Of a stretch of 64,000 nt of DNA, positions 1-64,000 are shown in pieces; within the stretch, counting starts at the first letter, position 1, and each line of letters begins with the position of its first letter. Origin of the DNA: Pseudomonadales bacterium (GTDB lineage Bacteria > Patescibacteriota > Microgenomatia > UBA1400 > PJMF01). The position numbers and the translations under genes were made by a program. Location of the stretch: NCBI GenBank assembly GCA_020632265.1, contig JACKFW010000001.1, positions 465,892 to 529,891 on the forward strand, in the 5' to 3' direction. The notes beneath the pieces are model-generated. The model made no database searches and was not told the DNA's origin. It saw only the letters and a list, made by a program, of their open reading frames with translations.

Positions 1-682
1 TCCAATGAACTTTAATTTTGGGATTATTTAAGACTCTCTCAATCATAATTTTACTAGCCTTAAATTGATCTCTTCGATGAACAATATGCACCTCAGAAGC
101 AAATTTTGCCAATGCCGTTGCCTCTTCCATAGCGCTATCTCCTCCACCAACAACATAAGTAATCTTTTCTTTGAAAAAAGCTGCATCACACACCGCACAT
201 GCACTGACTCCTTTTGCAAAAAATTCCTTTTCACCAGGAACATTCAGCATAATTGGTGAAGCGCCAGTAGCAATGATCACACTATCCGCCATAATGGCCG
301 GCTCATTTTGTTTAATCTTCTCAATTGCTTGAGTCATTTGATCTGAAGTTGCAGAATTGGCAAAATCTGCTGGATCTTGATCATTGGGAAGATTAGTCCA
401 AATTTTAAATGGCTTCTGGGAAAAATCAACGGCCGTCACATATTCGTCTTTAACGATAGTACCAAACTTCTGCGCCTGTTCACGCATACCAAACATTAAG
501 TCTGGACCCTGAATACCTTTGGAAAAACCTGCATAATTTTCAACCTCGGTGGTATTCATTAATTGACCCCCACTTTTCCAACCACCAAAAAGGATAGTTT
601 TCAGCTGAGCTCTAGAAGTATAAATTGCTGCAGAATAGCCTGCTGGACCCGAACCAATAATGACGATCTTTGATGTTTCCAT
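1..682 (-). CDS. trxB: thioredoxin-disulfide reductase (5' portion; 3' end runs off window)
   Basis: Minus-strand translation from ATG at complement 680-682 gives METSKIVIIGSGPAGYSAAIYTSRAQLKTILFGG... with a GSGPAG FAD-binding motif and a CAVCD redox-active disulfide. It is absent from the ORF track only because it has no stop within the window. The stop of trxA lies 2 nt upstream. Confidence 0.8.
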   Translation of the reverse strand, partial: METSKIVIIGSGPAGYSAAIYTSRAQLKTILFGGWKSGGQLMNTTEVENYAGFSKGIQGPDLMFGMREQAQKFGTIVKDEYVTAVDFSQKPFKIWTNLPNDQDPADFANSATSDQMTQAIEKIKQNEPAIMADSVIIATGASPIMLNVPGEKEFFAKGVSACAVCDAAFFKEKITYVVGGGDSAMEEATALAKFASEVHIVHRRDQFKASKIMIERVLNNPKIKVHW

Positions 683-683
683 T

Positions 684-1031
684 CTAGTTTTCTCCATCCA
701 TTGCATCTTTAATCATAGCCACATACCCATCTTTACCAGCAAATCCAATTTTTCTATCAACTTCTTGACCATTCACAAAAACAATCACAGTTGGAATACT
801 CATCACACCATGTTCAGCAGCAAGCTGATTTTGCTCATCAACATTTACTTTCGCAATCACTGCTTTGCCATCATACTCTACACCTAATTCTTCAATAATT
901 GGAGCTGCCAACTTGCATGGACCACACCACTCAGCATAGAAGTCTACCAAAACTGGCATTTTTGCTGCTTCATCAAGTGTTTTCTGAAAATCATTCTTAG
1001 TTAAATGGGCTACCCCTTTTGCATCTGTCAT
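684..1031 (-). CDS. trxA: thioredoxin
   Basis: 115 aa with the WCGPCK active site and a typical thioredoxin fold sequence. Confidence 0.9.
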   Translation of the reverse strand: MTDAKGVAHLTKNDFQKTLDEAAKMPVLVDFYAEWCGPCKLAAPIIEELGVEYDGKAVIAKVNVDEQNQLAAEHGVMSIPTVIVFVNGQEVDRKIGFAGKDGYVAMIKDAMDGEN

Positions 1032-1074
1032 AATTGACTCCTTATAATTAATATCTAAATACTTCCTTTAATAT

Positions 1075-1311
1075 CTAATATCTAAACACTTCTTTTAATA
1101 TTTCGTCCAATTCACCGATTTTTCTTTCTTTTGAACACCTGGTAGCTTCTCCTGATAATAAATCTCTTGAAACACGACCCAAAGAACTTCTTGCTGCAAT
1201 AACCTGACGAACTATATCCACACAACCTCTTTCTTCTTCATACATCCGTATAATTCCATCGAGTTGACCCCTAATTCTTTTGAGTTGAGTGATAACTTTA
1301 TCAGTTTCCAT
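1075..1311 (-). CDS. CsoR/RcnR/FrmR-family (DUF156) repressor, CstR-like (two Cys, no His ligands)
   Basis: 78 aa with a helical DUF156-like sequence (QLKRIRGQLDGIIRMYEEERGCVDIV...). Two Cys are spaced about 30 residues apart. It lacks the His of the metal-binding C-H-C triad and lacks His3 of RcnR/FrmR. Confidence 0.6.
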   Translation of the reverse strand: METDKVITQLKRIRGQLDGIIRMYEEERGCVDIVRQVIAARSSLGRVSRDLLSGEATRCSKERKIGELDEILKEVFRY

Positions 1312-1325
1312 GATTACATACTAGA

Positions 1326-1342
1326 ATACCCCTAGGGGGTAT
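1326..1342. promoter_or_regulatory. 17-bp perfect palindrome ATACCCC-TAG-GGGGTAT, candidate CsoR-family operator
   Basis: Perfect inverted repeat 15 bp upstream of the CsoR-family gene start. Operators of this family are GC-rich palindromes of the TACCC...GGGTA type. Confidence 0.55.
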
Positions 1343-1385
1343 AATTTGTCAATAGCAAAAAACTTAAAGAATATGTTATTGAAGA

Positions 1386-1775
1386 TTAATTTCCAGAAGC
1401 TGGTGAGGGAGTTTGTGATTGAGTTGAAGCTTGTGGAGGCATTGGAGCTGGCAATGGTTCTGGAGTCGAAACACTATTTGGTGGATTTACATCAGCGCCC
1501 ACAGTTGGAGTTGAAGTAACATTTGAATAATCACCAGTATTTCTAATAGGAGGTGGTGCCTCCATAGCATAACTTGGTGAAACCTCAGTAATTGGAGCAC
1601 CATTAACATTTGATCGATTATCGTTATTATCTTGTCTTCCAACTATTGGAGTACATCCACCAGCAAGTATCAATATAATCGCCATAAGCAATGGCTTGTA
1701 TTTATCAATAAATGGTGATAAGTGGATACTATAATCTATACCTTTTGGATTATCTTTATTGATTGTTCTACTCAT
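1386..1775 (-). CDS. hypothetical secreted/lipoprotein-like protein, Pro/Ser/Thr-rich
   Basis: 129 aa with an N-terminal hydrophobic segment containing Cys (LILAGGCTP) followed by a low-complexity P/S/T-rich tail. Confidence 0.45.
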   Translation of the reverse strand: MSRTINKDNPKGIDYSIHLSPFIDKYKPLLMAIILILAGGCTPIVGRQDNNDNRSNVNGAPITEVSPSYAMEAPPPIRNTGDYSNVTSTPTVGADVNPPNSVSTPEPLPAPMPPQASTQSQTPSPASGN

Positions 1776-1950
1776 TAGCTTAAAGCTCTCCTATTAAGAC
1801 GCTTAAATAAATATAAGTTATTTAAGTTGATCTCACAAGTTATAATATAAGTACAGAATAACATAGAGTCCTATAACTGTCAACTATTAACAAAAAAAAG
1901 CCATCACAGTTTCGCCCTCTATTCTAACAATTTAGTAAAAGTCTTAAACA

Positions 1951-3771
1951 TTATTTTTGTATTTTAACAATTTGTTTGAGTAAAAAATTTTGACGCTCTA
2001 GCTCATCTGGAGATTTATTATCTTTTTTATCTAGAAAACTAAGTTCTTTAGTAATTTGCGCTATTTGTTCTTTGACGATCATAGATTTAAGTTTTTTTAT
2101 CAATGTCGCCCATTCTTTTTCAATATTGATAGAGTTTAAACCATTTAATAAATTTTGATCTGAATAAATATCAAACAAAATCTCTTGAATATCTTCTGGT
2201 AATTTCGCTGTAAAAATTTTTAAATCAAAAATATTTTGGAATTTAACAAGTTGATTAATTATAAAATTGGCGCCACTTAGATTAAAAGAAATATCTTTCA
2301 AACTTTCAACTCGTTTTAATACTTTATTTGCAGAGGAGTGGAATAGTAAAAATAAAATATAATTCTCCAATTTTGCTCTTGGATCAAAATTGATTGTATC
2401 TTTTTCTGGCTTCTGAGTTTCGGAATTTTGAGTTTTCTTAAACTGCTGTTTATTTTTAAATTCATCGATATCTTCTTTAACACTGCTTGTTTTAACATCT
2501 AGTTGTTTAGCCAAGAATTTGATGTAATGTTCGAGAACAACTGCATGCTCAATTTCTGATAAAACAGGCGCAAGCTCTTTGATAATTGCTCTTTTTCCCT
2601 CTGGCTTTGTAGCATCATGTTGTTTTAGAGATGCTCTAATTAAAAATTCATGCGCTGGAATAGAAGCCTTAACTGCATCTCGCCATTTCTTAGGATTTGA
2701 TTTAATAAGCTCATCAGGATCCTTGCCATCTGGGATAACTACCACCCTAAGTTCGAGATCGGTTTCTTTCAAAGAGATAATTGCTTTTTTTGTGGCGTTA
2801 ACACCCGCTTCATCTGTGTCAAGTGATAACAAAACTTTTTCGACTGTACGTTTGAGCAACCTAGCATGATCAATAGTTAAAGCTGAACCTTTAATAGCCA
2901 CAATTGAATTCATATGGGCCTGAACTGAAGAAATCACATCAAACTCACCTTCTACAACTACAACTTGCTTTGAAGTTCTAATTTGTTGGTATAGTTCACT
3001 AAAACCAAAAAGCATTTTACTTTTGTGATAGAGAGCAGTTTCGGGAGAATTAATATATTTAGCATCTTTTTCATTACCAGCAAGAATTCTTCCAGAAAAA
3101 CCAACAGTCCTACCTCTATGATCATTCAGAGGAAAAATGATTCTACTTCTAAAACGATCATAATAACGACCATTTTTACTTTTAATAATCAGTCCAGCAT
3201 CAAAAAGCAACTGAAGATCATACTTCTTTTTTTTATGCAAATAATTGATTAGTCCATCCCAAGTTGGTAATGAATACCCTATCTGAAAAATTTTTATTGA
3301 TTCTTTGGTTACTAAGCGGTTTTTCAAATATTCTCTAGCAACTGCCCCAACTTCATGATCTGTTAATAAAAAATGATAATATTGCTTTGCCATACTCAAA
3401 ACTTCTAATATCATTTCGCGTCTAATATCATCGCTGGACTTGGTAAATTTTTGTAACACAATGCCGGCTCGTTTTGCTAAATCTTCTAAAGCTTCTACAA
3501 ATGTCATGCCGTCATATTTTTCCAAAAATGTGATCACATCCCCACTCTCACCACAACCAAAACATTTATAACGTTGCAAATTTTCATCAACAAAAAACGA
3601 TGGACTTTTTTCTGAATGAAAAGGACAAAGACCTCTCATGTAACTTCCGGATCTTTGTAATGAAAGCCTTGATCCAATTATCTCAACAATGTCACTCGCC
3701 TCTTTGACCTGCTGAATTTGTGACATATTTTCCATACCTCTCTTGGATAGTATTACCCCAATTTTAACCAA
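1951..3771 (-). CDS. dnaG: DNA primase
   Basis: 606 aa with an N-terminal CHC2 zinc finger (CPFHSEKSPSF, CFGCG) and a Toprim core (VVVVEGEFD, DTDEAG). Confidence 0.9.
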   Translation of the reverse strand: MVKIGVILSKRGMENMSQIQQVKEASDIVEIIGSRLSLQRSGSYMRGLCPFHSEKSPSFFVDENLQRYKCFGCGESGDVITFLEKYDGMTFVEALEDLAKRAGIVLQKFTKSSDDIRREMILEVLSMAKQYYHFLLTDHEVGAVAREYLKNRLVTKESIKIFQIGYSLPTWDGLINYLHKKKKYDLQLLFDAGLIIKSKNGRYYDRFRSRIIFPLNDHRGRTVGFSGRILAGNEKDAKYINSPETALYHKSKMLFGFSELYQQIRTSKQVVVVEGEFDVISSVQAHMNSIVAIKGSALTIDHARLLKRTVEKVLLSLDTDEAGVNATKKAIISLKETDLELRVVVIPDGKDPDELIKSNPKKWRDAVKASIPAHEFLIRASLKQHDATKPEGKRAIIKELAPVLSEIEHAVVLEHYIKFLAKQLDVKTSSVKEDIDEFKNKQQFKKTQNSETQKPEKDTINFDPRAKLENYILFLLFHSSANKVLKRVESLKDISFNLSGANFIINQLVKFQNIFDLKIFTAKLPEDIQEILFDIYSDQNLLNGLNSINIEKEWATLIKKLKSMIVKEQIAQITKELSFLDKKDNKSPDELERQNFLLKQIVKIQK

Positions 3772-3832
3772 AACTTCATCATTTTAGTAGTGCAAAATTC
3801 CAGATAAAGAATGTAGTCTAATAAAAGGAAAT

Positions 3833-5491
3833 TTGAACATGAATTTTAATAATTTAATAAAAAAAAACTATCCATTAATTTTTTTAGTTATATTTTTTTC
3901 TCTCTTTTATTTCAACTATATAATATTGCCAATTGCAGATTTGGGCAGACACATAATCAATGGTCAAGAAATCCTAAAAGGAAATTTTCAAGTTTTAAAT
4001 GAAAATTATTATTCTTATACTGAGCCAAATTTTCAATTTCCCAATCACCATTGGCTATTTGGAGTTATAGCATATTTAGTTCAACAAACCAGTGGATTTT
4101 CTGGTCTAACCCTACTCAACGCATCCTTTTATATACTAGCTTTTATTTTTAGCTTAGTTTTAGCTAAAAAGAAATCAAGCTTAAATTTCACACTCATTGC
4201 AGGAATTTTGGCAATGCCTCTCATTACAAGTCGTAGCGAAGTAAGACCTGAGTCAATCAGCTTGTTTATGTTTAGTGCATTCCATTACCTATTTTATCTA
4301 ATTTCACAAAATTTTGAAAATTTGAACAATAAAAAAATATTCAGAAAGGTTAATTATCAAGAACTGCAATTACTCATAATTTTTGTAGTACTTTTCTTGG
4401 GTCAAATTGTTTGGACAAATTCGCATCTTTTCTTTATTTTTGGACCACTCATATCGGGCATGTATTTATTAAACGAAATATTTATCACAGTTTTTACAAA
4501 AAAATCTAAAAACATATTTACCAAAGAAGTTCAGTTTTATCTCCTAATTACTTGCGCACTTCTCTTTACAACACTGATAAACCCACATGGATTAGAAGGT
4601 AGCTTGAGTCCATTTCATATTTTTGATAACTACAACTACAGAGTTGCAGAGAATCAATCAGTTTGGTTTATGATCAAAATTAAAAACAATATTTTCAAAT
4701 ATTACTATTTTGTTTTTTTAACAATCTTGGGATTAGCAACTTTTTTTTATAAAGACAAAGAAGCAAAAAGTCTTAAGATTTTAAAAGATAAAGATATAAT
4801 TGTGTCAATTCTTTCATTTTTTATTTTTGGACTATTATTTTTATTTATTAATAGAGCTTCATCATTTTTTGGAATAGTTTTTATTCCCATTGTTGCAAAA
4901 AATCTTTTGCATTTATTTCAAAATAATAAAAAACAAATTATACAATTATTAAACAAAAATATATTCTTAATGATTTTTTCACCAATATTTATTGGACTTT
5001 CAATTTTACTAGCATCAAAAAATGTGTTACTACCTAAGATTAGTAATATTGGAATTGGACTTGCTCCGCAAAGCAATAATTCCGTAAATTTTTTTATTAA
5101 CGAAAAATTATCGGGTCCAATTTTTAATAACTATGATTTGGGTGGATTTTTAATTTATCATTTATTTCCAAATCAAAAAATATTTATTGATAATAGACCG
5201 GAGTCATATTCTACGGATTTTATTAGCAATATTTACATTAAAGCTCAAGAGGATGAAAAAGTATGGCAAGAAGTATCAAATGATTATGGCTTTGAAACAA
5301 TCTATTTTTTTAGATTAGATATGACCGATTGGGCACAAGGATTTCTAAATCGAAGGATTAATGATCCAGAATGGATACCAGTATATGTTGATTTATATTC
5401 ACTTATTTTAGTAAAAAATGATGATGTTAACCAACAAATTATTGAAAATTTTGCACTACCTAATGAAATATTTTCTTATAAAGAACTTTAG
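3833..5491 (+). CDS. polytopic membrane protein, possible GT-C type glycosyltransferase
   Basis: 552 aa, extremely hydrophobic, with many predicted TM helices and a C-terminal soluble region. No specific motif was recognised. Confidence 0.35.
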   Translation: MNMNFNNLIKKNYPLIFLVIFFSLFYFNYIILPIADLGRHIINGQEILKGNFQVLNENYYSYTEPNFQFPNHHWLFGVIAYLVQQTSGFSGLTLLNASFYILAFIFSLVLAKKKSSLNFTLIAGILAMPLITSRSEVRPESISLFMFSAFHYLFYLISQNFENLNNKKIFRKVNYQELQLLIIFVVLFLGQIVWTNSHLFFIFGPLISGMYLLNEIFITVFTKKSKNIFTKEVQFYLLITCALLFTTLINPHGLEGSLSPFHIFDNYNYRVAENQSVWFMIKIKNNIFKYYYFVFLTILGLATFFYKDKEAKSLKILKDKDIIVSILSFFIFGLLFLFINRASSFFGIVFIPIVAKNLLHLFQNNKKQIIQLLNKNIFLMIFSPIFIGLSILLASKNVLLPKISNIGIGLAPQSNNSVNFFINEKLSGPIFNNYDLGGFLIYHLFPNQKIFIDNRPESYSTDFISNIYIKAQEDEKVWQEVSNDYGFETIYFFRLDMTDWAQGFLNRRINDPEWIPVYVDLYSLILVKNDDVNQQIIENFALPNEIFSYKEL

Positions 5492-5504
5492 TAAATAAAC
5501 AAGA

Positions 5505-5625
5505 AATTCTAGATCTCGAATTATTAAAACTATCTAGATCTGAATATATTTAGCACAAACTAGCAATGAATTTAGTCGATAATAAATCTAGCCCCAATGA
5601 ATTTAATCGACAATAAATCTAATGA
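5505..5625. repeat. two pairs of short direct repeats upstream of the iron permease gene
   Basis: tctagatctcgaa / atctagatctgaa at about 5510 and 5533. aatgaatttagtcgataataaatctag / aatgaatttaatcgacaataaatctaatg at 5565-5624. They contain GATAATAAATC, which is weakly Fur-box-like. Confidence 0.4.
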
Positions 5626-5766
5626 AGCAAGATAATAAGGTTACAAAATATGTGAGACTTTTGTAAACAATACTGAACTATAATAATAAAACATAATTTT
5701 CCAATAATAATGTTACAATCATAACTTGGCAATAAATTAACAAATTACCAAAGCAACAATTTACAA

Positions 5767-6687
5767 ATGTTTCCAAATTTCATAATTACCTTTAGAGAAA
5801 CCCTTGAAGCAACCTTAATAATTGGAATCGTTTTAAGTTTTCTTGCAAACACAAAACAAACAGCATACAATAATTCGGTTTTTCTTGGGTCAATTTTTGG
5901 AGTGATTGCCAGTTTGATTGGTGCCATAATATTTTCTACACTTGCAAATGGATTTTCTGGAGAAACTGAACAAATATTTGAAGGCATAACAATGATCTTC
6001 TCATCGACTTTAATTGCCACAATGATAATTTGGATGCAACATCAAAATGATATTGCCAAAAATTTAACAAAAAAAATTGCTCAAAAAATTGAACTTGCCA
6101 AAACAGTTGGAATTCCTATAAAGATTTATTTTGGTTGTACAATTGGAATTTTTAAGAAAATCAGTTCAGCCAAATCCATTGAATTTACCAAAAAAATTGA
6201 AATTTTTTTTCTGATATTTTTTGCAATACTTAGAGAAGGAATTGAAATTGTTTTATTCTTATCTACAATTAATTTAACTTCAAGAACATCCCATTTTTGG
6301 GCAAGCTTGAGTGGAATACTTATAGCTATAATAATTGGATACGCAGTATTTGCATCAAGCACAAAAATTAATGTTAAGTTATTTTTTAGACTTTCTACTG
6401 TTATTTTAATCCTATTCGGTGCAGGACTTTTTGCACATGGCATCCATGAACTACAAGATGCAAGGTTAATTCCAACTATTATAAAAGAAACTTGGGATAT
6501 AAATCCTAAAGTTACAACAAGCGAATCATACCCAATCCTTCACGAGAAAGGCTTTGTTGGCAATTTTCTTAAAGAGCTTTTTGGCTACAACGCCAATCCA
6601 TCATTACTAGAAAGTTTGGGTTACATAACTTATCTAACAGCTTTTTGGTTAATTTTAAAAAATCAAAATAAAAAAATAATTAAATAA
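5767..6687 (+). CDS. FTR1/EfeU-family high-affinity iron permease
   Basis: 306 aa polytopic protein with two RExxE motifs (RETLEA near the N-terminus and REGIEIV mid-protein), which are diagnostic of the FTR1 family. Confidence 0.65.
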   Translation: MFPNFIITFRETLEATLIIGIVLSFLANTKQTAYNNSVFLGSIFGVIASLIGAIIFSTLANGFSGETEQIFEGITMIFSSTLIATMIIWMQHQNDIAKNLTKKIAQKIELAKTVGIPIKIYFGCTIGIFKKISSAKSIEFTKKIEIFFLIFFAILREGIEIVLFLSTINLTSRTSHFWASLSGILIAIIIGYAVFASSTKINVKLFFRLSTVILILFGAGLFAHGIHELQDARLIPTIIKETWDINPKVTTSESYPILHEKGFVGNFLKELFGYNANPSLLESLGYITYLTAFWLILKNQNKKIIK

Positions 6688-6723
6688 TATTCTAACTCAA
6701 CTTCAAAAAAAATTAACTGTATA

Positions 6724-7107
6724 ATGAAAAAAATGAAAAACTATAAAAATGAAAAAATAGCCATTGTGGGTGTTTCACAAAATCAAGAAAAGTATGGACA
6801 CAAAATATTTAGAGATTTGATTCAAGCCAATTATAATGTATTAGGTATTAATCCAAAAGAAAAATTGATTTTAGGACAAACAATTTATCCAGATTTAGAT
6901 AGTCTGCCTTACATTCCGAATTTAGTGATTCTTGTTGTTCCACCAAAAATATCTTTAGAAATCTTAAATGAATGCGCTGTGTTAGGAATCAAAAAAGTAT
7001 GGCTTCAACCTGGTGCTGAATCTAGCGAAGCAATCATATTTGCCAAAAATAATAACATAAATTTATCAGTAAATTTATGTTTTATGGCTGAACAAGATCT
7101 CTGGTAG
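6724..7107 (+). CDS. CoA-binding domain protein (YccU/YneT-like)
   Basis: 127 aa with the (K)IAIVGVS...YG...NPK...G...Y..L pattern of the CoA_binding_2 family. Confidence 0.55.
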   Translation: MKKMKNYKNEKIAIVGVSQNQEKYGHKIFRDLIQANYNVLGINPKEKLILGQTIYPDLDSLPYIPNLVILVVPPKISLEILNECAVLGIKKVWLQPGAESSEAIIFAKNNNINLSVNLCFMAEQDLW

Positions 7108-7603
7108 ATTTCAATTTAAAAAACTGATTTGCATAAATTAATTTAAAAACTGATTTTATCGCAACAAATCCATATCCAAAAAATAAATCACCAATGAGTG
7201 TGTTCCTATAAAAAGGTATTGCTAACACATAACATGCTATCAATCCTGAAATTGAGTGTGGATATCTATACCACCAAACTCCAAAATTAGAAATAATAAA
7301 AAATGAAAAAGATGCAAAAGGCAATAAAAATATCTGTAATTTTTGGGTTTTAGCTAATTTCCCAAATAACCAATAACTAAAAAAACCAAAATAAGTAAAT
7401 ATAAATCCCGAATAAAATCCTCCTTTGAAAAAATCAAAGACTAAAATAGTTAGAAAATATAGAAATATATTTTGACCAAAAAAACCATAGCTTCCAAGAA
7501 CTGAAATATTCGGCGCAAAAAAACCAAATCTTGAAAAAAACACAAATATCGCAAAAATTATTTTAAAAAAAGGTTTGTTTTTGTAACTATTTAATTTCTT
7601 CAT
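7082..7603 (-). CDS. small polytopic membrane protein, possible ECF-type substrate-binding (S) component
   Basis: 173 aa with about 5 hydrophobic helices. It is overlapped and translationally coupled with the upstream DUF4430 gene. Confidence 0.3.
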   Translation of the reverse strand: MKKLNSYKNKPFFKIIFAIFVFFSRFGFFAPNISVLGSYGFFGQNIFLYFLTILVFDFFKGGFYSGFIFTYFGFFSYWLFGKLAKTQKLQIFLLPFASFSFFIISNFGVWWYRYPHSISGLIACYVLAIPFYRNTLIGDLFFGYGFVAIKSVFKLIYANQFFKLKSTRDLVQP

Positions 7604-8114
7604 ATCGCCACTCTACTAAATCACCTTTTTTTAAATCTGTTTTGTCGGCACCGGTTGGTGATTTTTCACCATTAACATAGAGTGCCCAAAAATGATTTTC
7701 ATCACCAATTATTCCATTAATAGAATTTACAAAAACACCAAAATCATATTGCTTAAATTCAATGTCTGCATTAATTTGTAATAAACTAAATGCATTATCG
7801 CCAGTATTTTCGGCAACGTATGTTATTGATTCAATTTCATTTGGTTCATCGATTGAATTCAATTCCATGTTGGAATCCAATTCCATGCTAGAATCCAAAT
7901 CCATGTTTTCTGAAAAATCATCAATTATTTGGGAGTCAGATCCAGGATTTGAAGTATTATCCGAATTATTCTTTGTTTCTTCTGCTTGCCTCTGATTTGG
8001 AGCAATTTTTTCAGCATTTTTGATAAATCCATATTTACCCAAAATTGAGTTTGCTAAAACCAATATTAACAAAATGATTACTAAAATAACAAATTTTGAT
8101 GCTAATTTTTTCAT
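7587..8114 (-). CDS. secreted DUF4430 (transcobalamin-like) domain protein
   Basis: 175 aa with a signal peptide. The C-terminal 90 aa (FSLLQINADIEFKQYDFGVFVNSINGIIGDENHFWALYVNGEKSPTGADKTDLKKGDLVEWRY) matches the DUF4430 pattern. Confidence 0.5.
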   Translation of the reverse strand: MKKLASKFVILVIILLILVLANSILGKYGFIKNAEKIAPNQRQAEETKNNSDNTSNPGSDSQIIDDFSENMDLDSSMELDSNMELNSIDEPNEIESITYVAENTGDNAFSLLQINADIEFKQYDFGVFVNSINGIIGDENHFWALYVNGEKSPTGADKTDLKKGDLVEWRYEEIK

Positions 8115-8158
8115 ATTTTTTTGTGTCTTCTATATTTTATTAATCTAGATCAAAAATG

Positions 8159-8243
8159 CGGAGGCAGTGGGATTCGGACCCACGAACCGGAAACCCGGTC
8201 AAGGTTAGCAACCTTGTGCAATTGGCCACTATGCGATGCCTCC
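8159..8243 (-). tRNA. tRNA-Ser (anticodon GCT)
   Basis: Manual fold gives acceptor GGAGGCA/TGCCTCC, anticodon stem CAAGG/CCTTG, loop TTGCTAA and a long variable arm. No CCA is encoded. Confidence 0.7.
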
Positions 8244-8310
8244 AATTAGTGTGAGAATTATAACATCGCTAAGTGTGCACTTCTAGAGGAGTTGTGAGAT
8301 AATACAAATT

Positions 8311-8790
8311 ATGTCTACTGATCAACGAATATTAGAAAAAAGAATGCGCCCTGGAGTAAAAGCACTGATTGTACATGACAATAAAATACTTTTAATTCAT
8401 GAGAATGTAATGAGAAACGGTCGTCCGGTTGAAATAACAGATTTTCCTGGTGGTGGGGTTGAGTTTGGAGAAGATTTAATACTTGCTCTGAAAAGAGAAG
8501 TTTTTGAAGAAGTTGGTCTACGAATTTCTGTAAAAAAAGTTGTTGGAGCATGGGATTTTGTTTTAGGTAAAATCGATCATGATAACCCAGAAAAAAGTGG
8601 TGTACATATCGTTTGCATTGGATACCAATGCAGTCTTTTAGGAGAACCAACTATTAATGTCAAAAATAATCCTGCAAAAGAAGACATTTATGATGCGCGT
8701 TGGTATACAGTAGAAGAATTATTAACTAACAATGAAAAATTGCTTGGTCATAAAGGAATGGTGCGAGCAGTTCAAAATTTAAATCTCTAA
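8311..8790 (+). CDS. NUDIX hydrolase
   Basis: 159 aa with the Nudix box GGGVEFGEDLILALKREVFEEVGL. Confidence 0.8.
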   Translation: MSTDQRILEKRMRPGVKALIVHDNKILLIHENVMRNGRPVEITDFPGGGVEFGEDLILALKREVFEEVGLRISVKKVVGAWDFVLGKIDHDNPEKSGVHIVCIGYQCSLLGEPTINVKNNPAKEDIYDARWYTVEELLTNNEKLLGHKGMVRAVQNLNL

Positions 8791-8824
8791 AAGCTCTGTT
8801 ATAATAATTCTTTATCGTTCAGGA

Positions 8825-8910
8825 GGAGGTGTCGCATAGTGGTCAATTGCACACGCCTGGAAAGCGTGATCCTTATGGATTCAAGGGTTCGAATCCCTTC
8901 ACCTCCGCCA
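8825..8910 (+). tRNA. tRNA-Ser (anticodon GGA)
   Basis: Acceptor GGAGGTG/CACCTCC, anticodon stem CACGC/GCGTG, loop CTGGAAA, long variable arm, T-arm AAGGGTTCGAATCCCTT and an encoded CCA. Its last 20 nt recur at 21791-21810. Confidence 0.75.
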
Positions 8911-10362
8911 TTTTTCTAAATCATGAGAATCATTAAGATTTTCAAGTGGTTTCCACAATTTTGTAAGTCTGGTATTGGTTATTTTTCCATCTTTAAAATC
9001 ACAGTTCCAAAGTACTGATTTTAATAAATCTCTTTTAACTTCATCATCTCCTTCTTCAAAAACTTTAGATAGCTGTACAGCGCTATTTTTTATTTCTTCA
9101 ACAAGTTCCAAAGTTTCTAGAGCCCCTTTGTTATTTTTTTGCTTAAGAAGTACAGAGAGCTGAGCAAGTTCATTTTCAAATTCAATCTTTCTTTCGTTAT
9201 AACGATCAAAAGAAATTTGTTCATCAATATAAATATTCTCAAGTCTTGTTAATTTTCTTTTAAGACCTGAAACTTGTTGTTTAATTGTGTCTTTGTTATC
9301 TTTTTTATTAGCATCCTCTTTTAATAAAGATTGTTTGTATAAATCAAATGATTTATTTGCTCTTTCTGGATCTAGCGTAAAACCTCCAAAGAAATCTTGA
9401 AACAAATCTGAAATATGTTTTTTATTCCAATAGGTTGTATGTTGGGAGCACTTTCCTTTTCCATTTGTGCATCTGTAATAAATATATTTTCCTTTAGCAA
9501 TTCCTGCTGTAACTTTACAACCACATTCAGCACAATTTAGAAAATCTCTAAAAACAAAATTAAGTTTCTGTTTTTTAGGTCTGCTTTTATTTTCAAATCT
9601 AGCTTGAACCTTATCGAACAAATCTTTAGAAATTAAAGGCTTGTGCTTGCCTTCATGGAGTTGTCCTTTTCTGTTAATCACTCCGTAATATTCAGGATTT
9701 ATTAGCTGTCTATATAAACTAGAAGTGCCAACTTTTTTACCACTTCTTGATCTATAACCTTCACTTGCCAATTTTTTAGCTAGAGTTTTAACCGAATGTT
9801 CACCACCAGAAAATAATTCAAACGCTCTTTTAATGAAAGGAGCTCTGATAGGATCTGGTTCAATTCCTTTTCCCGGCTGAATGTTTATGTAGCCGATTGG
9901 AACATAACTTGGATATTCTCCTTTTAATAGTTTGCTTTCATTCCCAGCTTTAACTTTTACTGATAGATCTCTTGAAAATTGAGATGCTAAAACAAAATCA
10001 AATCCCATGTAAAATAGTGAAGAAGCATCTTGAAAAACAGTGGTTAAAGTTCTAACTTCTTTGAGTAGTCCTGTTTCAATCATCTTAATTACGAAACCAG
10101 CATCTATTAAATTTCTAGCTAGTCTGTCAGTGTGTACCACCAAAATCGAATCTGCTTCTCCATTCTTGATTCTGTCCAACATGTTATAAAACAAAGGTCT
10201 ATTTTGATCTGTTTTAGCACTTTTTGATTCTTTGATAATATCAACAACTTCCAACTTCAAACTACTAGCTAAATCTAATAAAAGGCGTTGTTGAGTACCA
10301 AGAGATTGAGTTTGTCTAGAATCTTCTTCAGATGATTTTCTACAATAAATAAAATGTTTCAT
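8899..10362 (-). CDS. large serine recombinase (resolvase/invertase N-domain plus recombinase and zinc-ribbon domains)
   Basis: 487 aa with the N-terminal YCRKSSEEDSRQ catalytic-serine motif and ...VHTDRLARN. The C-terminal region has a Cys cluster (CAECGCK...YYRC). The 3' end overlaps the tRNA-Ser(GGA) 3' end by 12 bp. Confidence 0.8.
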   Translation of the reverse strand: MKHFIYCRKSSEEDSRQTQSLGTQQRLLLDLASSLKLEVVDIIKESKSAKTDQNRPLFYNMLDRIKNGEADSILVVHTDRLARNLIDAGFVIKMIETGLLKEVRTLTTVFQDASSLFYMGFDFVLASQFSRDLSVKVKAGNESKLLKGEYPSYVPIGYINIQPGKGIEPDPIRAPFIKRAFELFSGGEHSVKTLAKKLASEGYRSRSGKKVGTSSLYRQLINPEYYGVINRKGQLHEGKHKPLISKDLFDKVQARFENKSRPKKQKLNFVFRDFLNCAECGCKVTAGIAKGKYIYYRCTNGKGKCSQHTTYWNKKHISDLFQDFFGGFTLDPERANKSFDLYKQSLLKEDANKKDNKDTIKQQVSGLKRKLTRLENIYIDEQISFDRYNERKIEFENELAQLSVLLKQKNNKGALETLELVEEIKNSAVQLSKVFEEGDDEVKRDLLKSVLWNCDFKDGKITNTRLTKLWKPLENLNDSHDLEKWRR

Positions 10363-11237
10363 GATGAATCCTTAAGGGCAGGGAGATTTAAAGTATTATA
10401 CACACTATATTCGCAATCCCCATTTCTTTTTGTTTCAAATATATTTTTATAACTTGGTATTATTTCATTTAATCTTGTGAGAATCTTTTCTGCCTCATAT
10501 CCATATAAAGTAACAGGTTGTTTTAAATTTCTAGAACCAGAATATGCTCTTTTTCCATTGAGTCTCGGATCATCAACGCTTTTTGATAAGTACTTAGCCA
10601 TATATCCAGCTATCCTATCAAGAGTTTTTCTATTAATTTTAACAAAACCAAGCTTCCACCATTTTTCAAGTAATTTTTTAGGTATATAAGGCAAATTACA
10701 AGCTAAATGAAAATGAATAGCTCCTCGATTGTTTTTATCTTGAAATTCAATAACCCAAACATATTTTAAATTAGGATATTTATATTTTAGCAACCTTAAG
10801 AAGTTTTTTAAGTATGCTGTACACTCATCAACATTTGTAATATCTAATCCGCAATCATCTTTTAAGGTAAGAACTATTGATTTAAAAAATCCCTGAAAAT
10901 TAGTATTGATAATTCTTTTAACTTTGAAAGATCGTCTAGTTCCAGTTCTTTTTGAATATTCATCACTTCTATCTTTTTGAGATCCAAAATTATTTAAGTT
11001 TGTATGCGGGAGATTTACAACAATTGGATCTTGATAGATATACTTTTCAACAAAATCTCCTGAAACAATAATTTTTAAATTCGTAGCAAAGGGTTTTGGA
11101 ACATGAATATTGGCTGATATTCTTCGTTCTAGTTTGACGGTATTATCAAGTCTAGTAGTGTGCTCGGGCACACTAGGAAGAGCAAGACCTAAAGGTCTAG
11201 CACCAAGAATATCTTGAACATCATTTTTTAACAACAA
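10359..11237 (-). CDS. rolling-circle replication initiator, Rep_1 (pC194/pUB110-like) HUH family
   Basis: 292 aa with motif II GAIHFHLACNL (HUH) and motif III GYMAKYLSKSVDD (AKYxxK..D, active-site Tyr). Its start overlaps the recombinase start by 4 nt, suggesting an operon. Confidence 0.6.
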   Translation of the reverse strand: MLLKNDVQDILGARPLGLALPSVPEHTTRLDNTVKLERRISANIHVPKPFATNLKIIVSGDFVEKYIYQDPIVVNLPHTNLNNFGSQKDRSDEYSKRTGTRRSFKVKRIINTNFQGFFKSIVLTLKDDCGLDITNVDECTAYLKNFLRLLKYKYPNLKYVWVIEFQDKNNRGAIHFHLACNLPYIPKKLLEKWWKLGFVKINRKTLDRIAGYMAKYLSKSVDDPRLNGKRAYSGSRNLKQPVTLYGYEAEKILTRLNEIIPSYKNIFETKRNGDCEYSVYNTLNLPALKDSS

Positions 11238-11430
11238 TATTACTCCTTTCTTTTTGAAGGAGTGAATGACGATATAGCGCTCTACCTAAATAATATAAGG
11301 AACGATCAATTTCAAAATCAGAATTTTCTGGGGCAAGTATTTGTTGACTGGAATTTGTTTTAAGAGTTTTTTGTTTGTTAAGATCAACAGAAATTGCACC
11401 GCGCTTTAAGCGAGATGTATTTCTTTTCAT
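11221..11430 (-). CDS. small basic protein upstream of rep, hypothetical
   Basis: 69 aa, Lys/Arg-rich, translationally coupled to rep. Confidence 0.3.
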   Translation of the reverse strand: MKRNTSRLKRGAISVDLNKQKTLKTNSSQQILAPENSDFEIDRSLYYLGRALYRHSLLQKERSNIVVKK

Positions 11431-11540
11431 GTTTCATATTAGTCCATGAACGCAGACTCTTAATAATGAATATACAACATTTTTTTATAAACAAAAGAAT
11501 CAAAATGATTCAATCTGGGTTTTATTGAACAATAAATCCA

Positions 11541-11660
11541 GTGGTAAACCACGGGGAGGGGGAAACGATCCAGGGAGGTATCCGGCTTCGCTTCGCGAGC
11601 CTGCCTCCCTTCCATGCCCCTACGGGGCAACCAGGAAAGGAAAAAATCACATGCGAGCTA
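11541..11660. other. GC-rich highly structured element, candidate origin (dso/sso) or ncRNA of the integrated replicon
   Basis: ggggagggggaaacgatccagggaggtatccggcttcgcttcgcgagcctgcctcccttccatgcccctacgggg. A 7-bp stem agggagg/cctccct encloses a GGCT(t)CGC-TTC-GCG-AGCC hairpin, and there is a cccc-tac-gggg hairpin. Local GC is far above the surrounding DNA. Confidence 0.4.
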
Positions 11661-11758
11661 CGCTCGAAGTGATATAGAGGTAACTAACAAAAGTGAAATT
11701 TCAGAATTATGATAAAATTAAAACTGATATTTGAAATTATATAAAGAAATAAATGTGA

Positions 11759-12532
11759 ATGACAAAAATAAAAACAGAGACAGGAATATTGCCACACACT
11801 CTCTTAGTTCCAAATCCTGAAATAGAATCTTTATCAATTCATGAAAAAAACTTGCGTCAAAATTTTCCGAACTTTGAGAGAGTTTCTAATGATTACCTTG
11901 TTAATGAATTGAAAATGGGCAATCAATTTGCCGAAATAATGGATGAGCTGGGAAAAATGAAAAGAAGATTTGGCATTTGTGGAATTATTTCAGGAACAAG
12001 TTTGGCACTATTAACTAGCCCTGATTTTTATAATAATAGATTTAACTTTTCTCCAAAAGAATATAAAAGAATGTTTGATGAAAATATTAAAAAAGGTACA
12101 AAAAAACCTTTTGATTTATTTGCTGAACAATATCTTCTACAGGAGTTTTCCGTACCAGTACTACCTCCAATTATGTCAGCAGAAGGATTAAATAAAATAC
12201 TCTTTAATTTGAAAAGCAATCAGGGATTACATACTTGTGTTTTATGTGAATACGAGGAAGAAAAAGGAACACATACTCATTTTTTAGCTATTAAAAAAAT
12301 CGACCAAAAAAAACTTTTAGTTGTGGGTGACTTAAGCCCATTCGGTTTAAATTGTTGGGGTATTATAGTTCCAGTAGAAGATTATGCGGAGGCTTTAACA
12401 AAAGTAATTGGTGCGAGTTCAACAACAACTGTGAGTGATGCAATTATACAAACAAATATTAAATTTGGAGATGGATTGGATAATTCTAATATATTTGATA
12501 AAAATGCTTATATTTGGACTTTCGAAAACTAA
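11759..12532 (+). CDS. hypothetical protein (cassette 1), possible Cys/His peptidase-like
   Basis: 257 aa with conserved Cys (GICGIISG) and His (HTHFLAI) that could form a papain-like dyad. This is weak. Confidence 0.3.
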   Translation: MTKIKTETGILPHTLLVPNPEIESLSIHEKNLRQNFPNFERVSNDYLVNELKMGNQFAEIMDELGKMKRRFGICGIISGTSLALLTSPDFYNNRFNFSPKEYKRMFDENIKKGTKKPFDLFAEQYLLQEFSVPVLPPIMSAEGLNKILFNLKSNQGLHTCVLCEYEEEKGTHTHFLAIKKIDQKKLLVVGDLSPFGLNCWGIIVPVEDYAEALTKVIGASSTTTVSDAIIQTNIKFGDGLDNSNIFDKNAYIWTFEN

Positions 12533-12579
12533 TTTTATTGAAAATATAATGATTTATCAATATAAAGATTGCTTAAAAA

Positions 12580-12608
12580 AGTTCCAATTTCATCCCACAC
12601 TCTCCGCA
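12580..12608 (+). repeat. tRNA-Ser-3'-end-like cassette boundary repeat (variant B: AGTTCCAATTTCATCCCACnCTCTCCGCA)
   Basis: agttccaatttcatcccacactctccgca. It is nearly identical over 17 nt to the 3' end of tRNA-Ser(TGA), atccctcgctctccgca. Confidence 0.7.
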
Positions 12609-12611
12609 ATA

Positions 12612-13202
12612 TTAAAATAAATCTTTATACGCTACACTTCCCCAGATTGATTCCTGAGGAAATTCTGACTCTTTAATCTGTCTTACTGAAACACCATTAG
12701 TATCCATATGATCGAGTACAACACCACCTCCACTAGTTGCAACTTCTTCTAAAGAACTTACTATAACTATTTTTCCATTTGGGTTTATCTCATACATAGT
12801 TATAAATGTGTCTATATCGGTGGTCCACATTCGTTCTGGTTTTGGCTTATCTAGTGGATCAGTAATTCTATAAAGAACTACCAGTTTAGGATCTACACCT
12901 AACCTTTCTAACTCCTCAATTGGCAGTTGCTCCCCTTCTTCAAGGTCTTGTTGAGAAATTGAGGCACGATGTTCAATAGTTACCATGTGGAGTCCAGTCT
13001 CTTGGAGTTTGTGAACGATAATAGAAAAGTCATTTTGTTGCTTTACAAGATCAGCCACATTGACTCCAATTCTAGTTTCAATTATTTTAGCAAGTGATGG
13101 CATTCTTAAACCCTGAATTTCTGCGGCACCTTGGTCGACTAACCCTAATAAATTTTTTTTTCTAAATGTAGCATTAGTTGGTGATTCTGCAAAAAAAGTC
13201 AT
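12612..13202 (-). CDS. hypothetical protein (cassette 2)
   Basis: 196 aa with no recognisable motif. It is flanked on both sides by variant-B repeats. Confidence 0.4.
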   Translation of the reverse strand: MTFFAESPTNATFRKKNLLGLVDQGAAEIQGLRMPSLAKIIETRIGVNVADLVKQQNDFSIIVHKLQETGLHMVTIEHRASISQQDLEEGEQLPIEELERLGVDPKLVVLYRITDPLDKPKPERMWTTDIDTFITMYEINPNGKIVIVSSLEEVATSGGGVVLDHMDTNGVSVRQIKESEFPQESIWGSVAYKDLF

Positions 13203-13236
13203 AGTGAGATTGTATATTTTATGGCTAAATTAAAAA

Positions 13237-13330
13237 AGTTCCAATTTCATCCCACGCTCTCCGCATGTAGGGACTCCTGGCAGGAATTGTGTTAAAATTT
13301 GGATAGGTGTAGGGACTAGAGAACCTAAAC
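13237..13330 (+). repeat. full cassette junction unit (variant-B core plus promoter-like module)
   Basis: agttccaatttcatcccacgctctccgca then tgtagggactcctggcaggaattgtgttaaaatttggataggtgtagggactagagaacctaaac. It ends 10 bp before the next start codon. Confidence 0.7.
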
Positions 13331-13340
13331 ATATCTTATT

Positions 13341-14183
13341 ATGAAATTTTCAATTATTGTTCCAACTTATAACAGAGCATATATACTTCGAAATCTAATT
13401 AGATCAGTCTTAAACCAAACTTATAATGATTGGGAGTTACTAATAGTTGATGATGGTTCTACTGATTCCACTAAAGAAGTTGTGAAAAAAATTAGTGATA
13501 AAAGGATTATTTTCCTTGAACAAGAAAATCAAGGTCCTTCTGCTGCCAGAAATTATGCTTTAAGTAAATCTACTGGTAAATGGATTGCTTATATTGATAG
13601 TGATAATGAGTTATTGTCGAATTATCTTGATGTTTTATTAATCTTTATTCAAAAAAATCCGGAAGCATTGTTTAGTATTACTAAAGGTATTAGAACATTA
13701 GAACTATTTGAAAATGATCAGCTGGTCGACATTATTGATGATTCTGATAATTATCCTAAAACTGTTTCCGTTGAGGATGTCTATACAAGAAAAGTTAAGT
13801 TTGACATTAATGGATTCGCTCATTCAAAAAAAATATACAACGATGATTATCAGTGGAATGAAGATTTGTCCTTAATGGAAGATTGGGATTTTTTCATGCA
13901 GTTTGCTGATAAATACAAAGATGGACTTGTTTACATTAACATTCCAGTTTTTCACTATCACCAAAGATTTGGAACAGATGGTCTCGTATCAAATGCTAGT
14001 TATAAAGATTGGGCTAAAGCCTTTGAAACAATTTATCAAAGACATAAAAATTCAAAATATATTAAAAATCAAGAATGGTATCCACAAAGAGTTGAAAAAT
14101 ATATACAATTAGCAGTACAGGAAAAAAAAGGAGAAGCAAAACCTGCCTATCTTAAGTATTTCCCAAACTTTGTTTCAAGCTAG
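13341..14183 (+). CDS. family 2 glycosyltransferase (cassette 3)
   Basis: 280 aa with the N-terminal FSIIVPTYNRAYIL...LIVDDGSTD GT2 signature. Confidence 0.75.
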   Translation: MKFSIIVPTYNRAYILRNLIRSVLNQTYNDWELLIVDDGSTDSTKEVVKKISDKRIIFLEQENQGPSAARNYALSKSTGKWIAYIDSDNELLSNYLDVLLIFIQKNPEALFSITKGIRTLELFENDQLVDIIDDSDNYPKTVSVEDVYTRKVKFDINGFAHSKKIYNDDYQWNEDLSLMEDWDFFMQFADKYKDGLVYINIPVFHYHQRFGTDGLVSNASYKDWAKAFETIYQRHKNSKYIKNQEWYPQRVEKYIQLAVQEKKGEAKPAYLKYFPNFVSS

Positions 14184-14214
14184 GATTAAAAAGGTTATTT
14201 TGATTTGAATAGTA

Positions 14215-14308
14215 GGTTCTAACTTGGTACACACACCTCCGCAAGTCAGAACTCCAGGCAAAGAATGTGATAAAATTAGGATAGGTGTAGGGACAGTAGA
14301 ACCTACAT
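14215..14308 (+). repeat. full cassette junction unit (variant-A core GGTTCTAACTTGGTACACACACCTCCGCA plus promoter-like module)
   Basis: ggttctaacttggtacacacacctccgca then agtcagaactccaggcaaagaatgtgataaaattaggataggtgtagggacagtagaacctaca. The core resembles the tRNA-Ser(GGA) 3' end ggttcgaatcccttcacctccgcca. Confidence 0.7.
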
Positions 14309-14331
14309 TAAATTATCAATAGAATATACAT

Positions 14332-15186
14332 ATGTCAGTAGAAGGCTATCGACCAGAAAGAATTCCAACAAGAAGAATAGAAGGTTCTGAAATTAGTACT
14401 TTCAGAGAAATAACTATCGATGAAACTGATCCTGTTGATCTATTTGATATTAGCTGGCCAAATTATAATGCCGGAATTAAGTTTAAAAAAGTTGGATCTT
14501 ATTCTAAGAAACGCTATGGTGTTGAAGAAAGATACCCACTTTATGAAGCAATTGCAATTTTTAAAGATTTAAAGAATAAAGTTCATGAAATAAATTTAAC
14601 AAAGACAACGAGTAGAAAAAGATGCTTATTTACAGGATCAAATTCTGGTTTTTTTATGCATGATCCTGCTTGGGTAGGCATTGATTCGGATTATTATGTT
14701 GTTGGAATTAATCCACGGGAATTACAAGCAGATATTAGAAGACAGATAGCAACTTATCACGAACTTGGACATGCAGAAATTGTGGATCATGGATATGATA
14801 CTCAATTGCTTAAAGGATCTACAACTATGAAAGATAAAGATTTACCTGCTATTTCTATGATTAAAGCTTATGCTAAGAAAGTAAAAGATGCTTTAATTGG
14901 TGCAAGGTATGATATAGAAAAAATAAAAAACATTACTATTACACCACAGATATTATTTGCTCTAATGAATGATGATACTGAAATTGATTCAAGCATAAGA
15001 TTGTTTCATGAAAGAAATGCTTGGGCTGGTGGAGATAAACTTATAAGAAAGCATAAATTTCCAATTGGTTTTGAAAAGAAGAGCTCTTTAAGAGAATATA
15101 GTCAATTTTGTTTAGAAACATATGCAAGATATTATAGTGAAGCAAAATTTACAAAAGGTATGAGAGATCGGAAAAATAGGTTCTAA
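14332..15186 (+). CDS. hypothetical protein with HExxH zinc-metallopeptidase-like motif (cassette 4)
   Basis: 284 aa containing IATYHELGHAEIVDHGYD (HExxH). The TAA stop lies inside the TTCTAAC of the following repeat. Confidence 0.4.
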   Translation: MSVEGYRPERIPTRRIEGSEISTFREITIDETDPVDLFDISWPNYNAGIKFKKVGSYSKKRYGVEERYPLYEAIAIFKDLKNKVHEINLTKTTSRKRCLFTGSNSGFFMHDPAWVGIDSDYYVVGINPRELQADIRRQIATYHELGHAEIVDHGYDTQLLKGSTTMKDKDLPAISMIKAYAKKVKDALIGARYDIEKIKNITITPQILFALMNDDTEIDSSIRLFHERNAWAGGDKLIRKHKFPIGFEKKSSLREYSQFCLETYARYYSEAKFTKGMRDRKNRF

Positions 15187-15208
15187 CTTTGTACACACAC
15201 CTCCGCCA
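15179..15208 (+). repeat. variant-A core repeat overlapping the upstream stop codon
   Basis: ggttctaactttgtacacacacctccgcca, followed by an A-run/T-run hairpin aaaaaaaataacctttttgggtatttttttt. Confidence 0.7.
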
Positions 15209-15229
15209 TAAAAAAAATAACCTTTTTGG

Positions 15230-15400
15230 GTATTTTTTTTATGACGAAATGGCAAAAGGCATGGAGAAGATTGTTCACACCAGCACCTTCAGCACCTACT
15301 GAATGCATGTTCCCACAATTGCCTTACTTCGTATATCCTTGCTAGCTTCCTAGCGCAGCATTAAGTTGCAAACTTCAGAATATCTTGGACTACTCATATA
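15230..15400. repeat. internal copy of the tRNA-Ser(GGA) att-flank region
   Basis: caaaaggcatggagaagattgttcacaccagcacc...gcatgt... is homologous to 21690-21760 (tgcaaaaagattgttcgcaccagtaag...tagtgcatgtgag), which directly precedes the terminal att copy. Confidence 0.45.
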
Positions 15401-15411
15401 AAATAATTTTC

Positions 15412-16335
15412 TTACGCCCATACTAGTGGATGGTCAGAATCCTTCTTTCTCAGAATTGTTGAAAATAGTTTTTTTCCTTTGTTGGGACCAATTTCCACTT
15501 GTAAAATTCTGTTAAGATGAAAATCAGTTAATGCTCTTTCATAAGCAATATCAAAAGATGGCTTAGTTTCATAATTCATAAGAGAACTCTCATTTCCAAT
15601 GGGTGATGGTTCTCTTGATGAGAAAGAAGAATCAATAAAAATACCGTTTTGTGATAAAAGCTCAAAAATGCGTGGTACATGAAATTCTGGGATGTTACTA
15701 TGAACTAAAGACATTCTACTGTGAATCAAGTTAACATTCCCAATAAGTGGTATCACTCCACTCTCAGTTTTAATCTTTAATTGTCTAAATGATTTCACAT
15801 CTTTTGTATCATTGCCAGTTAGTTCTGCTTCCACATATTCAACTAAATTATTTTCTAAAGCATATATTATTGGAGACATATCTAAACCAACATTCGCAAG
15901 TCTAGATTCAGCTGCTAGATGTATATCAAAATTTTGCTCAATATTTGAAATGATAAGCTTTACTTTTCCTTCATTAATCTCATTTTCCAATATTCTTGCA
16001 ATTCTGCAAAAACTCAAACCCAGTCCTCCTCCAAAATCTAAAACTACAATAGGACCACCTCCATCTTTTTTCTCAAGTAGTTGAAGGATCATTTGTTCGA
16101 GACTTTTTTCTATACCTAATAGACTTTCTTTTGTTTCTTCTGTTCTATAAATACTTTCACTCACTCCCATGAGAGTTGATGTACCAAAATCTGCGCTGAA
16201 AACAGGCTTGCTGTAGTCACCAATAGCAAATGACCAAGCTTCACCTGATTCTTCCTTGCCCATTGAACGATATCTTTTATTTTCTAAATGTTGTCTTTTT
16301 AATCTTTTATGAAAATTTCTAAATTCTTGGTTCAT
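15412..16335 (-). CDS. class I SAM-dependent methyltransferase-like protein (cassette 5)
   Basis: 307 aa with motif I VVLDFGGGLGLSF and a downstream acidic residue pattern typical of the Rossmann-fold MTase. Confidence 0.5.
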   Translation of the reverse strand: MNQEFRNFHKRLKRQHLENKRYRSMGKEESGEAWSFAIGDYSKPVFSADFGTSTLMGVSESIYRTEETKESLLGIEKSLEQMILQLLEKKDGGGPIVVLDFGGGLGLSFCRIARILENEINEGKVKLIISNIEQNFDIHLAAESRLANVGLDMSPIIYALENNLVEYVEAELTGNDTKDVKSFRQLKIKTESGVIPLIGNVNLIHSRMSLVHSNIPEFHVPRIFELLSQNGIFIDSSFSSREPSPIGNESSLMNYETKPSFDIAYERALTDFHLNRILQVEIGPNKGKKLFSTILRKKDSDHPLVWA

Positions 16336-16475
16336 ATATATTATATATTACACAACTATATCAAGAAATGATAGGATAATTGGTATATATTGGTCTCATA
16401 TATAGATGGTTTTTTTGCAAGCAATATTTTTTCCAAAGTAAGTCCTCAAATTGGAGAAGTTATTTCTTTTAAAAA

Positions 16476-16569
16476 AGTTCCAATTTCATCCCATGCCCCC
16501 CGCAAGTCAGAACTCCAGGTTAGGAATGTGATAAAATTGGGACAGGTATAAGGAATTTAGAACCTAAAA
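16476..16569 (+). repeat. full cassette junction unit (variant-B core plus promoter-like module)
   Basis: agttccaatttcatcccatgccccccgca then agtcagaactccaggttaggaatgtgataaaattgggacaggtataaggaatttagaacctaaaat. Confidence 0.7.
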
Positions 16570-16573
16570 TACA

Positions 16574-17269
16574 ATGAACACAACTAATTTAACAATTAAT
16601 CTTCAAAAAATAATTAAAATTCTTTCTAAAAACAAACATTTAGAATTTTCTCATACCCAATTAGGAAAAATTTCGGAAAATGAAATTAATACTCCAATTG
16701 GAGACGCAATATCACTTTTTTCAAATAAAAAATGTAAACTTTCAAATGATTTGATTGATCTAGAGCTATTAGAAAAATTGGTTAGCCAGTTAACAAAAAA
16801 TAGCTCAATAATTCGTCCAAGTCATATAGGTTTTTGCTATAAAGTTTTATCAGTAAATGATGAGAAGATCAGAATATCTAATTTAGCAAAAGAATCAGAT
16901 TTAGATTTATACCAAGAGGAATCAAATGATGATGGTCTATGGCTTTTTGTTGGAGATGCAAATAAATGGGAAGAGCCAGTTATTGAATTAATTCCAATAG
17001 AATCCACAAATGATAAATATGTAGATTATTGGTTGCCTCACATTCAAATAGATATTGATACAAATTTAACTGGAGAAGAAATAGATAAAATTGTTAAATC
17101 TATTTTTGGAAACAAGATAATTCCATTTTTTATCAAAATTGATGGTGCAACTTATATTATTAGAAATAGGTTAGGTGTTATTGATGGAGTGAATATTTTT
17201 CTTGACTTAGCAACAAATTCTAGAAAAGTTAAATACTTAAGGCAAGAGTTGTGGAAGAAGATTGTATAA
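16574..17269 (+). CDS. hypothetical protein (cassette 6)
   Basis: 231 aa with no motif recognised. Confidence 0.4.
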   Translation: MNTTNLTINLQKIIKILSKNKHLEFSHTQLGKISENEINTPIGDAISLFSNKKCKLSNDLIDLELLEKLVSQLTKNSSIIRPSHIGFCYKVLSVNDEKIRISNLAKESDLDLYQEESNDDGLWLFVGDANKWEEPVIELIPIESTNDKYVDYWLPHIQIDIDTNLTGEEIDKIVKSIFGNKIIPFFIKIDGATYIIRNRLGVIDGVNIFLDLATNSRKVKYLRQELWKKIV

Positions 17270-17274
17270 AATAG

Positions 17275-17303
17275 GTTCTAACTTGGTACACACACCTCCG
17301 CAA
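17275..17303 (+). repeat. variant-A core repeat
   Basis: ggttctaacttggtacacacacctccgca, 5 bp after the stop of the upstream gene. Confidence 0.7.
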
Positions 17304-17372
17304 GTGATAACAGATCATTTTTTGTGATATACTAAAATTCAATTATTATTATCTACATAATAGGAACATTTT

Positions 17373-17765
17373 ATGAACACCTATGATCAATACAGTCCAA
17401 ATCAGGAAGAAGTAGAAGCATGGACTAACAAAGTTATATCATTAGATATTTTATCAGATGAACAAAAGGAAGAAATAAAAAGACTCAGAGAAAAAAATGG
17501 TTGGGAAGATTTACCTCAGGAATTAGCAGAGATTATTTATAAATTTATTCCTTATTCATTTGATTTATTATCCTTTTCTCGTTTCGTTAATTTATATTTA
17601 GATGCTAATGATCAAGAAAGAGATAAAGCTAAAGAATTAATTCTAAGTTTAGATAATGTGAAAATGACACGAAAACAAGCATTCGATTTTGTAATTTTCA
17701 CTCTAGATGGATCAATTAGTGAGGCTGTAGAAAAAATCAGGTCAGGACAGCCTATATATAGCTAA
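17373..17765 (+). CDS. hypothetical protein (cassette 7)
   Basis: 130 aa, acidic, with no motif. Confidence 0.4.
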   Translation: MNTYDQYSPNQEEVEAWTNKVISLDILSDEQKEEIKRLREKNGWEDLPQELAEIIYKFIPYSFDLLSFSRFVNLYLDANDQERDKAKELILSLDNVKMTRKQAFDFVIFTLDGSISEAVEKIRSGQPIYS

Positions 17766-17976
17766 GTTAAAAAATATTTTATTATATTGCTTTTATAATA
17801 ATTAGTTTATCAATAATTTATACTATCACTCAAGACAAATTTTTTTGCATATATGGGCTGTGGAGGACTACATTAATAGGCCTAGTAAATAAATGTATTA
17901 ACGGATTTGTTTGTGCGTCTAATCAGATTCCAAACTTTTCTGGATGTGGTGGTACTTGTAAACCCAAATAATAATA

Positions 17977-18006
17977 GGCTCTAAATTGGTACACACAGCT
18001 CCACCA
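17977..18006 (+). repeat. degenerate variant-A core repeat
   Basis: ggctctaaattggtacacacagctccacca. Confidence 0.5.
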
Positions 18007-18096
18007 AACAGGATAATACCCCCTTTATCAAAGTCGATATTAGTTTAATATATGTTGCTTAGTTTATGGTTTAATGTGTCGTTTTAATTTCAAGCT

Positions 18097-18558
18097 ATGA
18101 GTGATACTATTATAAACATGAGTCAATTTTTTCTTGCTTATTGGTGGTTATTGCTTTTAGTAATAATTATTATAGCAATTTTCACTAGAAATTTAATTAA
18201 ATTTCTAACTACAGTTATAATATTTATTTTTATATTTATCGTTTTTTGGCAAGTAATTATAAAATCAGGATTTACTCAATCAAATCAGTGTTTCACAAAT
18301 GACTTGAGTTCATCAATCTCTATTAATGAGCGTGCAAAACTTATGAATCCTGGCATAGAGAGAAATCAATATATATGTTCAGAAAGTGTAAAAAGTTTTA
18401 TTTTACTTGAAAACTGTTTAAATAATTCAAAGTTTTCAAACAAATTAAGCTTTACGATTTTTTCCAATCTACCTTGGTTTAAAAATACTATGAATGATGT
18501 TGTAACAACTCATAATCAAAATTGTCCTAATGATCGAATAGACACTCTAACTTATTAA
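18097..18558 (+). CDS. hypothetical membrane-anchored protein (cassette 8)
   Basis: 153 aa with two N-terminal TM helices. Confidence 0.4.
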   Translation: MSDTIINMSQFFLAYWWLLLLVIIIIAIFTRNLIKFLTTVIIFIFIFIVFWQVIIKSGFTQSNQCFTNDLSSSISINERAKLMNPGIERNQYICSESVKSFILLENCLNNSKFSNKLSFTIFSNLPWFKNTMNDVVTTHNQNCPNDRIDTLTY

Positions 18559-18598
18559 AAGCTTATATATTTTATTATTAAACAGTTATCTCAAACCA

Positions 18599-18689
18599 GG
18601 TTCTAACTTGGTACACACCTCCACATGTCAGAACTCTAGGTTAGAAATGTGCTAAAATTGGGATAGGTGTAGAGAATTTGATATCTAAT
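18599..18689 (+). repeat. full cassette junction unit (variant-A core plus promoter-like module)
   Basis: ggttctaacttggtacacacctccaca then tgtcagaactctaggttagaaatgtgctaaaattgggataggtgtagagaatttgatatctaattagaacctaat. Confidence 0.7.
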
Positions 18690-18743
18690 TAGAACCTAAT
18701 ATATATTAAATTGCATTAATAATTTTGTATTGTATTATAAGCA

Positions 18744-19013
18744 ATGTTGTATAAAAAAAAAGTTGTTATGTCACAAAAAATATCAAAATCATCATTACAG
18801 ACAAAAATGATTAAGATAATTGTTAAAAAATATGCTTTGGGTTATATAAATTCAATGAAGGCACGTAACCTAATGGCAGAGGTGTTATCAAAGCTTTCTC
18901 ATTCTACAATTGGACAACTTGATTATCACCAAGTTCTATATTTAACAAGAATAGATGCCATTTTTAGTGAGTTAAAAGATTTCTATTTATCAAAAAATAC
19001 AAAAGGGAATTGA
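18744..19013 (+). CDS. hypothetical small protein (cassette 9, first gene)
   Basis: 89 aa. Its stop overlaps the start of the next ORF. Confidence 0.35.
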   Translation: MLYKKKVVMSQKISKSSLQTKMIKIIVKKYALGYINSMKARNLMAEVLSKLSHSTIGQLDYHQVLYLTRIDAIFSELKDFYLSKNTKGN

Positions 19014-20647
19014 TGATGCATGAAAATTGGTCCATCCCGCCAAATGAAAAAATGACCTTCGGAGAAAGAGGAAGACGAATTAAAAGAAAAGTTATTAAAA
19101 CTTTAAATAGGTTTCAAACACTTTTTTGTATAAGAGATAAAACAGTTGCAGAGATTGCTAAAGCAGAAGATGAAAGTTCTAAAAATATTGATCCCATTAA
19201 TCAATTTGCTGTTACTATGATAAGTGCAGAACCAACTGATTGGATTAATATATTGACTAGTTTGAATGATGATGAATCAGTTGATCTAGATAAAACAATA
19301 GTTGCTCCAGAAAAAACTACTCATGAAAAAGTTCCTTTTGGTTATTTACAAATAGTAACTAAATTAGATCAGGAACAAGTTGAAGATGATGATTCTTTCC
19401 CAAGAATTGAAGGTAGTTTAGAACCTCTTTCAACAAAATATGCTGTTCAAGTTGCAGATTCTTCAACAACAAAGATAACAGATAATTTATCACATCATCG
19501 AATGATGATTGCTACACCACGTTCAGGGAGACAACTAAACGAACTACTTGATGCAGAAATTATATATGGTGGCAGAGCTATTTCTACAATAATGATTAAA
19601 GGTACTGGAGTTCCCAATATAGTCAGAGAAACTTGGGTTGATTATGCAGGGCAAGATGACCCATTTTTTTTCACAGAAAAACAGACTGGTGGTGAAACGG
19701 CAACAGGCTTGATTGCTAAAAATGAAATGATGGGACCAGCACTCAAAGAAGATCAAGTAGAAGATGCGCGAAATTCATTAGTTCTTCATAATGCTGGAGT
19801 AAAGGTAAGAATTCCTTTAGGTGGTTGGGAAGTTAAATCATTTGTTATTGCTGGAGAACAAAAAGATATTGCTTGGTTTAAAGAGCATGGATATGATGGA
19901 GAAGTGTTATATCAATCTGCTTGGGGAATGACATGTCCTTTGCGCATTGAAGATATCAATGATATGTTATCAGAAGCTGTTTATGTTAATAATAATCCAA
20001 AACTACTTGATGATTTACTCAAAGAATTACTTGTTTTTGCACAAAAAGATAAATCAAAACCCTATGTAGATCTCTCTAAAAAATGGAAAGATATTTTAGA
20101 TTTAGATAATTTTGAACTTGATGAAGATACCCGAGTACAGCTCTGGACAGATTTTGGCATTGCTCTCTGTGAAACTATGGGCAGTAATTTTGATTCAATG
20201 CATAAAGCTAATTTAAAGCATGGTAATGCTCATGATCAAAATATTTCATTTTTTGGTGAACTATGTGATAACTCAACTGTAAGTGAGGGTCTACTTGTGT
20301 CTGGAGGTGATCAAAAAATTGGTGATGATATTGATAGTTTTGCTGATGGCATGAGAAGATTCAATGATCGGGTATTAGCAATGAGTGGTGTAAATACCTT
20401 TGATGAGTTTGAATTAGTACAGGAAGCACTTGATAAATATAAACAGGCAGTTAGAAAAAACTGGATATCTTATGAAGAATGGGTGAAGACTAGTACTGGG
20501 TTGCTTGTTTCTGATAATGACAACAGAAATAGAGCTGAAAATGAATTAAATGAATATCAGAATGAAGTAGACGAGTATGATATAAGCAGACAAATACTCA
20601 GAAAAACTGGTGGAGAAAGACGATTTCGAATATATGGTGAAGATTAG
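19010..20647 (+). CDS. hypothetical protein (cassette 9, second gene)
   Basis: 545 aa, acidic, soluble, with no motif recognised. Confidence 0.45.
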   Translation: MMMHENWSIPPNEKMTFGERGRRIKRKVIKTLNRFQTLFCIRDKTVAEIAKAEDESSKNIDPINQFAVTMISAEPTDWINILTSLNDDESVDLDKTIVAPEKTTHEKVPFGYLQIVTKLDQEQVEDDDSFPRIEGSLEPLSTKYAVQVADSSTTKITDNLSHHRMMIATPRSGRQLNELLDAEIIYGGRAISTIMIKGTGVPNIVRETWVDYAGQDDPFFFTEKQTGGETATGLIAKNEMMGPALKEDQVEDARNSLVLHNAGVKVRIPLGGWEVKSFVIAGEQKDIAWFKEHGYDGEVLYQSAWGMTCPLRIEDINDMLSEAVYVNNNPKLLDDLLKELLVFAQKDKSKPYVDLSKKWKDILDLDNFELDEDTRVQLWTDFGIALCETMGSNFDSMHKANLKHGNAHDQNISFFGELCDNSTVSEGLLVSGGDQKIGDDIDSFADGMRRFNDRVLAMSGVNTFDEFELVQEALDKYKQAVRKNWISYEEWVKTSTGLLVSDNDNRNRAENELNEYQNEVDEYDISRQILRKTGGERRFRIYGED

Positions 20648-20754
20648 TGTATAAATGTATAAAATGAATGTTTTTATGGTTTAATACAGTTGAAGCATTA
20701 GAGCTTTATTTAGCTCAAGAAAGAAGTATTATCAGTGATCGACTAAGTAAAACA

Positions 20755-20783
20755 GGTTCTAACTTGGTACACACACCTCCGCA
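20755..20783 (+). repeat. variant-A core repeat
   Basis: ggttctaacttggtacacacacctccgca. The listed 61-aa ORF 20668..20853 spans it and is probably spurious. Confidence 0.7.
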
Positions 20784-20871
20784 TATTAAGAGACATATTA
20801 GTGCTTTAGAATTAAATTTGATGTTTCTTTTTAACAATTGTAAGAACGCATAGTTTTTCTATACTAGATAA

Positions 20872-21537
20872 ATGGATAAAGAAACAAAAACACACACTGA
20901 ATTTGGTATAAGATCTCAAGAAAATAAAAGGCTGATAAACCAGCTTCAGCTTCAGAAACTTAGTCCTGATATAGATTTTTTTCCCAAAGTCGTAGGCTTT
21001 AAAGATTTTGATAATTCTCAGGGATATGAAGTTGAACAAATTGTTGGACAAACATTTCAGGAACTCATGAGTAGTACTAGTAGCTCTGATTTTATTAGAC
21101 TTCTTCTTGTTGCAACTGAGCAGCAACAAAAACTTTTCAAAAATTATGGCATTTTAGTAAAAGATAGAAATAAAGATAATTTTATTTTTGGAGTAAAAGA
21201 TGAAAATTCAAATCTAAAAGTATATCAAGTAGATTTAGAATCTATTTATGATTCTGTTACAGATGCCGACTTTCTTGATATAAATGAACACTTATTATCA
21301 AGATCTAGTAACCCAATTAAAATTAGTAATGAAAATAAAACTGGCATAGAAATTGCAGATATATGTGATTCACTTCAAGAAATATTTATTGAATATTTAA
21401 AAAGAAAAAAAAGAACACAAATTGAGCAACAAGTTTATGTTAAATGGAATAAAAGACTTGGGACTATTAGGAGGATAAAAAACTTTGATAAACTAACTAT
21501 ACTTTTTGAAGATTTATTGAGAATTTTTGGAAATTAA
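20872..21537 (+). CDS. hypothetical protein (cassette 10)
   Basis: 221 aa with no motif. Confidence 0.4.
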   Translation: MDKETKTHTEFGIRSQENKRLINQLQLQKLSPDIDFFPKVVGFKDFDNSQGYEVEQIVGQTFQELMSSTSSSDFIRLLLVATEQQQKLFKNYGILVKDRNKDNFIFGVKDENSNLKVYQVDLESIYDSVTDADFLDINEHLLSRSSNPIKISNENKTGIEIADICDSLQEIFIEYLKRKKRTQIEQQVYVKWNKRLGTIRRIKNFDKLTILFEDLLRIFGN

Positions 21538-21600
21538 AAATTTGATAAATTGCTCATATCTGAAAATATGAACTAAAAGCCAACTTTTATTTAACTTAAT

Positions 21601-21632
21601 AAAGTTCCAATTTCATCCCACGCTCCCCCGCA
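21601..21632 (+). repeat. variant-B core repeat
   Basis: aaagttccaatttcatcccacgctcccccgca. Confidence 0.7.
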
Positions 21633-21790
21633 TATACAAAAAAGTCTCCTGAAAGGCGATGTTTTTGTATAATTGGGGTGTGGTTTGGTATGCAAAAAGA
21701 TTGTTCGCACCAGTAAGAAGTGAGCATCTGCGAACTTCCTGCTTAGTGCATGTGAGCTTCCTTAAGTAGATGCAAATTGCAGCGAATCGT

Positions 21791-21810
21791 GAATCCCTTC
21801 ACCTCCGCCA
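21791..21810 (+). repeat. terminal direct repeat (attR-like): exact 20-bp copy of the tRNA-Ser(GGA) 3' end
   Basis: gaatcccttcacctccgcca is identical to 8891-8910. It defines an island of about 12.9 kb downstream of the tRNA. Confidence 0.75.
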
Positions 21811-21819
21811 TCGTGTATG

Positions 21820-22920
21820 AAGAAGCCAAGAGATCTGTTAAATATGCCTGTCAATCGATCATTTTAGTCAATTCTAACCTTTGATATTCTCTTCGCAGTG
21901 CTGGTGCGTTGTGTTTGATGGGGACAAACCACTTCATTGGCTCAATATAGAGTTTCTCGCCTTGATTTTAGGATTTTATAGCCAAAATATCAAGCACCCT
22001 TTTTCGTAGACACGGTTTCTAATTAGTTAGCGTAGAATTTTGCAGGCGGCATTTTAAGTGCCGAATGAATTCTGCTATGGTTGTAGTTGTAAAGTGTGTA
22101 GTGAATTTCTTCGAGAAAATGACCTTCTGATTCGAAACGAGCAAATTCAAGACCTAAATCAGTTTTAAAGTTGTTATAAAATGATTCTTGAAATCCATTT
22201 TCTCAAGGCGAAGACTTGGTACTCATAGAAATAGTAACTCCAAAGTCTTGCACTGATTTTGTGTAATCTTGACTTATGTATTCAGAGCCCTGATCGGTGT
22301 GAATATAGATTGGTTTTTGAAAATCTCTTCTTTTTCTCCATCTGGCTTTTCTTTTATATGGCTTGATGCCAAATAACTGCATACATCTTCGAACTCGCTT
22401 TTTGCCAACATCCATCTCAATTGCAATTCTTCTGGACCCATAACTTGGTTGATTAACCAACACTGACTCCATTTGTTCCCTGAGTAAAGTATCTTTTTGT
22501 TTTTGTAAAAAGATCGTTTTGTATAGCCATTGTCGAGAAATACCAAGTGCTTTTGCAACAAACTTTTTATCTAACTAAAGATGAATCTGAGTTGCTTTTT
22601 TAGCTGTTTGTGTTTTTCTTTTTTTTTGATCTCTCCAACTCGAGTGTGACGACCCCCAAGATCTTTTTTAAATCTTCATTTTCCTTGAGCAACCGTTTAT
22701 ATTCTCGGTAATTGACTTGCTCGGTCACTTGACCTCGCAACCAACTATAAATTGTCTTGTCACTCACACCGTATTGTTTGGAAAGTTCCACTGCTTTCTA
22801 TCCAGAATTCACTTTTGCCAGTATTTCAGACTTCACCTCTTATGCTATTTCTACCATTTTTTTTCCTCTCGTTTACCATATTTTACTTAGAGTCTGTGTA
22901 AACTATAAGGGGAGTAAGTG
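21820..22920 (-). mobile_element. decayed IS3-family insertion sequence (transposase broken into at least 3 frames)
   Basis: The ORFs 22600..22791 (HTH OrfA-like MELSKQYGVSDKTIYSWL...), 22274..22561 and 22203..22472 (DDE core ...IHTDQGSEY...) are fragments, and C-terminal transposase sequence continues down to about 21.85 kb with internal stops. The end sequence gtaaactataaggggagtaag at about 22890 is repeated as solo ends elsewhere. Confidence 0.6.
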
Positions 22921-23124
22921 ACTTTGACGAAAAGCAAATTTTTAAATTAAATTTATAATTAATTTTTCTGATTTGTGTATTATACTAAAATAAATAAATC
23001 AATTTTAATAGTTAATTGTAGTAATTGAAAAATTAATCTTTATTATGGCAATACATCTTTGATATAATTTCTTCTCACAATTAAAGAGGATGCTTGCTCA
23101 TCATATAAGCACAGATAGTAGTAT

Positions 23125-24679
23125 ATGCGAGATATTAAAAGAATATATATATTTTTATTTATTATTAGTATAGCAACTATATTTCTAATCTTCAACAACA
23201 TACAATCAAAAAATATACCCTGGTTTTCTGATAATGCAAGAGATTATTTGGTAGCTAAAAATATTATTAAGCATCATGATTTCAAATATATTGCACCTTT
23301 TGCAGAGTTTCAAGAAAACACTTTAGCTAACAGTGTTTTTTACTATTACTTTCTATCAATCTTTTATTTATTTTCCTTTGATAATGAAAAAATATACTTA
23401 TTACTTTATATGGTCTTTTATGCTAGTACGATATTCATTTTTTCTTATTTACTCGGTCGAATATTTTTAGAAAAAAAAACTTTTTTCCATATTTCCAATT
23501 CTGATTTATTTTACCCCTACTATTTATGCTCACGGCAAGTTTATTTTTCAGCCTAATTTTATTTTTCCTATCTTTCTAGTTTGTCTTTACTTTCTTTTTT
23601 CTGCATTTAAAGAAAAATCAATTAAAAGGCTCTCGCTATCTACATTTTTATTTATAATATGTCTAAATATTCATCTCTCAGTTCTTGTATTAATTCCTTG
23701 GATCATTGTTAATAGTATTTATGTCAGAAGCAATTTTAAAAACGTTCATCCTTTTTGGATGATAGTTCCAGACTTAATATTTATTACTGGTATTTATTTC
23801 TTTTTTCTTAATCAAAAAATTATATCTCAATCAAAAAATTGGTTTGATTTCATAATTATTTTTTTCAAAAATATCTTAAATGGGAAGTCCGCTAATTTTG
23901 ATTTAATAGATAATGCCAAATTCTTAATGGAAGAAATAATGAGTAGTGATTTTCATATTAGAAAATTTCAAATAATCTTTTTTATTTTTGTGTTTATTTT
24001 ATCTATAATAATTTACATTAAAAAAAATAAAAATTACTATACTAATTCTTTGATGCTTGCTTTGGCTACTTACATGATAGTGTTCATCTCATTAACTGAT
24101 CTTAGGAATTTTTATTTTTTTCCTGCATACATTATATTAGTATGTTTTGTGATAATTAATATCTTAAAATTAAATCAAAAAGTAGTAATTTTGGTATTTT
24201 TAATATCAATATTTTTTAATTTTGGTATTATTTTTAATGACTTATCCTACAGGAATCGAGATGAGAACAAAAATAAATATCAATTAACTGCAGAGATAAT
24301 TGATAAAGATCTAGCAACTTTGTCAAAAAATGAGCCACATGCATTTTTAATATATTCTGTAGATGATACTCTAAATTTTTCAAATCCTGTTTATTGGTTA
24401 TATTTAGAAAAAAAACTTAATTATCAAATTGTAGAGAATGGAAATTTTTTTAGATTTAGTTTATTGCCCATAACAAAAAATTCAAACAATTTGTATCTTA
24501 TTTGTGATAACCCAAATACAAATTTTGAAGAACCGCCTGAAAAATATAAATGCTTAGAAAGAATTGAGATGCAAAAAGGAATAAAAAATTATTCTAAATT
24601 ATTTGATCAAAAAAATAACAATTTTTCTATATATAAAATTGATCTTATTGATAGCATGAGCAGATATGAGACTCTCTAA
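23125..24679 (+). pseudogene. frameshifted polytopic membrane glycosyltransferase-like gene (two ORFs 23125..23556 and 23759..24679)
   Basis: Both ORFs are extremely hydrophobic, and hydrophobic coding continues through 23560-23760 in another frame. It resembles the 3833..5491 membrane protein in composition. Confidence 0.35.
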
Positions 24680-24906
24680 AGAAACTATTTTACAATTTAG
24701 AAAACTTATTTTTTTTTAGGTTAAAATACAGAGTTATAAATATTGGTTAGATCATCCTAGAACATATTTCAAAGAGCAATTATTCAATTTAAAGATAAAC
24801 AAAAATATACTTATTACCAGAATTAGGTTATAATTTTATAATTACAGATCAAGAAACTCCCCACAATTGAAAAAAGCTCAAGTAGACAACTTTTTACCGC
24901 TGCAGT

Positions 24907-24937
24907 AAAGTTCCAAGTGCATCCCATACTGCTCGCA
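24907..24937 (+). repeat. degenerate variant-B core repeat
   Basis: aaagttccaagtgcatcccatactgctcgca. Confidence 0.5.
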
Positions 24938-24991
24938 AAATATATAAAAAGACCGATTTGATATTTAAAAAAATAAAGATTAAATTAAGAA

Positions 24992-25453
24992 TTATCTAAT
25001 GTTTTTTTGTGTATTCCGTTCATGATAGTCGTAATCAGCTTTTAATATTGCATCCATTCCATCAGTTCTATCAATTCTTTTTTGTTTTGCATTCAAATTA
25101 TAGTCATCAATTGAGAAATTACTAATTATATCCATGTTTACTAATGTAGTTCCACTTCCAATGACTCCAGCATAAATTTGTTCATCGATTTGTGTTAATA
25201 CCACCATTTTACGAATAGATACAGCTTTGTAAAAATATTGGATTGTTGGCAATTCACCATTTTCTCTGTAAATCATCGCAGATTTACCATTTATAAATTT
25301 AGCTAAAGAATTTGCTTGACCCTCAGTGAGGATTCCACTATCAACTAGGGATTTAATATCTTTTGATTTGCTAATTAACTCAAGATTGTCATTTTCAAGT
25401 GCTTTATTTAATAGGTTTATTGGTGATTCACCATCTATTATTTTTTCAGTCAT
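24992..25453 (-). CDS. hypothetical protein
   Basis: 153 aa with no motif. Confidence 0.4.
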   Translation of the reverse strand: MTEKIIDGESPINLLNKALENDNLELISKSKDIKSLVDSGILTEGQANSLAKFINGKSAMIYRENGELPTIQYFYKAVSIRKMVVLTQIDEQIYAGVIGSGTTLVNMDIISNFSIDDYNLNAKQKRIDRTDGMDAILKADYDYHERNTQKNIR

Positions 25454-25603
25454 AAGTTATATGGTATCACAAAATTTATTGGTTTTATACATAATTAATC
25501 AACTTCTTATTTATAATTCATATTGATTTTGAACAATTAAAGATTAAATATATTACTCATATCAGAAAAAAGGAACTAGCAGTCAACTTTTATTTCATTT
25601 AAT

Positions 25604-25755
25604 AAAGTTCCAACTTCATTCCACGCTCCCCGCATTTGACAGAAAGTGAGCTTTAGCTCAGTTTGTGTCAAATATGAATGGGATGAGAAGTTTATGCCCC
25701 ATCAAGCGAAATATAAAAATATAAATTTGAGCATGACCGGGCTTAAATCCCCCTC
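25604..25755 (+). repeat. module M copy 3 (diverged): variant-B core, hairpin, conserved about 60 bp, then a degenerate tRNA-Ser(CGA) 3'-end 17-mer
   Basis: aaagttccaacttcattccacgctccccgca...tatgaatgggatgagaagtttatgccccatcaagcgaa...aaatttgagcatgaccgggcttaaatccccctccctc aligns with the reverse complement of 54351-54515 and of 57741-57877. Confidence 0.6.
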
Positions 25756-25915
25756 CCTCTTAACAATCTGAAGATTTAATAGACTCAAACTTGCAACAGA
25801 AGAATACGAGGTCTCATTAAAGGATTAATCCTCAAAATAATCACTCTGCAAATCAAACATCATTTGGATTAATGGAGGTATTCAAGCCCCTTATAGGACT
25901 AAGTCAAGCCAAGTT

Positions 25916-26995
25916 CTACGGGCTTGATTGTGACTTTTCACTCTCTCGACCGTCTAAAATCCCATCACCATCTGAGTCCGGATTGATTGGGTCAGTACCA
26001 TGTCCAACTTCATAACCATCTAATAATCCGTCGCCATCTGAGTCCGGATTGAGTGGATTGGTGGGATAATAAAAAGTTTCATCACCATCTAATAATCCGT
26101 CGCCATCTGAGTCCGGACTGAGTGGATGGGTGTGAGCTTGAAAAAATTCAGTCCCATCAGCTGATCCATCACCATCAGTATCTTGATTATTTGGATCAGT
26201 ATGTAGAAGCTTAGTCTCCTCGTAGTCCATCAATCCGTCGCTATCTGAGTCCGGATTGAGTGGATCAGTACCATGTTGTTTAACTTCATCGCCATCTGAT
26301 AATAAGTCACCATCTGAGTCCGGATTGATTGGGTCAGTACCATGTCCAACTTCATCACCATCTAATAATCCGTCGCCATCTGAGTCCGGATTGAGTGGGT
26401 CAGTATGAAAATAATTTTCCTCATCAAAGTTCCACAACCCATCTCGATCTGTATCTGGATGAAGTAATCCAGAAAGATATTGGTTAAAATTTGGCAATTC
26501 TTGAGAAATCAGGCATATACCAAGGGAAGAGCTACCAAGTATGGCTACTAGAAAAAGCATACGCATCCTGTTTCTAAATCTTATTCCCCGCCTTCTCCTT
26601 CTCTCCCTATTTGTTTCCTCAGTAGGTGCTGTAATAGAAATTACTTCTGTCTGAGTAGAATTGCTATTTGGTGGTGGATAAATTTCAACTCTTTCTATAT
26701 CTTCTGGGAATCTCTCTCCTCCATAAATTAATAAAAGAAGTTTTTCTCTAACACCTTGCCGTAGACTTTGAGGAATAGTTTCTAGTGCATTCTCTAGTGA
26801 AGAGCCTAAATTGTGATTAGTTGACCGTCTGTAGTGTCCTGCAGCTGCGGGATTACCATGACAAATAATCAAATCTGCGGCATAATTCCATTCGAGGGAC
26901 CGCTGATTATTTGTAACATGATCGGTTGGTTCCAAAAGAGTTTCGTGATCAGGACTCAAAATTTTAATACGATGATCTAATGAACGTTGTATCAT
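25916..26995 (-). CDS. membrane-anchored protein with thrombospondin type-3-like calcium-binding repeats
   Basis: 359 aa. After an internal TM segment (LFLVAILGSSSLGICLI) it carries at least 8 tandem DP(L/I)NPDSDGDGLLDGDE repeats. Confidence 0.55.
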   Translation of the reverse strand: MIQRSLDHRIKILSPDHETLLEPTDHVTNNQRSLEWNYAADLIICHGNPAAAGHYRRSTNHNLGSSLENALETIPQSLRQGVREKLLLLIYGGERFPEDIERVEIYPPPNSNSTQTEVISITAPTEETNRERRRRRGIRFRNRMRMLFLVAILGSSSLGICLISQELPNFNQYLSGLLHPDTDRDGLWNFDEENYFHTDPLNPDSDGDGLLDGDEVGHGTDPINPDSDGDLLSDGDEVKQHGTDPLNPDSDSDGLMDYEETKLLHTDPNNQDTDGDGSADGTEFFQAHTHPLSPDSDGDGLLDGDETFYYPTNPLNPDSDGDGLLDGYEVGHGTDPINPDSDGDGILDGRESEKSQSSP

Positions 26996-27351
26996 AATTT
27001 GTGTTTACAAAAAAGTTTGATAGGTAATTAATAGTTAGTAATTAAGTAAGATAAAAAAACCACTATGATTAATCCTTATGAAATTATATCATTTTTTTTT
27101 AGTTGTGAAAATAATTGTGTCATTTAATGTTATTTAATGAGTTATAAAGATATATTATGAAAGAAATGAATAATTTTTTACTAAATGTATAAATATTTTC
27201 ATTGCATACTTTAATAATCTCCGCGAGAAAAAGATATTTTCTTTTATAACATTCGGCCCCAAATATTCTTCAGCTAATAAAACTAAGAGTAAGGTAAATT
27301 TTTATTATAAAATAGAACCTATTTCATAATCATCGAATAAAATTATAAATC

Positions 27352-27684
27352 CTATACTGTAAAGAGTTTAAGTTTTTTGGCAACTTTGTAAATTTGAAAA
27401 TATCCAGAAATGAGTAAGATTGCGCCAATAATACTTGAAAACATAAAAAATAATCTTATTTGCGTATCATCAAGCATACCTCTAAAACCAGTTTCTAAAA
27501 TATAGAATGTAACAATAACAATTGTGTGAATAACTGTACCACCCGAAATTTTTTTTAAACCAGATCCAAGAGTACCACCCAATTGTTTGGCAGACATCAA
27601 AGCAGTAACTATTATTAAAAATGTGGGAACTAGAACAACTAAATAAGATAGCTTATATAAAGATGAATAACTTAAAGGTTCCAT
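27352..27684 (-). CDS. small membrane protein
   Basis: 110 aa with 3 hydrophobic helices. Confidence 0.35.
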   Translation of the reverse strand: MEPLSYSSLYKLSYLVVLVPTFLIIVTALMSAKQLGGTLGSGLKKISGGTVIHTIVIVTFYILETGFRGMLDDTQIRLFFMFSSIIGAILLISGYFQIYKVAKKLKLFTV

Positions 27685-27781
27685 ACAAAAAAAATTATAA
27701 TATATTAAAAATGCAGTGGATAGCGTTGAAATAAACTACTGAAAATATCAAGCTAAATGTAAACTTTTATGCAACAACTAT

Positions 27782-29098
27782 TCAATCTCCAAATATAATC
27801 ACATACATGTTTTCTCCATGTCTTACGCAAGCATTTTTAAACTCCCTACTGAGCTGGGCCTCTCTATGACCTATGGTTGATGAATCAAAACACCATTCGA
27901 TAATTGATGTTCCGGTTTGTGCAATAAATGAATCACCCGTTTGCATATTTTTACAATTTTGAAAAGCCAAATTTTCTCCAATGTTTTTTCCAGGATAGTA
28001 TTTAATTTCGTCTGGAAGATTCTCCAAATCCGCAAAATCTTCAATAAATCCTGCATGATCATCCAAACCGCCAAATTCAATTAAGTCATTAACTCTTCTA
28101 GATGCATAATTACATAAATTTTTGTTAAAATTTAATGGAAAAATTTGATGTGACGCACGATAATCATTGAGAGCATTAAAGACTTCTTCGTCTGAAATAT
28201 CTGGGTAAACAGGTCCTTTGATTGCAACCTGCTGAGGAACAACGTTCACCTGCTTCATTGGTTTACCAAGAACTTGAACAACAACTCCAACAGTTCCTAA
28301 ATCCTTAATTTCAACAATTTTTGTAGCAAAACCTACATCCTCAAAGTCATCATCTTTTAATGCCTCAATTTGTTGAGCATCAGAGAACCAAGCATCAACT
28401 ATTGCTTGTTCAGTTTGTGGACCAATAACCATATTATGGCTAACGTGTAAATAATTATAGCCAACAGTCTTAAGTGCATTCTTTAATTCTTCTAAGAAGT
28501 CCTTCTTCTCTAAATCATAATCATACTTTTCAGCTTCAGCAATCAAAATGGCAGCAGCACTAGCAAGTTGATCACTATATTCTAGTTCTCCAACTTCCAA
28601 TGAAATTCTTTCAGAATTGAGTTTTTGAAAGATTACCTGTGGATCTAAATCAGTTTTAACCTCTTTTTGTATCTCTTCTGCTAGATATCCAACTTTTGGT
28701 TTTTCAATTAAGCCAGTTTGAGTGAGAAAATTTAAAAGTTCCTTTGGAATATGAAACGTGTTATTTTCAATAAAATATTTTCCCAAAACTATATTAACTC
28801 CAAGAAAAAAAGAAATAATTGTTATTTTAATAATTAAGGATACTTTTGGATCTTTAAAAAAATCACTTATTCTATTAAAAAAGAATTTTATTTTTATAAA
28901 TTTGGACAAAATAAATTTTGAAAATTTTTTTACTTTATTTATGAAAAGTTTTATTTTTATAGGAAAAATTTGAAGAGAATTAACAAACTTTTTATGTCTC
29001 AACTTACTCTTGGCTTTTAAATGATGATTCTGAATTGAGTTTTTTTGGTGAGATTTAATAATATTTGTTTCAATTTCTACTTTATTTTTTTTCATCAA
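27782..29098 (-). CDS. hypothetical membrane-anchored protein, possible C-terminal CAP/SCP-like domain
   Basis: 438 aa with an N-terminal basic region, one TM segment, and a C-terminal ...GENLAFQNC...IGHREAQL... weakly reminiscent of CAP-domain motifs. Confidence 0.3.
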   Translation of the reverse strand: MMKKNKVEIETNIIKSHQKNSIQNHHLKAKSKLRHKKFVNSLQIFPIKIKLFINKVKKFSKFILSKFIKIKFFFNRISDFFKDPKVSLIIKITIISFFLGVNIVLGKYFIENNTFHIPKELLNFLTQTGLIEKPKVGYLAEEIQKEVKTDLDPQVIFQKLNSERISLEVGELEYSDQLASAAAILIAEAEKYDYDLEKKDFLEELKNALKTVGYNYLHVSHNMVIGPQTEQAIVDAWFSDAQQIEALKDDDFEDVGFATKIVEIKDLGTVGVVVQVLGKPMKQVNVVPQQVAIKGPVYPDISDEEVFNALNDYRASHQIFPLNFNKNLCNYASRRVNDLIEFGGLDDHAGFIEDFADLENLPDEIKYYPGKNIGENLAFQNCKNMQTGDSFIAQTGTSIIEWCFDSSTIGHREAQLSREFKNACVRHGENMYVIIFGD

Positions 29099-29687
29099 AT
29101 ACTCCCGAATCTTCTAAAAGAGGTACTAAAAATTCCATGGGCAAACCATGTGTGAAACTACTTAAAGATCCTTTTATTGAAGCAATCAAATTAATTCCAG
29201 CTGGATAGGCAGGACAAAACGCCGCCGACCAGGTTGTAACTGGATTTTCTGCTACATATTTATTTATTTCATAATTTGTAAGTTGTCTAAATACCAATTC
29301 AGTTATTGCGGTTTTATATACTTCAATTTTATTTAAATTATCTATATAGGCGAATCCACTCAAACACTTTCCTTTTTTTCCAGACTGTTCGGATAACATT
29401 TGTATCGCTTCATTGTTATTGACAGGTTTTTCATAAGATTTTTCATTAAATATTGTAAAAGTATCAGCCGCGATCACTATGGAATTTGGATTTATAGAAG
29501 CAATTTTCCGAGCTTTTTTTTGAGCTATCAATTGAGCTCGAAGTTTCTGATTACTTTCAATGATAGATTTTTCATCAATATTAGCCGGCTGTATCTCAAA
29601 TTTGATTCCCAGAGCATCAAGAAGCAACCTTCTTTGAGGTGATTGAGATGCTAAAATAATTTTTTGCATAACTATTATTATTTCCAA
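29082..29687 (-). CDS. maf: Maf-like nucleoside triphosphate pyrophosphatase
   Basis: 201 aa with the N-terminal [23 protein letters not shown] signature of the Maf family. Confidence 0.7.
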
Positions 29688-30409
29688 CCATATTCACTAT
29701 AAAATATACCTTTTTGAAAATTATTAATAGCTTCTCTAATATAAGGAATCACATTTTTAGGTAATTTATTGATGTGAAACCAAGCCAATTCATCACATTT
29801 TTCCAATTCTAAATTTTTTGGTTCTCCCTCAAAATTTTCAACCAAATGAAAAACATCAACTCTTTGAGAACCATCGGTATCAGATTTTCTGTGCATAACA
29901 TGCACGGTTTTAATTTGATTTGGGTCAAAAATTAACCCCGACTCTTCTCTCGCTTCTCTTATCAGTGCGTCTGTAAAAGTTTCATCAAAATCTACATGTC
30001 CAGCCACCAAACTATACTGACCATCTTTATAGCCTGTATTGAATCTCCTTAACAATAAAATTAGATCTTCTCTCTTTAATATTAAATATGAAGCCGGAAT
30101 ATTTTGGTTTCGGATAACTTTTTTATTATTTATAAGTTTCATTTTTTCTAATCTAGATAATTTTTTTATTTCTGCTTCTCTTTTTGTTGCCAAGGACCTA
30201 CTAGAAAATTCTTCATAATATTTGAGACTTATCGGCAAGTGGCTTCTAGTATATTTGGCTCCCTTACCCGCCGAATGAACACGTAGTCTATTTTCCAAAT
30301 TATTAGTCGAACCTGTATATAAAGACTTGTCAACACATTCTAATATATATACAGTCCAGAGTAAATTTTTCATTATAACCAAACTAACTTTATCTATTTT
30401 CATCCCCAT
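29678..30409 (-). CDS. GIY-YIG domain / NUDIX hydrolase fusion protein
   Basis: 243 aa. The N-terminal [37 protein letters not shown] is a UPF0213-type GIY-YIG motif. The C-terminal [23 protein letters not shown] is a Nudix box. Confidence 0.65.
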
Positions 30410-30725
30410 GCTTATGTGGAAGAATTTTAATTCCCTTTAACCCAAAATAAAGTGATGTAATGATTATTACTTTTAAAATAAAATAGTCACTTGGATTCAA
30501 AAAATCTTCAGTCATTTTGGTCATTTGACCACTTAACAAATGAGCCAAAATTCCAATTGGCAATGTTAAATATAGCCAAACTTTTTTTGAAGTAGATATT
30601 TTAAATATTAAAAATAATTTAACCAAAAGTGGACTGAGTATATAAACCCCCAAAAATGATACAACAAAATCAAAAATTGCATACTCTCCGACTCTAAATG
30701 ACCTTAAATATTCAATGTTAAACAT
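30390..30725 (-). CDS. small membrane protein
   Basis: 111 aa with 3 TM helices. Confidence 0.35.
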
Positions 30726-30753
30726 AATTTTTCTTTCTCAAAAAACAAAATAA

Positions 30754-32076
30754 CTAATAACGATAATGATCCGATTTGAAAGGCCCATTTTTTTCAATTC
30801 CGAGATATTCAGCTTGCTCTTTACTAAGCTTGGTCAATTTAACTCCAATTTTATCAAGATGAAGTACGGCAACTTTTTCATCAAGATGCTTTGGTAATTG
30901 ATAAACGCCAACTTCATATGATTGATTGAATAATTCTATTTGGGCAAGAACCTGATTTGTAAATGAATTTGACATCACAAACGATGGATGACCCATCGCA
31001 CATCCTAAGTTAATCAATCTTCCTTCTGCTAATAAAATTACTCTATGACCATCAGGAAAAGTATAAATATCTACTTGCGGTTTCAATTGTTTTTTCTTAA
31101 TTTTTGGGTATTTATTTAGCTTGGCTACTTGAATTTCAATATCAAAATGACCTATGTTACACACAATAGCGGTATCCTTCATTTTTTCCAAGTGCTCAAT
31201 TCTAATAACATCTTTGCATCCCGTAGCAGTTACAAAAACATCAATTTCTTTTACAACATCCTCAATTCTTTTAACTTCATAACCTTCCATCGCAGCCTGC
31301 AAAGCACAAATTGGATCAACCTCGGCTACAATTACTCTTGCACCATTATTTCTTAACGACTGAGCACTACCTTTCCCCACATCTCCAAAACCAGCAACAA
31401 ATGCTACCTTGCCAGCAAGCATAATATCTGTGGCTCGACGAATTCCATCTACCAGAGATTCTCGACAACCATAAATATTATCAAATTTTGATTTAGTAAC
31501 CGAATCATTAACATTAATTGCTGGAATTTTTAACTGATGATTTTTCATCATTTTATATAAATGATGGACTCCGGTGGTAGTTTCCTCTGACACTCCTCTA
31601 ATATCCTTCAAAAGCTTTGGAAATTTTTCATGAACCAACGCAGTTAAATCACCACCATCGTCCAAAATCATATTTGGACCAACTTCTTTTCCTGATTTAT
31701 CCTTAAATTTTAGCGTCTGTTCTGTGCACCACCAATATTCTTTTTCAGTTTCCCCTTTCCAAGCAAAAACTGGAATTTTTTTTGTAGCTATTGCAGCTGC
31801 GGCATGATCTTGAGTTGAAAAAATATTACACGATGCCCATCTAACTTCAGCTCCCAAAGCAACTAAGGTTTCAATCAAAACTGCAGTCTGAATGGTCATA
31901 TGCAAAGAGCCAGCGATTCTCGCACCTTTAAGTGGCTTTTTCGTGCCATATTCTTCTCTTAGTGCCATTAATCCAGGCATTTCTTTTTCAGCTAATTCAA
32001 TCTCGTCCCTGCCCCAAGAAGATAACCTTATGTCTTTAATTTTATAATCTAATTTTGAAACGCTTGTTTTTGCCAT
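30754..32076 (-). CDS. ahcY: adenosylhomocysteinase
   Basis: 440 aa with strong family-level similarity, including the N-terminal substrate-binding region and the NAD-binding GxGxxG ([10 protein letters not shown]). Confidence 0.9.
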
Positions 32077-32088
32077 AATATTATTTTC

Positions 32089-33039
32089 CTAAATTTTTAG
32101 TACTTGATGATAATTCTCTTTATATCTAGATTTAATCATTTTCAATGTAAAATAATGTTCTTGCGTGCCATGTTTTTCTACTGCGAAAGCTGCAACCGTA
32201 GATGCTAGTTGTGTTGCTATTTGCAGGTCCCAGCCCTTTACATATCCATATATAAATCCGGCTCTATATGCGTCACCCGCTCCAGTTGGATCTACAACTT
32301 TTTTAACTTTAACAGCAGGGACCATCATGGGAATGTATTTATTGTTTTTGGCATAAACTGCTGAACCTTTTCCTCCCAAAGTAATAATTGAAACTAAAGT
32401 TTTCTCAACAATCAGTTGTCTATCTAGGCCCGTTTTTTTAGTTAATAAACCCATTTCGTAATCGTTTACAATCAAAACTTCACAAGCTTCAAGTCCTTTA
32501 ATCAAATTTTCTTTACTTAAGGCTAAGATTTGCTGGCCAATATCAAAAATCATTCTTTTTTTGTATTTTATACATTCTTTTGCTTGCACGACCATTTGAG
32601 CAGGATCATGTGCAGAAATCACCACTAAAACATTTTCATCTTTAAATTTTTTAATTGTTAAACTTTTGGAGTCAGCCATGGCACCTGGATAAAATCCGCC
32701 AACTTGACAATCATTGTTATCAGTCAAAACACTAAATGTTGCAGTTGGTAAATCTGAAAAATGAACATATTGGGTATTTACTCCAAGCTTTTTCAAATTT
32801 CCGATATAAGTCTGACTTTCATGTCCAACTGAACCATATAAAATTGGTTTTTCACCCAGCATTGCCAGAGAATAGGCAATATTTCCGGCAATACCACCCG
32901 GTGTTCTTTTCATGCTTTTTACTAAAGGAGAAATTGAAAGAACATGAAGTTTGTCGGGTTGAATCAAGTTCTCATATAATCCATCAAAATTCATAATTTG
33001 ATCAACAGAAAGAGAACCTGACAATAGTATCTTCATCAT
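32089..33039 (-). CDS. PfkB-family carbohydrate/nucleoside kinase (likely adenosine kinase given ahcY linkage)
   Basis: 316 aa with the ribokinase-family signature DPTGAGDAYRAGFIYG near the C-terminus. Confidence 0.7.
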   Translation of the reverse strand: MMKILLSGSLSVDQIMNFDGLYENLIQPDKLHVLSISPLVKSMKRTPGGIAGNIAYSLAMLGEKPILYGSVGHESQTYIGNLKKLGVNTQYVHFSDLPTATFSVLTDNNDCQVGGFYPGAMADSKSLTIKKFKDENVLVVISAHDPAQMVVQAKECIKYKKRMIFDIGQQILALSKENLIKGLEACEVLIVNDYEMGLLTKKTGLDRQLIVEKTLVSIITLGGKGSAVYAKNNKYIPMMVPAVKVKKVVDPTGAGDAYRAGFIYGYVKGWDLQIATQLASTVAAFAVEKHGTQEHYFTLKMIKSRYKENYHQVLKI

Positions 33040-33298
33040 GATAAATAGTTTATCACAGATCTGAAGAATTAAGTGATTATTTGGCCTTTAATGAAAGTTG
33101 TATTTACCTAACCTACTCAAGCCACTATTAAATAGCTTTTTTTCATGTAAAAATAATATTTGCACCGATAAAATATTTATATCAATTTGCGAGAATATTT
33201 GGAGAAATTTGTGGATAAAATTATTCAACGCTTCATCAACTTTTCAATTATAAAACAATTTATAATCTGGAGAATATGGCTATTTTTCCCATTAGTAC

Positions 33299-34405
33299 TT
33301 GGAATACTTTTTTTACAATTTAGACCAAATTATTTATATACTACAATTTGGCAATATACACAAAAAATATCAAATTGTCGAAAGTCCACTGATTTTCCCC
33401 TGGAGCAACTTCGATGGTGTTCATTACATGGCAATAGCATCTAGAGGTTATATTGATGAAGGCAGGTTTTTGCCTTTTTATCCAGCATTAATCAATACTT
33501 TTTCTCAACCAATTATTTATTTTCTGGGCAATAAACCTTACGGTCCAACCACATTTTGGACTGGATTAGTTATAAGCAATGGTTTATTTCTTGTAAGCTT
33601 ATTTTTATTACAAAAATTACTATTACTAGATTACAAAAAAATGTTTATTAATAAAATATTACTTTTGCTTCTAATTGCACCAACTTCATTTTTCTTTGTA
33701 AGTTTATATTCTGAAAGCCTATTTTTGCTTCTTAGTTTAGTTGCATTATTTTTTGCAAGAAAAAAAAGATGGTTATTGGCAATTCTTGTTTCAATGTTTT
33801 TGGCAATTACTAGATTGCCGGGGTTTTTGATTGCTATTCCATTATTATATGAATATTTTTTTGAGAACAAAATCAAGACTGATTTAAAAAAGACATTTGC
33901 CTCAATTGGTTTTTTGTTTATTCCCATTCTGTTAGTTGTTTATGCATTTTTTAATTACATAAAATGGGGTGATCCTTTATTTTTTATCAATGCCCATGGA
34001 CTACTTGGAAATGATCGCGTGGTAAATACATTTGTATTTCCATTAATCACACTTTTTAGATATGTAAAAATTTTCTTTGGAATTTCACCATTTCAATATG
34101 AATTCTATGTAGCGTTAATTGAATTTGGATCATTAATTTTTGCTTTAATTGGAATATTTTTTGGATTTAAAAATAAAATTAGAACATCTTATTTGATATA
34201 TACAGTCTTACTTTTATTTCTTCCACTCTTATCTGGAACACTAAGTGGATTCCCAAGATATATAATACCCGCTTTTCCAATTTTTATTGGCTTTGCACAT
34301 AAAATTAATTTCAAAAATATCAGTGGAAAAATATATTTTTTAATTAATCTAATTTTTCAAATAATATTTTTGGCATTATTTTCCAGAGGATATTTTATTG
34401 CTTAA
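33299..34405 (+). CDS. polytopic membrane protein, possible GT-C/mannosyltransferase-like
   Basis: About 368 aa with more than 8 predicted TM helices. The start is uncertain, with an alternative at 33187 in another frame. Confidence 0.35.
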   Translation: MEYFFYNLDQIIYILQFGNIHKKYQIVESPLIFPWSNFDGVHYMAIASRGYIDEGRFLPFYPALINTFSQPIIYFLGNKPYGPTTFWTGLVISNGLFLVSLFLLQKLLLLDYKKMFINKILLLLLIAPTSFFFVSLYSESLFLLLSLVALFFARKKRWLLAILVSMFLAITRLPGFLIAIPLLYEYFFENKIKTDLKKTFASIGFLFIPILLVVYAFFNYIKWGDPLFFINAHGLLGNDRVVNTFVFPLITLFRYVKIFFGISPFQYEFYVALIEFGSLIFALIGIFFGFKNKIRTSYLIYTVLLLFLPLLSGTLSGFPRYIIPAFPIFIGFAHKINFKNISGKIYFLINLIFQIIFLALFSRGYFIA

Positions 34406-34497
34406 TTCAATAAAAAGTTTAAATATTTTGAAATTTAATACATACATCATTTAGTTGTATATAGACAACAAATTTATGTACCTGCTAAGATTAGAAC

Positions 34498-35004
34498 ATG
34501 CTCATTTCTGAACTATACCACAAGCATGTAATCACAATCTCTCAAGACGCAACGGTTCTAGAAGCTCTCAAGGTCTTAATAGAAAAAAGAGTTAACGGTC
34601 TTATTGTTTTTGATAATGATAATAAAGTTACTGGAGTTCTCGCACTTCAAGATATAGCTGCTGCAACTATACCACGTCAATTCCGCCATAATATTCAAAT
34701 GGCTGCAGCGATGTATCGTCCTGGTTTTTTCAGCGAAAACTGTGAGGAGATTAAAAATAAGCCTGTTTACTCTGTAATGAGAAAAAAATTTACCATTACT
34801 AATCTAAATGACAATATTATGACCGTAGCAGCTGATTTTTTAAAAAATGATCTTTATATAGTACCAGTAATTGAAAAAGGTAAACTTCTAGGTGTAATTA
34901 CCCGTTCTGAAATCAAAAGAGCACTCGCCTACGGTATGAGAATACCTAAATTTTATAATCAGATGAAAGATTCTATAGATAAACCAAATAAGGAAAAGAA
35001 TTAG
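34498..35004 (+). CDS. CBS domain pair protein
   Basis: 168 aa with two CBS motifs (ITISQDATVLEAL...NGLIVFDNDNKVTGVLALQDI, and a second at 100-150). Confidence 0.6.
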   Translation: MLISELYHKHVITISQDATVLEALKVLIEKRVNGLIVFDNDNKVTGVLALQDIAAATIPRQFRHNIQMAAAMYRPGFFSENCEEIKNKPVYSVMRKKFTITNLNDNIMTVAADFLKNDLYIVPVIEKGKLLGVITRSEIKRALAYGMRIPKFYNQMKDSIDKPNKEKN

Positions 35005-35013
35005 AGTAAGCAC

Positions 35014-36345
35014 ATGCAATATTTTGGACTATCAATTTTTTCTATTATCTCCTTAGTTACATTAGCCATTGTCTATTTTTTTCTAATTAGTGAAAAACTT
35101 AATAAAGTAATTGTCTCAATTCTAGGAGCAACTATATTAATATTAATGCAAGTTTTTCGAACAGCTAGTCATACTTCACAGAAAAACGCTTTTGAATTTA
35201 TTGCTAATAATTTAGACATTTTAGGTTTCGTAATTGGTATGATGGTTTTAGTAGGAATTGTTAAAGATTCTGGAATTTTTGAAGCCCTTGCAATTTGGCT
35301 TGTAAAGTTAGTAAAAGGACATCCAATTTGGCTTCTAATTAGCTTAGGATATTTGACACTTTTTATGACTGCAGTATTTTCAAATATTCCTACAATCTTG
35401 ATAATAATTCCAATTCTAGTAGTTCTAATCAAAACATTTAAATTGCCATATATGCCATATTTTTTTGTAGCAGTAATGATGTCAAATATTGGTGGAGCCA
35501 TGACGCCAATCTCCGACCCAACTACTTATTATCAGGCAAGAGTTGTTGGACTAAGCTTCGCCGAAGTAATATCAAATTCTGGCATAATCGTACTAATTCT
35601 TTCTGTTGTAACTTTAATCTATAGCATAATTATTTTTAAAAAAGATCTAAACTCAGTCGTTGTTGATAAAAAGAGTGTGGAATTTTTTAAACCAAAAGCA
35701 GCTATTAAAAATAAAAAACTTCTTTACAAAGGACTGCCGATATTAATTATTGTAATTCTTTTAATGATATTTAAAGAACAAATTAGCAATTCTTTTGGAA
35801 TTACAATTGATAATGCTACATTAACAATTGGCGGTGCATTTTTTGCAATGATGATTTTCCATAGAAAACCTCACAAAGTTATTAGTGATTTGATTGACTG
35901 GGAAATAATCTTTTTTTTCATGGGCTTATTTATCATCGTTGGTTCACTTGAATTCACACATGTAATTGAAATTCTAGCAGATCAACTAGTTAAATTATCT
36001 GGAGGAAATATTAGTTACTTAACCCTCATGATTTCGACAGGGTCTGCATTACTTTCGACATTTATTGATAATGTTCCTTATAACATCACTATGGTTGGGG
36101 CAATAAAAGCTATGGAAACTGCTGGAATTACTGTTTACCCTCTATGGTGGGCATTAAATCTCGGAACATCGATAGGTGGCGCTGGTTCTCCAATTGCCGC
36201 AGCATGTAATGTTATTGCATTTGGGCAAGCAGAAAAAGAAGGATGGAAAACATCATTCTTCAAATATTTGAGTTTGGCACTACCGCTAGTTTTGATAAAT
36301 AGTTTAATTACTTTTGGACTTATTTGGCTTAGATATATTGCTTAG
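35014..36345 (+). CDS. ArsB/NhaD/SLC13-superfamily anion permease
   Basis: 443 aa with about 10-12 TM segments in an internally duplicated arrangement. It lies downstream of the CBS protein. Confidence 0.5.
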   Translation: MQYFGLSIFSIISLVTLAIVYFFLISEKLNKVIVSILGATILILMQVFRTASHTSQKNAFEFIANNLDILGFVIGMMVLVGIVKDSGIFEALAIWLVKLVKGHPIWLLISLGYLTLFMTAVFSNIPTILIIIPILVVLIKTFKLPYMPYFFVAVMMSNIGGAMTPISDPTTYYQARVVGLSFAEVISNSGIIVLILSVVTLIYSIIIFKKDLNSVVVDKKSVEFFKPKAAIKNKKLLYKGLPILIIVILLMIFKEQISNSFGITIDNATLTIGGAFFAMMIFHRKPHKVISDLIDWEIIFFFMGLFIIVGSLEFTHVIEILADQLVKLSGGNISYLTLMISTGSALLSTFIDNVPYNITMVGAIKAMETAGITVYPLWWALNLGTSIGGAGSPIAAACNVIAFGQAEKEGWKTSFFKYLSLALPLVLINSLITFGLIWLRYIA

Positions 36346-36469
36346 GCTATTAATATTTCAAATATTAGCAAAATGATTTTTATTGGTAAGGACTAAAAGC
36401 AACAAGATTTGTTACTACATATGAGAGAATTAATCAATTAGTTAAAAAAATTATTACCCCAAACATGAA

Positions 36470-36600
36470 TACTCGTTTATATTCCAGGTGACTTATTTGT
36501 TCGGTCGTCTGCGCGCATTCAACTACATATTGTCTTATCACTCGCCCCATATTTTTTGATTAGAATCTTTGTGAACTATATGGGGAGCAGGTCTTGCGAT
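36470..36600. mobile_element. solo IS3-family end remnant
   Basis: ttgttcggtcgtctgcgcgcattcaactacatattgtcttatcactcgcc...gtgaactatatggggagcag is homologous to 22700-22920 of the decayed IS. Confidence 0.5.
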
Positions 36601-36727
36601 ATTTTCTAAAAAATATTTTATTTCCTAAGAATTTAAAATATTTTTCATCAATAGTATTGACGATTCCTATTTTTAAATATATAGATAACAATATTCAATA
36701 AAAAATTGTTATAATAAGATAATTTAT

Positions 36728-38155
36728 ATGCAGAAAACCGAAATAAATCCAATAGCACTTTTGAAGAAGATTGTATATCCTATTGATTTAATTGCAGGAT
36801 ATCCTGAAAGAAATCAAGGTCTGAATTCTCCAAATGTTTTAGAAAATCTTACTATGGAGTTATGGGAACAAGCTGAATCCGGTATACCACTCCCAGATGC
36901 CAATATTGTTTTGTTTAAAATTTTTGAAACTCTTGCTGATGCAATCACTCCTAATAGTGATGGCAAACAAGTAATCATTGGTTCCACAGGTGTAGAATAT
37001 GATATTGAAATAATTAAAGATCAGATTAATAAGATCTTTAATGAATTAGGTCTTATAACAGTAAATTCTGCAAGGCCGGCAAGTAGACTTATGAAAATGA
37101 TTGAAGGTAAGAAAAGTGCTAAAAATACTATTACAAAAGCTGATCTTCAAATAGCAATCAATCAATGTACTGCCATCACAAGAAATTTTGGTTTGAGAAA
37201 TTCCATTCAAATTATTGTTGGGCTACTTCTAATTGATCAAGTTTCAAACAGAAATAAAGCAGAAAATGTTACTAATGAAATACTGAGAGACACACCAGAA
37301 ATATTACCTACCGCCACATTTTCATTCTCCTCTCCATATCATGAGAATCATGATGTTTACGGACATTCTAGTTTTCAAAGAGCCGGTCAAGATGGAACAG
37401 TTGATAGGTATGTAGTAGGTGATGGATCAGGTGGATCGGGCGCAACAGATATTCAAACTCAGAAAAAGATGACTGCCATGAGAGATGTGGTAATGAATGC
37501 TAGTTTGAAAGACATTCATGAAGCAATCATACTAGCAGATAAAGCTGGCAAAATTTTGGATGAAGAGAGCAATAGATCTTACGGAGTTATGGTGGGAGTT
37601 GATGTGATTAGAAATAAAAATGGAAAAATCGAAGCAGTAAATACTGCAAATGTAGGAGACGCAGTTGTGTTGGGTTGGAGGCCAAATGGATTTACACACA
37701 GAAGAAGTAGCACGTATCCTAATCGAGGTGACGAATCAAATATTACTTTATATAGTGATGTTGATAATCTAGCAAGTGTATTAAAACAGTCTGAACTAGA
37801 CAATATTAAGACTGGTAGCTTAGATACTGATGCAAGGGCAAATGTCATATTGCATTCAATGGGAAGTACTGATAAGCAATGTGAGCCAAAAAGATATCAA
37901 ATCGATCAAGATGCTGATGACTTTCCACAAATATTAATTCTTTGCACTGATGGATTACAACCAAATAAAATGACTGTTCCAGAAGAAGCTTATTCTAGAT
38001 ACGTTAATAAACTATTGACTGATTACACGACAGGTCAAGGACATCTCACTTTAGATGAAATTGCAAAAAATATTGCTATTTTTGCAAGAAATAAACTTTT
38101 TGATGAAGATGATATTACTATTACACTGATAGATCTTAGATCAAATAACGAATGA
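36728..38155 (+). CDS. hypothetical protein with C-terminal PP2C-like phosphatase domain
   Basis: 475 aa. The C-terminal region has VGDGSGG and LILCTDGL motifs resembling PP2C metal-binding motifs. Confidence 0.4.
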   Translation: MQKTEINPIALLKKIVYPIDLIAGYPERNQGLNSPNVLENLTMELWEQAESGIPLPDANIVLFKIFETLADAITPNSDGKQVIIGSTGVEYDIEIIKDQINKIFNELGLITVNSARPASRLMKMIEGKKSAKNTITKADLQIAINQCTAITRNFGLRNSIQIIVGLLLIDQVSNRNKAENVTNEILRDTPEILPTATFSFSSPYHENHDVYGHSSFQRAGQDGTVDRYVVGDGSGGSGATDIQTQKKMTAMRDVVMNASLKDIHEAIILADKAGKILDEESNRSYGVMVGVDVIRNKNGKIEAVNTANVGDAVVLGWRPNGFTHRRSSTYPNRGDESNITLYSDVDNLASVLKQSELDNIKTGSLDTDARANVILHSMGSTDKQCEPKRYQIDQDADDFPQILILCTDGLQPNKMTVPEEAYSRYVNKLLTDYTTGQGHLTLDEIAKNIAIFARNKLFDEDDITITLIDLRSNNE

Positions 38156-38165
38156 TTAAAAACAC

Positions 38166-39242
38166 CTAATCATTTGATAATTTGACATTATTGCTAATTT
38201 CGATTTTGGGCTTTCTTTTGTTCAAAACTCTCAAACTTAAATAAATAACAGTCAACCATAAAACAATTATCATCATTAGAATGTCAATTCTCAACTGATT
38301 TGTGAAAATTGCATAAATAATTCTTAAACCAATAGTATGAGATAAAAAAATGATGTAGGAATTTTTTCCAAACCAAACAAGCAAACGAGAAGAAAAGTTT
38401 ATAGTTGCAAAACTCAAATTTGCTAACAAGCCAAAAGGTATGATTAAAATCTTGGTAAACTTCAGAGCTGGTAATGGATCAAGTCCATTATTAATTTGTT
38501 GAAGACTAAAAAAAACTATCAAAACAAATGAGAAAACACTACCTATTGGAGCCAGCTTTATCAACATTTTTGGCAATTCTTTTGATTTCAAATATATACC
38601 AAAAATAAAGTAAACAATCCAAGATAAAAATAAAGTGTATTCCAAACGGTCACTATTATTGAGCTTAAAATAAAAATAGATATAAAGAATTATTTGCGCA
38701 AACAAAGCTATAAAAAGGATTAACTTTAGATTTTTTCTATGAAACCAAATTACAGGAAAGATTGCATATAGTTGAAAAATGACAGGTAAAAAATACAACT
38801 GATAATCGGCTTGACCAATTAAGAGTTGAACTAATAAAGACTTCGGTTGGTTGCCAAAAGACCATGTTGGAATTGAGTTAATAATTAGAATTGAAAAAAT
38901 ACTCCAAACTAAATAAAGCGGAATTAACTTCAAGATTCTTGTTTTGAAAAATTTCCAATAATTAATTTTTTTGCTTTCATACTTCGTGGCGAGACCATAA
39001 CCAGAAAGAATAATGAAAGCTGGCATGCAAAAACGAGCAAATTGATCTAAAGAAATGTATAAAATTTGTTGATTGGAATTATATATTCCTGGAAGATAAG
39101 CTAAGATATGAAGAAAAATAACAGCAATAATAGCCAAACCTCTAATGGTGTTGGTTTTTTGGATTGTTATTAAAATTTTTGACACAAATAAGTATGTATT
39201 TTTTTGCCTACTATAAAAAATGTCTATCACATATTTCTTCAA
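38166..39242 (-). CDS. acyltransferase family 3 (OafA-like) membrane protein
   Basis: 358 aa with 10 TM helices and the N-terminal IRGLAIIAVIFLHI signature. Confidence 0.65.
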   Translation of the reverse strand: MKKYVIDIFYSRQKNTYLFVSKILITIQKTNTIRGLAIIAVIFLHILAYLPGIYNSNQQILYISLDQFARFCMPAFIILSGYGLATKYESKKINYWKFFKTRILKLIPLYLVWSIFSILIINSIPTWSFGNQPKSLLVQLLIGQADYQLYFLPVIFQLYAIFPVIWFHRKNLKLILFIALFAQIILYIYFYFKLNNSDRLEYTLFLSWIVYFIFGIYLKSKELPKMLIKLAPIGSVFSFVLIVFFSLQQINNGLDPLPALKFTKILIIPFGLLANLSFATINFSSRLLVWFGKNSYIIFLSHTIGLRIIYAIFTNQLRIDILMMIIVLWLTVIYLSLRVLNKRKPKIEISNNVKLSND

Positions 39243-39261
39243 ATCTCTCTAACTATGTATT

Positions 39262-40248
39262 TTATTTAGTCCTCTTAAACAAAAGAAAAAATAAAATAAA
39301 ACTGGTAAAAATGAGTCCAGCAATGATAATTAAAACAATGGGAGACACAAGTATATTGCGTTTTTTAATAGTTATAGTCAGATCAAATTGTTGAACTTCA
39401 CCATTTAACTGCAGGCTTTGTTCACCCTCATAATTGTCATAAGCAATTAACACACGATGCTCACCAGGATCAATATTATTAAATATTACTAAACCATTAT
39501 CATCTGTCAGAGCCTCACTAACTTTGGAATATATAGTAACTTTGGCGCCTTCGACTGGTTGTTCGTGCTCATCAATAACTTTTATGCGCACTATATAATA
39601 ACCTTCATTATCAGTTTCAATCACTGCACTGTTCTTAGTTGAATCACTGATTGCCTCAATCGATTCTTCAGAATTTTTTTTGGAATCTGCAATTGAAACC
39701 AAAGAAATGTTTTTTGTCTCAAACTGTTTGAAACTCACTGCACTTTTTGTCTTTGCTGAAAGTTCATTACTCCATTCTCCTGGAGCACATCCATTACCTG
39801 CTCTAACCTTAAAAAAATAAGTAGTATTGGGTTGCAAAGAATTTACTAAATATGTCCTAGATCCTCCTGAGCCAATATCTGTCAAACCCCAAATATATTT
39901 GCCAGATTCTGTACCAAATTCAACCGCATAGTAACTAACAGGATCATCTGCTGGAGTAAAATAAAGAAGAATTGCAGTACCACTCTGGGCAGTTGCTGCA
40001 TACAACCAAGGATTTTTATCACCGGGTTTTTGGTCACCACAGCTTGGAGACACTGAATTTGATAGCGAAGAAACAGAGTTATTATCCATAGAAGTAACTG
40101 AGGTTTGTTGTATCTCTCCCTCATTAAACAAGCCGGTGTCATACGAACCCGACCCATATGTAGTCGCAAATACAGATTTCGAGAACGCAAAAAGAGTCAG
40201 TGTACTCAAAATAAATAAACTTACAGCTTGATTTATATAATACTTCAT
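39262..40248 (-). CDS. secreted, C-terminally membrane-anchored surface protein with FN3/Ig-like beta domains
   Basis: The signal peptide is MKYYINQAVSLFILSTLTLFAFS. The more upstream start at 40305 would overlap tatA. There is a C-terminal TM anchor. Confidence 0.45.
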   Translation of the reverse strand: MKYYINQAVSLFILSTLTLFAFSKSVFATTYGSGSYDTGLFNEGEIQQTSVTSMDNNSVSSLSNSVSPSCGDQKPGDKNPWLYAATAQSGTAILLYFTPADDPVSYYAVEFGTESGKYIWGLTDIGSGGSRTYLVNSLQPNTTYFFKVRAGNGCAPGEWSNELSAKTKSAVSFKQFETKNISLVSIADSKKNSEESIEAISDSTKNSAVIETDNEGYYIVRIKVIDEHEQPVEGAKVTIYSKVSEALTDDNGLVIFNNIDPGEHRVLIAYDNYEGEQSLQLNGEVQQFDLTITIKKRNILVSPIVLIIIAGLIFTSFILFFLLFKRTK

Positions 40249-40286
40249 TGTTATAGTTACTATAGATAAAAAAAGGGATAAATTCA

Positions 40287-40466
40287 ATGTTCGGACTTGG
40301 CGCACAAGAACTATTACTTATTTTGGCAATTATATTGCTTCTTTTCGGTGGGAAGAAACTCCCTGAGTTGTCCCGAAGCATGGGACAGGCTATCAAGGAA
40401 CTCAGAAAAGGCTTCACCGATGAAATTTCAGAAAAAAATACCAAAAACAAAAAGTCAAAAGACTAA
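40287..40466 (+). CDS. tatA: twin-arginine translocase subunit TatA/E
   Basis: 59 aa, MFGLGAQELLLILAIILLLFGGKKLPELSRSMGQAIKELRKGF. It is not listed in the ORF track (under 60 aa). ATG is at 40287 and TAA at 40464-40466. Confidence 0.8.
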   Translation: MFGLGAQELLLILAIILLLFGGKKLPELSRSMGQAIKELRKGFTDEISEKNTKNKKSKD

Positions 40467-41181
40467 TTCATCAACCTTCGCAGACCATTTGTCTGAACTT
40501 CAGAACAGAATTTTAATTGTCTTCTTAATTTTTGTTTTGGGTTCACTTATCGGATACCTTATTCATCAAGATATTTTTAATTTATTGATTATTCCTTTAA
40601 ATCAGCCTATTTATTATACTTCTCCAGCCGGTGGTTTCGAGTTTACATTTCAATTATCTCTTTTTTTTGGCTTTTTGCTCTCATTACCAGTTTTTGTATA
40701 TCAAACAATTCGGTTTGTTGAACCTGCCCTTCCTCAAAAATTCCCTCATCTTCTTAGTAAAATACTATTTGCTTCAAATATATTAATGTTAATGGGTATA
40801 AGCTTTGCATACTTTGTAAGTTTGCCTGCCGCATTGTATTTTTTAAACACATATTCTACGGATCAAATTAAAGCACTCATATCAACATCTGAATACTTTT
40901 CATTTATAACTAGATATCTTATGGGTTTTGGCATTATTTTTCAATTACCCTTGGTACTAATCGCAGTTAATAAAGTCCATAAAATTGCTATTTCCTCCTT
41001 ATTTTCTAAAGAAAAATATGTTGTTCTTTCTGCTTTCATTTTTGCAGGCATTCTCACTCCAACTCCTGATATATTTAACCAACTTGTCATGGCAATACCA
41101 ATAATCCTGCTCTACCAAATATCAATATTATTAGTGTGGATAATGCAAAAAAAACCATCGACAATCATTGACAACAACTAA
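40420..41181 (+). CDS. tatC: twin-arginine translocase subunit TatC
   Basis: The ORF 40297..41181 contains FADHLSELQNRIL (the TatC HLxELRxR motif) and 6 TM helices. The likely start is MKFQKK at about 40420, overlapping the tatA 3' end. Confidence 0.7.
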   Translation: MKFQKKIPKTKSQKTNSSTFADHLSELQNRILIVFLIFVLGSLIGYLIHQDIFNLLIIPLNQPIYYTSPAGGFEFTFQLSLFFGFLLSLPVFVYQTIRFVEPALPQKFPHLLSKILFASNILMLMGISFAYFVSLPAALYFLNTYSTDQIKALISTSEYFSFITRYLMGFGIIFQLPLVLIAVNKVHKIAISSLFSKEKYVVLSAFIFAGILTPTPDIFNQLVMAIPIILLYQISILLVWIMQKKPSTIIDNN

Positions 41182-41205
41182 TCAACTACTCTATATTTAA
41201 AGAAT

Positions 41206-41409
41206 ATGGATTTACCAACATTTGACACATTATTTTCTAAAGAAATGAATAGAAAAGAGTTTCTTCTACATATTGGAGTCGTTTTATTAACTCTTTTTGG
41301 TATTTCGGGAATACTTAGAACACTATCAAATCCTCACATACTCAGTTCTTCCAAACAACATTTATCTACATTTGGTTCTGGAACATATGGAGGAATAAAA
41401 AAAGTTTAA
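41206..41409 (+). CDS. small membrane protein
   Basis: 67 aa with one TM helix. It is the first gene of a three-gene translationally coupled operon. Confidence 0.35.
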   Translation: MDLPTFDTLFSKEMNRKEFLLHIGVVLLTLFGISGILRTLSNPHILSSSKQHLSTFGSGTYGGIKKV

Positions 41410-41410
41410 T

Positions 41411-41860
41411 ATGTCTAGATTACCTACTGTTGGCGGAGATGAGAATAACTGGGGAATAGTTCTAAATGACTTTCTGCAGGTAGCTCACAACGCTGATGGC
41501 TCTCCTAAAAATGCAGCGCTTACAACTCATGAAGCTTTGAATGACACAGCTCATAATCTAACCGACAAAGTTGACAAATCTACTTCAATTATTGAAGTGT
41601 CTTCTACTTATGAGGTGCAAGCTAGCGATAGAGCAAAAACTATAGAAGCAAATGGTACATTTACAATAACCTTTCCAGATGGATTGGCAACTGGATTTCA
41701 GGTTGTAATTGTTAATGTGGGTAGCGGCACAATCACACTATCAGCTGCAACTTCACTACAAAGCGCTGGTGGTGCTACCACAATCACCTCGCAATATTCG
41801 GGAGCTGTTGTATATCATCGTGGAACTAATATCTGGCTAGCTATGGGAAATCTATCATAA
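41411..41860 (+). CDS. hypothetical protein (beta-rich, Thr/Ser/Gly-rich)
   Basis: 149 aa. Its stop overlaps the next start. Confidence 0.4.
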   Translation: MSRLPTVGGDENNWGIVLNDFLQVAHNADGSPKNAALTTHEALNDTAHNLTDKVDKSTSIIEVSSTYEVQASDRAKTIEANGTFTITFPDGLATGFQVVIVNVGSGTITLSAATSLQSAGGATTITSQYSGAVVYHRGTNIWLAMGNLS

Positions 41861-42450
41861 TGTCATGGCCAATGATATATGGTCCTCTAGCGGCAACGTT
41901 TGGACCAACCGAATTATTCAATTTTGACTTCGAAGAATATGTTGATGGAGCTAACTGGTCTGAAACAGGCTGGAATTCTGGCGTTAATTGGAAAATTTAT
42001 GATGACATGGGAGATAATATTATTTATCCGTCTTCTGCAAACGAATGGTGGAATACTTATGATGTTGCCTTATCAAACGTTGTCATGATTGCTGGAATCA
42101 AAGAATCAAACTCAAATACTTTAAGTGGAGTGGTTGCGAGATATTTAAACAATTCTAATTTTCTCCTCCTAGAAGCCGTCAGAAATGAAAGTAAAGTAAA
42201 AATGTATATTAGACAAAGCGGAACTTGGTCACTTCTTGATGAAACGGATGCGAATATTAGCTTCTTAAATGAATCAGTGATTGAATATCGTATTGAATGC
42301 AAAGGTAACACAATTCTTGGATTCAGAAATAACGTACAAGTAACTTCAGCCATTCTAGTCGGTTCAGAATTACTTGGAACTCAAGTTGGCATCTATTGTG
42401 GCACCTCTCAACCCAACTTTAGCTACATGTCGGCAACAACGGCACCATAG
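41860..42450 (+). CDS. hypothetical protein, possible lectin/jelly-roll fold
   Basis: 196 aa, Asn/Ser-rich. No motif was recognised. Confidence 0.35.
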   Translation: MSWPMIYGPLAATFGPTELFNFDFEEYVDGANWSETGWNSGVNWKIYDDMGDNIIYPSSANEWWNTYDVALSNVVMIAGIKESNSNTLSGVVARYLNNSNFLLLEAVRNESKVKMYIRQSGTWSLLDETDANISFLNESVIEYRIECKGNTILGFRNNVQVTSAILVGSELLGTQVGIYCGTSQPNFSYMSATTAP

Positions 42451-42465
42451 ATAAATGCACCTTAA

Positions 42466-42963
42466 TTAGAGTTTCCTAGAATCGTAAGCCCAATGTAAAA
42501 GAGCTTGACGTTGCCGAGGCCTACAACTCAAATCTCCCTTTGCACAATTGTGTTTAAGCTGAGTAACGTGTCGACGCATTGCTTTCCATCTTTTTATTTG
42601 CCGCTCATCATCTATCGATCGTCTTCCCATGTAATAGCGACAATACCATTGAAACCACCCCCTAGGATCATTTGGATGTATCCAACCTTTTTTTTTCCAA
42701 AACAACAGACTCTGACTTGCATTTACCTTAAAATAATTTACATTTGGATTTTTTTCTAGAGAAAGCTTTGCATTGATAAACCAATCTTTTGGAAATTCTT
42801 TGGGATAGTCAGAAAAATATTTACCTCCAAACACTCCTAACTCCAATAATTGTTTAGGTGATAATTCTGGTCGAAAATCTGGGTCGTAGTTTGAACCGAC
42901 CTTCTCAGTAAGAAAATACACATAATTTTGCTGAAAAGCATCATTGACTATAATTTTCTTCAT
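42466..42963 (-). CDS. hypothetical conserved protein (Trp-rich GWFQWYCRYYMGRR motif)
   Basis: 165 aa. The family could not be named. Confidence 0.4.
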   Translation of the reverse strand: MKKIIVNDAFQQNYVYFLTEKVGSNYDPDFRPELSPKQLLELGVFGGKYFSDYPKEFPKDWFINAKLSLEKNPNVNYFKVNASQSLLFWKKKGWIHPNDPRGWFQWYCRYYMGRRSIDDERQIKRWKAMRRHVTQLKHNCAKGDLSCRPRQRQALLHWAYDSRKL

Positions 42964-43326
42964 AGATTAATTATACATTAACGTTCTAAAATATTTTCCA
43001 ATTTATTGACATAAACATTACTCATTAATAATAATCAATTCATTTGCCAAATCCAACCAAACTTAATTTTTTTGTATTGCTAAGTTATTTTGACTTTGTT
43101 TTTCAATACCGTTTGTCTCCAAGAATTTGTAATTATTTCAGAAAATATCTGAATTTCTTCTTGCGCAATACTTCCTTTTATCGAGCGCATTCGATGCCAA
43201 CCTATAAGTAGTTTGTCGCAATTGTATTATTATACAGTGCTTAGCACGTGAATCTGCAACCAGTGAGTCGTTGTAACAAATTAATTTTTAAATGTCATTA
43301 AATACTATCACTTCATACATAGCTTT

Positions 43327-43725
43327 TCATTTCTTAAGTCTTATAAAATATTTAATTATTATTCCTGAAATATAGATTTCAAGTAAACTTAGTGGAATTG
43401 CAAAAAGTAGTAGTGTAAACGGAAGAACTTGTAGATTATACATTGTTATCCACATCATCAAAAATGCAGGAATCCACGATAAAAAAATAGTTTCTTTGAA
43501 AGAGAATTTTTGTAATAATTTTAAAATTAGAAAAGCTAAACAAAAACTCCAGATTACCCATAAAAAACCATTAATAACCAAAGTTTTAAAAATTAATCCT
43601 AGTGATTCAAAGTGGTTTATCCAATAAGACTTGAACAATAATTCATTTCTTAAAAACTCAGAAAATGATATCCAAAGAGTTGTAAATACTAAAGCAAGTA
43701 CAATTTTTTTTAAGTTGTGTGTCAT
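43327..43725 (-). CDS. small membrane protein
   Basis: 132 aa with 4 TM helices. Confidence 0.35.
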   Translation of the reverse strand: MTHNLKKIVLALVFTTLWISFSEFLRNELLFKSYWINHFESLGLIFKTLVINGFLWVIWSFCLAFLILKLLQKFSFKETIFLSWIPAFLMMWITMYNLQVLPFTLLLFAIPLSLLEIYISGIIIKYFIRLKK

Positions 43726-43969
43726 ATAATTATTCTTTAATTTAGAGTTGATAAATTTTCTTGAAAGATTGTCCTAACTAATAAATTTAGCCAATAGTAA
43801 ATATTACACCCAACTTTTCGGTGTAAATGACGTTGCGATTGATACAATCTTATTTTATATTAATCGGGAAATTTAGATCTAGCAACGGCAAAAGCGAGCT
43901 AGATATATTGTGTTGTCCTAGTCTAAGCGTTAACAAAAGTGCAATTTCCCCATGAGTATTCTAAAAAAA

Positions 43970-44524
43970 TTATTTTCCGTCTTTGTTTTTAGACAAATAT
44001 CTCTTTAATTCTATCGCTGTTTTTAATATTTCTTCCGCTTCCTCATCACTAAGTTTTTCCATAGTTCGAATTTGAGTTAATCCCGAAACATTGTAAGAAG
44101 AAGTGATTCTATAAACATCTCCGTTGACATCTATAATACAATAGTAAGGTGTAAACTTTTCAGGCCAATGACGACCATCATTTATACTATAGACATTTAC
44201 ATTAAGAACTAAGTAATGCACTTCATAAGCATTGCCTATTAAATCTGTTAGAGTGAAATTTCTTGAATCTGAAAGAGAAATATCTTTAATAACATATTCG
44301 GCCCTTTGTCCAGAATCAAGATTCAAACCTTTAGCCAACCCAGAATCAATTTGATTAATGGGAACACTAATAACAGGAGAAACAAAACCCAAACTAAAAA
44401 ATTCTTGAGCTAATCTAAATATTCTTAATAATTCATCATTCTGAATAAGAAGATGAGGGTCGTGATAAGGAAGTTTTTCTAGCATTTTTCTTAATGAGAA
44501 ATTATAAAAGAGTTGATAATACAA
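43970..44524 (-). CDS. hypothetical protein
   Basis: 184 aa with no motif. Confidence 0.35.
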   Translation of the reverse strand: MYYQLFYNFSLRKMLEKLPYHDPHLLIQNDELLRIFRLAQEFFSLGFVSPVISVPINQIDSGLAKGLNLDSGQRAEYVIKDISLSDSRNFTLTDLIGNAYEVHYLVLNVNVYSINDGRHWPEKFTPYYCIIDVNGDVYRITSSYNVSGLTQIRTMEKLSDEEAEEILKTAIELKRYLSKNKDGK

Positions 44525-44795
44525 GTCAATCGACAGAAGCCATATAATTATGACCGGCTTTATCAGTTTATAGAATATTTGTAAATGTCCCTTGACTCAA
44601 AATATCTAGATTAGATTTTTGGGGAAACTAGAGAAGCGCATATTGTGTGTGGTACATGCTTTTGCGAAAAAGAGCGCGGATAACAAAATTTTTGCAAAAT
44701 ATGCATTAAGTTCAAAAACTCACTGATTTATATGCCAAATTTTTTATTAGTTAATTTTCACCGCCATAGACAACGGATATCTATAAATGTTTTTG

Positions 44796-46523
44796 TTAGC
44801 CATAAACAATCTTCTCTAGCGCTTCTTCTTTGCTGAGGACTACTGATTCCTGAGATTGGCGCGCTTTATACTCCACTCTTCTTTCATTTCGAGGCGAAAC
44901 AACAAGGCGGTTTGGCATTCCTAATAAATCTGCATCGGCAAACTTACGACCAGCAGACTCTGAACGATCATCCCAGAGGACTTCTACATTATTATTGATT
45001 AAATAATCATAGACTTCTTGTGCCACCTCTTCTGCTCCATTGAGGGATATGAGATGGACGGCAAATGGGGCAATTGTTTTGGGCCAAATAATACCGGCAT
45101 CATCGTGATGTTTTTCCACAATTGTAGCCATAGTTCTGCCCAAGCCAATACCGTAGCAACCCATGTAATATGGTTTAGCTTTGCCATCAGAGTCAATAAA
45201 TGTGGCGTTTTTCATTAAGTTTGAGTAATGATATCCAAGTTGGAAGATATTGCCAACTTCAATACCTCGTTCTTCTCTAAGCACACTGCTCCCGTCCGGG
45301 CTGAGGAAGCCATCTTGTGCCAATGCTACGTCAGCTTCTATCTCATGGGTAAAATCACGACCATAGTTGACATTAATTGAGTCGGTAGTTTCCTCTTTTT
45401 GACCGCCAATAAAGTTAGTGACAGTTTTAAGTGAGTAGTCAGCTACGTAGATGACGCGACAATCTCGATTTTCGCTAGCCGCTTTTCGAGGGGTTACAAA
45501 CTTGTGTCCCCAACTGTGCACATATCCTGGTTGGGTGCCAATAGCAGTAAGATCTTCTACGGTAGCTTCTTCAAGCTGGCCAACTAAATTTAGTACTCTT
45601 TCTAACTTAATTTTGTTGACCTCTAAGTCTCCGCGAATTGTCACAATTATGATATCACCCTGCTCTGAACGATAAACGACATTTTTAAGGAAAAACTGGG
45701 CGGGCTTCTGATAGTTTTTTTGATTATCTTCCATGGTTTTAACCCATTTTGGCTGTTCAATGAATTCTATTTTAGCTGGAGTTTCTTCTGGATTGATGGG
45801 CTTGAGTTGAAAAGTTGCAATGTCCTCATGAGAAACGTATTTGTTATCTTCAGAAACAAAGAATCGACCTTCACCCTTTGGGTGAACTACTTGAAACTCG
45901 TGACAATACTCACCGCCAATGTAGCCATTGTCAGCCTCGACTTTGAGTGTTTTTAACCCCAATCGCTCAAAAATACGGTGGTAAACCTCAGACATTTTTT
46001 GGTACTCGAGTTTAAAGTTTTCTTCATTAGGGTGGAATGAGTAAGCATCTTTCATGGTGAACTCGCGAACTCTGAGTAAGCCGCCTCGTGCTCGTGCTTC
46101 ATCTCGAAACTTGGTAGAAAATTGATAAATGTTGAACGGCAAATCTTTGTAAGTGTGCTGGAATTTGCGAACGACATCTACCATCATTTCTTCAGCAGTG
46201 CCACCCAAGGCGAATTTACCACCACGACGATCGGTAACCTGCATCAGCTCGAAACCAGTGGTATTAGTGCGGTTTGTTTCTTGCCATAACTCAAGAGGGT
46301 GTAATACAGGAGTAATCATTTCTTGTGCACCCGCTGCATTCATTTCCTCGGCAATAATCGCTTTAATCTTTTCATGAACTCTCCAGCCAAGGGGAAGGAA
46401 AAAGTATCTGCCGGCAACTGACTCAGCAATGAAACCACCGCGAGTTAAATATTGATGGCTGATCAGATCTGAGCCACCAATTTTTGTTTTGCTAGTTTTA
46501 CCAAAGAGCTGTGAATATTTCAT
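44796..46523 (-). CDS. proS: proline--tRNA ligase (bacterial type with editing domain)
   Basis: 575 aa with N-terminal class II aaRS motifs (FIAESVAGRYFFLPLGWRV) and a C-terminal anticodon-binding region. Confidence 0.9.
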   Translation of the reverse strand: MKYSQLFGKTSKTKIGGSDLISHQYLTRGGFIAESVAGRYFFLPLGWRVHEKIKAIIAEEMNAAGAQEMITPVLHPLELWQETNRTNTTGFELMQVTDRRGGKFALGGTAEEMMVDVVRKFQHTYKDLPFNIYQFSTKFRDEARARGGLLRVREFTMKDAYSFHPNEENFKLEYQKMSEVYHRIFERLGLKTLKVEADNGYIGGEYCHEFQVVHPKGEGRFFVSEDNKYVSHEDIATFQLKPINPEETPAKIEFIEQPKWVKTMEDNQKNYQKPAQFFLKNVVYRSEQGDIIIVTIRGDLEVNKIKLERVLNLVGQLEEATVEDLTAIGTQPGYVHSWGHKFVTPRKAASENRDCRVIYVADYSLKTVTNFIGGQKEETTDSINVNYGRDFTHEIEADVALAQDGFLSPDGSSVLREERGIEVGNIFQLGYHYSNLMKNATFIDSDGKAKPYYMGCYGIGLGRTMATIVEKHHDDAGIIWPKTIAPFAVHLISLNGAEEVAQEVYDYLINNNVEVLWDDRSESAGRKFADADLLGMPNRLVVSPRNERRVEYKARQSQESVVLSKEEALEKIVYG

Positions 46524-46535
46524 TTTTTCCTCTCA

Positions 46536-46566
46536 GAAGACAGGACAATAAAATGTCCTTGTCTTC
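46536..46566. promoter_or_regulatory. inverted repeat abutting the proS ribosome-binding site
   Basis: agaagacaggaca-ataaaa-tgtccttgtcttc, 12 bp upstream of the proS start codon on the coding strand. Confidence 0.3.
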
Positions 46567-46789
46567 CAATCATACTACTGATTGTGACAAGGACAAAGCA
46601 TTAATTCGTATTATCACCTTGTTTTTCTGAGCAAATTACCAGACTCAGACTTAGAAACTATTGATAAATACCATAATCGAATTCTAGATTGCGGACAGCG
46701 ACCGAATGTTTTAGAGTAGTTGTTATGACAAATGCCGAGCCGTAGCAGCCTTTTTCTTTTCTGAAGCTATTGGTTAGGAGCCGACGTAG

Positions 46790-46910
46790 CTAAAAGTTAA
46801 ACAAATTCAAATTTTATCTCTCGTGCTATTCCTACCATTTTTCCTCATCATGTTTAACGTATTTTACTTAAAAACTGTGCAAACTATAAGCATAGCATGT
46901 GAGTCTGGGA
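46790..46910. mobile_element. solo IS3-family end remnant
   Basis: ctattcctaccatttttcctcatcatgtttaacgtattttacttaaaaactgtgcaaactataagcatagcatg is homologous to 22820-22920. Confidence 0.5.
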
Positions 46911-47208
46911 CCCCAATGCTCTTAAAAGTAATTCTGTAATTATAAATGATTGTGTCGAAATACTATCAATGGAATACCATTAAGAGTGGTAATTTGTAGT
47001 AACAATGTTAAAAGATAAAACACATTTTTTTTGTTATTAATAGGAACATTTGTTTTTTCACTAATTTTTTATAAAACCCAAATTAACAATTTAAGCTGGC
47101 TTTCTGACAATGTAAAGCTCTTCTTTATGCACCTTTTTTTCTATAAAAATTCTCCTTATTTGCTAAAATAAATCAAAAAACCTGAAGAATTAATTTTACC
47201 CAGTTTTT

Positions 47209-47427
47209 CTAAGTATTCTTCCTAGAAAGAAAAAACCCACTGGATGATTTGCTTCCTCGTAGGAAGAGGTCTATAACACTTCCGTCTTCCAAAACAGTGT
47301 AATAATGTTTGGGAATCATAATAAATCTAGTTGTTTTCTTTTCTGATTTAACTTCTAAGCTCGTTAAAATTTTTTCAGTAAGCACGGCTATATCAAAACA
47401 AATAGAACTTGGCTTGAATACTTCCAT
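47209..47427 (-). CDS. small hypothetical protein
   Basis: 72 aa. It sits in the gap downstream of the giant gene. Confidence 0.2.
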   Translation of the reverse strand: MEVFKPSSICFDIAVLTEKILTSLEVKSEKKTTRFIMIPKHYYTVLEDGSVIDLFLRGSKSSSGFFLSRKNT

Positions 47428-47541
47428 TAATCAAAAATTTTATATGTTTGGTTATCGAAAAACATTTAAATGTTTGGTAACTACATGTACATTATGATAA
47501 AGTTTAGGGAGTGTGTTAAAGTTTTTGCCTCCATTACCCGC

Positions 47542-50500
47542 TTACACCTGATAATTTTTTGCTGCCATCTCTAACAGTCTATCTGAAATAAACCTAAATG
47601 GCGTTGCCTTTGAGTCGGTGTGTGTTTGCATATAAACCTTGCGTTCTTCTGGCATTAATACCATTCTACGAATTGCCGCCAGTGCTTGATTTTCAGTCAT
47701 TTCACCAAATCTAACCTGGTTCCATAGGCCTGGTCTGACATGTTCAATGAAAGCTTCAACTAGTGGAGTTGCATTTCTGCCCCGCTCTGAATAAAAACTA
47801 ATTGCTTCAATTATGTGAGTCAACTCTTCTATATAGGTGTCAACAAACTCTTTAAATGGTTTTTCATCTAAAGATTGAGATAGTTTAATTCGTAAACTGC
47901 TTTTATCTGCAAAGCTTCTATCTCCGGTGATGATATCAATTGGTACAATTATGCCAGTCGCACGCTGGAACAAGTCTATTCTCCTGTATAACTCATAAAG
48001 AGATTCGTTTGCTGCCACAGGTGTTTCATCAAATTTCATCATGGTCTCTACCATCTCGCGGGAAAGAGGCGTACCGCTAGAAGCCACGTTACGAAAGTCA
48101 TCTATAATTGATTGGCGTATTTCATTCAAGCTTCTGCCATCAGGTAGTTTAATGTTCATTAGTAAATGCTCTAAGTTGTATACCGATTCATCAGTGTACT
48201 TACCCATCTCAATTGCATCTGCAGTTTGTGTGCTCCCTGCTAATAGTTGATCAAATAACTCAGCTTCTGTTTTTATGTCATAATCAGGTCTGTAATATTG
48301 ATTATATAGTGCATCATTTGCTAGCATCGGAACATACCAGGATCCTTTTCTATATCGTTGGGCTAATTCGCGGTACACAGTAGCTGCCACAGTTTTCTTT
48401 AACCTATCAATTTCTTGTTTTGAAACTGCTAATCCAGCCCTAACTCTGGTGGGAGGTAGCCAGGTAGGAACATCCACCTGCAAAACCAAACCCTGATTTT
48501 CCAAGAGTTGAACAATTGTCGGATGAATATAGTCAGTTAATCCAAAATTTCGATCTTCTACTTCACCTAGTGACATATTTCTTCTTCGAACATCTGCCCA
48601 TGGATAGTCTTGTCTTTGAGCTAGAGCAACTCTTAGAGTGCCAGATCTTTGCTTCCCAGTAGCTGTTTCACCAGAGTAGCTAATCTCACCAATGACTTCT
48701 TGCTGTGGAGGCTCTAAATTTTCGGATTGATATGATATAGGCATCAGCTCTGAAATTGGACGAGCATAATGTTCAACAGCATTGCGAACAATCTTTTCTT
48801 GCCATTCTGGGGGAAGATCTTGAGTCAATTTTACTCTGACAGTGCTTCCTGGATACTTGTCCGAGGGATGTTGCTCATCAGCCAATATCACAATATCAGT
48901 TACCATGTCATTTTCTCTTACAATACCAAGGCGAGTGATTGATTCCACTCCATTTTTTACTGCAACTACATCAATTTCATCCGCAACCAAAGCCACAGTT
49001 CCAAATCCCCAACCAATGCCCCCTTCAACAAGTGGGTTTGCTGCTTTCTCAAGATCTCTAGTATTGAATTGGAGTAATTTGTTTTTGATTACATCTATGT
49101 CCATACCAATCCCTTGATCTGAAATTTCAAAAACTCCATGCGTAATGTTGTCACCTTCCATTTCTCGATACATTCTCATATCAATCTGTCCGCCTTCAAC
49201 CTCAAAACCGTTCATAATGACTGCGTCACGAGCATTTTGTAGCAGTTCACGTACAAAAGTGTCCCATCGCACCGATTGTGAGTGAACAGCTTTCATAACT
49301 GACTCGGTATCTGCTTCAACCACTCTTGTAGTATCAAATGGATCAGCACCTCGTTTTTTACGAGCAATCATTTGACCTACAGTAACTCCACTCAGCCGAC
49401 CTTGTGATAATTCTTGTTTTGCTTCTTCTGCAAGTACTCGAACATCACTCGATAAAAAGTCAATCATTTCATCTGTTTGTCGGCTTAAGCTTCCAGGATT
49501 ATCAACTATGTCTATATACATCTGATTGAATAATGTTCTAAGTGAAGTTTCACTCATCATCATTTGAACATTTTTAAGCAAAGATTCTTGATCACTAGCT
49601 CCATGTTTAATGACTGTCGCAACTATTTTGGCAAAAGCATACTCTTCAAAAGGATCTTCTGGTACTGTAAACTGGCCTCTCTTTGCTAGTTTTGATATTT
49701 GCTCTGCCAATTCTGGAGTTAGAACTTCCTCATACAAAAGCAGTGGAATAATGCGGATTGTGCATAAGCTATCTGCAAGCTCAGGATTTTCTCTGGATAT
49801 TTTTGTCAATTGATAAAGCATTTGTATTTCATCAAACTCTCCACCAAGTACGTTTCGCAGATCGCGAACCCTGTCTGCAACCATAGCAACCGACTGAGCA
49901 TTTTCGTGAATAGGCAATAGGCCAGGTAGATATGCCCCTTGAGGTAAGAAGAAGTCTCTTGCAAATGTACAACCAGCTTGTTCAAGTTGAGAAACTGCTT
50001 GTTGTACATGTTGAGGCGGGGATTGTAGATTCTCGTTCAATGATGGATTTTTCACTAAAGTTGTAATGGCGAGGTTTGCCATTTCTGGATTCTTGAGTCT
50101 GTATTTCATCAGGTTTGCCATAACATTTTGAAATAAAGTTTGAACTTGTGGATCAGAAAAATCCCAGCTTGGGTTTTTGCAGCAAGCGATAAAGGTTTCT
50201 CCAACCAATGTGGTAGCCCAATTATTTTGTTGTTCATGAGAAGCTAAGCGTTCTTCGACTTTGTCAATAACAAATGATTGGGAAATTTCGACGATCTGCT
50301 CCAATATTTGACTGTAATTTCTCACTAAATTCACACTTACAGGAATGTTAGGATGAGAGAAAAAATCCTTAATAGCAATTGGAATTGAAGCTGAAAGCAC
50401 TATAGACTTTGATTGTTGATGTTTTTTTGTGTAGTCAAGACCTTCAAAAATTGCATTGGTCAATTCGATTAGTACTTCTTCATCAACATTTGTACTTTCT

Positions 50501-53500
50501 GGGTTTGAAAAGATTGATAGTAATTTATATGTAGTATTTCCTGGATATCCAACTTGAATTTCAGGGTTATTTCTATCTTTAATCTGTTGAATCAAATTAA
50601 CCATAGTCTCACTGTCAAAATGTGCTAGATTAGGAGAATTGAATATGTTTACTCCATTGTCTCTGAAGAAGAACCTCACAAAATTTTTAGAATAACTAGC
50701 AAGCCAGTAATTAAGGGATTCATTTCCCAGGACGAGTGCGCCAGAATTAATTAAAAACTGTTCATAGACTAAACCTAAATGATGTATGTAACCTGATTCC
50801 AAAAGTTGTGGAGACAGTCTAATTAGTTCATCATGTATTTGTGAATAAATGTTTGCCCAATCATCCCCAATGTTTGGGTTGGTTGCCAAACCTTCGAATG
50901 ATGCAACTAGGCAAGTTGGAAATTGTTGGTCAATAATACCAGATTTATGAAGATAATCCCAATAACTCTTAATCCTTTCTTTAGCCCAATTAGTAACATC
51001 GGGATTATCAAGTTGAAATTTTTGACTAGCAGCATTAAATATATTAATATATTTTAAGTGCCTGAAAATATCTATTTTCCAAAGATTTTTACCAGACTTT
51101 TTTATTCTATGGTGTTGGGCAGTTTCAAAATCAAGGAGTAGCTGAGAGTTTTTTAAACACTGTTCAACTTTTTTTCTTACCCAATCATCTTCAAAATTAA
51201 GTTTTTTTGTTAGAAAATATTCGGATAATTCAGCATAGCCATATGACATTAGGTCATCTGACTCCTCTTTAATTAATCTAATTAATTCTGTTCTTTGAGT
51301 CTCAAAAACATTATCGATCAATCCCCGCACCCACGGATCAGAAAGATCTAACCATTCCTTCTTAACCAGTTTCGTTCCCAATCTAATTAACCGTTCTCCT
51401 TTAAATGTTTCAAAGGCATGGGTTATGTGCTCTCGAATCCAAGGGTTATCTACTGTGTCTATGCCTCGAAGCAATTCCTGATAGCCTTCAAATAGACCTT
51501 GCTGAGTATTATCAGGTAGCTTTTGACCATCCCTCATCAATGTTTTTTCTAACCTAATGTATCTGTCTAACATCTCTTGTCCAAATTTAGTCTCCCAGAA
51601 AACTGAAGATATGTTATCCGCACCGAATTTTTCTTCACGTTTATCGTACATCTGAAAATAAAGATCCATATATTTGACAACTAAATCTCGACACCATTGA
51701 TGATCGAAGTCCCAAGGTAAGCCAAATATCAGCATTGGTATAGATTGAGATAACAACTGGCGCTTGATTTCATCCAATTCGTTTTTTGATAGATGACGAC
51801 CGCTTCGATCAGTACCTGTATCTAAGGCTAGTAAGTCTTGTCGAATATTTTGTTGAATGCTGTGTAGCAATTCTCTTAGAGTAGTTCGTTCCATTTCCGA
51901 TCTATCATGGTGATCTCTACGTCCATTTTCTCTCATCATCACATGCATTTCTATCACGTCCATATATCTTGAACCGCTCATAAACTCATCCATGGTTTGG
52001 TCCCAATCAAAACTTTTTTCAATATCTCGAGAGGATTCGGCAGATTCTTCAATCTGTTGAGATGCAGACCTCTGCATTGGTACAAATTCTCCCGCTTTGA
52101 TTGAGGCAAAACCCTTAAATGAAGCTGGTTGAGGATAGCCAACGTCAATGCCATTTATCAATGCATTAAGGATGTCTATGCCTTCACTAGTTTGAATAAG
52201 TCTGTCATATACAGCACGATCTAAAAATAGGACTCCTTCATGTTCAAAATGCAGCGGATGGTATTGGTCGTCATTCTTAAATTTGGCTAGATAAAGCTGA
52301 TAAACTCTGGAACCACGCCAACGATCTGACATTTCACCGATTGATCTTGGAGAAAAATCAAACAAGGCTTCGTCAACATGAACAAAACCCTCTGCATCTA
52401 GATGAGAAAAGTCATCAGTGTTTGGAACAAACTGCGCTCCTTGTTTTTTTTCAAGTATCTCTAAATCACCTTTAATTAGTGGCCTTATTCTCCGTGATAC
52501 CATCGATACAAACATTTTGTAATCTTCTGACTTAGTGTTTCCAATATCTTTAGCAATGGCTCTAAGGACAGCTGTAAGCAGATTAGCATACCTTATTCTG
52601 TCAATTGGTTCTTCAATAGCTTTGATTTGGTCAATGATAACTTCTAGATTATATTCATATTCCTTATCTTTAAGTATTCGAGTCCAACTCTCGTCCAATG
52701 TAACAGTGTCCAGCGAAATGACTGCTTTATCTGCGGGAAAGCTACCCCTTATTCTGCCTTTAATTTGATATTGCTCTACTGTAATTCCACTAACTTGAAT
52801 ACTGAATGTTGGTTCAACAGAATTTGAAGTTGTTTCTCCTACAAGGATTTGAGCATTACTTTTCCTATCTCGACGATTAAATCTTTTTGTACCACGTCCA
52901 GGAACTAAAAATTTTTCGTATAAAACTTCTGTAGCTGTTTTTTTAGGTTGAGTAAGACCTGAGCCTCGGTCTAATACAATATAACCCTCGTCAGAGAGAT
53001 AGATATAAATATTTCCTCTTGATTTTCGTGATTCGTTATTATTAATACCTCGCAACTTATCTGCTTCTTTATTTATTCGCATTTTTCTGCCATCTGCAGT
53101 GGCGCACCAAATGTTAAAGCCTTGTGAATCAGCAAAACGCCATTTGACTTCAGCAAGCAATTTATCAGCATTCATTGGAGCATCGACTCTAATAACAGTT
53201 CCATGATTCAAGTTTCCTTCTAGCCCAAAGGGTTCGAGGACCAATTTTGCCTGTCTTTGCAATTCTTGGTCAGGATTTTGATCAGGAGCAAATAAGAACT
53301 CACCGCCACTTGCGCGAACATATCCACCAGTTGTCTCTCCAGCTTGATTTTTGCTCAGTACACTAAAGCGAGCATCTCTACGTTTAGTGAGCCACTGCCA
53401 TGTTGAAACAATTCCTTTCCCAAATCGTCCAGTTGTATCTTCTAGGTGAGCATCGCGGGCATTTGTCACAGCTTCAACTACTGTTTGTTCTAGGATAGCC

Positions 53501-54117
53501 TGTTGAAAAACATGACTAGCTTCATCAAAGGGTGTGTATTCCAGTCGTCGACGTTTCAAGATATCACCATCAACTCGACCTTCTCTTTGCCATTTATCAT
53601 ATTCCGCAGCATCTCCATGCCCGCCCTCAACATAACCAATTATTTGTTTAATAGGGTAATAGGTTTGGCTCTTTGGAAGTTGACGAGCTGTTTCAACAAG
53701 TTTTCTTCGTTGAGCGAAGGGTAGCACTCCCACCAATTCTTTTAGAGTTCTTGTATCATTCTTATCTGTGGATTTAATAAGTTTTTCAATGATTCTTAAA
53801 CTTTTTAGTAAAAATGATCTTACAAATGCCTCACCAAGTACGTCGATTATCTCCTCACCTGTTGGTTGTTGATCTTTAGTGGCTTCAGTCCTTTGGCGAT
53901 AAAGAGAGAAAAGTTGCTGATTTTCAGGGTCCAGTAAATCATGGCCAACAATTAAAACGAGATCATCATTACTAGTAATGTTTTCTATGAGTCTCTGTTT
54001 ATCAAACAAAAAGCCATGATAATAATCGACAAGTCTAGGAAGCGCATCTTCTAGTTTTGTGTTTCGCTCGGCTGACCTTGTGGATGGTAAGTATTCATTA
54101 TTTGGATTATATGACAC
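47542..54117 (-). CDS. giant (2191 aa) cytoplasmic protein with GHKL/Hsp90-like ATPase domain
   Basis: An uninterrupted 6.6-kb ORF. Residues about 1600-1800 (nt about 48700-49300) carry Bergerat-fold boxes: N-box RELLQNARDAV, G1 DQGIGMD and G2 GGIGWGFGTVAL. There is no signal peptide or TM segment. Confidence 0.7.
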   Translation of the reverse strand: MSYNPNNEYLPSTRSAERNTKLEDALPRLVDYYHGFLFDKQRLIENITSNDDLVLIVGHDLLDPENQQLFSLYRQRTEATKDQQPTGEEIIDVLGEAFVRSFLLKSLRIIEKLIKSTDKNDTRTLKELVGVLPFAQRRKLVETARQLPKSQTYYPIKQIIGYVEGGHGDAAEYDKWQREGRVDGDILKRRRLEYTPFDEASHVFQQAILEQTVVEAVTNARDAHLEDTTGRFGKGIVSTWQWLTKRRDARFSVLSKNQAGETTGGYVRASGGEFLFAPDQNPDQELQRQAKLVLEPFGLEGNLNHGTVIRVDAPMNADKLLAEVKWRFADSQGFNIWCATADGRKMRINKEADKLRGINNNESRKSRGNIYIYLSDEGYIVLDRGSGLTQPKKTATEVLYEKFLVPGRGTKRFNRRDRKSNAQILVGETTSNSVEPTFSIQVSGITVEQYQIKGRIRGSFPADKAVISLDTVTLDESWTRILKDKEYEYNLEVIIDQIKAIEEPIDRIRYANLLTAVLRAIAKDIGNTKSEDYKMFVSMVSRRIRPLIKGDLEILEKKQGAQFVPNTDDFSHLDAEGFVHVDEALFDFSPRSIGEMSDRWRGSRVYQLYLAKFKNDDQYHPLHFEHEGVLFLDRAVYDRLIQTSEGIDILNALINGIDVGYPQPASFKGFASIKAGEFVPMQRSASQQIEESAESSRDIEKSFDWDQTMDEFMSGSRYMDVIEMHVMMRENGRRDHHDRSEMERTTLRELLHSIQQNIRQDLLALDTGTDRSGRHLSKNELDEIKRQLLSQSIPMLIFGLPWDFDHQWCRDLVVKYMDLYFQMYDKREEKFGADNISSVFWETKFGQEMLDRYIRLEKTLMRDGQKLPDNTQQGLFEGYQELLRGIDTVDNPWIREHITHAFETFKGERLIRLGTKLVKKEWLDLSDPWVRGLIDNVFETQRTELIRLIKEESDDLMSYGYAELSEYFLTKKLNFEDDWVRKKVEQCLKNSQLLLDFETAQHHRIKKSGKNLWKIDIFRHLKYINIFNAASQKFQLDNPDVTNWAKERIKSYWDYLHKSGIIDQQFPTCLVASFEGLATNPNIGDDWANIYSQIHDELIRLSPQLLESGYIHHLGLVYEQFLINSGALVLGNESLNYWLASYSKNFVRFFFRDNGVNIFNSPNLAHFDSETMVNLIQQIKDRNNPEIQVGYPGNTTYKLLSIFSNPESTNVDEEVLIELTNAIFEGLDYTKKHQQSKSIVLSASIPIAIKDFFSHPNIPVSVNLVRNYSQILEQIVEISQSFVIDKVEERLASHEQQNNWATTLVGETFIACCKNPSWDFSDPQVQTLFQNVMANLMKYRLKNPEMANLAITTLVKNPSLNENLQSPPQHVQQAVSQLEQAGCTFARDFFLPQGAYLPGLLPIHENAQSVAMVADRVRDLRNVLGGEFDEIQMLYQLTKISRENPELADSLCTIRIIPLLLYEEVLTPELAEQISKLAKRGQFTVPEDPFEEYAFAKIVATVIKHGASDQESLLKNVQMMMSETSLRTLFNQMYIDIVDNPGSLSRQTDEMIDFLSSDVRVLAEEAKQELSQGRLSGVTVGQMIARKKRGADPFDTTRVVEADTESVMKAVHSQSVRWDTFVRELLQNARDAVIMNGFEVEGGQIDMRMYREMEGDNITHGVFEISDQGIGMDIDVIKNKLLQFNTRDLEKAANPLVEGGIGWGFGTVALVADEIDVVAVKNGVESITRLGIVRENDMVTDIVILADEQHPSDKYPGSTVRVKLTQDLPPEWQEKIVRNAVEHYARPISELMPISYQSENLEPPQQEVIGEISYSGETATGKQRSGTLRVALAQRQDYPWADVRRRNMSLGEVEDRNFGLTDYIHPTIVQLLENQGLVLQVDVPTWLPPTRVRAGLAVSKQEIDRLKKTVAATVYRELAQRYRKGSWYVPMLANDALYNQYYRPDYDIKTEAELFDQLLAGSTQTADAIEMGKYTDESVYNLEHLLMNIKLPDGRSLNEIRQSIIDDFRNVASSGTPLSREMVETMMKFDETPVAANESLYELYRRIDLFQRATGIIVPIDIITGDRSFADKSSLRIKLSQSLDEKPFKEFVDTYIEELTHIIEAISFYSERGRNATPLVEAFIEHVRPGLWNQVRFGEMTENQALAAIRRMVLMPEERKVYMQTHTDSKATPFRFISDRLLEMAAKNYQV

Positions 54118-54350
54118 AAGATAAGTATAGCAAAATTATCTTCAATGACTTGACTATAATCTGTGTTAAAGAATTAATAAATTAAATGATATAAAATTTT
54201 TCATCTTCCTTACCCATATTTTTGTGCCAAGCAAACAAACGAATAATCCTGAGGTTGTTAAATTATTAGATCGAGATATAAAAGTTTGTATAAATGAAAA
54301 ATATATAACTCAATGGGGATATTTACTTTCACTAAGCGATGATGTTGAGG

Positions 54351-54515
54351 ATTTCCTCTCTTAGAGGACATAACACTGCGTAGGGAGGGGGATTTACCCT
54401 CGTCATGCTCAAATTTATATCTGCTTTGCGAATTCGCTTGATCGGGCATAAACTTTCTCATCCCCACTCATATCTGTAAAAAAATAGGCTTACAGCCTAC
54501 TTTTTTACAGATGCG
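54351..54515 (-). repeat. module M copy 2: tRNA-Ser(CGA) 3'-end 17-mer, conserved about 118 bp with hairpin, then a variant-B core in place of the tRNA
   Basis: 54351-54486 is nearly identical to 57741-57875. It is then followed (reverse complement) by aaagttccaatttcatcccatgctccccgca where the genuine tRNA end sits in copy 1. The listed ORF 54258..54467 is probably spurious. Confidence 0.7.
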
Positions 54516-54658
54516 GGGAGCATGGGATGAAATTGGAACTTTTTTCTCTCAATAAACATAAGCCTATATATTTTATATTGAGTTTTTAGAAACAGCGAAA
54601 TCTTTCAGATTCATAACTAATATAAAATAACAAATTTCAATTAAAAATAGTATTAATA

Positions 54659-55450
54659 TTAAATGGGGAAAGAACAAAAAGATAGATCAGATTCAATTGC
54701 CATAAAATTTATGAAGTCCTTTTTCAAATTATCAATAGAAATACCCAATTTGTTACTTAATAGTTCTATACTTTTCTCTGGCATAAGACTATTAAGTTTC
54801 AATTTATTAGTTACATCATCCATTGACAAACCTTTATGCAAACCAAAATATGCTACTCCCAAAACTAAGTTTTGGTAGTCAGGATGGACATTAATTTTGA
54901 AAGTATTTTCACCAGCTTGAGAAACACCTTCTGAATCTAATCCTAAAACAGTTCTAACCTCTTTCTCATTTATTATAGAATTTTGATTTCCCATTTTGTT
55001 ACAAAGAAGCTTAATTGCTCTAGCAGTTCTTCCATTCCCATTTTTGTATTTATGCAACAAAATTTCCATTAAATAAAATCCATTTGCAAATCTATCCCAA
55101 TCTGAATCTTCAAAAACCTTATCAACTAAAGATCTAACTATTTCATTATAAATAACTTGATCTTTTGATGGTTTTTTCCAAACAGTAAGACCAACCTTAA
55201 ATGCAATAATAGTATCTTTACTAGAATGAATATCTGTTTTTTTATCTATATTTAAAAGTTTTCTATTAAGCAAATCATCAAAACCGCTAATAATCCCCAC
55301 TAACCCTTGAATATCTCCCTCACTTAAGAAAGCTTTTAATATTTTTAAAGTGAATTGTAATGTCTCTGTCATGCGAAGAACAGATTCTTCACGAAACTCT
55401 TTTGAGTCTTGATCATATCTACTACTTATTTTTTCATCTTCATTTATCAT
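54659..55450 (-). CDS. Fic/Doc-family protein (cassette cargo)
   Basis: 263 aa with HKYKNGNGRTARA matching the Fic core HxFx(D/E)GNGRxxR, with N at the acidic position. It is preceded directly by a full junction unit. Confidence 0.6.
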   Translation of the reverse strand: MINEDEKISSRYDQDSKEFREESVLRMTETLQFTLKILKAFLSEGDIQGLVGIISGFDDLLNRKLLNIDKKTDIHSSKDTIIAFKVGLTVWKKPSKDQVIYNEIVRSLVDKVFEDSDWDRFANGFYLMEILLHKYKNGNGRTARAIKLLCNKMGNQNSIINEKEVRTVLGLDSEGVSQAGENTFKINVHPDYQNLVLGVAYFGLHKGLSMDDVTNKLKLNSLMPEKSIELLSNKLGISIDNLKKDFINFMAIESDLSFCSFPI

Positions 55451-55610
55451 AAAAATTTTTAGGTTCTAAATTCCCTACACCTATCCCAATTTTATCACAT
55501 TTCTAGCCTGGAGTTCCATCATGCGGAGGTGAAGGGATTCACGATTCGCTCGTTTCACTCACTCACATGCACTAGGCAGGCTCGCTTTGTTCGCTTGCCG
55601 TCGCGAACCA
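55451..55610 (-). repeat. junction unit whose core is the genuine tRNA-Ser(GGA) 3' end plus att flank (inverted relative to the tRNA-Ser(GGA) locus)
   Basis: The reverse complement reads ...tagtgcatgtgag...gcgaatcgtgaatcccttcacctccgca-tgatggaactccaggctagaaatgtgataaaattgggataggtgtagggaatttagaacctaaaaattttt-ATG(Fic). It is homologous to 21745-21810. Confidence 0.7.
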
Positions 55611-55639
55611 TAAATATTTAATCAACATTCAACCTACAC

Positions 55640-55707
55640 AAACGTACAAAAAAATAGGCTTACAGCCTACTTTTTTACAGACGCGGAGCATACGGGTCTG
55701 GAACCCG
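55640..55707 (-). repeat. partial module M hairpin plus variant-C core repeat (GGTTCCAGACCCnnATGCTCCGC)
   Basis: aaaaataggcttacagcctacttttttacagacgcggagcatacgggtctggaacccg. Confidence 0.6.
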
Positions 55708-55714
55708 TGCGTCG

Positions 55715-56137
55715 TTATAAATTCAAAGTGACATCTTCTAAGTTTTCAAATCTTCCATCCTGATATGGTGGATAACAAATTTCAAAAACAACTAAGTTCT
55801 CATCTGATTGCCACTGCATGATATCTCCTACTTCAATTGTGTGTGAAAATCCTTCGGTTTCTGGGCTTACTTCAAATACTAATTTTTCACCATTTGGCTT
55901 AAGTATAATAAGTCTACCCTTTCCAGAAATATAACCTTCTATTGTTTCTTGGCCAGTAAGAACTTTTTGAGGTTTAGTTTTTTTACCAGACTCAATATAA
56001 ATAACTCCCAGATCTCTTTCTTTTGTTTCTGGGTGAAGATATACGTCACAGACAACTCCAGGAAAAACTTCGGATGAAACAATAAATTTAGTTATGAGCG
56101 TTTTGTGCTTATACGTAAAGGTCTCAAGTCTTTTCAT
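55715..56137 (-). CDS. hypothetical protein, possible cupin-like (cassette)
   Basis: 140 aa, beta-rich, with no confident motif. Confidence 0.35.
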   Translation of the reverse strand: MKRLETFTYKHKTLITKFIVSSEVFPGVVCDVYLHPETKERDLGVIYIESGKKTKPQKVLTGQETIEGYISGKGRLIILKPNGEKLVFEVSPETEGFSHTIEVGDIMQWQSDENLVVFEICYPPYQDGRFENLEDVTLNL

Positions 56138-56173
56138 TGGGAATATTTTATCATGAATAAATCACACTCTTCG

Positions 56174-56275
56174 TCACTGTAGTTAGAATACTAGGATGCG
56201 GAGCATGTGGGTCTGGAACCCGGTTATCACTATAGTTCGAATCCTAGGATGCGGAGCATGTGGGTCTGGAACCCA
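56174..56275 (-). repeat. two tandem variant-C junction repeats
   Basis: gtcactgtagttagaatactaggatgcggagcatgtgggtctggaaccc and tcactatagttcgaatcctaggatgcggagcatgtgggtctggaaccc. The reverse complement core is ggttccagacccacatgctccgca. Confidence 0.7.
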
Positions 56276-56296
56276 GATATCTATGTAGCACTATTC

Positions 56297-56491
56297 TTAT
56301 GCTTCTGAAATATTTCCCATTTTTTCGTAGTTTATGAATGCCTGCTTACTTACTGTAATAGATTCATTTGTTTTATCTTGAACTACAGTATATGAATCAG
56401 AATATTCAGATTCACTAACAGATAAATATCGAAGAGGTTCTAATTTAAGTGAACCCCAATCAAAATGCTTTTTAACCTGGTATTTTTTCAT
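56297..56491 (-). CDS. small hypothetical protein (cassette)
   Basis: 64 aa, bounded by variant-C repeats. Confidence 0.3.
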   Translation of the reverse strand: MKKYQVKKHFDWGSLKLEPLRYLSVSESEYSDSYTVVQDKTNESITVSKQAFINYEKMGNISEA

Positions 56492-56502
56492 TTTTTTAAG
56501 TC

Positions 56503-56560
56503 CGTCACTGTAGTTAGAATCCTAGGATGCGGAGCATGTGGGTCTGGAACCAGTGTGTCG
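56503..56560 (-). repeat. variant-C junction repeat
   Basis: gtcactgtagttagaatcctaggatgcggagcatgtgggtctggaaccagtgtgtcgctata. Confidence 0.7.
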
Positions 56561-57229
56561 CTATAACTGATAACAATTTCCACCCACATCTACATAATTA
56601 CCGTCGTACGGCTTTGCATGAATTACTGAACCCTGCCCATGCATAATTGTTAATTCACTCTGTAGTAGATGTGCTAGCTGCATTGATCCAGATCCATTAG
56701 CTTCATCTTCAGAAATTCCCCAATCAGGAGCAAAAGTTCTGGCTCTAATGATCTTGTTTTTTTTATCTTGCCATGCCCATACTAAGGAATGTTTGTAATC
56801 TTGTATTTGTTTTTGCGTTAGATTTTCAACTTCTTCATAACTCTTAATTTGAATGTGTTGCCAATTAGGAGTAATTGACAATGGACCTCGAATCCAAAAA
56901 AAGTCATTTTGGTATATAGAAACTTTTTCATCAGAACAAATAAGATTTTTGGGTGGATTTTTAGTGTGTTGATATAAAAACCAAGCTGTTCCTAAAATTG
57001 CATGACCAGCAAATTTAACTGGTTTAAGTGGATTGAAAATTTGAACTTTACCTTGATTGATATTATCTATAAATACGGTTTCACTATAGTTTAGTTGTTT
57101 GGCAATTTTTTGACGTTGAGATGGTTCCAACTTTTCTTGCTCATCAATAATAATACCCACAGGATTACCAAAATTGTTGTCTGAGTTAACAAATACACTA
57201 ACAGTAAAAACATTTTGTTTTTCGAGCAT
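56561..57229 (-). CDS. PhzF/DapF-fold isomerase-like protein (cassette)
   Basis: 222 aa with the N-terminal FTVSVFVNSDNNFGNPVGIIID and FAGHAILGTAWFL resembling the PhzF-family signatures. Confidence 0.45.
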   Translation of the reverse strand: MLEKQNVFTVSVFVNSDNNFGNPVGIIIDEQEKLEPSQRQKIAKQLNYSETVFIDNINQGKVQIFNPLKPVKFAGHAILGTAWFLYQHTKNPPKNLICSDEKVSIYQNDFFWIRGPLSITPNWQHIQIKSYEEVENLTQKQIQDYKHSLVWAWQDKKNKIIRARTFAPDWGISEDEANGSGSMQLAHLLQSELTIMHGQGSVIHAKPYDGNYVDVGGNCYQL

Positions 57230-57261
57230 CTGAAGTCATTATATAACTACAAAGAAGATTT

Positions 57262-57323
57262 ATCACTGTAATTCGAATCCTAGGATGCGGAGCATGTGGG
57301 TCTGGAACCAGTGTGTCGCTATA
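57262..57323 (-). repeat. variant-C junction repeat
   Basis: tcactgtaattcgaatcctaggatgcggagcatgtgggtctggaaccagtgtgtcgctata. Confidence 0.7.
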
Positions 57324-57326
57324 GTT

Positions 57327-57524
57327 TTATTTGAAAATCGCAACCATACTTACCAACAAAGCTAGCCCACTAATAATTACAGCTATCCAGGATCTCAAGG
57401 AATCCATTTTTTCAGTTTCTTCGTTTACCCTAATAAGATTGAGCGTTGCCTCTATCTCATTAGGTTGTTCGCCTTGTTGTTCCAACAATTTTTTTATAGC
57501 AAGAATTTTTTTACTATCTTTCAT
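57327..57524 (-). CDS. small membrane-anchored protein (cassette)
   Basis: 65 aa with a C-terminal TM helix. The strand was chosen to match the array orientation, though a plus-strand ORF of equal length overlaps. Confidence 0.25.
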   Translation of the reverse strand: MKDSKKILAIKKLLEQQGEQPNEIEATLNLIRVNEETEKMDSLRSWIAVIISGLALLVSMVAIFK

Positions 57525-57647
57525 AGATTAACACTAATTTGCATTTGAATTCAAAAGTTGTTGTCCCGTGTGCAAATGCGCCCAGCAGAGGTAATTGTAC
57601 TTGAAATGGTACAAATGGGACAGTATAAAAAGGGAGTGTCTCACAAT

Positions 57648-57680
57648 AAAAACACCTCAGAGAATTTCTGAGGTGTTTTT
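57648..57680. terminator. bidirectional rho-independent terminator
   Basis: aaaaacacctcagagaatttctgaggtgttttt is a perfect 11-bp stem flanked by an A-run and a T-run. Confidence 0.6.
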
Positions 57681-57740
57681 ACATAGATCACCAACCCATT
57701 CAACCATATTAGACGGGTCTGACATAACTTTTCAACTATT

Positions 57741-57875
57741 GCGGAGGGAGGGGGATTTACCCTCGTCATGCTCAAATTTATATCTGCTTTGCGAATTCGC
57801 TTGATCGGGCATAAACTTTCTCATCCCCACTCATATCTGTAAAAAAATAGGCTTACAGCCTACTTTTTTACAGAC
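57741..57875 (-). repeat. module M copy 1 immediately downstream of tRNA-Ser(CGA), ending in a 17-bp direct copy of the tRNA 3' end
   Basis: Reading 5' to 3' on the minus strand, the tRNA 3' end ...ccccctccctccgc is followed by gtctgtaaaaaagtaggctgtaagcctattttttt (hairpin), then about 80 bp, then aaatccccctccctccgc (57741-57758). Confidence 0.7.
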
Positions 57876-57876
57876 G

Positions 57877-57962
57877 CGGAGGGAGGGGGATTCGAACCCC
57901 CGTGAGTAAAATACTCCCAAGCTTTTCGAGAGCTGGCCGTTAAACCACTCCGACATCCCTCC
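57877..57962 (-). tRNA. tRNA-Ser (anticodon CGA)
   Basis: Acceptor GGAGGGA/TCCCTCC, anticodon loop CTCGAAA on a 4-5 bp stem, long variable arm, and T-arm GGGGGTTCGAATCCCCC. Confidence 0.6.
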
Positions 57963-58074
57963 TCTATTTATTTTTTAAATTTTCGCTGTTAACATAACAA
58001 ATTCCACTAAAAATTTTAGTCATGATATCTAAAGCATATTTCAATTATATATAGTTAAATTTACTAAACAATTG

Positions 58075-58147
58075 TGCACCCAGTGCGACTTGAACGCACG
58101 ACCTTCTGTTCCGCAAACAGATGCTCTATCCACTGAGCTATGGGTGC
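58075..58147 (-). tRNA. tRNA-Arg with unusual anticodon GCG (predicted)
   Basis: 73-nt cloverleaf with acceptor GCACCCA/TGGGTGC, D-stem GCTC/GAGC, anticodon stem TCTGT/ACAGA, loop TTGCGGA and T-arm GTGCG-TTCAAGT-CGCAC. All stems are Watson-Crick. Confidence 0.6.
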
Positions 58148-58213
58148 AATATATTCAATGAAACTTATGTATTATACCAGAGATATTGACAAAGAATTTG
58201 AATGAGTCACGAG

Positions 58214-58819
58214 TTATGAATCAAGATCTAAAGGGACTTTCTTTTTAAGCCAAATAGCAAATTTCTCAGTAGAAGTTAATGCTGGTTTTTGTTTTAACAA
58301 AACCTCCGACAAAATTTCAGTTAATGTATCTTCGGAAGCTTCACCTAATACAAGTGTTAACCTATGAGGAAATCGAGCAACTTCAACAAATAAAAGAGTT
58401 TCATCAAACTTTTTTTCAAACCAAAATCTGCCTAACTCTTCCCAATAATATAAATTGTTCTCAGTTCTAATTCCATAATTGGTTAATTTATTTTCTATCT
58501 CATGAGGAGGAATGGTCGACATTACATATCCTAAAAATACTACCGAGATCACTACTGCTATAGTCAAGATCTGCCCAGCAAAAAATAAAATCAGTGACAG
58601 CAAGAGCGCTATTGTAATGACAGTTGTGTGATATTGCTTATTCCTTTTTTTAAATGGTCTACTTGTAGCCTTCCACTCAAAAATAACTTCCTCAGGAATT
58701 GGTTTCATAACATTTTGAAAATAATCTGAATACTGATTATCGCTTTGAGAATATTGATTATTGCTTCGTGAATTCTTATCATTGTCACCTGGTAGAAAAT
58801 CTTGTGATTCTTGATTCAT
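58214..58819 (-). CDS. hypothetical membrane protein
   Basis: 201 aa with an N-terminal Q/S/N-rich region and two TM helices. Confidence 0.4.
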   Translation of the reverse strand: MNQESQDFLPGDNDKNSRSNNQYSQSDNQYSDYFQNVMKPIPEEVIFEWKATSRPFKKRNKQYHTTVITIALLLSLILFFAGQILTIAVVISVVFLGYVMSTIPPHEIENKLTNYGIRTENNLYYWEELGRFWFEKKFDETLLFVEVARFPHRLTLVLGEASEDTLTEILSEVLLKQKPALTSTEKFAIWLKKKVPLDLDS

Positions 58820-59002
58820 AGTTTTTTTGAATTATTACATAATATACGAGTAATCATGCTTATCTTTAAGTGTACACCAAAAAAAACCACACAAAAAGAT
58901 TTAATTGAATGGTATAATGTTCACTCTTGAGGAAAGAGATGTTTTTAAAAAAACCTAAATGATATTTTTTCTCAGATCTTATATACTAAGAAGTTGATAA
59001 GT

Positions 59003-59086
59003 GGAGAGCTGGCAGAGTGGTCAATCGCAACGGTCTTGAAAACCGTGACCTTTATGGTCTCGTGGGTTCGAATCCCTCGCTCTCCG
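59003..59086 (+). tRNA. tRNA-Ser (anticodon TGA)
   Basis: Acceptor GGAGAGC/GCTCTCC, anticodon stem ACGGT/ACCGT, loop CTTGAAA, long variable arm, and a T-arm with one T-T mismatch. Confidence 0.6.
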
Positions 59087-59094
59087 CAAATAAC

Positions 59095-59769
59095 ATGACT
59101 ACACATCAACTCACAGAAAAATTAGTTGCAGATATTGAAAAAAAGTCTGATGATCATTCATTGTTTATTGTTGCCATCAGTGGACTAGATGCTTCAGGAA
59201 AATCTCAAATAGCTGAAGTTTTAGCAAGGAAACTTGAAGATAGAAAAAAAAATGTTCTCAGTGTGTCAGGGGATTCATTTCAATTTCCACGTGAGTACAA
59301 GGAGGATTTTCAGGAAAAAGACTGGACCACTCAACACATAAGAAGAACAATCAATTTTGAAAAAATGACCACTGAATTATTCCAGCCTCTGCAAGCTTTG
59401 CCAAATACTTTGCAATTAGATATTGTCAATTATGACACAAAAGAAAAAGTAAAAACTGCTGTCTCATTACAATACCCGCTAATTCTCATTGTTGAGAGTA
59501 TTTATCTCTTTTCTCATAAAATGATGCCATACTTTGATTATAAAATTTTTCTTGATATTTCAATTGCAGAAGCTTTAAAGAGAGCAACTTTACGAAAAAG
59601 AGATTTGGAGCTTTATGGTAGTGCAGATGGGATTCAGCAAAAATATGAAACTAAAAACTTTCCGGGATATCTCGAATTTGATAAGCAGGAGAACCCAAAA
59701 AGCCTTTCAGATGTTGTCATAGATAATAATGATTGGCAAAACCCAGTAATAATTAAAGGTGAGTTATAA
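59095..59769 (+). CDS. uridine kinase/phosphoribulokinase-family P-loop kinase
   Basis: The listed ORF 59017..59769 begins inside the tRNA. The likely start is ATG 59095 (MTTHQLTEK...) with Walker A ISGLDASGKSQ. Confidence 0.55.
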   Translation: MTTHQLTEKLVADIEKKSDDHSLFIVAISGLDASGKSQIAEVLARKLEDRKKNVLSVSGDSFQFPREYKEDFQEKDWTTQHIRRTINFEKMTTELFQPLQALPNTLQLDIVNYDTKEKVKTAVSLQYPLILIVESIYLFSHKMMPYFDYKIFLDISIAEALKRATLRKRDLELYGSADGIQQKYETKNFPGYLEFDKQENPKSLSDVVIDNNDWQNPVIIKGEL

Positions 59770-59777
59770 CGACGCAC

Positions 59778-59802
59778 GGGTTCCAGAACTGGGTGATCCG
59801 CA
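59778..59802 (+). repeat. variant-C core repeat (plus orientation)
   Basis: gggttccagaactgggtgatccgca. The preceding ttataacgacgcacgggttccaga is identical to the reverse complement of 55687-55710. Confidence 0.6.
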
Positions 59803-59821
59803 ACAATAAACAAATTTACAT

Positions 59822-60310
59822 TTATTGTGATATTTTATTTAAAACTCCCTTTTCCAAACGATCAATAAGCAACCAAATAACCATAGATACTATCATCGCA
59901 ATCCAAAGCATAAAAAACAAGAAAGTAAATTCTATACCTTGAGTAATTGTAATAATGAAAAATCCTACAATATTTAATACAAATATGAATCCAATAACTA
60001 ACTTTTTAGAAACTTTAATATTAATATTAAAAACTCGTTCAGCGATAAATAAAAATATTGCATAAATAAAGTATAATTTATAAAAAATATTCATTACATC
60101 ATCTTTAGTGTGCAGACCATCAGGAACATGTAATTGCTTAAAGAATAAAGTATCTGCACCAAGTATATTTAATGACATAAGAATAATGACAAAATTAGTA
60201 ATAACTATGAAAGTTTCTGGAGCTTTTTTTAAAAAAAATAAAAAATATGAAAAAATATTTAATAACAACTTTATGCCAGAATTTAGTGAATCTAATTTTA
60301 TTGAAACCAT
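59822..60310 (-). CDS. hypothetical polytopic membrane protein
   Basis: 162 aa with 4 TM helices. Confidence 0.4.
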   Translation of the reverse strand: MVSIKLDSLNSGIKLLLNIFSYFLFFLKKAPETFIVITNFVIILMSLNILGADTLFFKQLHVPDGLHTKDDVMNIFYKLYFIYAIFLFIAERVFNINIKVSKKLVIGFIFVLNIVGFFIITITQGIEFTFLFFMLWIAMIVSMVIWLLIDRLEKGVLNKISQ

Positions 60311-60393
60311 ATAAAATCAGTATAACATTGCTTTAGACTAACTCTAAGTAAGTTTTGACTCAGATATTGAAAACAACTTTTTCCCAATTGATT

Positions 60394-60426
60394 AAAGTTC
60401 TAATTTCATCCCATGCTCCCTAGCAC
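60394..60426 (+). repeat. variant-B core repeat
   Basis: aaagttctaatttcatcccatgctccctagca. Confidence 0.6.
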
Positions 60427-60452
60427 ATACATCTTTATGCTACAATTTTTAT

Positions 60453-61091
60453 ATGAAAACAGCACGCATCTACGTTTTTGGTGATAGTTTGACTTACGGA
60501 GCGTGGGATAGCCAAGGTGGTTGGTGCGATAGAATCAAGCGCAAACTCCACGAGCTAAAACTTACTCCAAATTCTGATCATAAATTTCAAATGTTTAATT
60601 TGGGTATTGGTGGAGAAAACTCCAGATCTTTATCTAAAAGATTTGAAAGCGAACTTACCAATAGATGCCGTGAAGATTGGCCTGCCGTGATAATAATAGC
60701 TACTGGAGCAAATAATTCCCTTTTCACCAAATCGGACAAAAATCCTGTTGTATCTATTGAAGAATTTCAACAAGACTTAGAAAAAATCATCAATACTGCA
60801 AAAAAATATACAAATAAAATCTTATTTGTAGGAATAGCACCTGTTGAGAATGACCTTCAACCATTTAAAAACTCACTACATAGCAATGAGCTACTAAAAA
60901 AATACGATGATGTAGTAACTTTTGTCACTAACAATTACTACATATCGAAGATTAATGTCTGGGAAAAGTTCAAGTCTGCAACTGAGCATTTGTATTCAAT
61001 AGACAGTGTTCATCCAAATGACAATGGTCATAAAATAATTGAACAACTTGTTTGGGCAGAATTATCAAAAATTCTTCTAGAAAAGGGTTGA
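60453..61091 (+). CDS. SGNH/GDSL-family hydrolase
   Basis: 212 aa with block I IYVFGDSLTYGAWD (catalytic Ser) and a C-terminal DSVHPN (DxxH). Confidence 0.7.
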   Translation: MKTARIYVFGDSLTYGAWDSQGGWCDRIKRKLHELKLTPNSDHKFQMFNLGIGGENSRSLSKRFESELTNRCREDWPAVIIIATGANNSLFTKSDKNPVVSIEEFQQDLEKIINTAKKYTNKILFVGIAPVENDLQPFKNSLHSNELLKKYDDVVTFVTNNYYISKINVWEKFKSATEHLYSIDSVHPNDNGHKIIEQLVWAELSKILLEKG

Positions 61092-61141
61092 TTTTTCTTC
61101 AGGAAATACTCCAATTTTATCCCCCACTCTTTGTAAATGAA

Positions 61142-61954
61142 TTAGTAAGAAAATGTTTCTAAAATTTTCAATGCTGTATTAACATCTGTTGAATTAACAA
61201 ATTTATCTGACATCATATAAACACTTTCCATCCCATTTATTTTTGAAACAAATTCACCAGTTATCATTGTAGTTCCTTGAGTATTTAAACCATCAAACCC
61301 ATAGCAAATGTTGTTCCAACAACGCTGAGCAGGAATAACGTTGAAACGAATGTTTCCAGTAGAACTAAATTCTTTGTTTGGCTGAAGTCCATTCAACACT
61401 ACATATAGTGGCTTATTATAAAAGTTTAATGTCGCTAATGTTTGATTTTCAATGTTATTTTTTTGACATTCTTCATCACATCCACCTCCTAAACCATCAA
61501 TATTAGTCCTTATTCTTAATAAAAAATTATTAGGAGACAATAATTGAATATCACCCATGCTCCACTCAGAATTAGAATTTTCAACGTTATTTTCTTCTAA
61601 CTTCCAGTCGGGCGGATAATTAAAGCTAAGTTTTTCATTAAATATTTTGTATGATTTCCACTCATCATTTGAAGTAATATCTTGCATATTTTTTAACTCA
61701 GATTCAATATTTTGATTATCTATAAATGAATTAGAACTGTCATTAATTTTGTCAAAATCTAAAACTGAATTATGCAAATCAGATAATTTTAATTCTAAAT
61801 TTGATATTTTTTGTCTTATTAAAATATTTTGAAAAAACAAATAGGAGATTCCAAATATTAGCAAGAAAAAAACTACGATTGTTAAATATAATCGTATATT
61901 ATTTTTCTTTGAATCACTAACTTTGCTGGAATTATCTTCAAAACTGTCGCTCAT
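61142..61954 (-). CDS. hypothetical secreted/membrane-anchored protein
   Basis: 270 aa with an N-terminal TM/signal segment and 4 Cys in the C-terminal half. Confidence 0.4.
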   Translation of the reverse strand: MSDSFEDNSSKVSDSKKNNIRLYLTIVVFFLLIFGISYLFFQNILIRQKISNLELKLSDLHNSVLDFDKINDSSNSFIDNQNIESELKNMQDITSNDEWKSYKIFNEKLSFNYPPDWKLEENNVENSNSEWSMGDIQLLSPNNFLLRIRTNIDGLGGGCDEECQKNNIENQTLATLNFYNKPLYVVLNGLQPNKEFSSTGNIRFNVIPAQRCWNNICYGFDGLNTQGTTMITGEFVSKINGMESVYMMSDKFVNSTDVNTALKILETFSY

Positions 61955-62012
61955 AAAAACTTGTTGATTTTCATTTATTTTATAATTTTACATGATTTAT
62001 TTGACAAAACGC

Positions 62013-62040
62013 AATTCCAATTTGATCCCACACTCTCTTC
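62013..62040 (+). repeat. degenerate variant-B core repeat
   Basis: aattccaatttgatcccacactctcttc. Confidence 0.45.
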
Positions 62041-62293
62041 AAGAACAAAAAGTATTTTTGACACGTCAAATACTACTAAATTATCAATTTTTTGTCCAAA
62101 ATTGACTAACTTTTCAAAATAATAGAGCCATATTTGCTAAGAAAGAATTGGAAAAAATGCTAGAAGATCAGAAAACTCAAGAAAGCTAATAATTCTCAGT
62201 TCTCTTTCAGTTTCATAAGTTATATTACCAATACTGTTAACAGTATTAATTATCATTAGATGTAATTCATCTGAGACACAAAGGTATAAAATT

Positions 62294-62734
62294 ATGAAAA
62301 TGAAAACAGCATTACTAGGAGTTGTTTTAGTCGGTGGAGTAATGAGCATATCTCCAAGTTTAGTTTCCGCTTATCAAGGTAATCCAAATGTCCAAGGACC
62401 AAATTATTCATCAGTAAGACATGAGGCAATAAACCAAGCTTTCAGCAATGGTGATTACAATTCATGGAAACAACAAATGGAAGGAAACGGGGCTACCAAT
62501 CGAATAACTGAAACTAACTTCCTTCGCTTTGCAGAAGCTCACAAACTAGCAACTCAAGGAGATCTTGAGGGCGCGAAAAAAATCAGAGAAGAACTTGGAT
62601 TAGGACTTAAAGATGGCTCTGGTCAAAAGAATGGTTTAAATCGAAACCACGATATGAATCAAAACCAAAATTCTGGTCAGCATAAACAAAACAGCATTGG
62701 TCTTAAAAGAAGCTTTAATCAAGATAAAAACTAA
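62294..62734 (+). CDS. small secreted protein
   Basis: 146 aa with a signal peptide (MKMKTALLGVVLVGGVMSISPSLVSA), Gln/Asn-rich. Confidence 0.45.
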   Translation: MKMKTALLGVVLVGGVMSISPSLVSAYQGNPNVQGPNYSSVRHEAINQAFSNGDYNSWKQQMEGNGATNRITETNFLRFAEAHKLATQGDLEGAKKIREELGLGLKDGSGQKNGLNRNHDMNQNQNSGQHKQNSIGLKRSFNQDKN

Positions 62735-62769
62735 TTTATTTTTACTCTTAAATAAGTAAATTAGTGTTT

Positions 62770-62796
62770 AAAAACCTCCACAAATGTGGAGGTTTT
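62770..62796 (+). terminator. rho-independent terminator
   Basis: aaaacctccacaaatgtggaggttttt. Confidence 0.6.
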
Positions 62797-62835
62797 TATT
62801 TGATAGTTTGTGGCATAATATAATACATCAATCGT

Positions 62836-64000
62836 ATGAAGAAATTACTAATAATTATAAATACATTTTTAATTTGTTTTTTCTTAAGTTTTTGTTACAA
62901 CAACAATTTCATAAATGCACAAACATCAGATTTAGAAACGAATGCTATTGAACCGCAAGTACTAAATTTATTGGCAAACGATACTAAATCACAAACAACA
63001 GAAAATATATTAGATGATAATTCAAAGCAAACATCACAAATAAATGAAACATATGAGCTTGCCAAAGTAACTGAAATTATAAGTCAAAAAATAATCCCAA
63101 TTGAAGGTCAATATTTTTACATTCAAAATGTAAAAATTAAGCCCAATTCTTCCGAAAATGAACAAGAGCTTACTATTGGTAGTGAATTTCAACCTTTAAA
63201 CGAAAATCAATTATTATCAGTTGGATCAAAAGTAATTATTTCTCAACAAACATCAATGGAAAATCAAACAGAATTAGTCATAAATGATGTATATCGTATT
63301 CCAGTTTTAATTATACTTACTATTATATTCATTATTTTAGTTGTGATGATTGGAGGAAGACAAGGAGCTTTATCAATTGCTGGTATGATTTTTAGTTTAT
63401 TTGTATTAGTTTTATTTATTGTCCCTCGTATTTTGAATGGAGAGAATCCATTTTTTATAACTCTAATTGGAGCTACATTAACTTCGGTAGTAACCATGTA
63501 TGTATCTCATGGGGTTAAAAGACAAACTCATATAGCACTTATTTCAATGCTAATTTGCTTGGGACTTGCAGCAGTTTTGTCAATGAGCGCCGTTCAGCTT
63601 GGTCGTTTTGTGGGTTTAGGATCAGAAGATGCGGCCTATTTACAATTTGGTACCACTCAAAAAATCAACCTGCAAGGACTGTTGTTAGCAGGAATTCTAT
63701 TGGGAACGCTAGGAATTCTGGATGATATTACCTTAGCTCAAACCTCTGTTATTGAACAACTACGAGCTGTAAATAATAAATTAAGTTTTTCTGAATTATA
63801 CTCCAGAGGCTTGGAAGTTGGAAAAGACCATGTGGCATCATTAGTAAATACTCTGATATTTGCTTATGCCGGAACTAGTCTGCCGTTGTTTCTTTTATTT
63901 ACACTCTACAGAACACAACCAACTTGGGTAATAATAAATTCCGAAATCATTGCTGAAGAAATTATTAGAACCCTAGTCGGATCAATTGCTCTAGTAATGG
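62836..64000 (+). CDS. YibE/F-like polytopic membrane protein (3' end beyond window)
   Basis: An open frame runs from ATG 62836 to the window end. It has a signal/TM segment, an extracellular region of about 170 aa, then at least 6 TM helices. It is absent from the ORF track because no stop lies in the window. Confidence 0.5.
   Translation, partial: MKKLLIIINTFLICFFLSFCYNNNFINAQTSDLETNAIEPQVLNLLANDTKSQTTENILDDNSKQTSQINETYELAKVTEIISQKIIPIEGQYFYIQNVKIKPNSSENEQELTIGSEFQPLNENQLLSVGSKVIISQQTSMENQTELVINDVYRIPVLIILTIIFIILVVMIGGRQGALSIAGMIFSLFVLVLFIVPRILNGENPFFITLIGATLTSVVTMYVSHGVKRQTHIALISMLICLGLAAVLSMSAVQLGRFVGLGSEDAAYLQFGTTQKINLQGLLLAGILLGTLGILDDITLAQTSVIEQLRAVNNKLSFSELYSRGLEVGKDHVASLVNTLIFAYAGTSLPLFLLFTLYRTQPTWVIINSEIIAEEIIRTLVGSIALVM

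Follow-up and report, generated by a model that had tools for sequence, protein, structure and literature searches.

Module M, a repeated non-coding unit behind tRNA-Ser genes, as a probable marker of genomic island borders in Patescibacteria

In a 64-kb stretch of DNA (hereafter, the window) from a member of the Patescibacteria (Microgenomates-type, genome of approximately 1.08 Mb), a tRNA-adjacent repeat, here denoted module M, recurs at the ends of arrays of variable genes. The explanation that best accommodates the evidence, and that we consider probable, is that M flanks an attachment site for recombinases of the large serine recombinase (LSR) family located behind tRNA-Ser genes, so that its copies mark the borders of genomic islands. 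The presence of dnaG, ahcY and proS identifies the window as chromosomal. Patescibacteria have tiny genomes, and to our knowledge, almost nothing is known about gene exchange in these organisms. In the window and in five related genomes, variable genes reside in tRNA-Ser-anchored arrays of short units that share a common junction, and the analysis points to a specific candidate enzyme along with candidate attP and attB sequences. A serine integrase able to use several different tRNA-Ser genes as natural targets, and perhaps to move minimal cassettes in trans, would be of interest both for the biology of mobile elements and for integrase-based genome engineering. In addition, M provides a sensitive marker of island borders in fragmented metagenome assemblies, in which contigs break at these repeats.

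Three copies of module M

Module M consists of a 39-bp A/T-rich hairpin, a body of approximately 78 bp and a terminal copy of the 3' end of tRNA-Ser(CGA). The three copies and the sequences that precede them are as follows.

57876..57962, minus strand: genuine tRNA-Ser(CGA) gene, called by ARAGORN and scoring 45 bits with the Rfam tRNA model
57837..57875, minus strand: hairpin H1 of M copy 1 (GTCTGTAAAAAAGTAGGCTGTAAGCCTATTTTTTTACAG), 39 nt, perfect and A/T-rich, terminator-like in both directions
57758..57836, minus strand: body of M copy 1, 79 nt, an imperfect long hairpin with the invariant blocks GGGATGA, TGCCCGATCAAGCGA and GAGCATGACGAGGGTAAATCC
57741..57757, minus strand: terminal 17-mer of M copy 1 (aatccccctccctccgc), identical to the last 17 nt of tRNA-Ser(CGA), positions 57892-57876
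54513..54539, minus strand: variant-B end before copy 2 (GTTCCAATTTCATCCCATGCTCCCCGC), a pseudo-tRNA end
54378..54512, minus strand: M copy 2, with H1 at 54474-54512, the body at 54395-54473 and the end at 54378-54394
25607..25633, plus strand: variant-B end before copy 3 (GTTCCAACTTCATTCCACGCTCCCCGC), a pseudo-tRNA end
25634..25759, plus strand: M copy 3, with the hairpin at 25634-25673, the body at 25674-25745 and the end at 25746-25759

The initial annotation, made from the sequence alone, described a unit that occurs three times and ends in the 17-mer that closes the tRNA-Ser(CGA) gene. The number of copies is indeed exactly three, and an nhmmer search of the 64-kb window with an M profile yielded no fourth one, but the 17-mer is complete in copy 1 only. 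There it begins within the T-loop (AATCC...CCGC; repeat family D7) and completes a unit that extends over 135 nt behind the tRNA; the end of copy 2, which lies approximately 260 nt upstream of a gene encoding a 2191-aa protein, matches it at 16 of the 17 positions (ccctAcgc), and copy 3 retains the first 14 nt followed by tta. As previously noted, copy 1 directly follows the genuine tRNA gene, its hairpin starting at the very base (57875) that adjoins the tRNA end, which places the junction after ...CTCCGC at 57876/57875. Equally borne out is the placement of copies 2 and 3 behind variant-B repeats, the two variant-B ends abutting the respective hairpins. The claim of a common hairpin holds for copies 1 and 2, whereas the hairpin of copy 3 has the same shape but is only 58% identical to theirs in sequence, and is of the type that is found behind tRNA-Ser(TGA) at the related loci L013 and L014. 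The H1 hairpin additionally occurs at 55645-55682 and in L018.

Neither the 17-mer nor the end repeat ahead of each copy was counted when identity was measured. On this basis, copies 1 and 2 agree at 118 of the 119 positions (99.2%), and within repeat family D7, copy 2 shows 95% identity over 152 nt. Copy 3 is more divergent, with 73% identity to both other copies (87 of 119 positions in the comparison with copy 1). The global alignment score of copies 1 and 3 is 48, compared with -13.8 ± 5.9 for 2000 random segments of the window and -12.1 ± 5.1 for shuffled sequences; the similarity of the three copies outside the 17-mer is thus far over the background. Two blocks, GTTTATGCCCNATCAAGCGAA and ATATAAATTTGAGCATGAC (19-21 nt), are conserved, each with exactly three occurrences in the window at up to 3 mismatches (0.00 and 0.07 expected by chance, respectively). 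Because independent metagenome contigs reproduce the junctions, namely those between the tRNA, M copy 1 and its flank (L004), between variant-B and the hairpin (L053, L054) and between M copy 3 and its flank (L010), the M repeats are not an assembly artefact of the window.

Variant-B ends and the attachment junction

Variant-B is a 27-nt repeat (GTTCCAATTTCATCCCAYGCTCCCCGC) that occupies the position of the tRNA end ahead of copies 2 and 3. In the alignment of the junctions (alignment A1), the variant-B sequence GTTCCAAT-TTCAT-CCCAYGCTCCCCGC aligns with the tRNA sequence GTTCGAAT-CCCCCTCCCTCCGC and takes its exact place before the hairpin and M, which substantiates the proposal that variant-B is a positional homologue of a tRNA 3' end. 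Variant-B contains the tRNA-like motifs GTTCNAAT and CCC..CTCCGC, with GTTCNAAT located 5 bp farther from the junction than in the tRNA. This offset is nearly constant: in a comparison of left half-sites that included the A/B-type pseudo-ends in the window, L012, L013, L055 and L061, the distance from the GTTC of GTTCNAAT to CCGC is 22 nt in all tRNA-Ser genes, whereas the A- and B-type ends have a spacing of 27 nt, with 2 exceptions among approximately 19 (28 and 25 nt), both in the window. In serine-integrase sites, attB has the motif for the zinc-ribbon domain shifted 5 bp towards the crossover relative to attP (PMC3783163). Combining this 5-bp rule with the 27- and 22-nt spacings, we infer that the variant-A and variant-B ends could be attP-type left half-sites and the tRNA-Ser ends their attB-type counterparts. 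With variant-B as an attP-type half-site, the succession of variant-B, hairpin and M would be of the attR type. The right half-sites (the end of the LSR gene and the hairpins), compared by eye with the left ones, show a 4-nt symmetric match only, and the hairpins of copies 1 and 2 are the same on the supposed P' and B' sides, as would not be predicted by a strict serine-integrase model.

A pair of filled and empty sites was identified in a Woesebacteria relative, in which L013 and L014 encode the same marker protein. At the empty site (L014), tRNA-Ser(TGA) is followed by a hairpin, M and the flank. At the filled site (L013), the order is tRNA-Ser(TGA), a hairpin and an M of the insert, a methyltransferase gene, a variant-B end, a hairpin, M and the same flank as in L014. 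The insert of approximately 0.94 kb, which encodes no recombinase, separates the tRNA end from the hairpin at the exact boundary of the two, and carries its own hairpin and M on one side and the variant-B end on the other; the two hairpins of L013 are unlike each other, the distal one being that of L014. The tRNA-Ser(CGA) locus of the window has the same layout as L013, with the tRNA, H1 and M copy 1 separated by 3.2 kb from variant-B, H1 and M copy 2. Together with the four elements encoding an LSR and a Rep protein that are described below, the filled/empty pair points to the boundary between ...CTCCGC and the hairpin as the attachment site. The reading of these repeats as att-site modules is therefore retained but refined in one respect: the crossover site is not M itself. 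M is the conserved sequence that flanks the junction on its right side, and it is also carried by the inserts in L013 and in the window. No population variants of the window's islands were found among contigs from six samples, which are identical and break at the hairpin repeat.

Elements encoding a serine recombinase and a Rep protein

The tRNA-proximal part of the larger island of the window is an element with two characteristic genes.

8825..8910, plus strand: tRNA-Ser(GGA) gene (ARAGORN), the proximal anchor of the island that ends in M copy 3; at the junction, CTCCGC is followed by CATTTTTC
8899..10362, minus strand: large serine recombinase, abutting and overlapping the 3' end of tRNA-Ser(GGA), the candidate enzyme
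10359..11237, minus strand: HUH-type replication initiator (REP_ORF2-G2P/RepSA-like, from Pfam), beside the LSR
12581..12607, plus strand: variant-B end forming the distal limit of the LSR+Rep element (8909-12607)

The LSR contains the Pfam domains Resolvase (PF00239, E = 1.4e-14), Recombinase (PF07508, E = 7.6e-15) and Zn_ribbon_recom (PF13408, E = 7.4e-08). The same gene pair, the same junction, in which CTCCGC is followed by CATTTTT, and a distal variant-B end are found in L012, L055 and L061, where the closing variant-B ends are located at 17144-17170, 5067-5041 and 4791-4765, respectively; 65-aa ORFs are conserved beside the Rep gene in these three loci. The sites are tRNA-Ser(GGA) in the window, tRNA-Ser(CGA) in L012, another tRNA-Ser in L055 and tRNA-Ser(GCT) in L061. 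Behind the variant-B end of the element itself in L055 and L061, and behind the last variant-B end of the island in L012, come a hairpin and then an M-like module (N or R), which closes in the 3' end of the local tRNA. Identity between the LSRs of the window and L012 reaches 92%, compared with 76% for the chromosomal marker protein, and the two elements occupy different tRNA-Ser isoacceptor genes, from which it follows that the element is mobile and recognises features common to tRNA-Ser 3' ends. The LSR is probably the catalyst of these insertions, and variant-B is likely to be derived from attP.

A scenario that ties these observations together can be outlined as follows. M is a discrete non-coding unit located immediately behind tRNA-Ser genes in these Patescibacteria, and the boundary after ...CTCCGC would be used both by integrative elements that encode an LSR and a rolling-circle Rep and by short gene cassettes devoid of a recombinase. 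The variant-B end would represent the far side of the insertions, that is, the half-site borne by the element, such that the product of an insertion would read tRNA, insert, variant-B, hairpin and M. Copies 2 and 3 would be right-hand, attR-type junctions at the distal borders of the islands, and copy 1 the tRNA-proximal junction, with its hairpin and M brought in by the inserted DNA. The role of the M body is the weakest step of this explanation.

The presence of a Rep gene beside every LSR raises the question of whether M could be a cis-acting site of the HUH Rep, either an origin or a terminator of rolling-circle replication, with the pseudo-ends acting as surrogate termination sites. M is rich in hairpins, orientation-specific and non-coding, and the invariant CTTGAT of its bottom strand is a motif that we take to resemble the nick sites of the pC194/phiX type. 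We nevertheless regard this possibility as extremely improbable: none of the four LSR+Rep elements contains an M-like sequence, their own conserved non-coding block is GC-rich and differs from M, and a 6-nt match is weak evidence.

Islands, cassettes and sister modules

Two islands can be delineated in the window: one of 16.8 kb that extends from tRNA-Ser(GGA) to copy 3 as its distal border, and one of 3.4 kb behind tRNA-Ser(CGA), with copy 2 at the distal border. The modules had been described as dispersed over approximately 30 kb; this spread is due to the presence of two distinct islands of opposite orientation, at tRNA-Ser(GGA) and tRNA-Ser(CGA), and copies 2 and 3 form inverted repeats around 28.6 kb of core genes (I16, I17). 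Several further modules belong to these islands.

57668..57740, minus strand: F module (A-ATAGTTGAAAAGTTATGTCAGACCCGTCTAATAT...), directly behind the end of M copy 1, with a promoter-like TTGAAA-18-TAATAT
21632..21808, plus strand: module N, composed of a hairpin, a body and an 18-nt copy of the tRNA-Ser(GGA) end, with a variant-B end before it at 21604-21631 (I15)
55523..55682, minus strand: second module N, composed of an H1-like hairpin, a body and a tRNA-Ser(GGA)-type end, with a C-type pseudo-end before it at 55683-55706 (D8, I15)

The 16.8-kb island consists of the LSR element and an array of approximately 1-kb units, each with a single ORF, a promoter-like module at the start and an A- or B-type end at the finish. 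Glycosyltransferases, methyltransferases and defence genes of the restriction or TIR type are among the variable genes of the arrays. Tandem accretion of units with and without a recombinase, with one short repeat between them, is apparent at 8.9-25.8 and 54.4-57.9 kb of the window as well as in L012. The F module is also found behind five other pseudo-ends (L018) and behind genuine tRNA-Ser genes (L002, L015, L055). Copy 3 ends in a CGA-type sequence though it closes the GGA island, and combined with its TGA-type hairpin, as in L013/L014, this indicates that the modules have been reassorted; the M of L018, into which 40 nt corresponding to the body of the L061 module have been inserted, likewise speaks for reassortment.

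Alternatively, dispersed repeats could have given rise to the copies through homologous recombination or segmental duplication, such as an inversion involving copies 2 and 3, with no involvement of a site-specific recombinase. The 99% identity of copies 1 and 2, hairpin included, suggests a recent duplication or gene conversion, and the inverted arrangement of copies 2 and 3 around the core genes along with the CGA-type end of copy 3 in the GGA island can be counted in favour of such exchange. However, the proximal and distal hairpins differ in the L013/L014 pair, with the break located exactly after CCGC, tRNA-Ser and variant-B ends form the precise limits of all four LSR elements, and homologous exchange would not be expected to produce the constant 5-nt offset of the A- and B-type ends, which makes this explanation very unlikely.

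Module M in related genomes

The orthologous tRNA loci of the relatives were reached through a neighbouring protein, and the organisms encoding the related marker proteins are annotated as Woesebacteria, Pacebacteria, Microgenomates and Patescibacteria. M is located directly behind tRNA-Ser(GGA) in L002, tRNA-Ser(CGA) in L013 and L018, and tRNA-Ser(TGA) in L013 and L014 (four genomes), and in each case, its terminal copy is that of the local tRNA: cccaccacctccgc for GGA, ccccctccctccgc for CGA and ccctcgctctccgc for TGA. In L002, a Patescibacteria metagenome-assembled genome, M ends in aaatcccaccacctccgc, the 3' end of its own tRNA, followed by a second copy of the hairpin. Since M is missing behind the tRNA-Ser(TGA) gene of L012 and the tRNA-Ser genes of L015 and L016, it is not required at the site; in L017, module N takes its place. 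Scans of the GTDB representatives and JGI metagenomes with a 21-mer detected one true homologue (L002) and one contig from the same organism (L010), the remaining matches being due to chance. Phages and plasmids were considered as a source of M or variant-B and rejected: three scans of IMG/VR returned no matches or chance matches only, and blastn searches of phage and plasmid collections returned none for either sequence.

The copy of the tRNA end that closes M starts in the T-loop (AATCC), a left boundary unlike the junction after CCGC, and this fits an older and different integration chemistry. Direct repeats that begin in the T-loop are typical of many tRNA-targeting integrases, so M, along with the sister modules N and R, could be the scar of a classical integration, in which a mini-insert (hairpin and body) supplied a replacement tRNA 3' end, with the displaced original end and its native flank now located behind the insert (attL...attR), the remnant being either non-functional or mobilisable in trans. 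In agreement with such an origin, the repeat of L002 takes in over 30 nt of the hairpin, the module end of L012 and L013 is followed by the sequence (ACTGGTCA...) that is found behind an intact tRNA-Ser(CGA), and the F module behind the end of M copy 1 is elsewhere the flank of genuine tRNA-Ser genes. However, nine copies from five genomes have kept the boundaries and the invariant blocks while the proteins are 60-76% identical, a pattern unlikely to result from decay; no tyrosine recombinase was detected in the window's islands (no Phage_integrase-type match among 20 island ORFs at E<=0.01); and a double-stranded circle of 118-135 bp would be too small for ordinary site-specific excision. We accordingly rate the scar interpretation as quite unlikely.

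Comparison with known systems

Among the closest parallels are serine integrases such as those of Listeria A118/LI, Bxb1 and phiC31: here too, an enzyme with Resolvase, Recombinase and zinc-ribbon domains abuts the junction, and the left half-sites share motifs, the outer of which lies 5 bp farther out in the element-borne site (approximately 27 and 22 bp). In contrast to those systems, the 3' ends of several tRNA-Ser isoacceptor genes are targeted, insertions occur in tandem and many units lack a recombinase. Neither a recognisable right half-site motif nor a directionality factor was identified in this system.

The arrays have in common with SCC elements and their Ccr recombinases that an LSR, here the presumed catalyst, inserts DNA where a conserved gene ends at its 3' side, that units accumulate in tandem, and that recombinase-less pseudo-cassettes occur along with short direct repeats at every junction. 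However, the LSR scores far under the NCBIfam cut-offs for all Ccr families (CcrB, the best match, 67.9 bits against 900; CcrA, 46.2 against 700; CcrC, 34.8 against 900) and does not belong to CcrA, CcrB or CcrC; moreover, a tRNA gene takes the place of rlmH as the target, the units of approximately 1 kb often carry a single gene and a promoter-like module, and the host belongs to the candidate phyla.

Tycheposons of Prochlorococcus form tRNA-anchored islands with partial tRNA copies, in which newer integrations push the older ones distally (bioRxiv 10.1101/2020.12.28.424599). Islands next to tRNA genes, scattered partial tRNA copies and a mixture of cargo-carrying and degenerate units are common to both systems, whereas here there is no tyrosine recombinase of the tycheposon type, the partial tRNAs are restructured (by the additional 5 nt), and both the organism and the target tRNAs differ. 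The possibility that the window itself is a Prochlorococcus tycheposon island, considered in view of its 31% GC content, the tRNA-end repeats and the tRNA-Ser target, was dismissed because the relatives of the marker protein are from Patescibacteria and the tRNA-proximal gene encodes an LSR.

Integron arrays superficially resemble those described here in consisting of short, mostly single-ORF units in one orientation with a recurring recombination site and in the presence of non-coding units (here M and N) between them. Unlike integrons, these arrays have no IntI, attI or attC; the sites are pseudo-tRNA ends, the units have their own promoter-like modules, and the arrays are anchored at a tRNA gene. 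Some junctions lack the hairpin-shaped M body. Accretion of CIMEs and ICEs likewise involves att-flanked segments without a recombinase next to an autonomous element that could act in trans; here, by contrast, the units are much smaller, the recombinase is of another class and there is no conjugation module. Given that a defining feature fails in each case, the system falls outside the Ccr, tycheposon and integron families, and no description of tRNA-Ser-anchored cassette arrays in candidate-phyla bacteria was found in the searchable literature. It is conceivable, although we consider it doubtful, that Patescibacteria possess an undescribed integron-like cassette system in which one LSR, encoded on a small element with a Rep gene, inserts both itself and numerous recombinase-less single-gene units at any tRNA-Ser 3' end, with the restructured pseudo-tRNA ends serving as attP half-sites and modules M, N and R, each closing in a new copy of the tRNA 3' end, renewing or regulating the docking site as structured cis elements or small RNAs.

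Structure and possible function of the M body

The nine copies of M from five genomes share the invariant blocks GGGATGA, TGCCCGATCAAG(C/T)GA and GAGCNTGACGAGGGTAAATCC, arranged around a variable, AT-rich centre of 23-27 nt. An imperfect hairpin is kept in all 8 aligned copies, with 95% of the cells paired compared with 26-48% in controls in which the partner strand was displaced by 1-3 columns. The closing helix pairs the 5' block with AATCCC(N) of the terminal tRNA-end copy, and one closing pair covaries with the tRNA type, being G-C in CGA-type and A-U in TGA-type copies, though covariation events are very few. Folding of the body alone yields z-scores of -0.2 to -2.7, barely better than those of shuffled sequences and alike on the two strands.

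These properties bring up the alternative that M is a gene for a small structured RNA, transcribed in the sense of the tRNA and mimicking the tRNA-Ser end with its 3' part, the duplicates of which lie beside junctions by chance. The invariant blocks with variable loops between them, the tolerance of hairpin-shaped insertions at helix junctions (in the TGA copies of L013 and in L018), the predominance of sense-strand G-U among one-sided changes (7 cells, against 1 A-C) and the terminator-like hairpin located 0-95 nt downstream of several copies are all compatible with an RNA gene. Conversely, Rfam yielded no match for M at E<=10 (a search of the regions 54300-58000 and 21500-25900 with the Rfam 15 covariance models gave nothing over noise), no convincing promoter was found between the upstream terminator hairpin and M, the z-scores of the body are weak and similar on both strands, the G-U excess stems from only about 4-5 independent events, and the small RNA hypothesis leaves unexplained why the 3' end tracks the neighbouring tRNA. 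On balance, we find a small RNA gene unlikely as an explanation of M.

Several other identities of M were considered and discarded. No reading frame is conserved in M, and a small ORF on either strand is incompatible with the 1-nt indels and lost start codons that break every frame (alignment A1, inspected by eye). M is not a pseudo-tRNA or a tRNA-Sec-like gene: it has no cloverleaf, TAAAT replaces the T-loop, and the acceptor 3' strand has no 5' partner to pair with; five genuine tRNAs are all that ARAGORN and the Rfam tRNA model recognise. A hammerhead-like core (GAUGAG/UGACGAG) was rejected as well, given that C3 and the GAAA positions are not conserved and no Rfam ribozyme matches. Candidate rolling-circle nick sites in M and dyad symmetry at the junction amounted to coincidences of 4-6 nt, and for module N, folding z-scores of -0.3 to -0.8 spoke against a stable RNA.

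The M body thus appears to be a conserved cis element, structured or palindromic in nature, or else a small RNA. Our best guess is that M is a cassette-like unit without an ORF, the terminal tRNA-end copy of which may provide a usable junction, and that its body may be a cis-acting element that is structured or bound by a protein. The end of M would be usable as a junction because the F module, which elsewhere lies behind genuine tRNA-Ser genes, starts right there. The juxtaposition of the M end and the F module can be read in two ways, either as an ORF-less unit that provides a further docking end or as the displaced original tRNA 3' end followed by its native flank.

The LSR and Rep element

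The island behind tRNA-Ser(GGA) begins with an integrative element encoding a large serine recombinase (LSR) and an HUH-type Rep, whose insertion supplied the encoded CCA of this tRNA (CTCCG-CCA).

Integrative element and its conserved GC-rich non-coding block (agtggtaaaccac...ggaggtatccgg...cctgcct...)
8909-12607, window: 3.7-kb element with LSR, HUH Rep and a 257-aa ORF, located at the tRNA-Ser(GGA) 3' end
11540-11680, window: GC-rich block
14278-14410, contig L012 of a related genome: GC-rich block

The GC-rich block has no Rfam match and may represent the element origin or a small RNA. The LSR element of another related contig, L055, targets a tRNA-Ser with the anticodon ACT (ARAGORN; 10453-10540, -). 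This anticodon is unusual.

An array of short units

Window positions 12581-21631 hold an integron-like array of approximately eight short units. Most of the units carry a single ORF on the + strand, with products including a glycosyltransferase, a methyltransferase-like protein and unknown proteins, and most have at their start a promoter-like module (AAGTCAGAACTCCAGG..TGTGATAAAAT..GGTGTAGGGA) that is conserved and also present behind a B-type end in L012 (~17790). Each unit is terminated by a pseudo-tRNA 3' end, either A-type (GGTTCTAACTTGGTACACACACCTCCGC) or B-type.

A sister of module M and exchange of sub-modules

A second module, N, is laid out like module M, with a hairpin, a body and a copy of a tRNA-Ser 3' end, and its body (GGTTCGCGACGGCAAGCGAAC..CCTGCCTAGTGCATGTGAG) is unrelated to the M body.

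Copies of module N
21632-21808 (+), window
55523-55682 (-), window
18741-18898, L012
5040-4871 (-), L055

N terminates in a GGA-type tRNA-end copy in the window and in a CGA-type one in L012, which indicates that N, like M, tracks the tRNA. In a third related contig, L018, M contains a 40-nt sub-module (TGCCGGCAAG..CCTGCCTAAT..CGAAGGA; 8397-8450) inserted between AAATCC and the remaining tRNA-end copy, and in L061 (4700-4650, -) the module behind the hairpin has this same sub-module as its body. Thus, sub-modules reassort.

The tRNA-Ser(CGA) island

A C-type pseudo-tRNA end (GGTTCCAGACCCACATGCTCCGC) with tRNA-like spacing occurs four times at 56174-57323 (-), each time followed by ATCCTAGGATTCTAACTACAGTGA, and the four copies enclose a probably truncated PhzF-like ORF (56561-57229). 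In the region 57646-57739 (-), behind the end of the first M copy, a 22-codon ORF (MSDPSNMVEWVGDLCKNTSEIL) is accompanied by a promoter-like site and a terminator-like hairpin; in L018, the DNA of this region is kept and the ORF is not.

A third island and the neighbor of M copy 3

A third island, in which decay is further advanced, is found on the right-hand side of tRNA-Ser(TGA), with a kinase-like gene immediately behind the tRNA.

Third island
59087-62050: island
59778-59801: C-like end
60394-60420: B-like end
~62011-62035: B-like end

On its far side, M copy 3 is adjoined by a gene (25916-26995, -) that encodes a product with bacterial TSP3 repeats and contains 69-nt tandem repeats (25965-26459).

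Follow-up and report, generated by a model that had tools for sequence, protein, structure and literature searches.

A rare giant protein of a Patescibacterium carries two GHKL ATPase modules, one closest to Hsp90, and a zincin-like C-terminal domain

What kind of protein is encoded by a 6.6-kb reading frame that lies at the edge of a cassette array in a Patescibacterium, and what might it do for the cell that carries it? The 64,000-nucleotide stretch of DNA analysed here (the window) had been interpreted before from its letters, and this sequence-only reading described one unbroken frame of 2191 codons at the locus. We found the frame as described, on the minus strand, and divided its product into the following parts.

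47542..54117, minus strand: whole gene, 2191 codons plus stop, GTG start
53758..54117, minus strand: N-terminal leader, residues 1-120, which includes EYLPSTRSAERNTKLE; no known domain
52048..53535, minus strand: module 1, residues 195-690; GHKL ATPase fold, transducer/middle-like domain, and helices
49441..52047, minus strand: central region, residues 691-1559; variable, with ≈8-9 loose repeats
48748..49320, minus strand: module 2 GHKL (Bergerat) ATP-binding domain of Hsp90 type, residues 1600-1790, from profile and fold
48238..48747, minus strand: module 2 middle/transducer-like domain, residues 1791-1960, from Foldseek
47545..48000, minus strand: C-terminal zincin-like domain, residues 2040-2191, from AF2 secondary structure and motif alignment

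Stop codons are expected at ≈6-7% per random codon in the AT-rich DNA around the ORF, and chance falls far short of explaining 2191 open codons in a row. Gene calls in two assemblies give an identical protein, MCB9813267.1 at NCBI on a 1.08-Mb contig and a copy in the Logan assembly of SRR12358675. Some homologues are 1898-2196 amino acids long; full-length homologues, including P0001 (70% identity) and P0002 (35% identity), show purifying selection, with a whole-gene dN/dS of 0.14 in comparison to the L002 homologue. The central region is fast-evolving, with a dN/dS of 0.34 (residues 900-1400) compared to 0.05-0.08 across module 1, module 2, and the C-terminal domain (0.083 for the C-terminal domain). 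The GTG start, the lack of partner genes, and Pfam scores that fall below threshold for the window protein taken alone could be read as signs of a decaying, non-functional relic or of an assembly artefact. However, the frame is unbroken for 6.6 kb of AT-rich DNA, the same protein occurs in both assemblies, and its homologues are of similar length and under selection; this explanation is already largely refuted, and we give it almost no weight. The protein is strongly acidic, with a net charge of ≈-65 overall and -17 for module 2 alone, and a Kyte-Doolittle scan found no signal peptide or membrane segment in its 2191 residues. Because there is no hydrophobic stretch (the best 19-residue window is 1.29), its earlier description as cytoplasmic is reasonable.

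Residues ≈1600-1960 are a GHKL plus middle-domain unit that is closest to Hsp90/TRAP1. The motif boxes that had been quoted for a Bergerat-fold ATPase were found in this unit, together with a loop in its middle domain.

49222..49251, minus strand: module 2 N-box RELLQNARDA, residues 1623-1632, from sequence
49099..49119, minus strand: module 2 G1 box DQGIGMD, residues 1667-1673, from sequence
49000..49023, minus strand: module 2 G2 box GGIGWGFG, residues 1699-1706, from sequence
48439..48453, minus strand: PTRVR loop, residues 1889-1893, flanked by a strand and a long helix in the AF2 model

The ExxxNxxD, DxGxG, and GxxGxG motifs occur here in canonical order, and in nine family members R1623, E1624, Q1627, N1628, and D1631 of the N-box, D1667, G1671, and M1672 of the G1 box, and G1699, G1702, and G1704 of the G2 box are invariant. 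Indeed, the ATP-binding boxes of both modules are all invariant, although members share only 17-26% identity. On the window protein alone, Pfam HATPase_c reached E 5.7e-5 and 24 bits (cut-off 26.4), and the homologues P0004 and P0005 score above the HATPase_c_3 cut-off. The GHKL assignment was upheld when a family profile was compared to the PDB, where it matched the N-domains of TRAP1, HtpG, and Hsp82 significantly (E 2e-15); the 60 best PDB matches of the module 2 profile are Hsp90-family chaperones only. This assignment was further supported by Foldseek on the AF2 model of module 2 (pLDDT 79.8), which placed Hsp90/TRAP1 first (E 1e-13), with alignments to TRAP1 N+M constructs of 380-470 columns (TMt 0.46-0.60), and scored Hsp90/TRAP1 N+M ≈1000-fold better than MutL, GyrB, or MORC2; the structure models were built on alignments of only 6-9 sequences. 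The lid between the G1 and G2 boxes is ≈9 residues shorter than the TRAP1 lid in the profile alignment. Six members all keep R1891 and R1893 of the PTRVR loop, which, judged by eye, may correspond to the catalytic Arg loop (R380) of the Hsp90 middle domain.

Module 2 had been taken for the only recognisable domain. This claim did not hold: residues ≈195-690 form another GHKL plus transducer module, and alignment of the homologues brought out a zincin-like motif at the C-terminus. Module 1 contains the following boxes.

53452..53475, minus strand: module 1 N-box EAVTNARD (E215, N219, D222), coordinates checked
53413..53430, minus strand: module 1 G2-like box GRFGKG, residues 230-235, which aligns with IGQFGVGF of TRAP1
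52957..52971, minus strand: module 1 G1 box DRGSG, residues 383-387, positioned after the G2-like box
52672..52698, minus strand: module 1 loop LDESWTRIL, residues 474-482, with E476 invariant

Module 1 has a Bergerat fold with its motif boxes, but their order is not the canonical N-box, G1, G2; instead, the N-box is followed by the G2-like box, sheet strands, and then G1. The first module of the relative P0045 retains the canonical order. E215 and N219 are invariant across six distant members, as are G230, R231, F232, G233, and G235 of the G2-like box and D383, G385, and G387 of the G1 box. The G1 segments of the two modules match each other in hhalign, which indicates that they are homologous and that the module 1 copy is placed after the G2 box. 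The LDESWTRIL loop, matched by eye, may correspond to the Hsp90 loop with the catalytic Arg ('LNLSRE'); its W478 is R in P0001 and P0002. Upstream of module 1, leader residues 1-120 gave no Pfam or NCBIfam match, and the leader peptide given above is kept only among the three closest members. Downstream, the central region separates module 1 from module 2 and shows low conservation in the homologue alignments. Its repeats start with x-[D/N]-P/D-(W), and we read them as probably helical.

At the other end of the protein, the AF2 model shows three short strands and then a helix that carries the first of two conserved motifs.

47806..47829, minus strand: EELTHIIE, residues 2097-2104, from motif alignment
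47617..47628, minus strand: QTHT, residues 2164-2167, in a low-confidence loop of the model

The first motif is HExxHxxE in P0004, P0005, P0008, P0012, and P0045, and EExxHxxE in the window protein, P0001, and P0002. HExxHxxE...TH is kept at the C-terminus of the five distant members and EExxHxxE...TH in the window protein; E2104 and T2165-H2166 are conserved, and H2166 could be the third metal ligand. The domain gave no significant Pfam, NCBIfam, or PDB sequence match, although one family member has a faint, non-significant match to PF13699 (eCIS_core, E 0.11), and the relative P0045 has extra HExxH motifs and C-terminal membrane helices. We call the domain zincin-like on the strength of the short motif and the predicted strand-strand-strand-helix arrangement. 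The window protein itself reads EELTH where the active-site helix of a zincin has HExxH; with Glu in place of the initial His, any peptidase activity may be altered or gone. The earlier statement that no effector is evident needs revision, as homologues carry a C-terminal HExxH domain in cis (EExxH in the clade of the window protein).

The family is extremely rare and unnamed, with only ≈8 related clusters among 1.84 billion representative proteins searched. Two clusters carry organism names; one comes from an Elusimicrobiota MAG, the other from a Ca. Caldarchaeum MAG. The host of the window gene is a Patescibacterium. In 80 relatives, the ProRS neighbourhood lacks a homologue, and two peptide patterns failed to find the gene in GTDB representative genomes. 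Likewise, no relatives were found on viral contigs, no PADLOC-DB 2.0 family matched the protein at E <= 1, and PHROGs gave no match. The gene sits just beyond a tRNA-Ser-linked cassette array, and a copy of the array repeat at 54377-54545, ≈260 nt upstream of the start codon, bears out the array boundary that had been placed near 54.35 kb. The proposed location beside mobile DNA is also supported, both by this array and by the L002 homologue, whose neighbours are an IS3 element and a copy of the repeat found in this array. At other loci, P0008 breaks into a haem operon and has DUF2283 genes on its flanks, and at L001 an XRE HTH gene lies upstream, with a GIY-YIG gene nearby. No partner gene is conserved across the handful of loci with known context, and no secretion-system or immunity genes were present near any locus examined. 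Overall, the gene looks like a rare accessory gene that moves horizontally and adjoins mobile DNA.

On the other side of the gene, a solo IS end had been proposed at 46.8 kb. Our analysis does not bear this candidate out; positions 46586-46857 (minus strand), directly upstream of ProRS, give a weak but full-length match to a T-box leader, and the stretch looks like the T-box leader of proS.

GHKL ATPases act as ATP-closed dimers. Our preferred reading, to which we give somewhat less than an even chance, is that the protein is a soluble double clamp of the Hsp90/sacsin kind, gated by ATP and directed at proteins, that it carries its own zincin-type effector, and that it is encoded by a mobile accessory or conflict gene. 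It would be a stand-alone machine with two Hsp90-type N+middle units per chain, each of which would bind, and presumably hydrolyse, ATP through a complete Bergerat motif set, rearranged in order in module 1. Because GHKL ATPases close as dimers, the two units would pair in cis, or across two chains, and the clamp would close. The ≈870-residue fast-evolving helical-repeat region between the units would form the arc of the clamp. The bound partner would more likely be a protein than a nucleic acid, and the zincin-type domain would then cut or hold it. Inter-genomic conflict or defence would be the most likely role, with a sensor, NTPase switch, and effector logic; defence as such is possible.

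Other functions can be drawn from the same features. An accessory proteostasis factor, that is, a sacsin/Hsp90-like super-chaperone or possibly chaperone-protease for the cell's own proteins with no conflict role, would accord with the proximity of module 2 to true Hsp90 chaperones, the acidic, soluble character of the protein, and the strongly purifying selection. Moreover, the protein repeats its Hsp90 N+M units as sacsin does, and sacsin has been described as a chaperone (PMC9880540, PMC3710099). However, such a factor would be expected to be common to related genomes, and the gene is absent from the 80 ProRS neighbourhoods and, by the two peptide patterns, from the GTDB representatives. 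It is instead scattered over unrelated phyla beside mobile DNA, with a central region that evolves fast, and we consider the proteostasis role doubtful. A nucleic-acid-targeting, MORC-like function had also been suggested. In such a reading, ATP-driven dimerisation of a MORC/MutL/GyrB-like DNA clamp would trap or compact nucleic acid in restriction or defence. This idea is not favoured by the module 2 evidence, since the best 60 PDB matches shown for the profile are all of the Hsp90 family and Foldseek prefers Hsp90 N+M by a factor of ≈1000. The overall charge and that of module 2 and the lack of a PADLOC match also speak against it. Moreover, Pfam, PADLOC, and NCBIfam show no nuclease or DNA-binding domain, and CW and MutL C-terminal domains were likewise not found by Pfam or NCBIfam. 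We regard a DNA clamp as improbable.

We think it similarly improbable that the protein is secreted or injected as an effector or toxin by an episymbiotic Patescibacterium against its host cell or competitors, with the C-terminal metallopeptidase as the toxic module. This possibility is raised by the C-terminal catalytic-type domain, as in polymorphic toxins (PMC3482391). The giant size, the sporadic distribution, the N-terminal peptide kept in the closest clade, the extra HExxH motifs and membrane helices of P0045, and the eCIS_core match point the same way, although that match is below significance. By contrast, the protein lacks a signal peptide and membrane segments, none of the loci has a secretion-system or immunity gene close by, and two ATPase modules are untypical of delivered toxins. 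In addition, the relatives occur in organisms that we take to be free-living.

A bolder version of our preferred double-clamp reading seems unlikely, namely that the protein represents an undescribed class of prokaryotic, single-chain, pseudo-dimeric Hsp90-type clamps, in which a hypervariable repeat arc recognises a foreign protein and ATP closure passes it to a metalloprotease-type domain. If true, a Bergerat domain with rearranged motifs would pair in cis with a canonical one, with the window protein as the founding example, and the machine would be a GHKL-powered counterpart of AAA+ proteases or STAND/Avs sensors.

Among known systems, the DNA-directed GHKL ATPases (MORC, MutL, GyrB-ParE, topoisomerase VI-B, SMCHD1) rank below Hsp90 for module 2. 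All their accessory domains are missing here, with no MutL C-terminal endonuclease/dimerisation domain, CW zinc finger, or coiled coil found by Pfam or NCBIfam, and the surface composition is acidic. Five distant members resemble minimal HExxH zincins in having an HExxH helix after a small sheet and a downstream conserved His, whereas Pfam, NCBIfam, and PDB searches gave no significant zincin match and the clade of the window protein has EExxH. In VcSduA (Shedu type I-D), a GHKL ATPase is fused to a C-terminal effector that it is proposed to control (PMC12137116), and the window protein likewise has an N-terminal GHKL ATPase and a clamp-like middle domain that would control a C-terminal effector within one chain. 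In contrast to VcSduA, it is far larger, has two GHKL units, and carries a zincin-like candidate effector; no DUF4263 or PD-(D/E)xK nuclease domain was found by Pfam or PADLOC. The Hsp90 family (HtpG, TRAP1, Hsp82, Grp94) shares with module 2 the same Bergerat domain followed by a middle domain and complete motif boxes, and the conserved Arg-containing loop of module 2, which joins a strand and a long helix, may lie where Hsp90 has its catalytic one. However, the window protein has 2191 residues rather than about 620-700, two units per chain instead of one, a shorter lid, a helical-repeat region of ≈870 residues, and a zincin-like domain at its C-terminus. It falls far short of the HtpG and HSP90 equivalog models (NF010683, 25.6 bits vs 455 required; NF003555, 16.1 vs 371). 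Pfam reports no HSP90 family and no Hsp90 C-terminal dimerisation domain was recognised; in the AF2 model, the region after the module 2 middle domain is helical and then zincin-like.

Eukaryotic sacsin repeats the Hsp90 N+M unit (SRR units), with a lid that is short and an Arg that is catalytic (PMC9880540), and Aravind and co-workers connect modules of the sacsin type with systems of conflict and apoptosis (PMC8195603, PMC3710099). The sacsin-type ATP-binding model NF047352 gave 22.8 bits, below its cut-off of 50, and neither Pfam nor NCBIfam detected the sacsin UBL, DnaJ, or HEPN domains. Both proteins are giant and soluble and string several Hsp90-like N+middle units along one chain; the lid is shortened, and every unit has an Arg that may be catalytic. 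We conclude that the two-unit plan bears a resemblance to sacsin, which is one of plan and does not imply orthology; if the bolder reading is true, the window protein would be a prokaryotic analogue of sacsin's body plan or perhaps its distant source.

The giant gene is real and under constraint. A single frame of 2191 codons is open on the minus strand from a GTG start at 54117 to 47542, and 6.6 kb without a stop in DNA of 32-38% G+C is not attributable to chance. The uninterrupted ORF described in the sequence-only reading of this DNA is thus borne out, as are the three motifs on which that reading had based a GHKL ATPase assignment (RELLQNARDA at residues 1623-1632, DQGIGMD at 1667-1673 and GGIGWGFG at 1699-1706). 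The identical protein is called on the Logan assembly of run SRR12358675, and the NCBI copy (MCB9813267.1, 'hypothetical protein H6772_02560') lies on a 1,082,363-bp contig. Two full-length homologues, P0001 (2167 aa) and P0002 (2130 aa), are 70% and 35% identical to the window protein, respectively. Codon comparison of the window and P0001 genes gave an overall dN/dS of 0.14, with 0.05-0.08 in conserved parts versus 0.34 in the central part, ratios that are rough because dS is near saturation (1.0-2.0). The protein is acidic along its whole length (net charge about -65), and no stretch anywhere in it is sufficiently hydrophobic for a membrane helix or signal peptide.

Alignment of the relatives exposes three conserved parts, namely module 1 (residues ~195-690), module 2 (~1600-1960) and the C-terminal ~150 residues. 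Module 2 resembles the Hsp90 family most closely. Single-sequence searches gave only sub-threshold matches in this module, at residues 1620-1790, to HATPase_c, HSP90-family models and the sacsin ATP-binding model. The family profile matched the N-domains of TRAP1, HtpG, Hsp82 and Grp94 in the PDB (E 2e-15), and the best 60 PDB matches listed were all Hsp90-family. In the profile alignment, the module 2 lid is ~9 residues shorter than that of TRAP1. Residues 1560-2191 were modelled with AlphaFold2 (mean pLDDT 79.8), and full-length and N+M Hsp90/TRAP1 structures headed the Foldseek ranking for this model (E 1e-13), with alignments to N+M constructs of 380-470 columns and TMt up to 0.60; MutL, GyrB and MORC2 ranked below them (E 1e-10 to 1e-9). 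Both Arg residues are invariant in a PTRVR loop (1889-1893) that connects a strand to a long helix, and by eye we read this loop as a candidate positional counterpart of the Hsp90 catalytic Arg loop.

Module 1 is a second, rearranged unit of this type. BLASTP of the N-terminal against the C-terminal half of the window protein found nothing significant, and the link between the two halves emerged by profile methods. The module 1 profile matches the Hsp90 G2-box region (E 2.6e-4), and a second segment aligns to earlier Hsp90 residues, so that the two segments are out of order. The invariant boxes run from the N-box (E215, N219, D222) through GRFGKG (230-235) and the sheet strands to DxGxG (383-387), and this late G1 segment matches the module 2 G1 segment by hhalign (E 9e-6). 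Together, the box order and the G1 match imply that the Bergerat motifs are rearranged in a permutation-like manner. HtpG and HSP90 N-M come first in Foldseek for the AlphaFold2 model of module 1 (pLDDT 72.8; E 7e-4). The first module of P0045, a distant relative, has the normal motif order. To our knowledge, this is the first Bergerat fold whose motif boxes depart from the usual order. The loop LDESWTRIL may be the module 1 counterpart of the Hsp90 catalytic-Arg loop. Its residue 478 (window 52684-52686) is Trp in the window protein and Arg in both close homologues ('LDESRTRIL'), and the nearby R480 is conserved in the window protein, P0001 and P0002.

Between the modules lie ~870 poorly conserved residues with loose repeats starting x-[D/N]-P-(W). 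The C-terminus of five distant relatives (P0004, P0005, P0008, P0012 and P0045) carries HExxHxxE, followed downstream by T/S-H in all of these except P0045; the window protein, P0001 and P0002 have EELTHxxE ... QTHT instead. In the AlphaFold2 model, the motif helix is preceded by three short strands, as in small zincins. These features suggest a zincin-like domain, an assignment that we infer rather than read from a database match, since the isolated domain has no significant sequence match in Pfam, NCBIfam or the PDB. Sub-threshold matches, each obtained with a single member, were to PF13699 (E 0.11), TIGR04549 (E 0.013) and TIGR04338 (E 0.096). The top PDB matches were to the oestrogen receptor and were discarded as spurious.

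The family is rare. In an exhaustive HMMER search of 1.84 billion representative proteins with the C-terminal 790 residues only, E <= 1e-10 was reached by five proteins. P0008 (2083 aa), P0012 (1340 aa) and P0045 (2056 aa) were weaker relatives built on the same plan overall, and the remaining matches were generic GHKL proteins. Every cluster in the family holds one or two sequences; of the named clusters, one comes from an Elusimicrobiota MAG and another from a Candidatus Caldarchaeum MAG (both 'ATP-binding protein, partial'). A word-indexed search with the nine-member alignment recovered just the two close homologues, and one with the module 1 alignment gave zero matches. Because of its divergence, no search pattern could be derived from the nine-member alignment. 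Scans with two short peptide patterns each found no family members in GTDB representative genomes, IMG/VR viral contigs or JGI/ENA metagenome contigs, an absence that is weak evidence with such patterns; 12 JGI/ENA matches were discarded as generic GHKL domains.

The following features of the window describe the setting of the gene.

8899-10362, minus strand: large serine recombinase gene, abutting tRNA-Ser(gga) at 8825-8910
21993-22857, minus strand: degraded IS3-family copy, intact ORF absent
46586-46857, minus strand: weak match over the full length of the T-box leader (RF00230; 19.2 bits, E 0.035-0.09)
54377-54528 and 57740-57891: 152-nt direct repeat, copies 95% identical
54507-54546 (minus strand), 60390 and 62009: further copies of the 'GTTCCAATTTCATCCCACGCTCTCCGCA' array repeat
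57876-57962, minus strand: tRNA-Ser(cga)

After the serine recombinase, region 8825-25640 holds at least seven repeats resembling a tRNA 3' half ('GTTCCAATTTCATCCCACGCTCTCCGCA') with small ORFs between them. A 359-aa ORF of bacterial TSP3 repeats (25916-26995, minus strand; Pfam E 4e-36) contains 69-nt periodic DNA repeats at 25965-26459. The array boundary that had been placed just upstream of the giant gene is confirmed, the final repeat copy, which includes a tRNA-Ser pseudo 3' end, lying at 54377-54545, upstream of the start codon by ~260 nt. The 152-nt repeat is made up of the final 16 nt of tRNA-Ser(cga), the terminator hairpin of this tRNA and a second tRNA pseudo 3' end. The ~3.2 kb between its copies, below tRNA-Ser(cga), carry three small ORFs of 263, 140 and 222 aa, the last of them truncated and PhzF-like. 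This arrangement looks like serial integration at tRNA-Ser(cga). A solo IS end claimed at 46.8 kb is unsupported. That stretch, which lies directly upstream of proS, weakly matches the T-box leader and displays AGAGA, GAUGA, a terminator hairpin and 'AAGGUGAUAAUACGA...UUUGUCC', which resembles a T-box; it probably represents a diverged T-box riboswitch of proS in a Patescibacterium.

ProRS, encoded by the next gene downstream of the giant gene, shares 67-73% identity with its counterparts in MAGs of Microgenomates and other Patescibacteria. This places the window in a member of the candidate phyla radiation whose genome has ~1.1 Mb; the label 'Pseudomonadales bacterium' that the source MAG bears at NCBI is doubtful. 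Several of the best ProRS matches bear the same questionable 'uncultured Pseudomonadales' label. No array repeat copy that could bound a cassette was found by nhmmer on the ProRS side (46.5-47.5 kb), where an 8-nt 'TCCGCAAT' match seen by eye is explicable by chance. In 80 other genomes, of Patescibacteria and others, neither a relative of the giant protein nor any other window gene around the locus, ProRS excepted, lies near ProRS, and without synteny with relatives the insertion boundaries of the giant gene are not definable. Base composition is equivocal as a sign of gene transfer (GC3 of 0.27 in the giant gene versus 0.17-0.24 in most other genes). The ProRS gene (44796-46523, minus strand) is at least as atypical, with a third-position G+C of 0.375, clearly above the other window genes (0.17-0.27).

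No partner gene is shared among the homologue neighbourhoods. Upstream of P0002 are genes for an XRE regulator and a small membrane protein, and a 1537-aa orphan ORF (8457-13070 of its contig, L001) starts 28 nt after it and is probably co-transcribed with it. This ORF, which has no Pfam or PHROGs match, was dismissed as a conserved partner because the window lacks a counterpart and it has no known domain. P0008 lies between hemB and hemD/hemC, flanked by DUF2283 genes. Whether homologues co-occur with the arrays is thereby answered in part: P0001, the sole close relative with flanking sequence, does, and the distant relatives, whose contigs are mostly short, do not. Positions 7-57 of L002, the P0001 contig, carry the same array repeat as the window, 2.2 kb from P0001 with an IS3 element intervening, and the translated pieces of the degraded window IS3 copy are 54-78% identical to intact orfA/orfB at L002 388-1486. 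The shared repeat and related IS3 imply that the source organism of L002 is probably related to that of the window.

The evidence supports a soluble protein that combines two Hsp90-type ATPase units with a fused zincin-like end and is encoded by a rare, laterally moving accessory gene. We are highly confident of the domain architecture taken alone. The GHKL ATPases studied all work by ATP-dependent pairing of N-domains, so in the simplest mechanism the two units would pair, in cis or between chains, and close a clamp around a partner. The variable repeat arc between the modules would hold the clamped partner, and cutting or holding this partner would next fall to the C-terminal domain. We favour a protein as this partner because module 2 has an affinity to Hsp90 and the composition is acidic; a MORC/MutL-like clamp on DNA is quite improbable. 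We also favour a role in conflict or defence because the family is patchily distributed, the context is one of mobile DNA, the middle region evolves fast, and Shedu type I-D, in which a GHKL ATPase is fused to an effector, offers a precedent (PMC12137116).

The full statement, a double Hsp90-type clamp on proteins with a zincin-type effector, carried as an accessory conflict or defence gene, is put forward tentatively. A plain accessory chaperone, which would leave out the conflict role, is unlikely yet worth keeping in mind. A delivered effector or toxin is about as improbable as the DNA clamp, and a relic is very improbable indeed. The giant gene takes up 0.6% of a ~1.1 Mb genome, and such an outlay on one gene under strong purifying selection implies a real fitness contribution, which may lie in conflict with mobile elements, phages or host cells.

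In the GHKL ATPases known, single modules form obligate dimers, and discussion of multi-unit Hsp90-like chains has so far centred on eukaryotic sacsin, a protein of unsettled mechanism. A prokaryotic two-unit protein would be a small, tractable model for the cooperation of tandem Hsp90-like modules, and would show a GHKL switch in a new combination with an effector of the protease type. Even if the function proves ordinary, the present labels, 'hypothetical protein' for the window protein and 'ATP-binding protein, partial' for relatives, would be corrected. A specialist would be somewhat surprised by the architecture and by the rearranged Bergerat fold. The family is tiny. The giant protein has no match among catalogued defence systems, and PADLOC and PHROGs gave zero matches to it. 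In their way of working, Hsp90 and sacsin are most alike to it, but it is a member of neither: it falls far short of the curated models for HtpG, HSP90 and sacsin, lacks the other domains of these proteins, and differs from them in the rearranged motif order of one Bergerat domain and in its zincin-like domain. Its plan also has a parallel in the repeated Hsp90 N+M units of sacsin (PMC9880540).

What the first reader, a model, noticed from the sequence alone, without database searches (positions are those of the whole stretch)
54351..57962. Second cassette array on the minus strand anchored at tRNA-Ser(CGA), bounded by direct repeats of the tRNA 3' end, carrying a Fic/Doc protein and a PhzF-like protein
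Downstream of tRNA-Ser(CGA), which is on the minus strand, lie five small minus-strand genes. Each is separated by variant-C repeats, ggttccagacccacatgctccgca in gene orientation, with one tandem duplicate at 56174-56275. The block is closed by a 17-bp copy of the tRNA end at 54351-54368. It has the same polarity rule as array 1 (genes co-directional with the anchoring tRNA) but no recombinase of its own. This implies action in trans by the 8899..10362 enzyme.
Basis: partly seen in the sequence, partly recalled or inferred. Interest (0 to 1): 0.85.

Follow-up and report, generated by a model that had tools for sequence, protein, structure and literature searches.

The report
Gene-cassette array anchored at tRNA-Ser
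Downstream of a serine tRNA gene this small-genome (Patescibacteria-type) bacterium stores a row of single-gene modules, each ending in a mimic of the tRNA's 3' end. The same modules and sites turn up in about 90 related species, so this looks like an undescribed, integron-like way of collecting and swapping genes, probably driven by a large serine recombinase.

Summary
Downstream of tRNA-Ser(CGA) (57876-57962, minus strand) lie nine segments that each end in ...CTCCGC. Five carry one small co-directional gene with its own promoter, one is a 53-nt empty unit, and three are gene-free 'hairpin + tRNA-end copy' modules. The closing tRNA-end copy is at 54378-54394, not 54351-54368. A second copy lies at 57741-57757. 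Not all separators are variant C: the Fic-like cassette is bounded by a tRNA-Ser(GGA)-like copy and a variant-A arm.

Comparison with other genomes shows recombination units rather than terminators. Left arms (real tRNA-Ser ends, A, B, C) and right arms (R1, R2, R3, hairpin) combine freely. A two-gene cassette is 99.2% identical in two species, with breakpoints at CTCCGC(A), and those two arrays differ by exactly one cassette. A 10-cassette A-type array carries a homolog of the Fic-like gene.

The recombinase link is strengthened but unproven. LSR-Rep elements that are 69-92% identical to the window's sit at the same junction of tRNA-Ser(CGA), GGA, TGA and 'ACT', and always end in an A arm. 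More distant relatives sit on the tmRNA gene.

I found no prior description. Interest is high: a new variant of tDNA-anchored integrative elements, possibly a serine-recombinase analogue of integrons.

The parts
57876..57962 (-). tRNA-Ser(CGA), the anchor of the array. Its 3' end ...CCCTCCCTCCGC is the attB-type left arm.
   Evidence: ARAGORN and Rfam tRNA, 45 bits. An LSR-Rep element is inserted at exactly this junction in the orthologous tRNA of L127 and in L128.
57741..57875 (-). H1 module with no ORF: the tRNA's terminator hairpin (57836-57874), about 80 nt of filler, and a copy of the tRNA 3' end (57741-57757).
   Evidence: The same hairpin sequence in the H3 copy (55640-55725) folds with z = -4.4; H1 itself was not folded.
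57287..57740 (-). Cassette 1. It contains the R3 right arm/promoter (TTGAAA-18-TAATAT, 57735-57706), a hairpin at 57647-57681, a 'Family I' promoter-like element (~57562-57647), the 65-aa ORF 57524-57327 with a C-terminal hydrophobic tail, and a variant-C arm ending at 57287.
   Evidence: Many loci match 57562-57647. R3 recurs after C arms or tRNA ends in other genomes.
56529..57286 (-). Cassette 2: R1 right arm (ATCCTAGGATTCGAATTACAGTGA), a TATAAT promoter, the PhzF-family ORF 57229-56561, and a variant-C arm ending at 56529.
   Evidence: Pfam PF02567, E=1.4e-25.
56251..56528 (-). Cassette 3: R1 arm, the 64-aa ORF 56491-56297, and a variant-C arm ending at 56251.
   Evidence: L109 matches at 82.6% nt, and the match stops exactly at the junction, 56251.
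56198..56250 (-). 53-nt empty unit (R1 arm + C arm, no ORF). This is the 'tandem duplicate'.
   Evidence: A related R1+C empty unit (81% identity over a 78-nt match) directly follows tRNA-Ser(TGA) in L079.
55683..56197 (-). Cassette 4: R1 arm, the 140-aa ORF 56137-55715, and a variant-C' arm (2 mismatches) ending at 55683.
   Evidence: A homolog with 75% aa identity lies inside a C-bounded multi-gene unit in L125.
55523..55682 (-). H3 module with no ORF: the same terminator hairpin (55648-55681), filler, and a tRNA-Ser(GGA)-like end copy (55523-55549).
54513..55522 (-). Cassette 5: R2 right arm/promoter module (55451-55522, TGTGATAAAAT), the 263-aa Fic-like ORF 55450-54659, and a variant-A arm (54513-54542).
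   Evidence: Motif and fold evidence for the Fic-like call. A 54% aa homolog is a single-gene A-type cassette in the 10-site array of L136.
54378..54512 (-). H2 module: a second copy of H1 (two differences), ending in the tRNA-end copy 54378-54394. The A|hairpin junction at 54513/54512 is of the attR type made by LSR-Rep elements.
   Evidence: The attR in L145 is an A arm followed by a terminator hairpin.
8899..10362 (-). Large serine recombinase, the candidate trans-acting enzyme. It has Resolvase, Recombinase and Zn-ribbon domains and an N-terminal YCRKSS motif. Its stop codon lies inside the 3' end of tRNA-Ser(GGA).
   Evidence: Pfam, translation, family and genomic contexts.
10359..11237 (-). 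Rolling-circle Rep (REP_ORF2-G2P / RepSA-like) of the LSR element.
   Evidence: Pfam. It is syntenic with the LSR in L127, L145, L154 and L157.
8825..8910 (+). tRNA-Ser(GGA), the insertion site of the LSR-Rep element in this genome (attL junction at 8908/8909).

Best explanation
Array 2 is a tRNA-Ser-anchored stack of small integrative gene cassettes, built by site-specific recombination at the last bases of the tRNA gene (core CTCCGC, usually followed by A).

Structure of a cassette. Each one has a right arm that usually contains its own promoter (types R1, R2, R3). It then has one (sometimes two) accessory genes. It ends in a ~30-nt left arm that mimics the T-arm and 3' acceptor strand of a tRNA-Ser (types A, B, C, or decayed true copies).

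Proposed mechanism.
- A recombinase that recognises tRNA-Ser-like 3' ends can insert a circular cassette at any real tRNA-Ser gene, or at any arm left by an earlier insertion.
- Cassettes therefore pile up co-directionally behind the tRNA and can be excised, lost or exchanged between species.
- The most likely enzyme is the LSR of the small LSR + rolling-circle Rep element that sits at tRNA-Ser(GGA) in this window, acting in trans.

Origin of the block. The 3.36-kb block 54513-57875 probably entered, or was duplicated, as one composite unit at the tRNA|terminator-hairpin junction. That would explain the 152-nt flanking direct repeat.

What is shown and what is inferred.
- Shown: the anatomy of the array; the shuffling of left and right arms; the cassette-precise breakpoints between species; and the use of this tRNA junction by the LSR element.
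- Inferred: that the LSR also moves the C-, B- and A-type cassettes; the exact crossover position; and the composite-circle history.
For: 1. Anatomy. Nine segments each end in CTCCGC. Five carry a single co-directional ORF, four of them with a promoter-like element upstream.
2. Not chance. The C core has 5 copies against 0 expected, and the tRNA-end 17-mer has 4 against 0.
3. Arm shuffling in the window. The observed junctions are tRNA|H, S-like|R3, C|R1 (four times), C'|H, S(GGA)-like|R2 and A|H, plus A|R2 and B|R2 in array 1.
4. Arm shuffling elsewhere. Other genomes show real tRNA-Ser(TGA)|R1, tRNA-Ser(GGA)|R1, tRNA-Ser(GCT)|R1, tRNA-Ser(GCT)|R3 and C|R3.
5. Distribution. The C core lies in 89 low-GC, mostly Patescibacteria loci. 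There, 25 of 43 tRNA genes are tRNA-Ser. Sites are on the same strand as a tRNA-Ser 25 times against 4. The 86 inter-site intervals have a median of 766 bp and mostly hold 0-2 ORFs.
6. Cassette-precise mobility. L070 and L013 are different species representatives. They share 928 nt at 99.2% identity, running from the C core to the next CTCCGC(A), and that segment is one cassette. The sequence beyond the 3' junction is unrelated, and the arrays differ by exactly one extra cassette.
7. Further shared cassettes. An Hsp20 cassette is 87-91% identical in three species, once directly at tRNA-Ser(GGA). The 64-aa cassette homology with L109 stops at the junction. L136 has 10 A-type sites with single ORFs between them, including a homolog of the Fic-like gene.
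8. Not terminators or RNA elements. C|R1 units have fold z-scores of -0.26 to +0.62, no T-run and no Rfam match.
9. LSR link: same junction. LSR-Rep elements with 69-92% identical LSRs are inserted at the same junction of tRNA-Ser CGA (L127 and L128; L127 is the ortholog of the array-2 anchor), GGA, TGA and 'ACT'.
10. LSR link: mobility. The L127 element is 83% nt identical to the window's while the neighbouring chromosomal gene is 72%.
11. LSR link: A arm. In all four elements where it could be read, the first site distal to the LSR-Rep genes (taken as the element's end) is an A-type arm. In L145 that arm is followed by a terminator hairpin, the same junction type as 54513 in array 2.
12. LSR link: relatives. 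LSRs at 34-42% identity sit on the tmRNA 3' end in the same geometry.
13. No rival enzyme seen. No tyrosine-recombinase family appears among the listed Pfam hits for 43 other window ORFs. None recurs among 150 ORFs next to C sites.
Against: - No experiment or read-level evidence shows circles, excision, or the LSR acting on C-type, or any gene-only, cassette.
- In the A-type array of L136 the sequence to the right of the junction is not conserved.
- I found no significant dyad symmetry in C|R1 units or in the reconstructed LSR attP. Canonical LSR sites have two quasi-symmetric half-sites.
- Canonical LSRs recombine only attP x attB and leave hybrid sites inert, so stacking requires a relaxed enzyme (Ccr-like) or a directionality factor.
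- Most C-site loci show no recombinase within the 8-kb tile.
- The Pfam summaries list only the top 25 families, so a weak tyrosine-recombinase hit cannot be strictly excluded.
- Sites sit upstream of a same-strand tRNA-Ser about as often as downstream within a tile (12 against 13). This probably reflects clustering of tRNA-Ser genes.
- The near-identical H1 and H2 modules could also come from unequal homologous recombination.
Confidence: 0.62

Rival explanations
1. The array is built by site-specific recombination at CTCCGC, but a different, still unidentified recombinase encoded elsewhere in the genome does it. Candidates include a tyrosine recombinase or Xer-type enzyme, or an enzyme that recognises only the left arm, as integron integrases recognise attC. 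The LSR would move only its own element.
For: - All sites share a common 6-7-bp core, CTCCGC(A). That resembles a tyrosine-recombinase overlap region more than the 2-bp LSR crossover.
- Only the left arm is conserved in the L136 array.
- The sites show no significant dyad symmetry.
- The right arm of the LSR element itself (CATTTTTCTAAATCATGAG...) is unrelated to R1, R2 and R3.
- Most loci with sites have no LSR nearby.
Against: - No tyrosine recombinase was detected in the 64-kb window, and none recurs among 150 site-adjacent ORFs.
- The LSR element and the cassettes use the same junction and the same broad tRNA-Ser isoacceptor range.
- The LSR element carries the same A-type arm as the cassettes.
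- The C|R1 unit shows no stable hairpin of the attC kind.
Confidence: 0.22
2. There are no independently mobile cassettes. The array is the decayed residue of several complete tRNA-targeting integrative elements that integrated one after another. Their integrase and replication genes were then deleted, and the repeats were reshuffled by homologous recombination.
For: - Accretion of elements at tRNA genes, leaving partial tRNA copies and degraded remnants, is well known, for example in Prochlorococcus tycheposon islands (bioRxiv 10.1101/2020.12.28.424599).
- H1 and H2 are nearly identical and could mediate homologous recombination.
- The A arm after the Fic-like gene is the arm type of LSR-Rep elements.
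Against: - Array 2 has no LSR or Rep pseudogene remnants.
- Units are as short as 53-760 bp and hold a single gene with its own promoter.
- A gene-only cassette is 99.2% identical in two species, with breakpoints at the core, and a one-cassette indel separates the two arrays.
- L136 has 10 consecutive single-gene units with uniform arms.
Confidence: 0.1
3. The repeats are not recombination sites. They are RNA-level elements (terminators, tRNA-like processing or stabilising signals) placed after each gene and conserved for expression.
For: - The arms resemble a tRNA T-arm plus 3' acceptor strand, and some copies in other genomes end in ...GCCA.
- The H modules do contain a strong bidirectional terminator hairpin.
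Against: - C|R1 units have no significant fold, no T-run and no Rfam match.
- Inter-species homology blocks begin and end at the CTCCGC core.
- Left and right arms recombine combinatorially.
- Empty 53-nt units exist.
- Mobile LSR elements insert at the same position.
Confidence: 0.04

Closest known systems
Integrons (IntI tyrosine integrase, attI, attC-bounded gene cassettes)
   Same: - Arrays of mostly single-gene, co-directional cassettes about 0.5-1 kb long, each ending in a conserved 3' site.
- The crossover lies at the distal edge of that site.
- Cassettes are shared between species and show gain/loss polymorphism.
- The cargo is small accessory enzymes (GNAT, NUDIX, toxin-like proteins).
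- The recombinase is not part of the cassette.
   Different: - No IntI or other tyrosine recombinase was found, and there is no attI/Pc platform. The anchor is a tRNA-Ser gene.
- The sites mimic a tRNA 3' end and show no attC-type hairpin.
- Cassettes usually bring their own promoter.
- The candidate enzyme is a large serine recombinase.
tDNA-anchored genomic islands and tycheposon islands of Prochlorococcus (Hackl et al., bioRxiv 10.1101/2020.12.28.424599)
   Same: - Integration at the 3' end of tRNA genes.
- Successive integrations push older elements distally.
- Partial tRNA copies lie between units.
- Replication genes sit on the autonomous elements.
- Cargo is flexible genes.
   Different: - Tycheposons are defined by a deep-branching tyrosine recombinase, and each integrase is specific for one tRNA.
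- Here the element family uses an LSR and hits at least four tRNA-Ser isoacceptors.
- Units are single genes bounded by diverged tRNA-end mimics (A/B/C), not true partial tRNAs.
SCC / SCCmec composite islands (Ccr large serine recombinases at the 3' end of rlmH/orfX) (from my own knowledge)
   Same: - An LSR-driven element inserts at the 3' end of a conserved gene.
- The integration-site sequence is regenerated, so further elements stack in tandem.
- Recombinase-less units can be mobilised in trans.
   Different: - The target is a protein-coding gene, not a tRNA gene.
- Units are multi-kb, not single-gene.
- There is no tRNA mimicry.
- The host range is staphylococci.
CIMEs and accretion-mobilisation (ICESt1/ICESt3 family) (from my own knowledge)
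   Same: att-flanked modules lack a recombination module. They are stacked next to an autonomous element at the same site and are presumably mobilised in trans.
   Different: These use tyrosine integrases, target the 3' end of fda, involve few and large modules, and are not widespread single-gene arrays.
AICEs such as pSAM2 (integrase + RepSA rolling-circle replication, tRNA target) (from my own knowledge; the RepSA Pfam hit is)
   Same: A small integrative element combines a site-specific integrase with a RepSA-like rolling-circle replication initiator and inserts into a tRNA gene.
   Different: - pSAM2 uses a tyrosine integrase and has transfer genes.
- It has no cassette arrays.
- Its hosts are actinomycetes.

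Membership tests
Integron | intI gene (tyrosine recombinase with the IntI-specific insertion) adjacent to the array | tested here: not met
   Array 2 has no recombinase. No Phage_integrase family appears among the Pfam hits listed for 43 other window ORFs.
Integron | attC sites: imperfect inverted repeats (R''-L'' / L'-R') that fold into a hairpin in single-stranded DNA | tested here: not met
   The 61-nt C|R1 units fold no better than shuffles on either strand (z -0.26 to +0.62). They show no significant dyad symmetry.
Integron | Array of co-directional, mostly promoterless single-gene cassettes expressed from Pc | tested here: inconclusive
   The cassettes are single-gene and co-directional, but they carry their own promoter-like modules R2 and R3 and no Pc platform is present.
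tDNA-integrated genomic island (Islander-type) | Intact tRNA gene at one end and a displaced direct-repeat copy of its 3' end at the other | tested here: met
   The tRNA-Ser(CGA) end GCGGAGGGAGGGGGATT is repeated at 57741-57757 (exact) and 54378-54394 (1 mismatch), against 0 expected.
tDNA-integrated genomic island (Islander-type) | Integrase gene inside the island next to the tRNA | tested here: not met
   Array 2 has none. One is present at tRNA-Ser(GGA) in array 1, and at the orthologous tRNA-Ser(CGA) in L127.
Large serine recombinase integrative element | LSR with Resolvase, Recombinase and Zn-ribbon domains and a catalytic serine | tested here: met
   This applies to ORF 8899-10362: Pfam PF00239, PF07508 and PF13408 and an N-terminal YCRKSS motif. 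It does not apply to array 2 itself.
Large serine recombinase integrative element | attP/attB of about 40-50 bp with quasi-symmetric half-sites around a 2-bp crossover; attL and attR inert without a directionality factor | tested here: inconclusive
   - The crossover is confined to CTCCGC(A).
- The left half-site is conserved.
- The right half is conserved only within types R1-R3 and not in L136.
- Symmetry is not significant.
- Activity on hybrid sites cannot be tested here.
Tycheposon | Hallmark deep-branching tRNA-associated tyrosine recombinase, one integrase clade per tRNA | tested here: not met
   The recombinase is an LSR. One LSR clade (at least 69% identity) uses tRNA-Ser CGA, GGA, TGA and 'ACT'.
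Fic/Doc family (263-aa cassette protein) | Fic motif HxFx(D/E)GNGRxxR within a Fic fold | tested here: inconclusive
   - H133-K-Y-K-N-G-N-G-R-T-A-R144 is present, with H, N, G, R and R invariant in 22 homologs.
- The AF2 model has pLDDT 85.
- Nearly all of the top ~45 Foldseek PDB hits are Fic or Doc proteins, but they are weak (best E 0.046, TM 0.35).
- There is no Pfam or PDB sequence hit.
PhzF family (222-aa cassette protein) | Match to Pfam PhzC-PhzF above the gathering score | tested here: met
   PF02567: 90.8 bits against a cut-off of 27, E=1.4e-25. The protein is shorter (222 aa) than the 281-position model.

The most novel reading that the evidence does not exclude
Patescibacteria (CPR) possess a phylum-wide, integron-like gene-capture system that is not based on a tyrosine integrase. 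A clade of large serine recombinases, carried on tiny LSR + rolling-circle-Rep episomes, recognises the T-arm/acceptor 3' end of tRNA-Ser (and tmRNA in relatives). It also recognises tRNA-end mimics (arms A, B, C). In this way it inserts, stacks, excises and exchanges promoter-bearing single-gene cassettes behind all tRNA-Ser genes. This would be the main route of accessory-gene flux in these ultra-small genomes.
Probability: 0.4. Interest if true: 0.9.

Novelty: new variant of a known kind. Interest (0 to 1): 0.8.

Why it matters
Patescibacteria have tiny genomes and few recognised mobile elements. A recent survey of horizontal transfer in 125 Patescibacteria genomes reports many islands but does not mention tRNA, integrase, recombinase or cassette anywhere in its text (PMC12455944).

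The arrays found here give a concrete, testable mechanism with four components:
- a defined core (CTCCGC);
- defined arm types;
- a candidate enzyme;
- dozens of natural cassettes, including NUDIX, GNAT, histidine phosphatase, Hsp20, flavodoxin, Fic-like, PhzF-like and defence-type genes.

Three further points follow.
1. This would be a second, independently evolved cassette-array architecture beside integrons.
2. Use of t(m)RNA genes by serine integrases was considered unreported and in need of proof in 2020 (PMC7192596). A whole LSR clade dedicated to tRNA-Ser and tmRNA 3' ends would be of interest for recombinase biology and for genome engineering, because it would be a multi-target LSR with a conserved natural landing site.
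3. Practically, the repeats explain why assemblies of these genomes break here: contigs L001-L006 and L157-L160 all end at the sites.

Tried and rejected
1. Prochlorococcus/tycheposon origin. I considered this because of the low GC and the tRNA repeats. I rejected it because the site hits and gene content are Patescibacteria-type and the recombinase is an LSR, not the hallmark tyrosine enzyme.
2. Terminator or RNA-element reading of the C units. Rejected on fold z-scores, the absence of T-runs and the absence of Rfam matches.
3. By eye I saw dyad symmetry between the C arm and R1, which would fit an LSR attP. A shuffle test did not support it. Only A|R2 at 16503 showed a significant inverted A-like arm (1 of 2000 shuffles), and I left that uninterpreted.
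4. Strain-level polymorphism using contigs that encode identical proteins. The metagenome contigs L001-L007 are 100% identical to the window and simply break at the repeats. The variants L149/L153 versus L145 break inside a gene rather than at a site. Neither was informative.
5. Phage or viral carriage of the sites. In IMG/VR the C pattern gave only coding-sequence coincidences and the A pattern gave nothing.
6. A conserved partner gene or recombinase next to C sites. Clustering 768 ORFs around the sites found only diverse cargo families, and the Pfam summary agrees.
7. A free circular form of the LSR element with an intact attP. The ~5-kb contigs L157 and L158 end in the A arm and in the tRNA end (the integrated form or an assembly break). 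No attP junction was recovered.
8. Literature searches for a prior description found nothing relevant. I searched Patescibacteria with serine recombinase, integron/attC and genomic islands, and searched the motif strings themselves.

Full report
**1. What is in the sequence**

The window is a low-GC (about 31%) bacterial chromosome segment carrying dnaG, ahcY, proS and tatC. The 263-aa protein of the finding is identical to an NCBI MAG protein (locus tag H6772_02565) on a 1.08-Mb contig. That MAG is labelled 'Pseudomonadales bacterium'. Everything related that I retrieved is Patescibacteria/CPR-type, so I treat the label as doubtful.

The basic features check out:
- tRNA-Ser(CGA) is at 57876-57962 on the minus strand.
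- Five minus-strand ORFs follow it.
- The variant-C core occurs five times against zero expected and is embedded in a 61-nt unit. A tandem pair lies at 56174-56287.
A second, exact copy is at 57741-57757.

**2. Anatomy**

I anchored every repeat on the shared ending ...CTCCGC. Read in tRNA orientation, this gives nine consecutive segments:

| Segment | Coordinates | Content |
|---|---|---|
| H1 | 57875-57741 | tRNA terminator hairpin, filler, tRNA-end copy |
| Cassette 1 | 57740-57287 | R3 promoter arm, hairpin, 'Family I' promoter-like element, 65-aa ORF, C arm |
| Cassette 2 | 57286-56529 | R1 arm, PhzF-family ORF, C arm |
| Cassette 3 | 56528-56251 | R1 arm, 64-aa ORF, C arm |
| Empty unit | 56250-56198 | 53-nt R1 + C unit, no ORF |
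| Cassette 4 | 56197-55683 | R1 arm, 140-aa ORF, C' arm |
| H3 | 55682-55523 | the same hairpin, filler, tRNA-Ser(GGA)-like end copy |
| Cassette 5 | 55522-54513 | R2 promoter module, 263-aa ORF, variant-A arm |
| H2 | 54512-54378 | second copy of H1 |

H1 and H2 differ at only two positions. Together with the adjoining arms they make the 152-nt direct repeat that brackets the block.

The left arms all look like diverged tRNA-Ser 3' ends, that is, a T-arm-like GGTTCnAnnCC followed by an acceptor-like strand. Arm A resembles tRNA-Ser(TGA), arm B resembles GGA, arm C resembles GCT, and the 'S-like' copies match the neighbouring tRNA.

The same grammar runs through array 1 (8.9-25.7 kb) and through a short array after tRNA-Ser(TGA) at 59-62 kb.

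**3. Recombination sites, not RNA signals**

The C|R1 units fold no better than shuffled sequence, have no T-run and match no Rfam family. Only the H hairpin behaves as a terminator.

Left and right arms occur in many combinations:
- in the window: tRNA|H, S|R3, C|R1, C'|H, S(GGA)|R2, A|H, A|R2 and B|R2;
- in other genomes: real tRNA-Ser(TGA)|R1, tRNA-Ser(GGA)|R1, tRNA-Ser(GCT)|R1, tRNA-Ser(GCT)|R3 and C|R3.

This combinatorial pattern is what site-specific recombination at one fixed point produces.

**4. Distribution**

One scan of species-representative genomes with the C core returned more than 119 hits.
- 89 of the fetched loci are low-GC and carry the full C core ending in CTCCGC. Most come from Microgenomates/Paceibacteria-type MAGs.
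- In these 607 kb, 25 of 43 tRNA genes are tRNA-Ser, of all four anticodons. Seven more are the tRNA-Arg(GCG) that neighbours tRNA-Ser(CGA).
- Sites lie on the same strand as a tRNA-Ser 25 times against 4.
- The 86 intervals between consecutive sites have a median length of 766 bp. Fourteen are empty, 43 hold one ORF and 22 hold two.
- ORFs are co-directional with the sites 77 times against 35.
- The cargo is typical accessory material: NUDIX, histidine phosphatases, GNATs, methyltransferases, AbiEii/OLD-type, RHH, Hsp20 and flavodoxin.

**5. Direct evidence that cassettes are discrete mobile units**

- L070 (BroJett025 genome) and L013 (a different species representative) share 928 nt at 99.2% identity. 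This segment runs from a C core, through R1 and two genes (148 and 109 aa), to the next CTCCGC(A), so it is one cassette. The upstream arms differ a few bases before the core, and the downstream sequences are unrelated.
- The two arrays also share the preceding block at 93% identity and differ by exactly one additional cassette (163 aa) bounded by C|R1 junctions.
- A second copy of the two-gene cassette in the same genome (L048) is 81% identical, and that homology ends exactly at the junction.
- An Hsp20 cassette is 87-91% identical in three species. In L042 it sits directly at tRNA-Ser(GGA).

For array 2's own genes:
- The 64-aa cassette has an 82.6% nt match in L109 that stops at junction 56251.
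- The Fic-like gene has a 54% aa homolog that forms a single-gene cassette in a 10-site A-type array (L136).
- The 140-aa gene has a 75% aa homolog inside a C-bounded unit.

These comparisons confine the crossover to CTCCGC(A).

**6. The recombinase**

Array 2 has no recombinase and no LSR or Rep remnants. The only recombinase detected in the window is the LSR at 8899-10362. It has Resolvase, Recombinase and Zn-ribbon domains and a YCRKSS motif. It forms a small element with a rolling-circle Rep (10359-11237), inserted at tRNA-Ser(GGA).

Relatives of this element are inserted at the identical junction of several tRNA-Ser genes:

| Locus | LSR identity | Insertion site |
|---|---|---|
| L127 | 92% | tRNA-Ser(CGA), next to tRNA-Arg(GCG) and tRNA-Ser(TGA); the ortholog of the array-2 anchor |
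| L128 | 73% | a tRNA-Ser(CGA)-type end |
| L134 | 70% | tRNA-Ser(GGA) |
| L157/L158 | 69% | a tRNA-Ser(GGA)-type end (the contigs stop about 20 nt into the tRNA) |
| L154-L156 | 77% | tRNA-Ser(TGA) |
| L145-L153 | 82% | a tRNA-Ser called 'ACT' |

Further observations:
- The L127 element is 83% nt identical to the window's, while the neighbouring chromosomal gene is 72% identical. This fits horizontal mobility.
- The first site distal to the LSR-Rep genes, which I take as the element's end, is an A-type arm in all four elements where it could be read. In L145 the arm is followed by a terminator hairpin, the same A|hairpin junction that closes the Fic-like cassette at 54513.
- More distant relatives (34-42% identity) occupy the tmRNA 3' end in the same geometry.
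- The family is large, with 395 proteins at E<=1e-30.

So the enzyme family demonstrably uses this tRNA junction. It has the same broad tRNA-Ser range as the cassettes, and its elements carry a cassette-type arm.

What is missing is any direct link to C-type units. Several observations sit uneasily with a canonical LSR:
- A-type arrays have no conserved right half-site.
- The sites show no significant dyad symmetry.
- The enzyme would need to act on hybrid sites.

**7. History of the block (inference)**

The structure tRNA|H1...A|H2|flank, with near-identical H copies, is most simply explained as follows. A composite circle carrying H plus the five cassettes, with junction A|H, integrated at the tRNA|H junction. 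Unequal homologous recombination is an alternative.

**8. Protein labels**

- The PhzF-family assignment is supported.
- The Fic assignment rests on an invariant HxYxNGNGRxxR motif and on weak but consistent Fic-fold matches to a confident model. Sequence profiles find nothing.
- The 65-, 64- and 140-aa proteins have no assignable family.

**9. Comparison with known systems and novelty**

The system works like an integron (cassette stacking and exchange) but fails the integron membership tests. It has no IntI, no attC hairpin, and cassettes that carry their own promoters.

It is a tDNA-anchored island in the Islander sense and resembles tycheposon islands. It differs in three ways:
- it lacks their hallmark tyrosine recombinase;
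- it is not tied to one tRNA;
- its units are single genes ending in tRNA-end mimics.

Mechanistically the nearest LSR precedent is SCC stacking by Ccr recombinases (from my own knowledge).

On prior knowledge:
- Serine-integrase use of t(m)RNA genes was described in 2020 as previously unreported and rare, 14 of 297 (PMC7192596).
- I found no paper describing these sites or arrays in Patescibacteria.

**10. Verdict**

I rate it a new variant of a known kind, tDNA-anchored site-specific integrative elements.

My probability estimates are:
- about 0.4 that it is a phylum-wide serine-recombinase counterpart of integrons;
- about 0.9 that the array was built by site-specific recombination at CTCCGC;
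- about 0.55 that the window's LSR family is the enzyme.

Noticed in passing
window 8825-25700 (+) and 59003-62040 (+): Two further arrays use the same junction grammar. Array 1 lies behind tRNA-Ser(GGA): the LSR-Rep element followed by about 12 A/B-type cassettes. A short array lies behind tRNA-Ser(TGA): a C'-like site at ~59762-59802 and A-like sites at 60397-60424 and 62014-62040.
   Followed up: partly
window 8899-8910: The LSR ORF ends ...EKWRR*, with its last three codons and stop codon inside the 3' end of tRNA-Ser(GGA). The crossover therefore lies within the recombinase gene, and its C-terminus must differ between the integrated and excised forms. Homologs range from 487 to 565 aa.
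   Followed up: partly
window 11540-11675; L127 4660-4790: A GC-rich block of about 135 nt lies upstream of the Rep operon and is conserved between the two LSR-Rep elements, while the adjacent cargo differs. It may be the replication origin or a non-coding RNA.
   Followed up: no
L130-L133 (e.g. L130 503-2355): LSRs 34-42% identical to the window's enzyme sit with their 3' end overlapping the 3' end of the tmRNA gene (...CGCCTCCAC). This is the same geometry as at tRNA-Ser.
   Followed up: partly
window ~57562-57647; many loci (e.g. L076, L062, L027): A promoter-like element of about 100 nt (TTGTCYCATTTGTCYCATTT ... TAnAAT ... ATGGGACA) is conserved across dozens of species directly upstream of the C arm, often with no ORF in between. 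In the window it precedes the 65-aa ORF. Its role is unexplained; it could be an outward promoter, an operator or a small RNA.
   Followed up: partly
window 16477-16545: The R2 module contains an inverted copy of the A arm about 20-40 nt to the right of the junction (score 13; 1 of 2000 shuffles). This was the only significant dyad symmetry found around any site.
   Followed up: no
L106 1596-1733, L127 166-323, window 25634-25790: 'H' modules (terminator hairpin, about 90 nt, and a copy of the adjacent tRNA's last ~17 nt) follow tRNA-Ser genes or A arms in several genomes. The end copy matches whichever tRNA-Ser is adjacent. They may serve as a protected landing pad.
   Followed up: partly
window 46890-46913 (-), 22825-22926 and 46806-46907: A degenerate C-like site lies between proS and the 2191-aa gene. 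It sits within or next to a 102-nt repeat shared with array 1 at 75% identity.
   Followed up: no
window 47542-54117 (-): A 2191-aa ORF starts immediately beyond the array. It contains two QNARDA-type motifs reminiscent of GHKL/sacsin-like ATPase domains. It was not analysed.
   Followed up: no
L145 7453-7540 and relatives: ARAGORN calls the tRNA targeted by the 82%-identical LSR element tRNA-Ser with anticodon ACT, which is unusual for bacteria.
   Followed up: no
L154/L156 versus L155: An identical LSR and an identical tRNA-Ser(TGA) are followed by different sequence on the 5' side of the tRNA in different metagenomes. The same element-tRNA junction therefore exists in at least two chromosomal contexts.
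   Followed up: no
record titles of L013, L017, L018, L036 etc.; P0001: Many MAGs with Patescibacteria-type sequence, including the window's source, are labelled 'Pseudomonadales' or 'Gammaproteobacteria' in their public records. One example is isolate HK-STAS-PATE-16. These are probably taxonomy-label errors.
   Followed up: no
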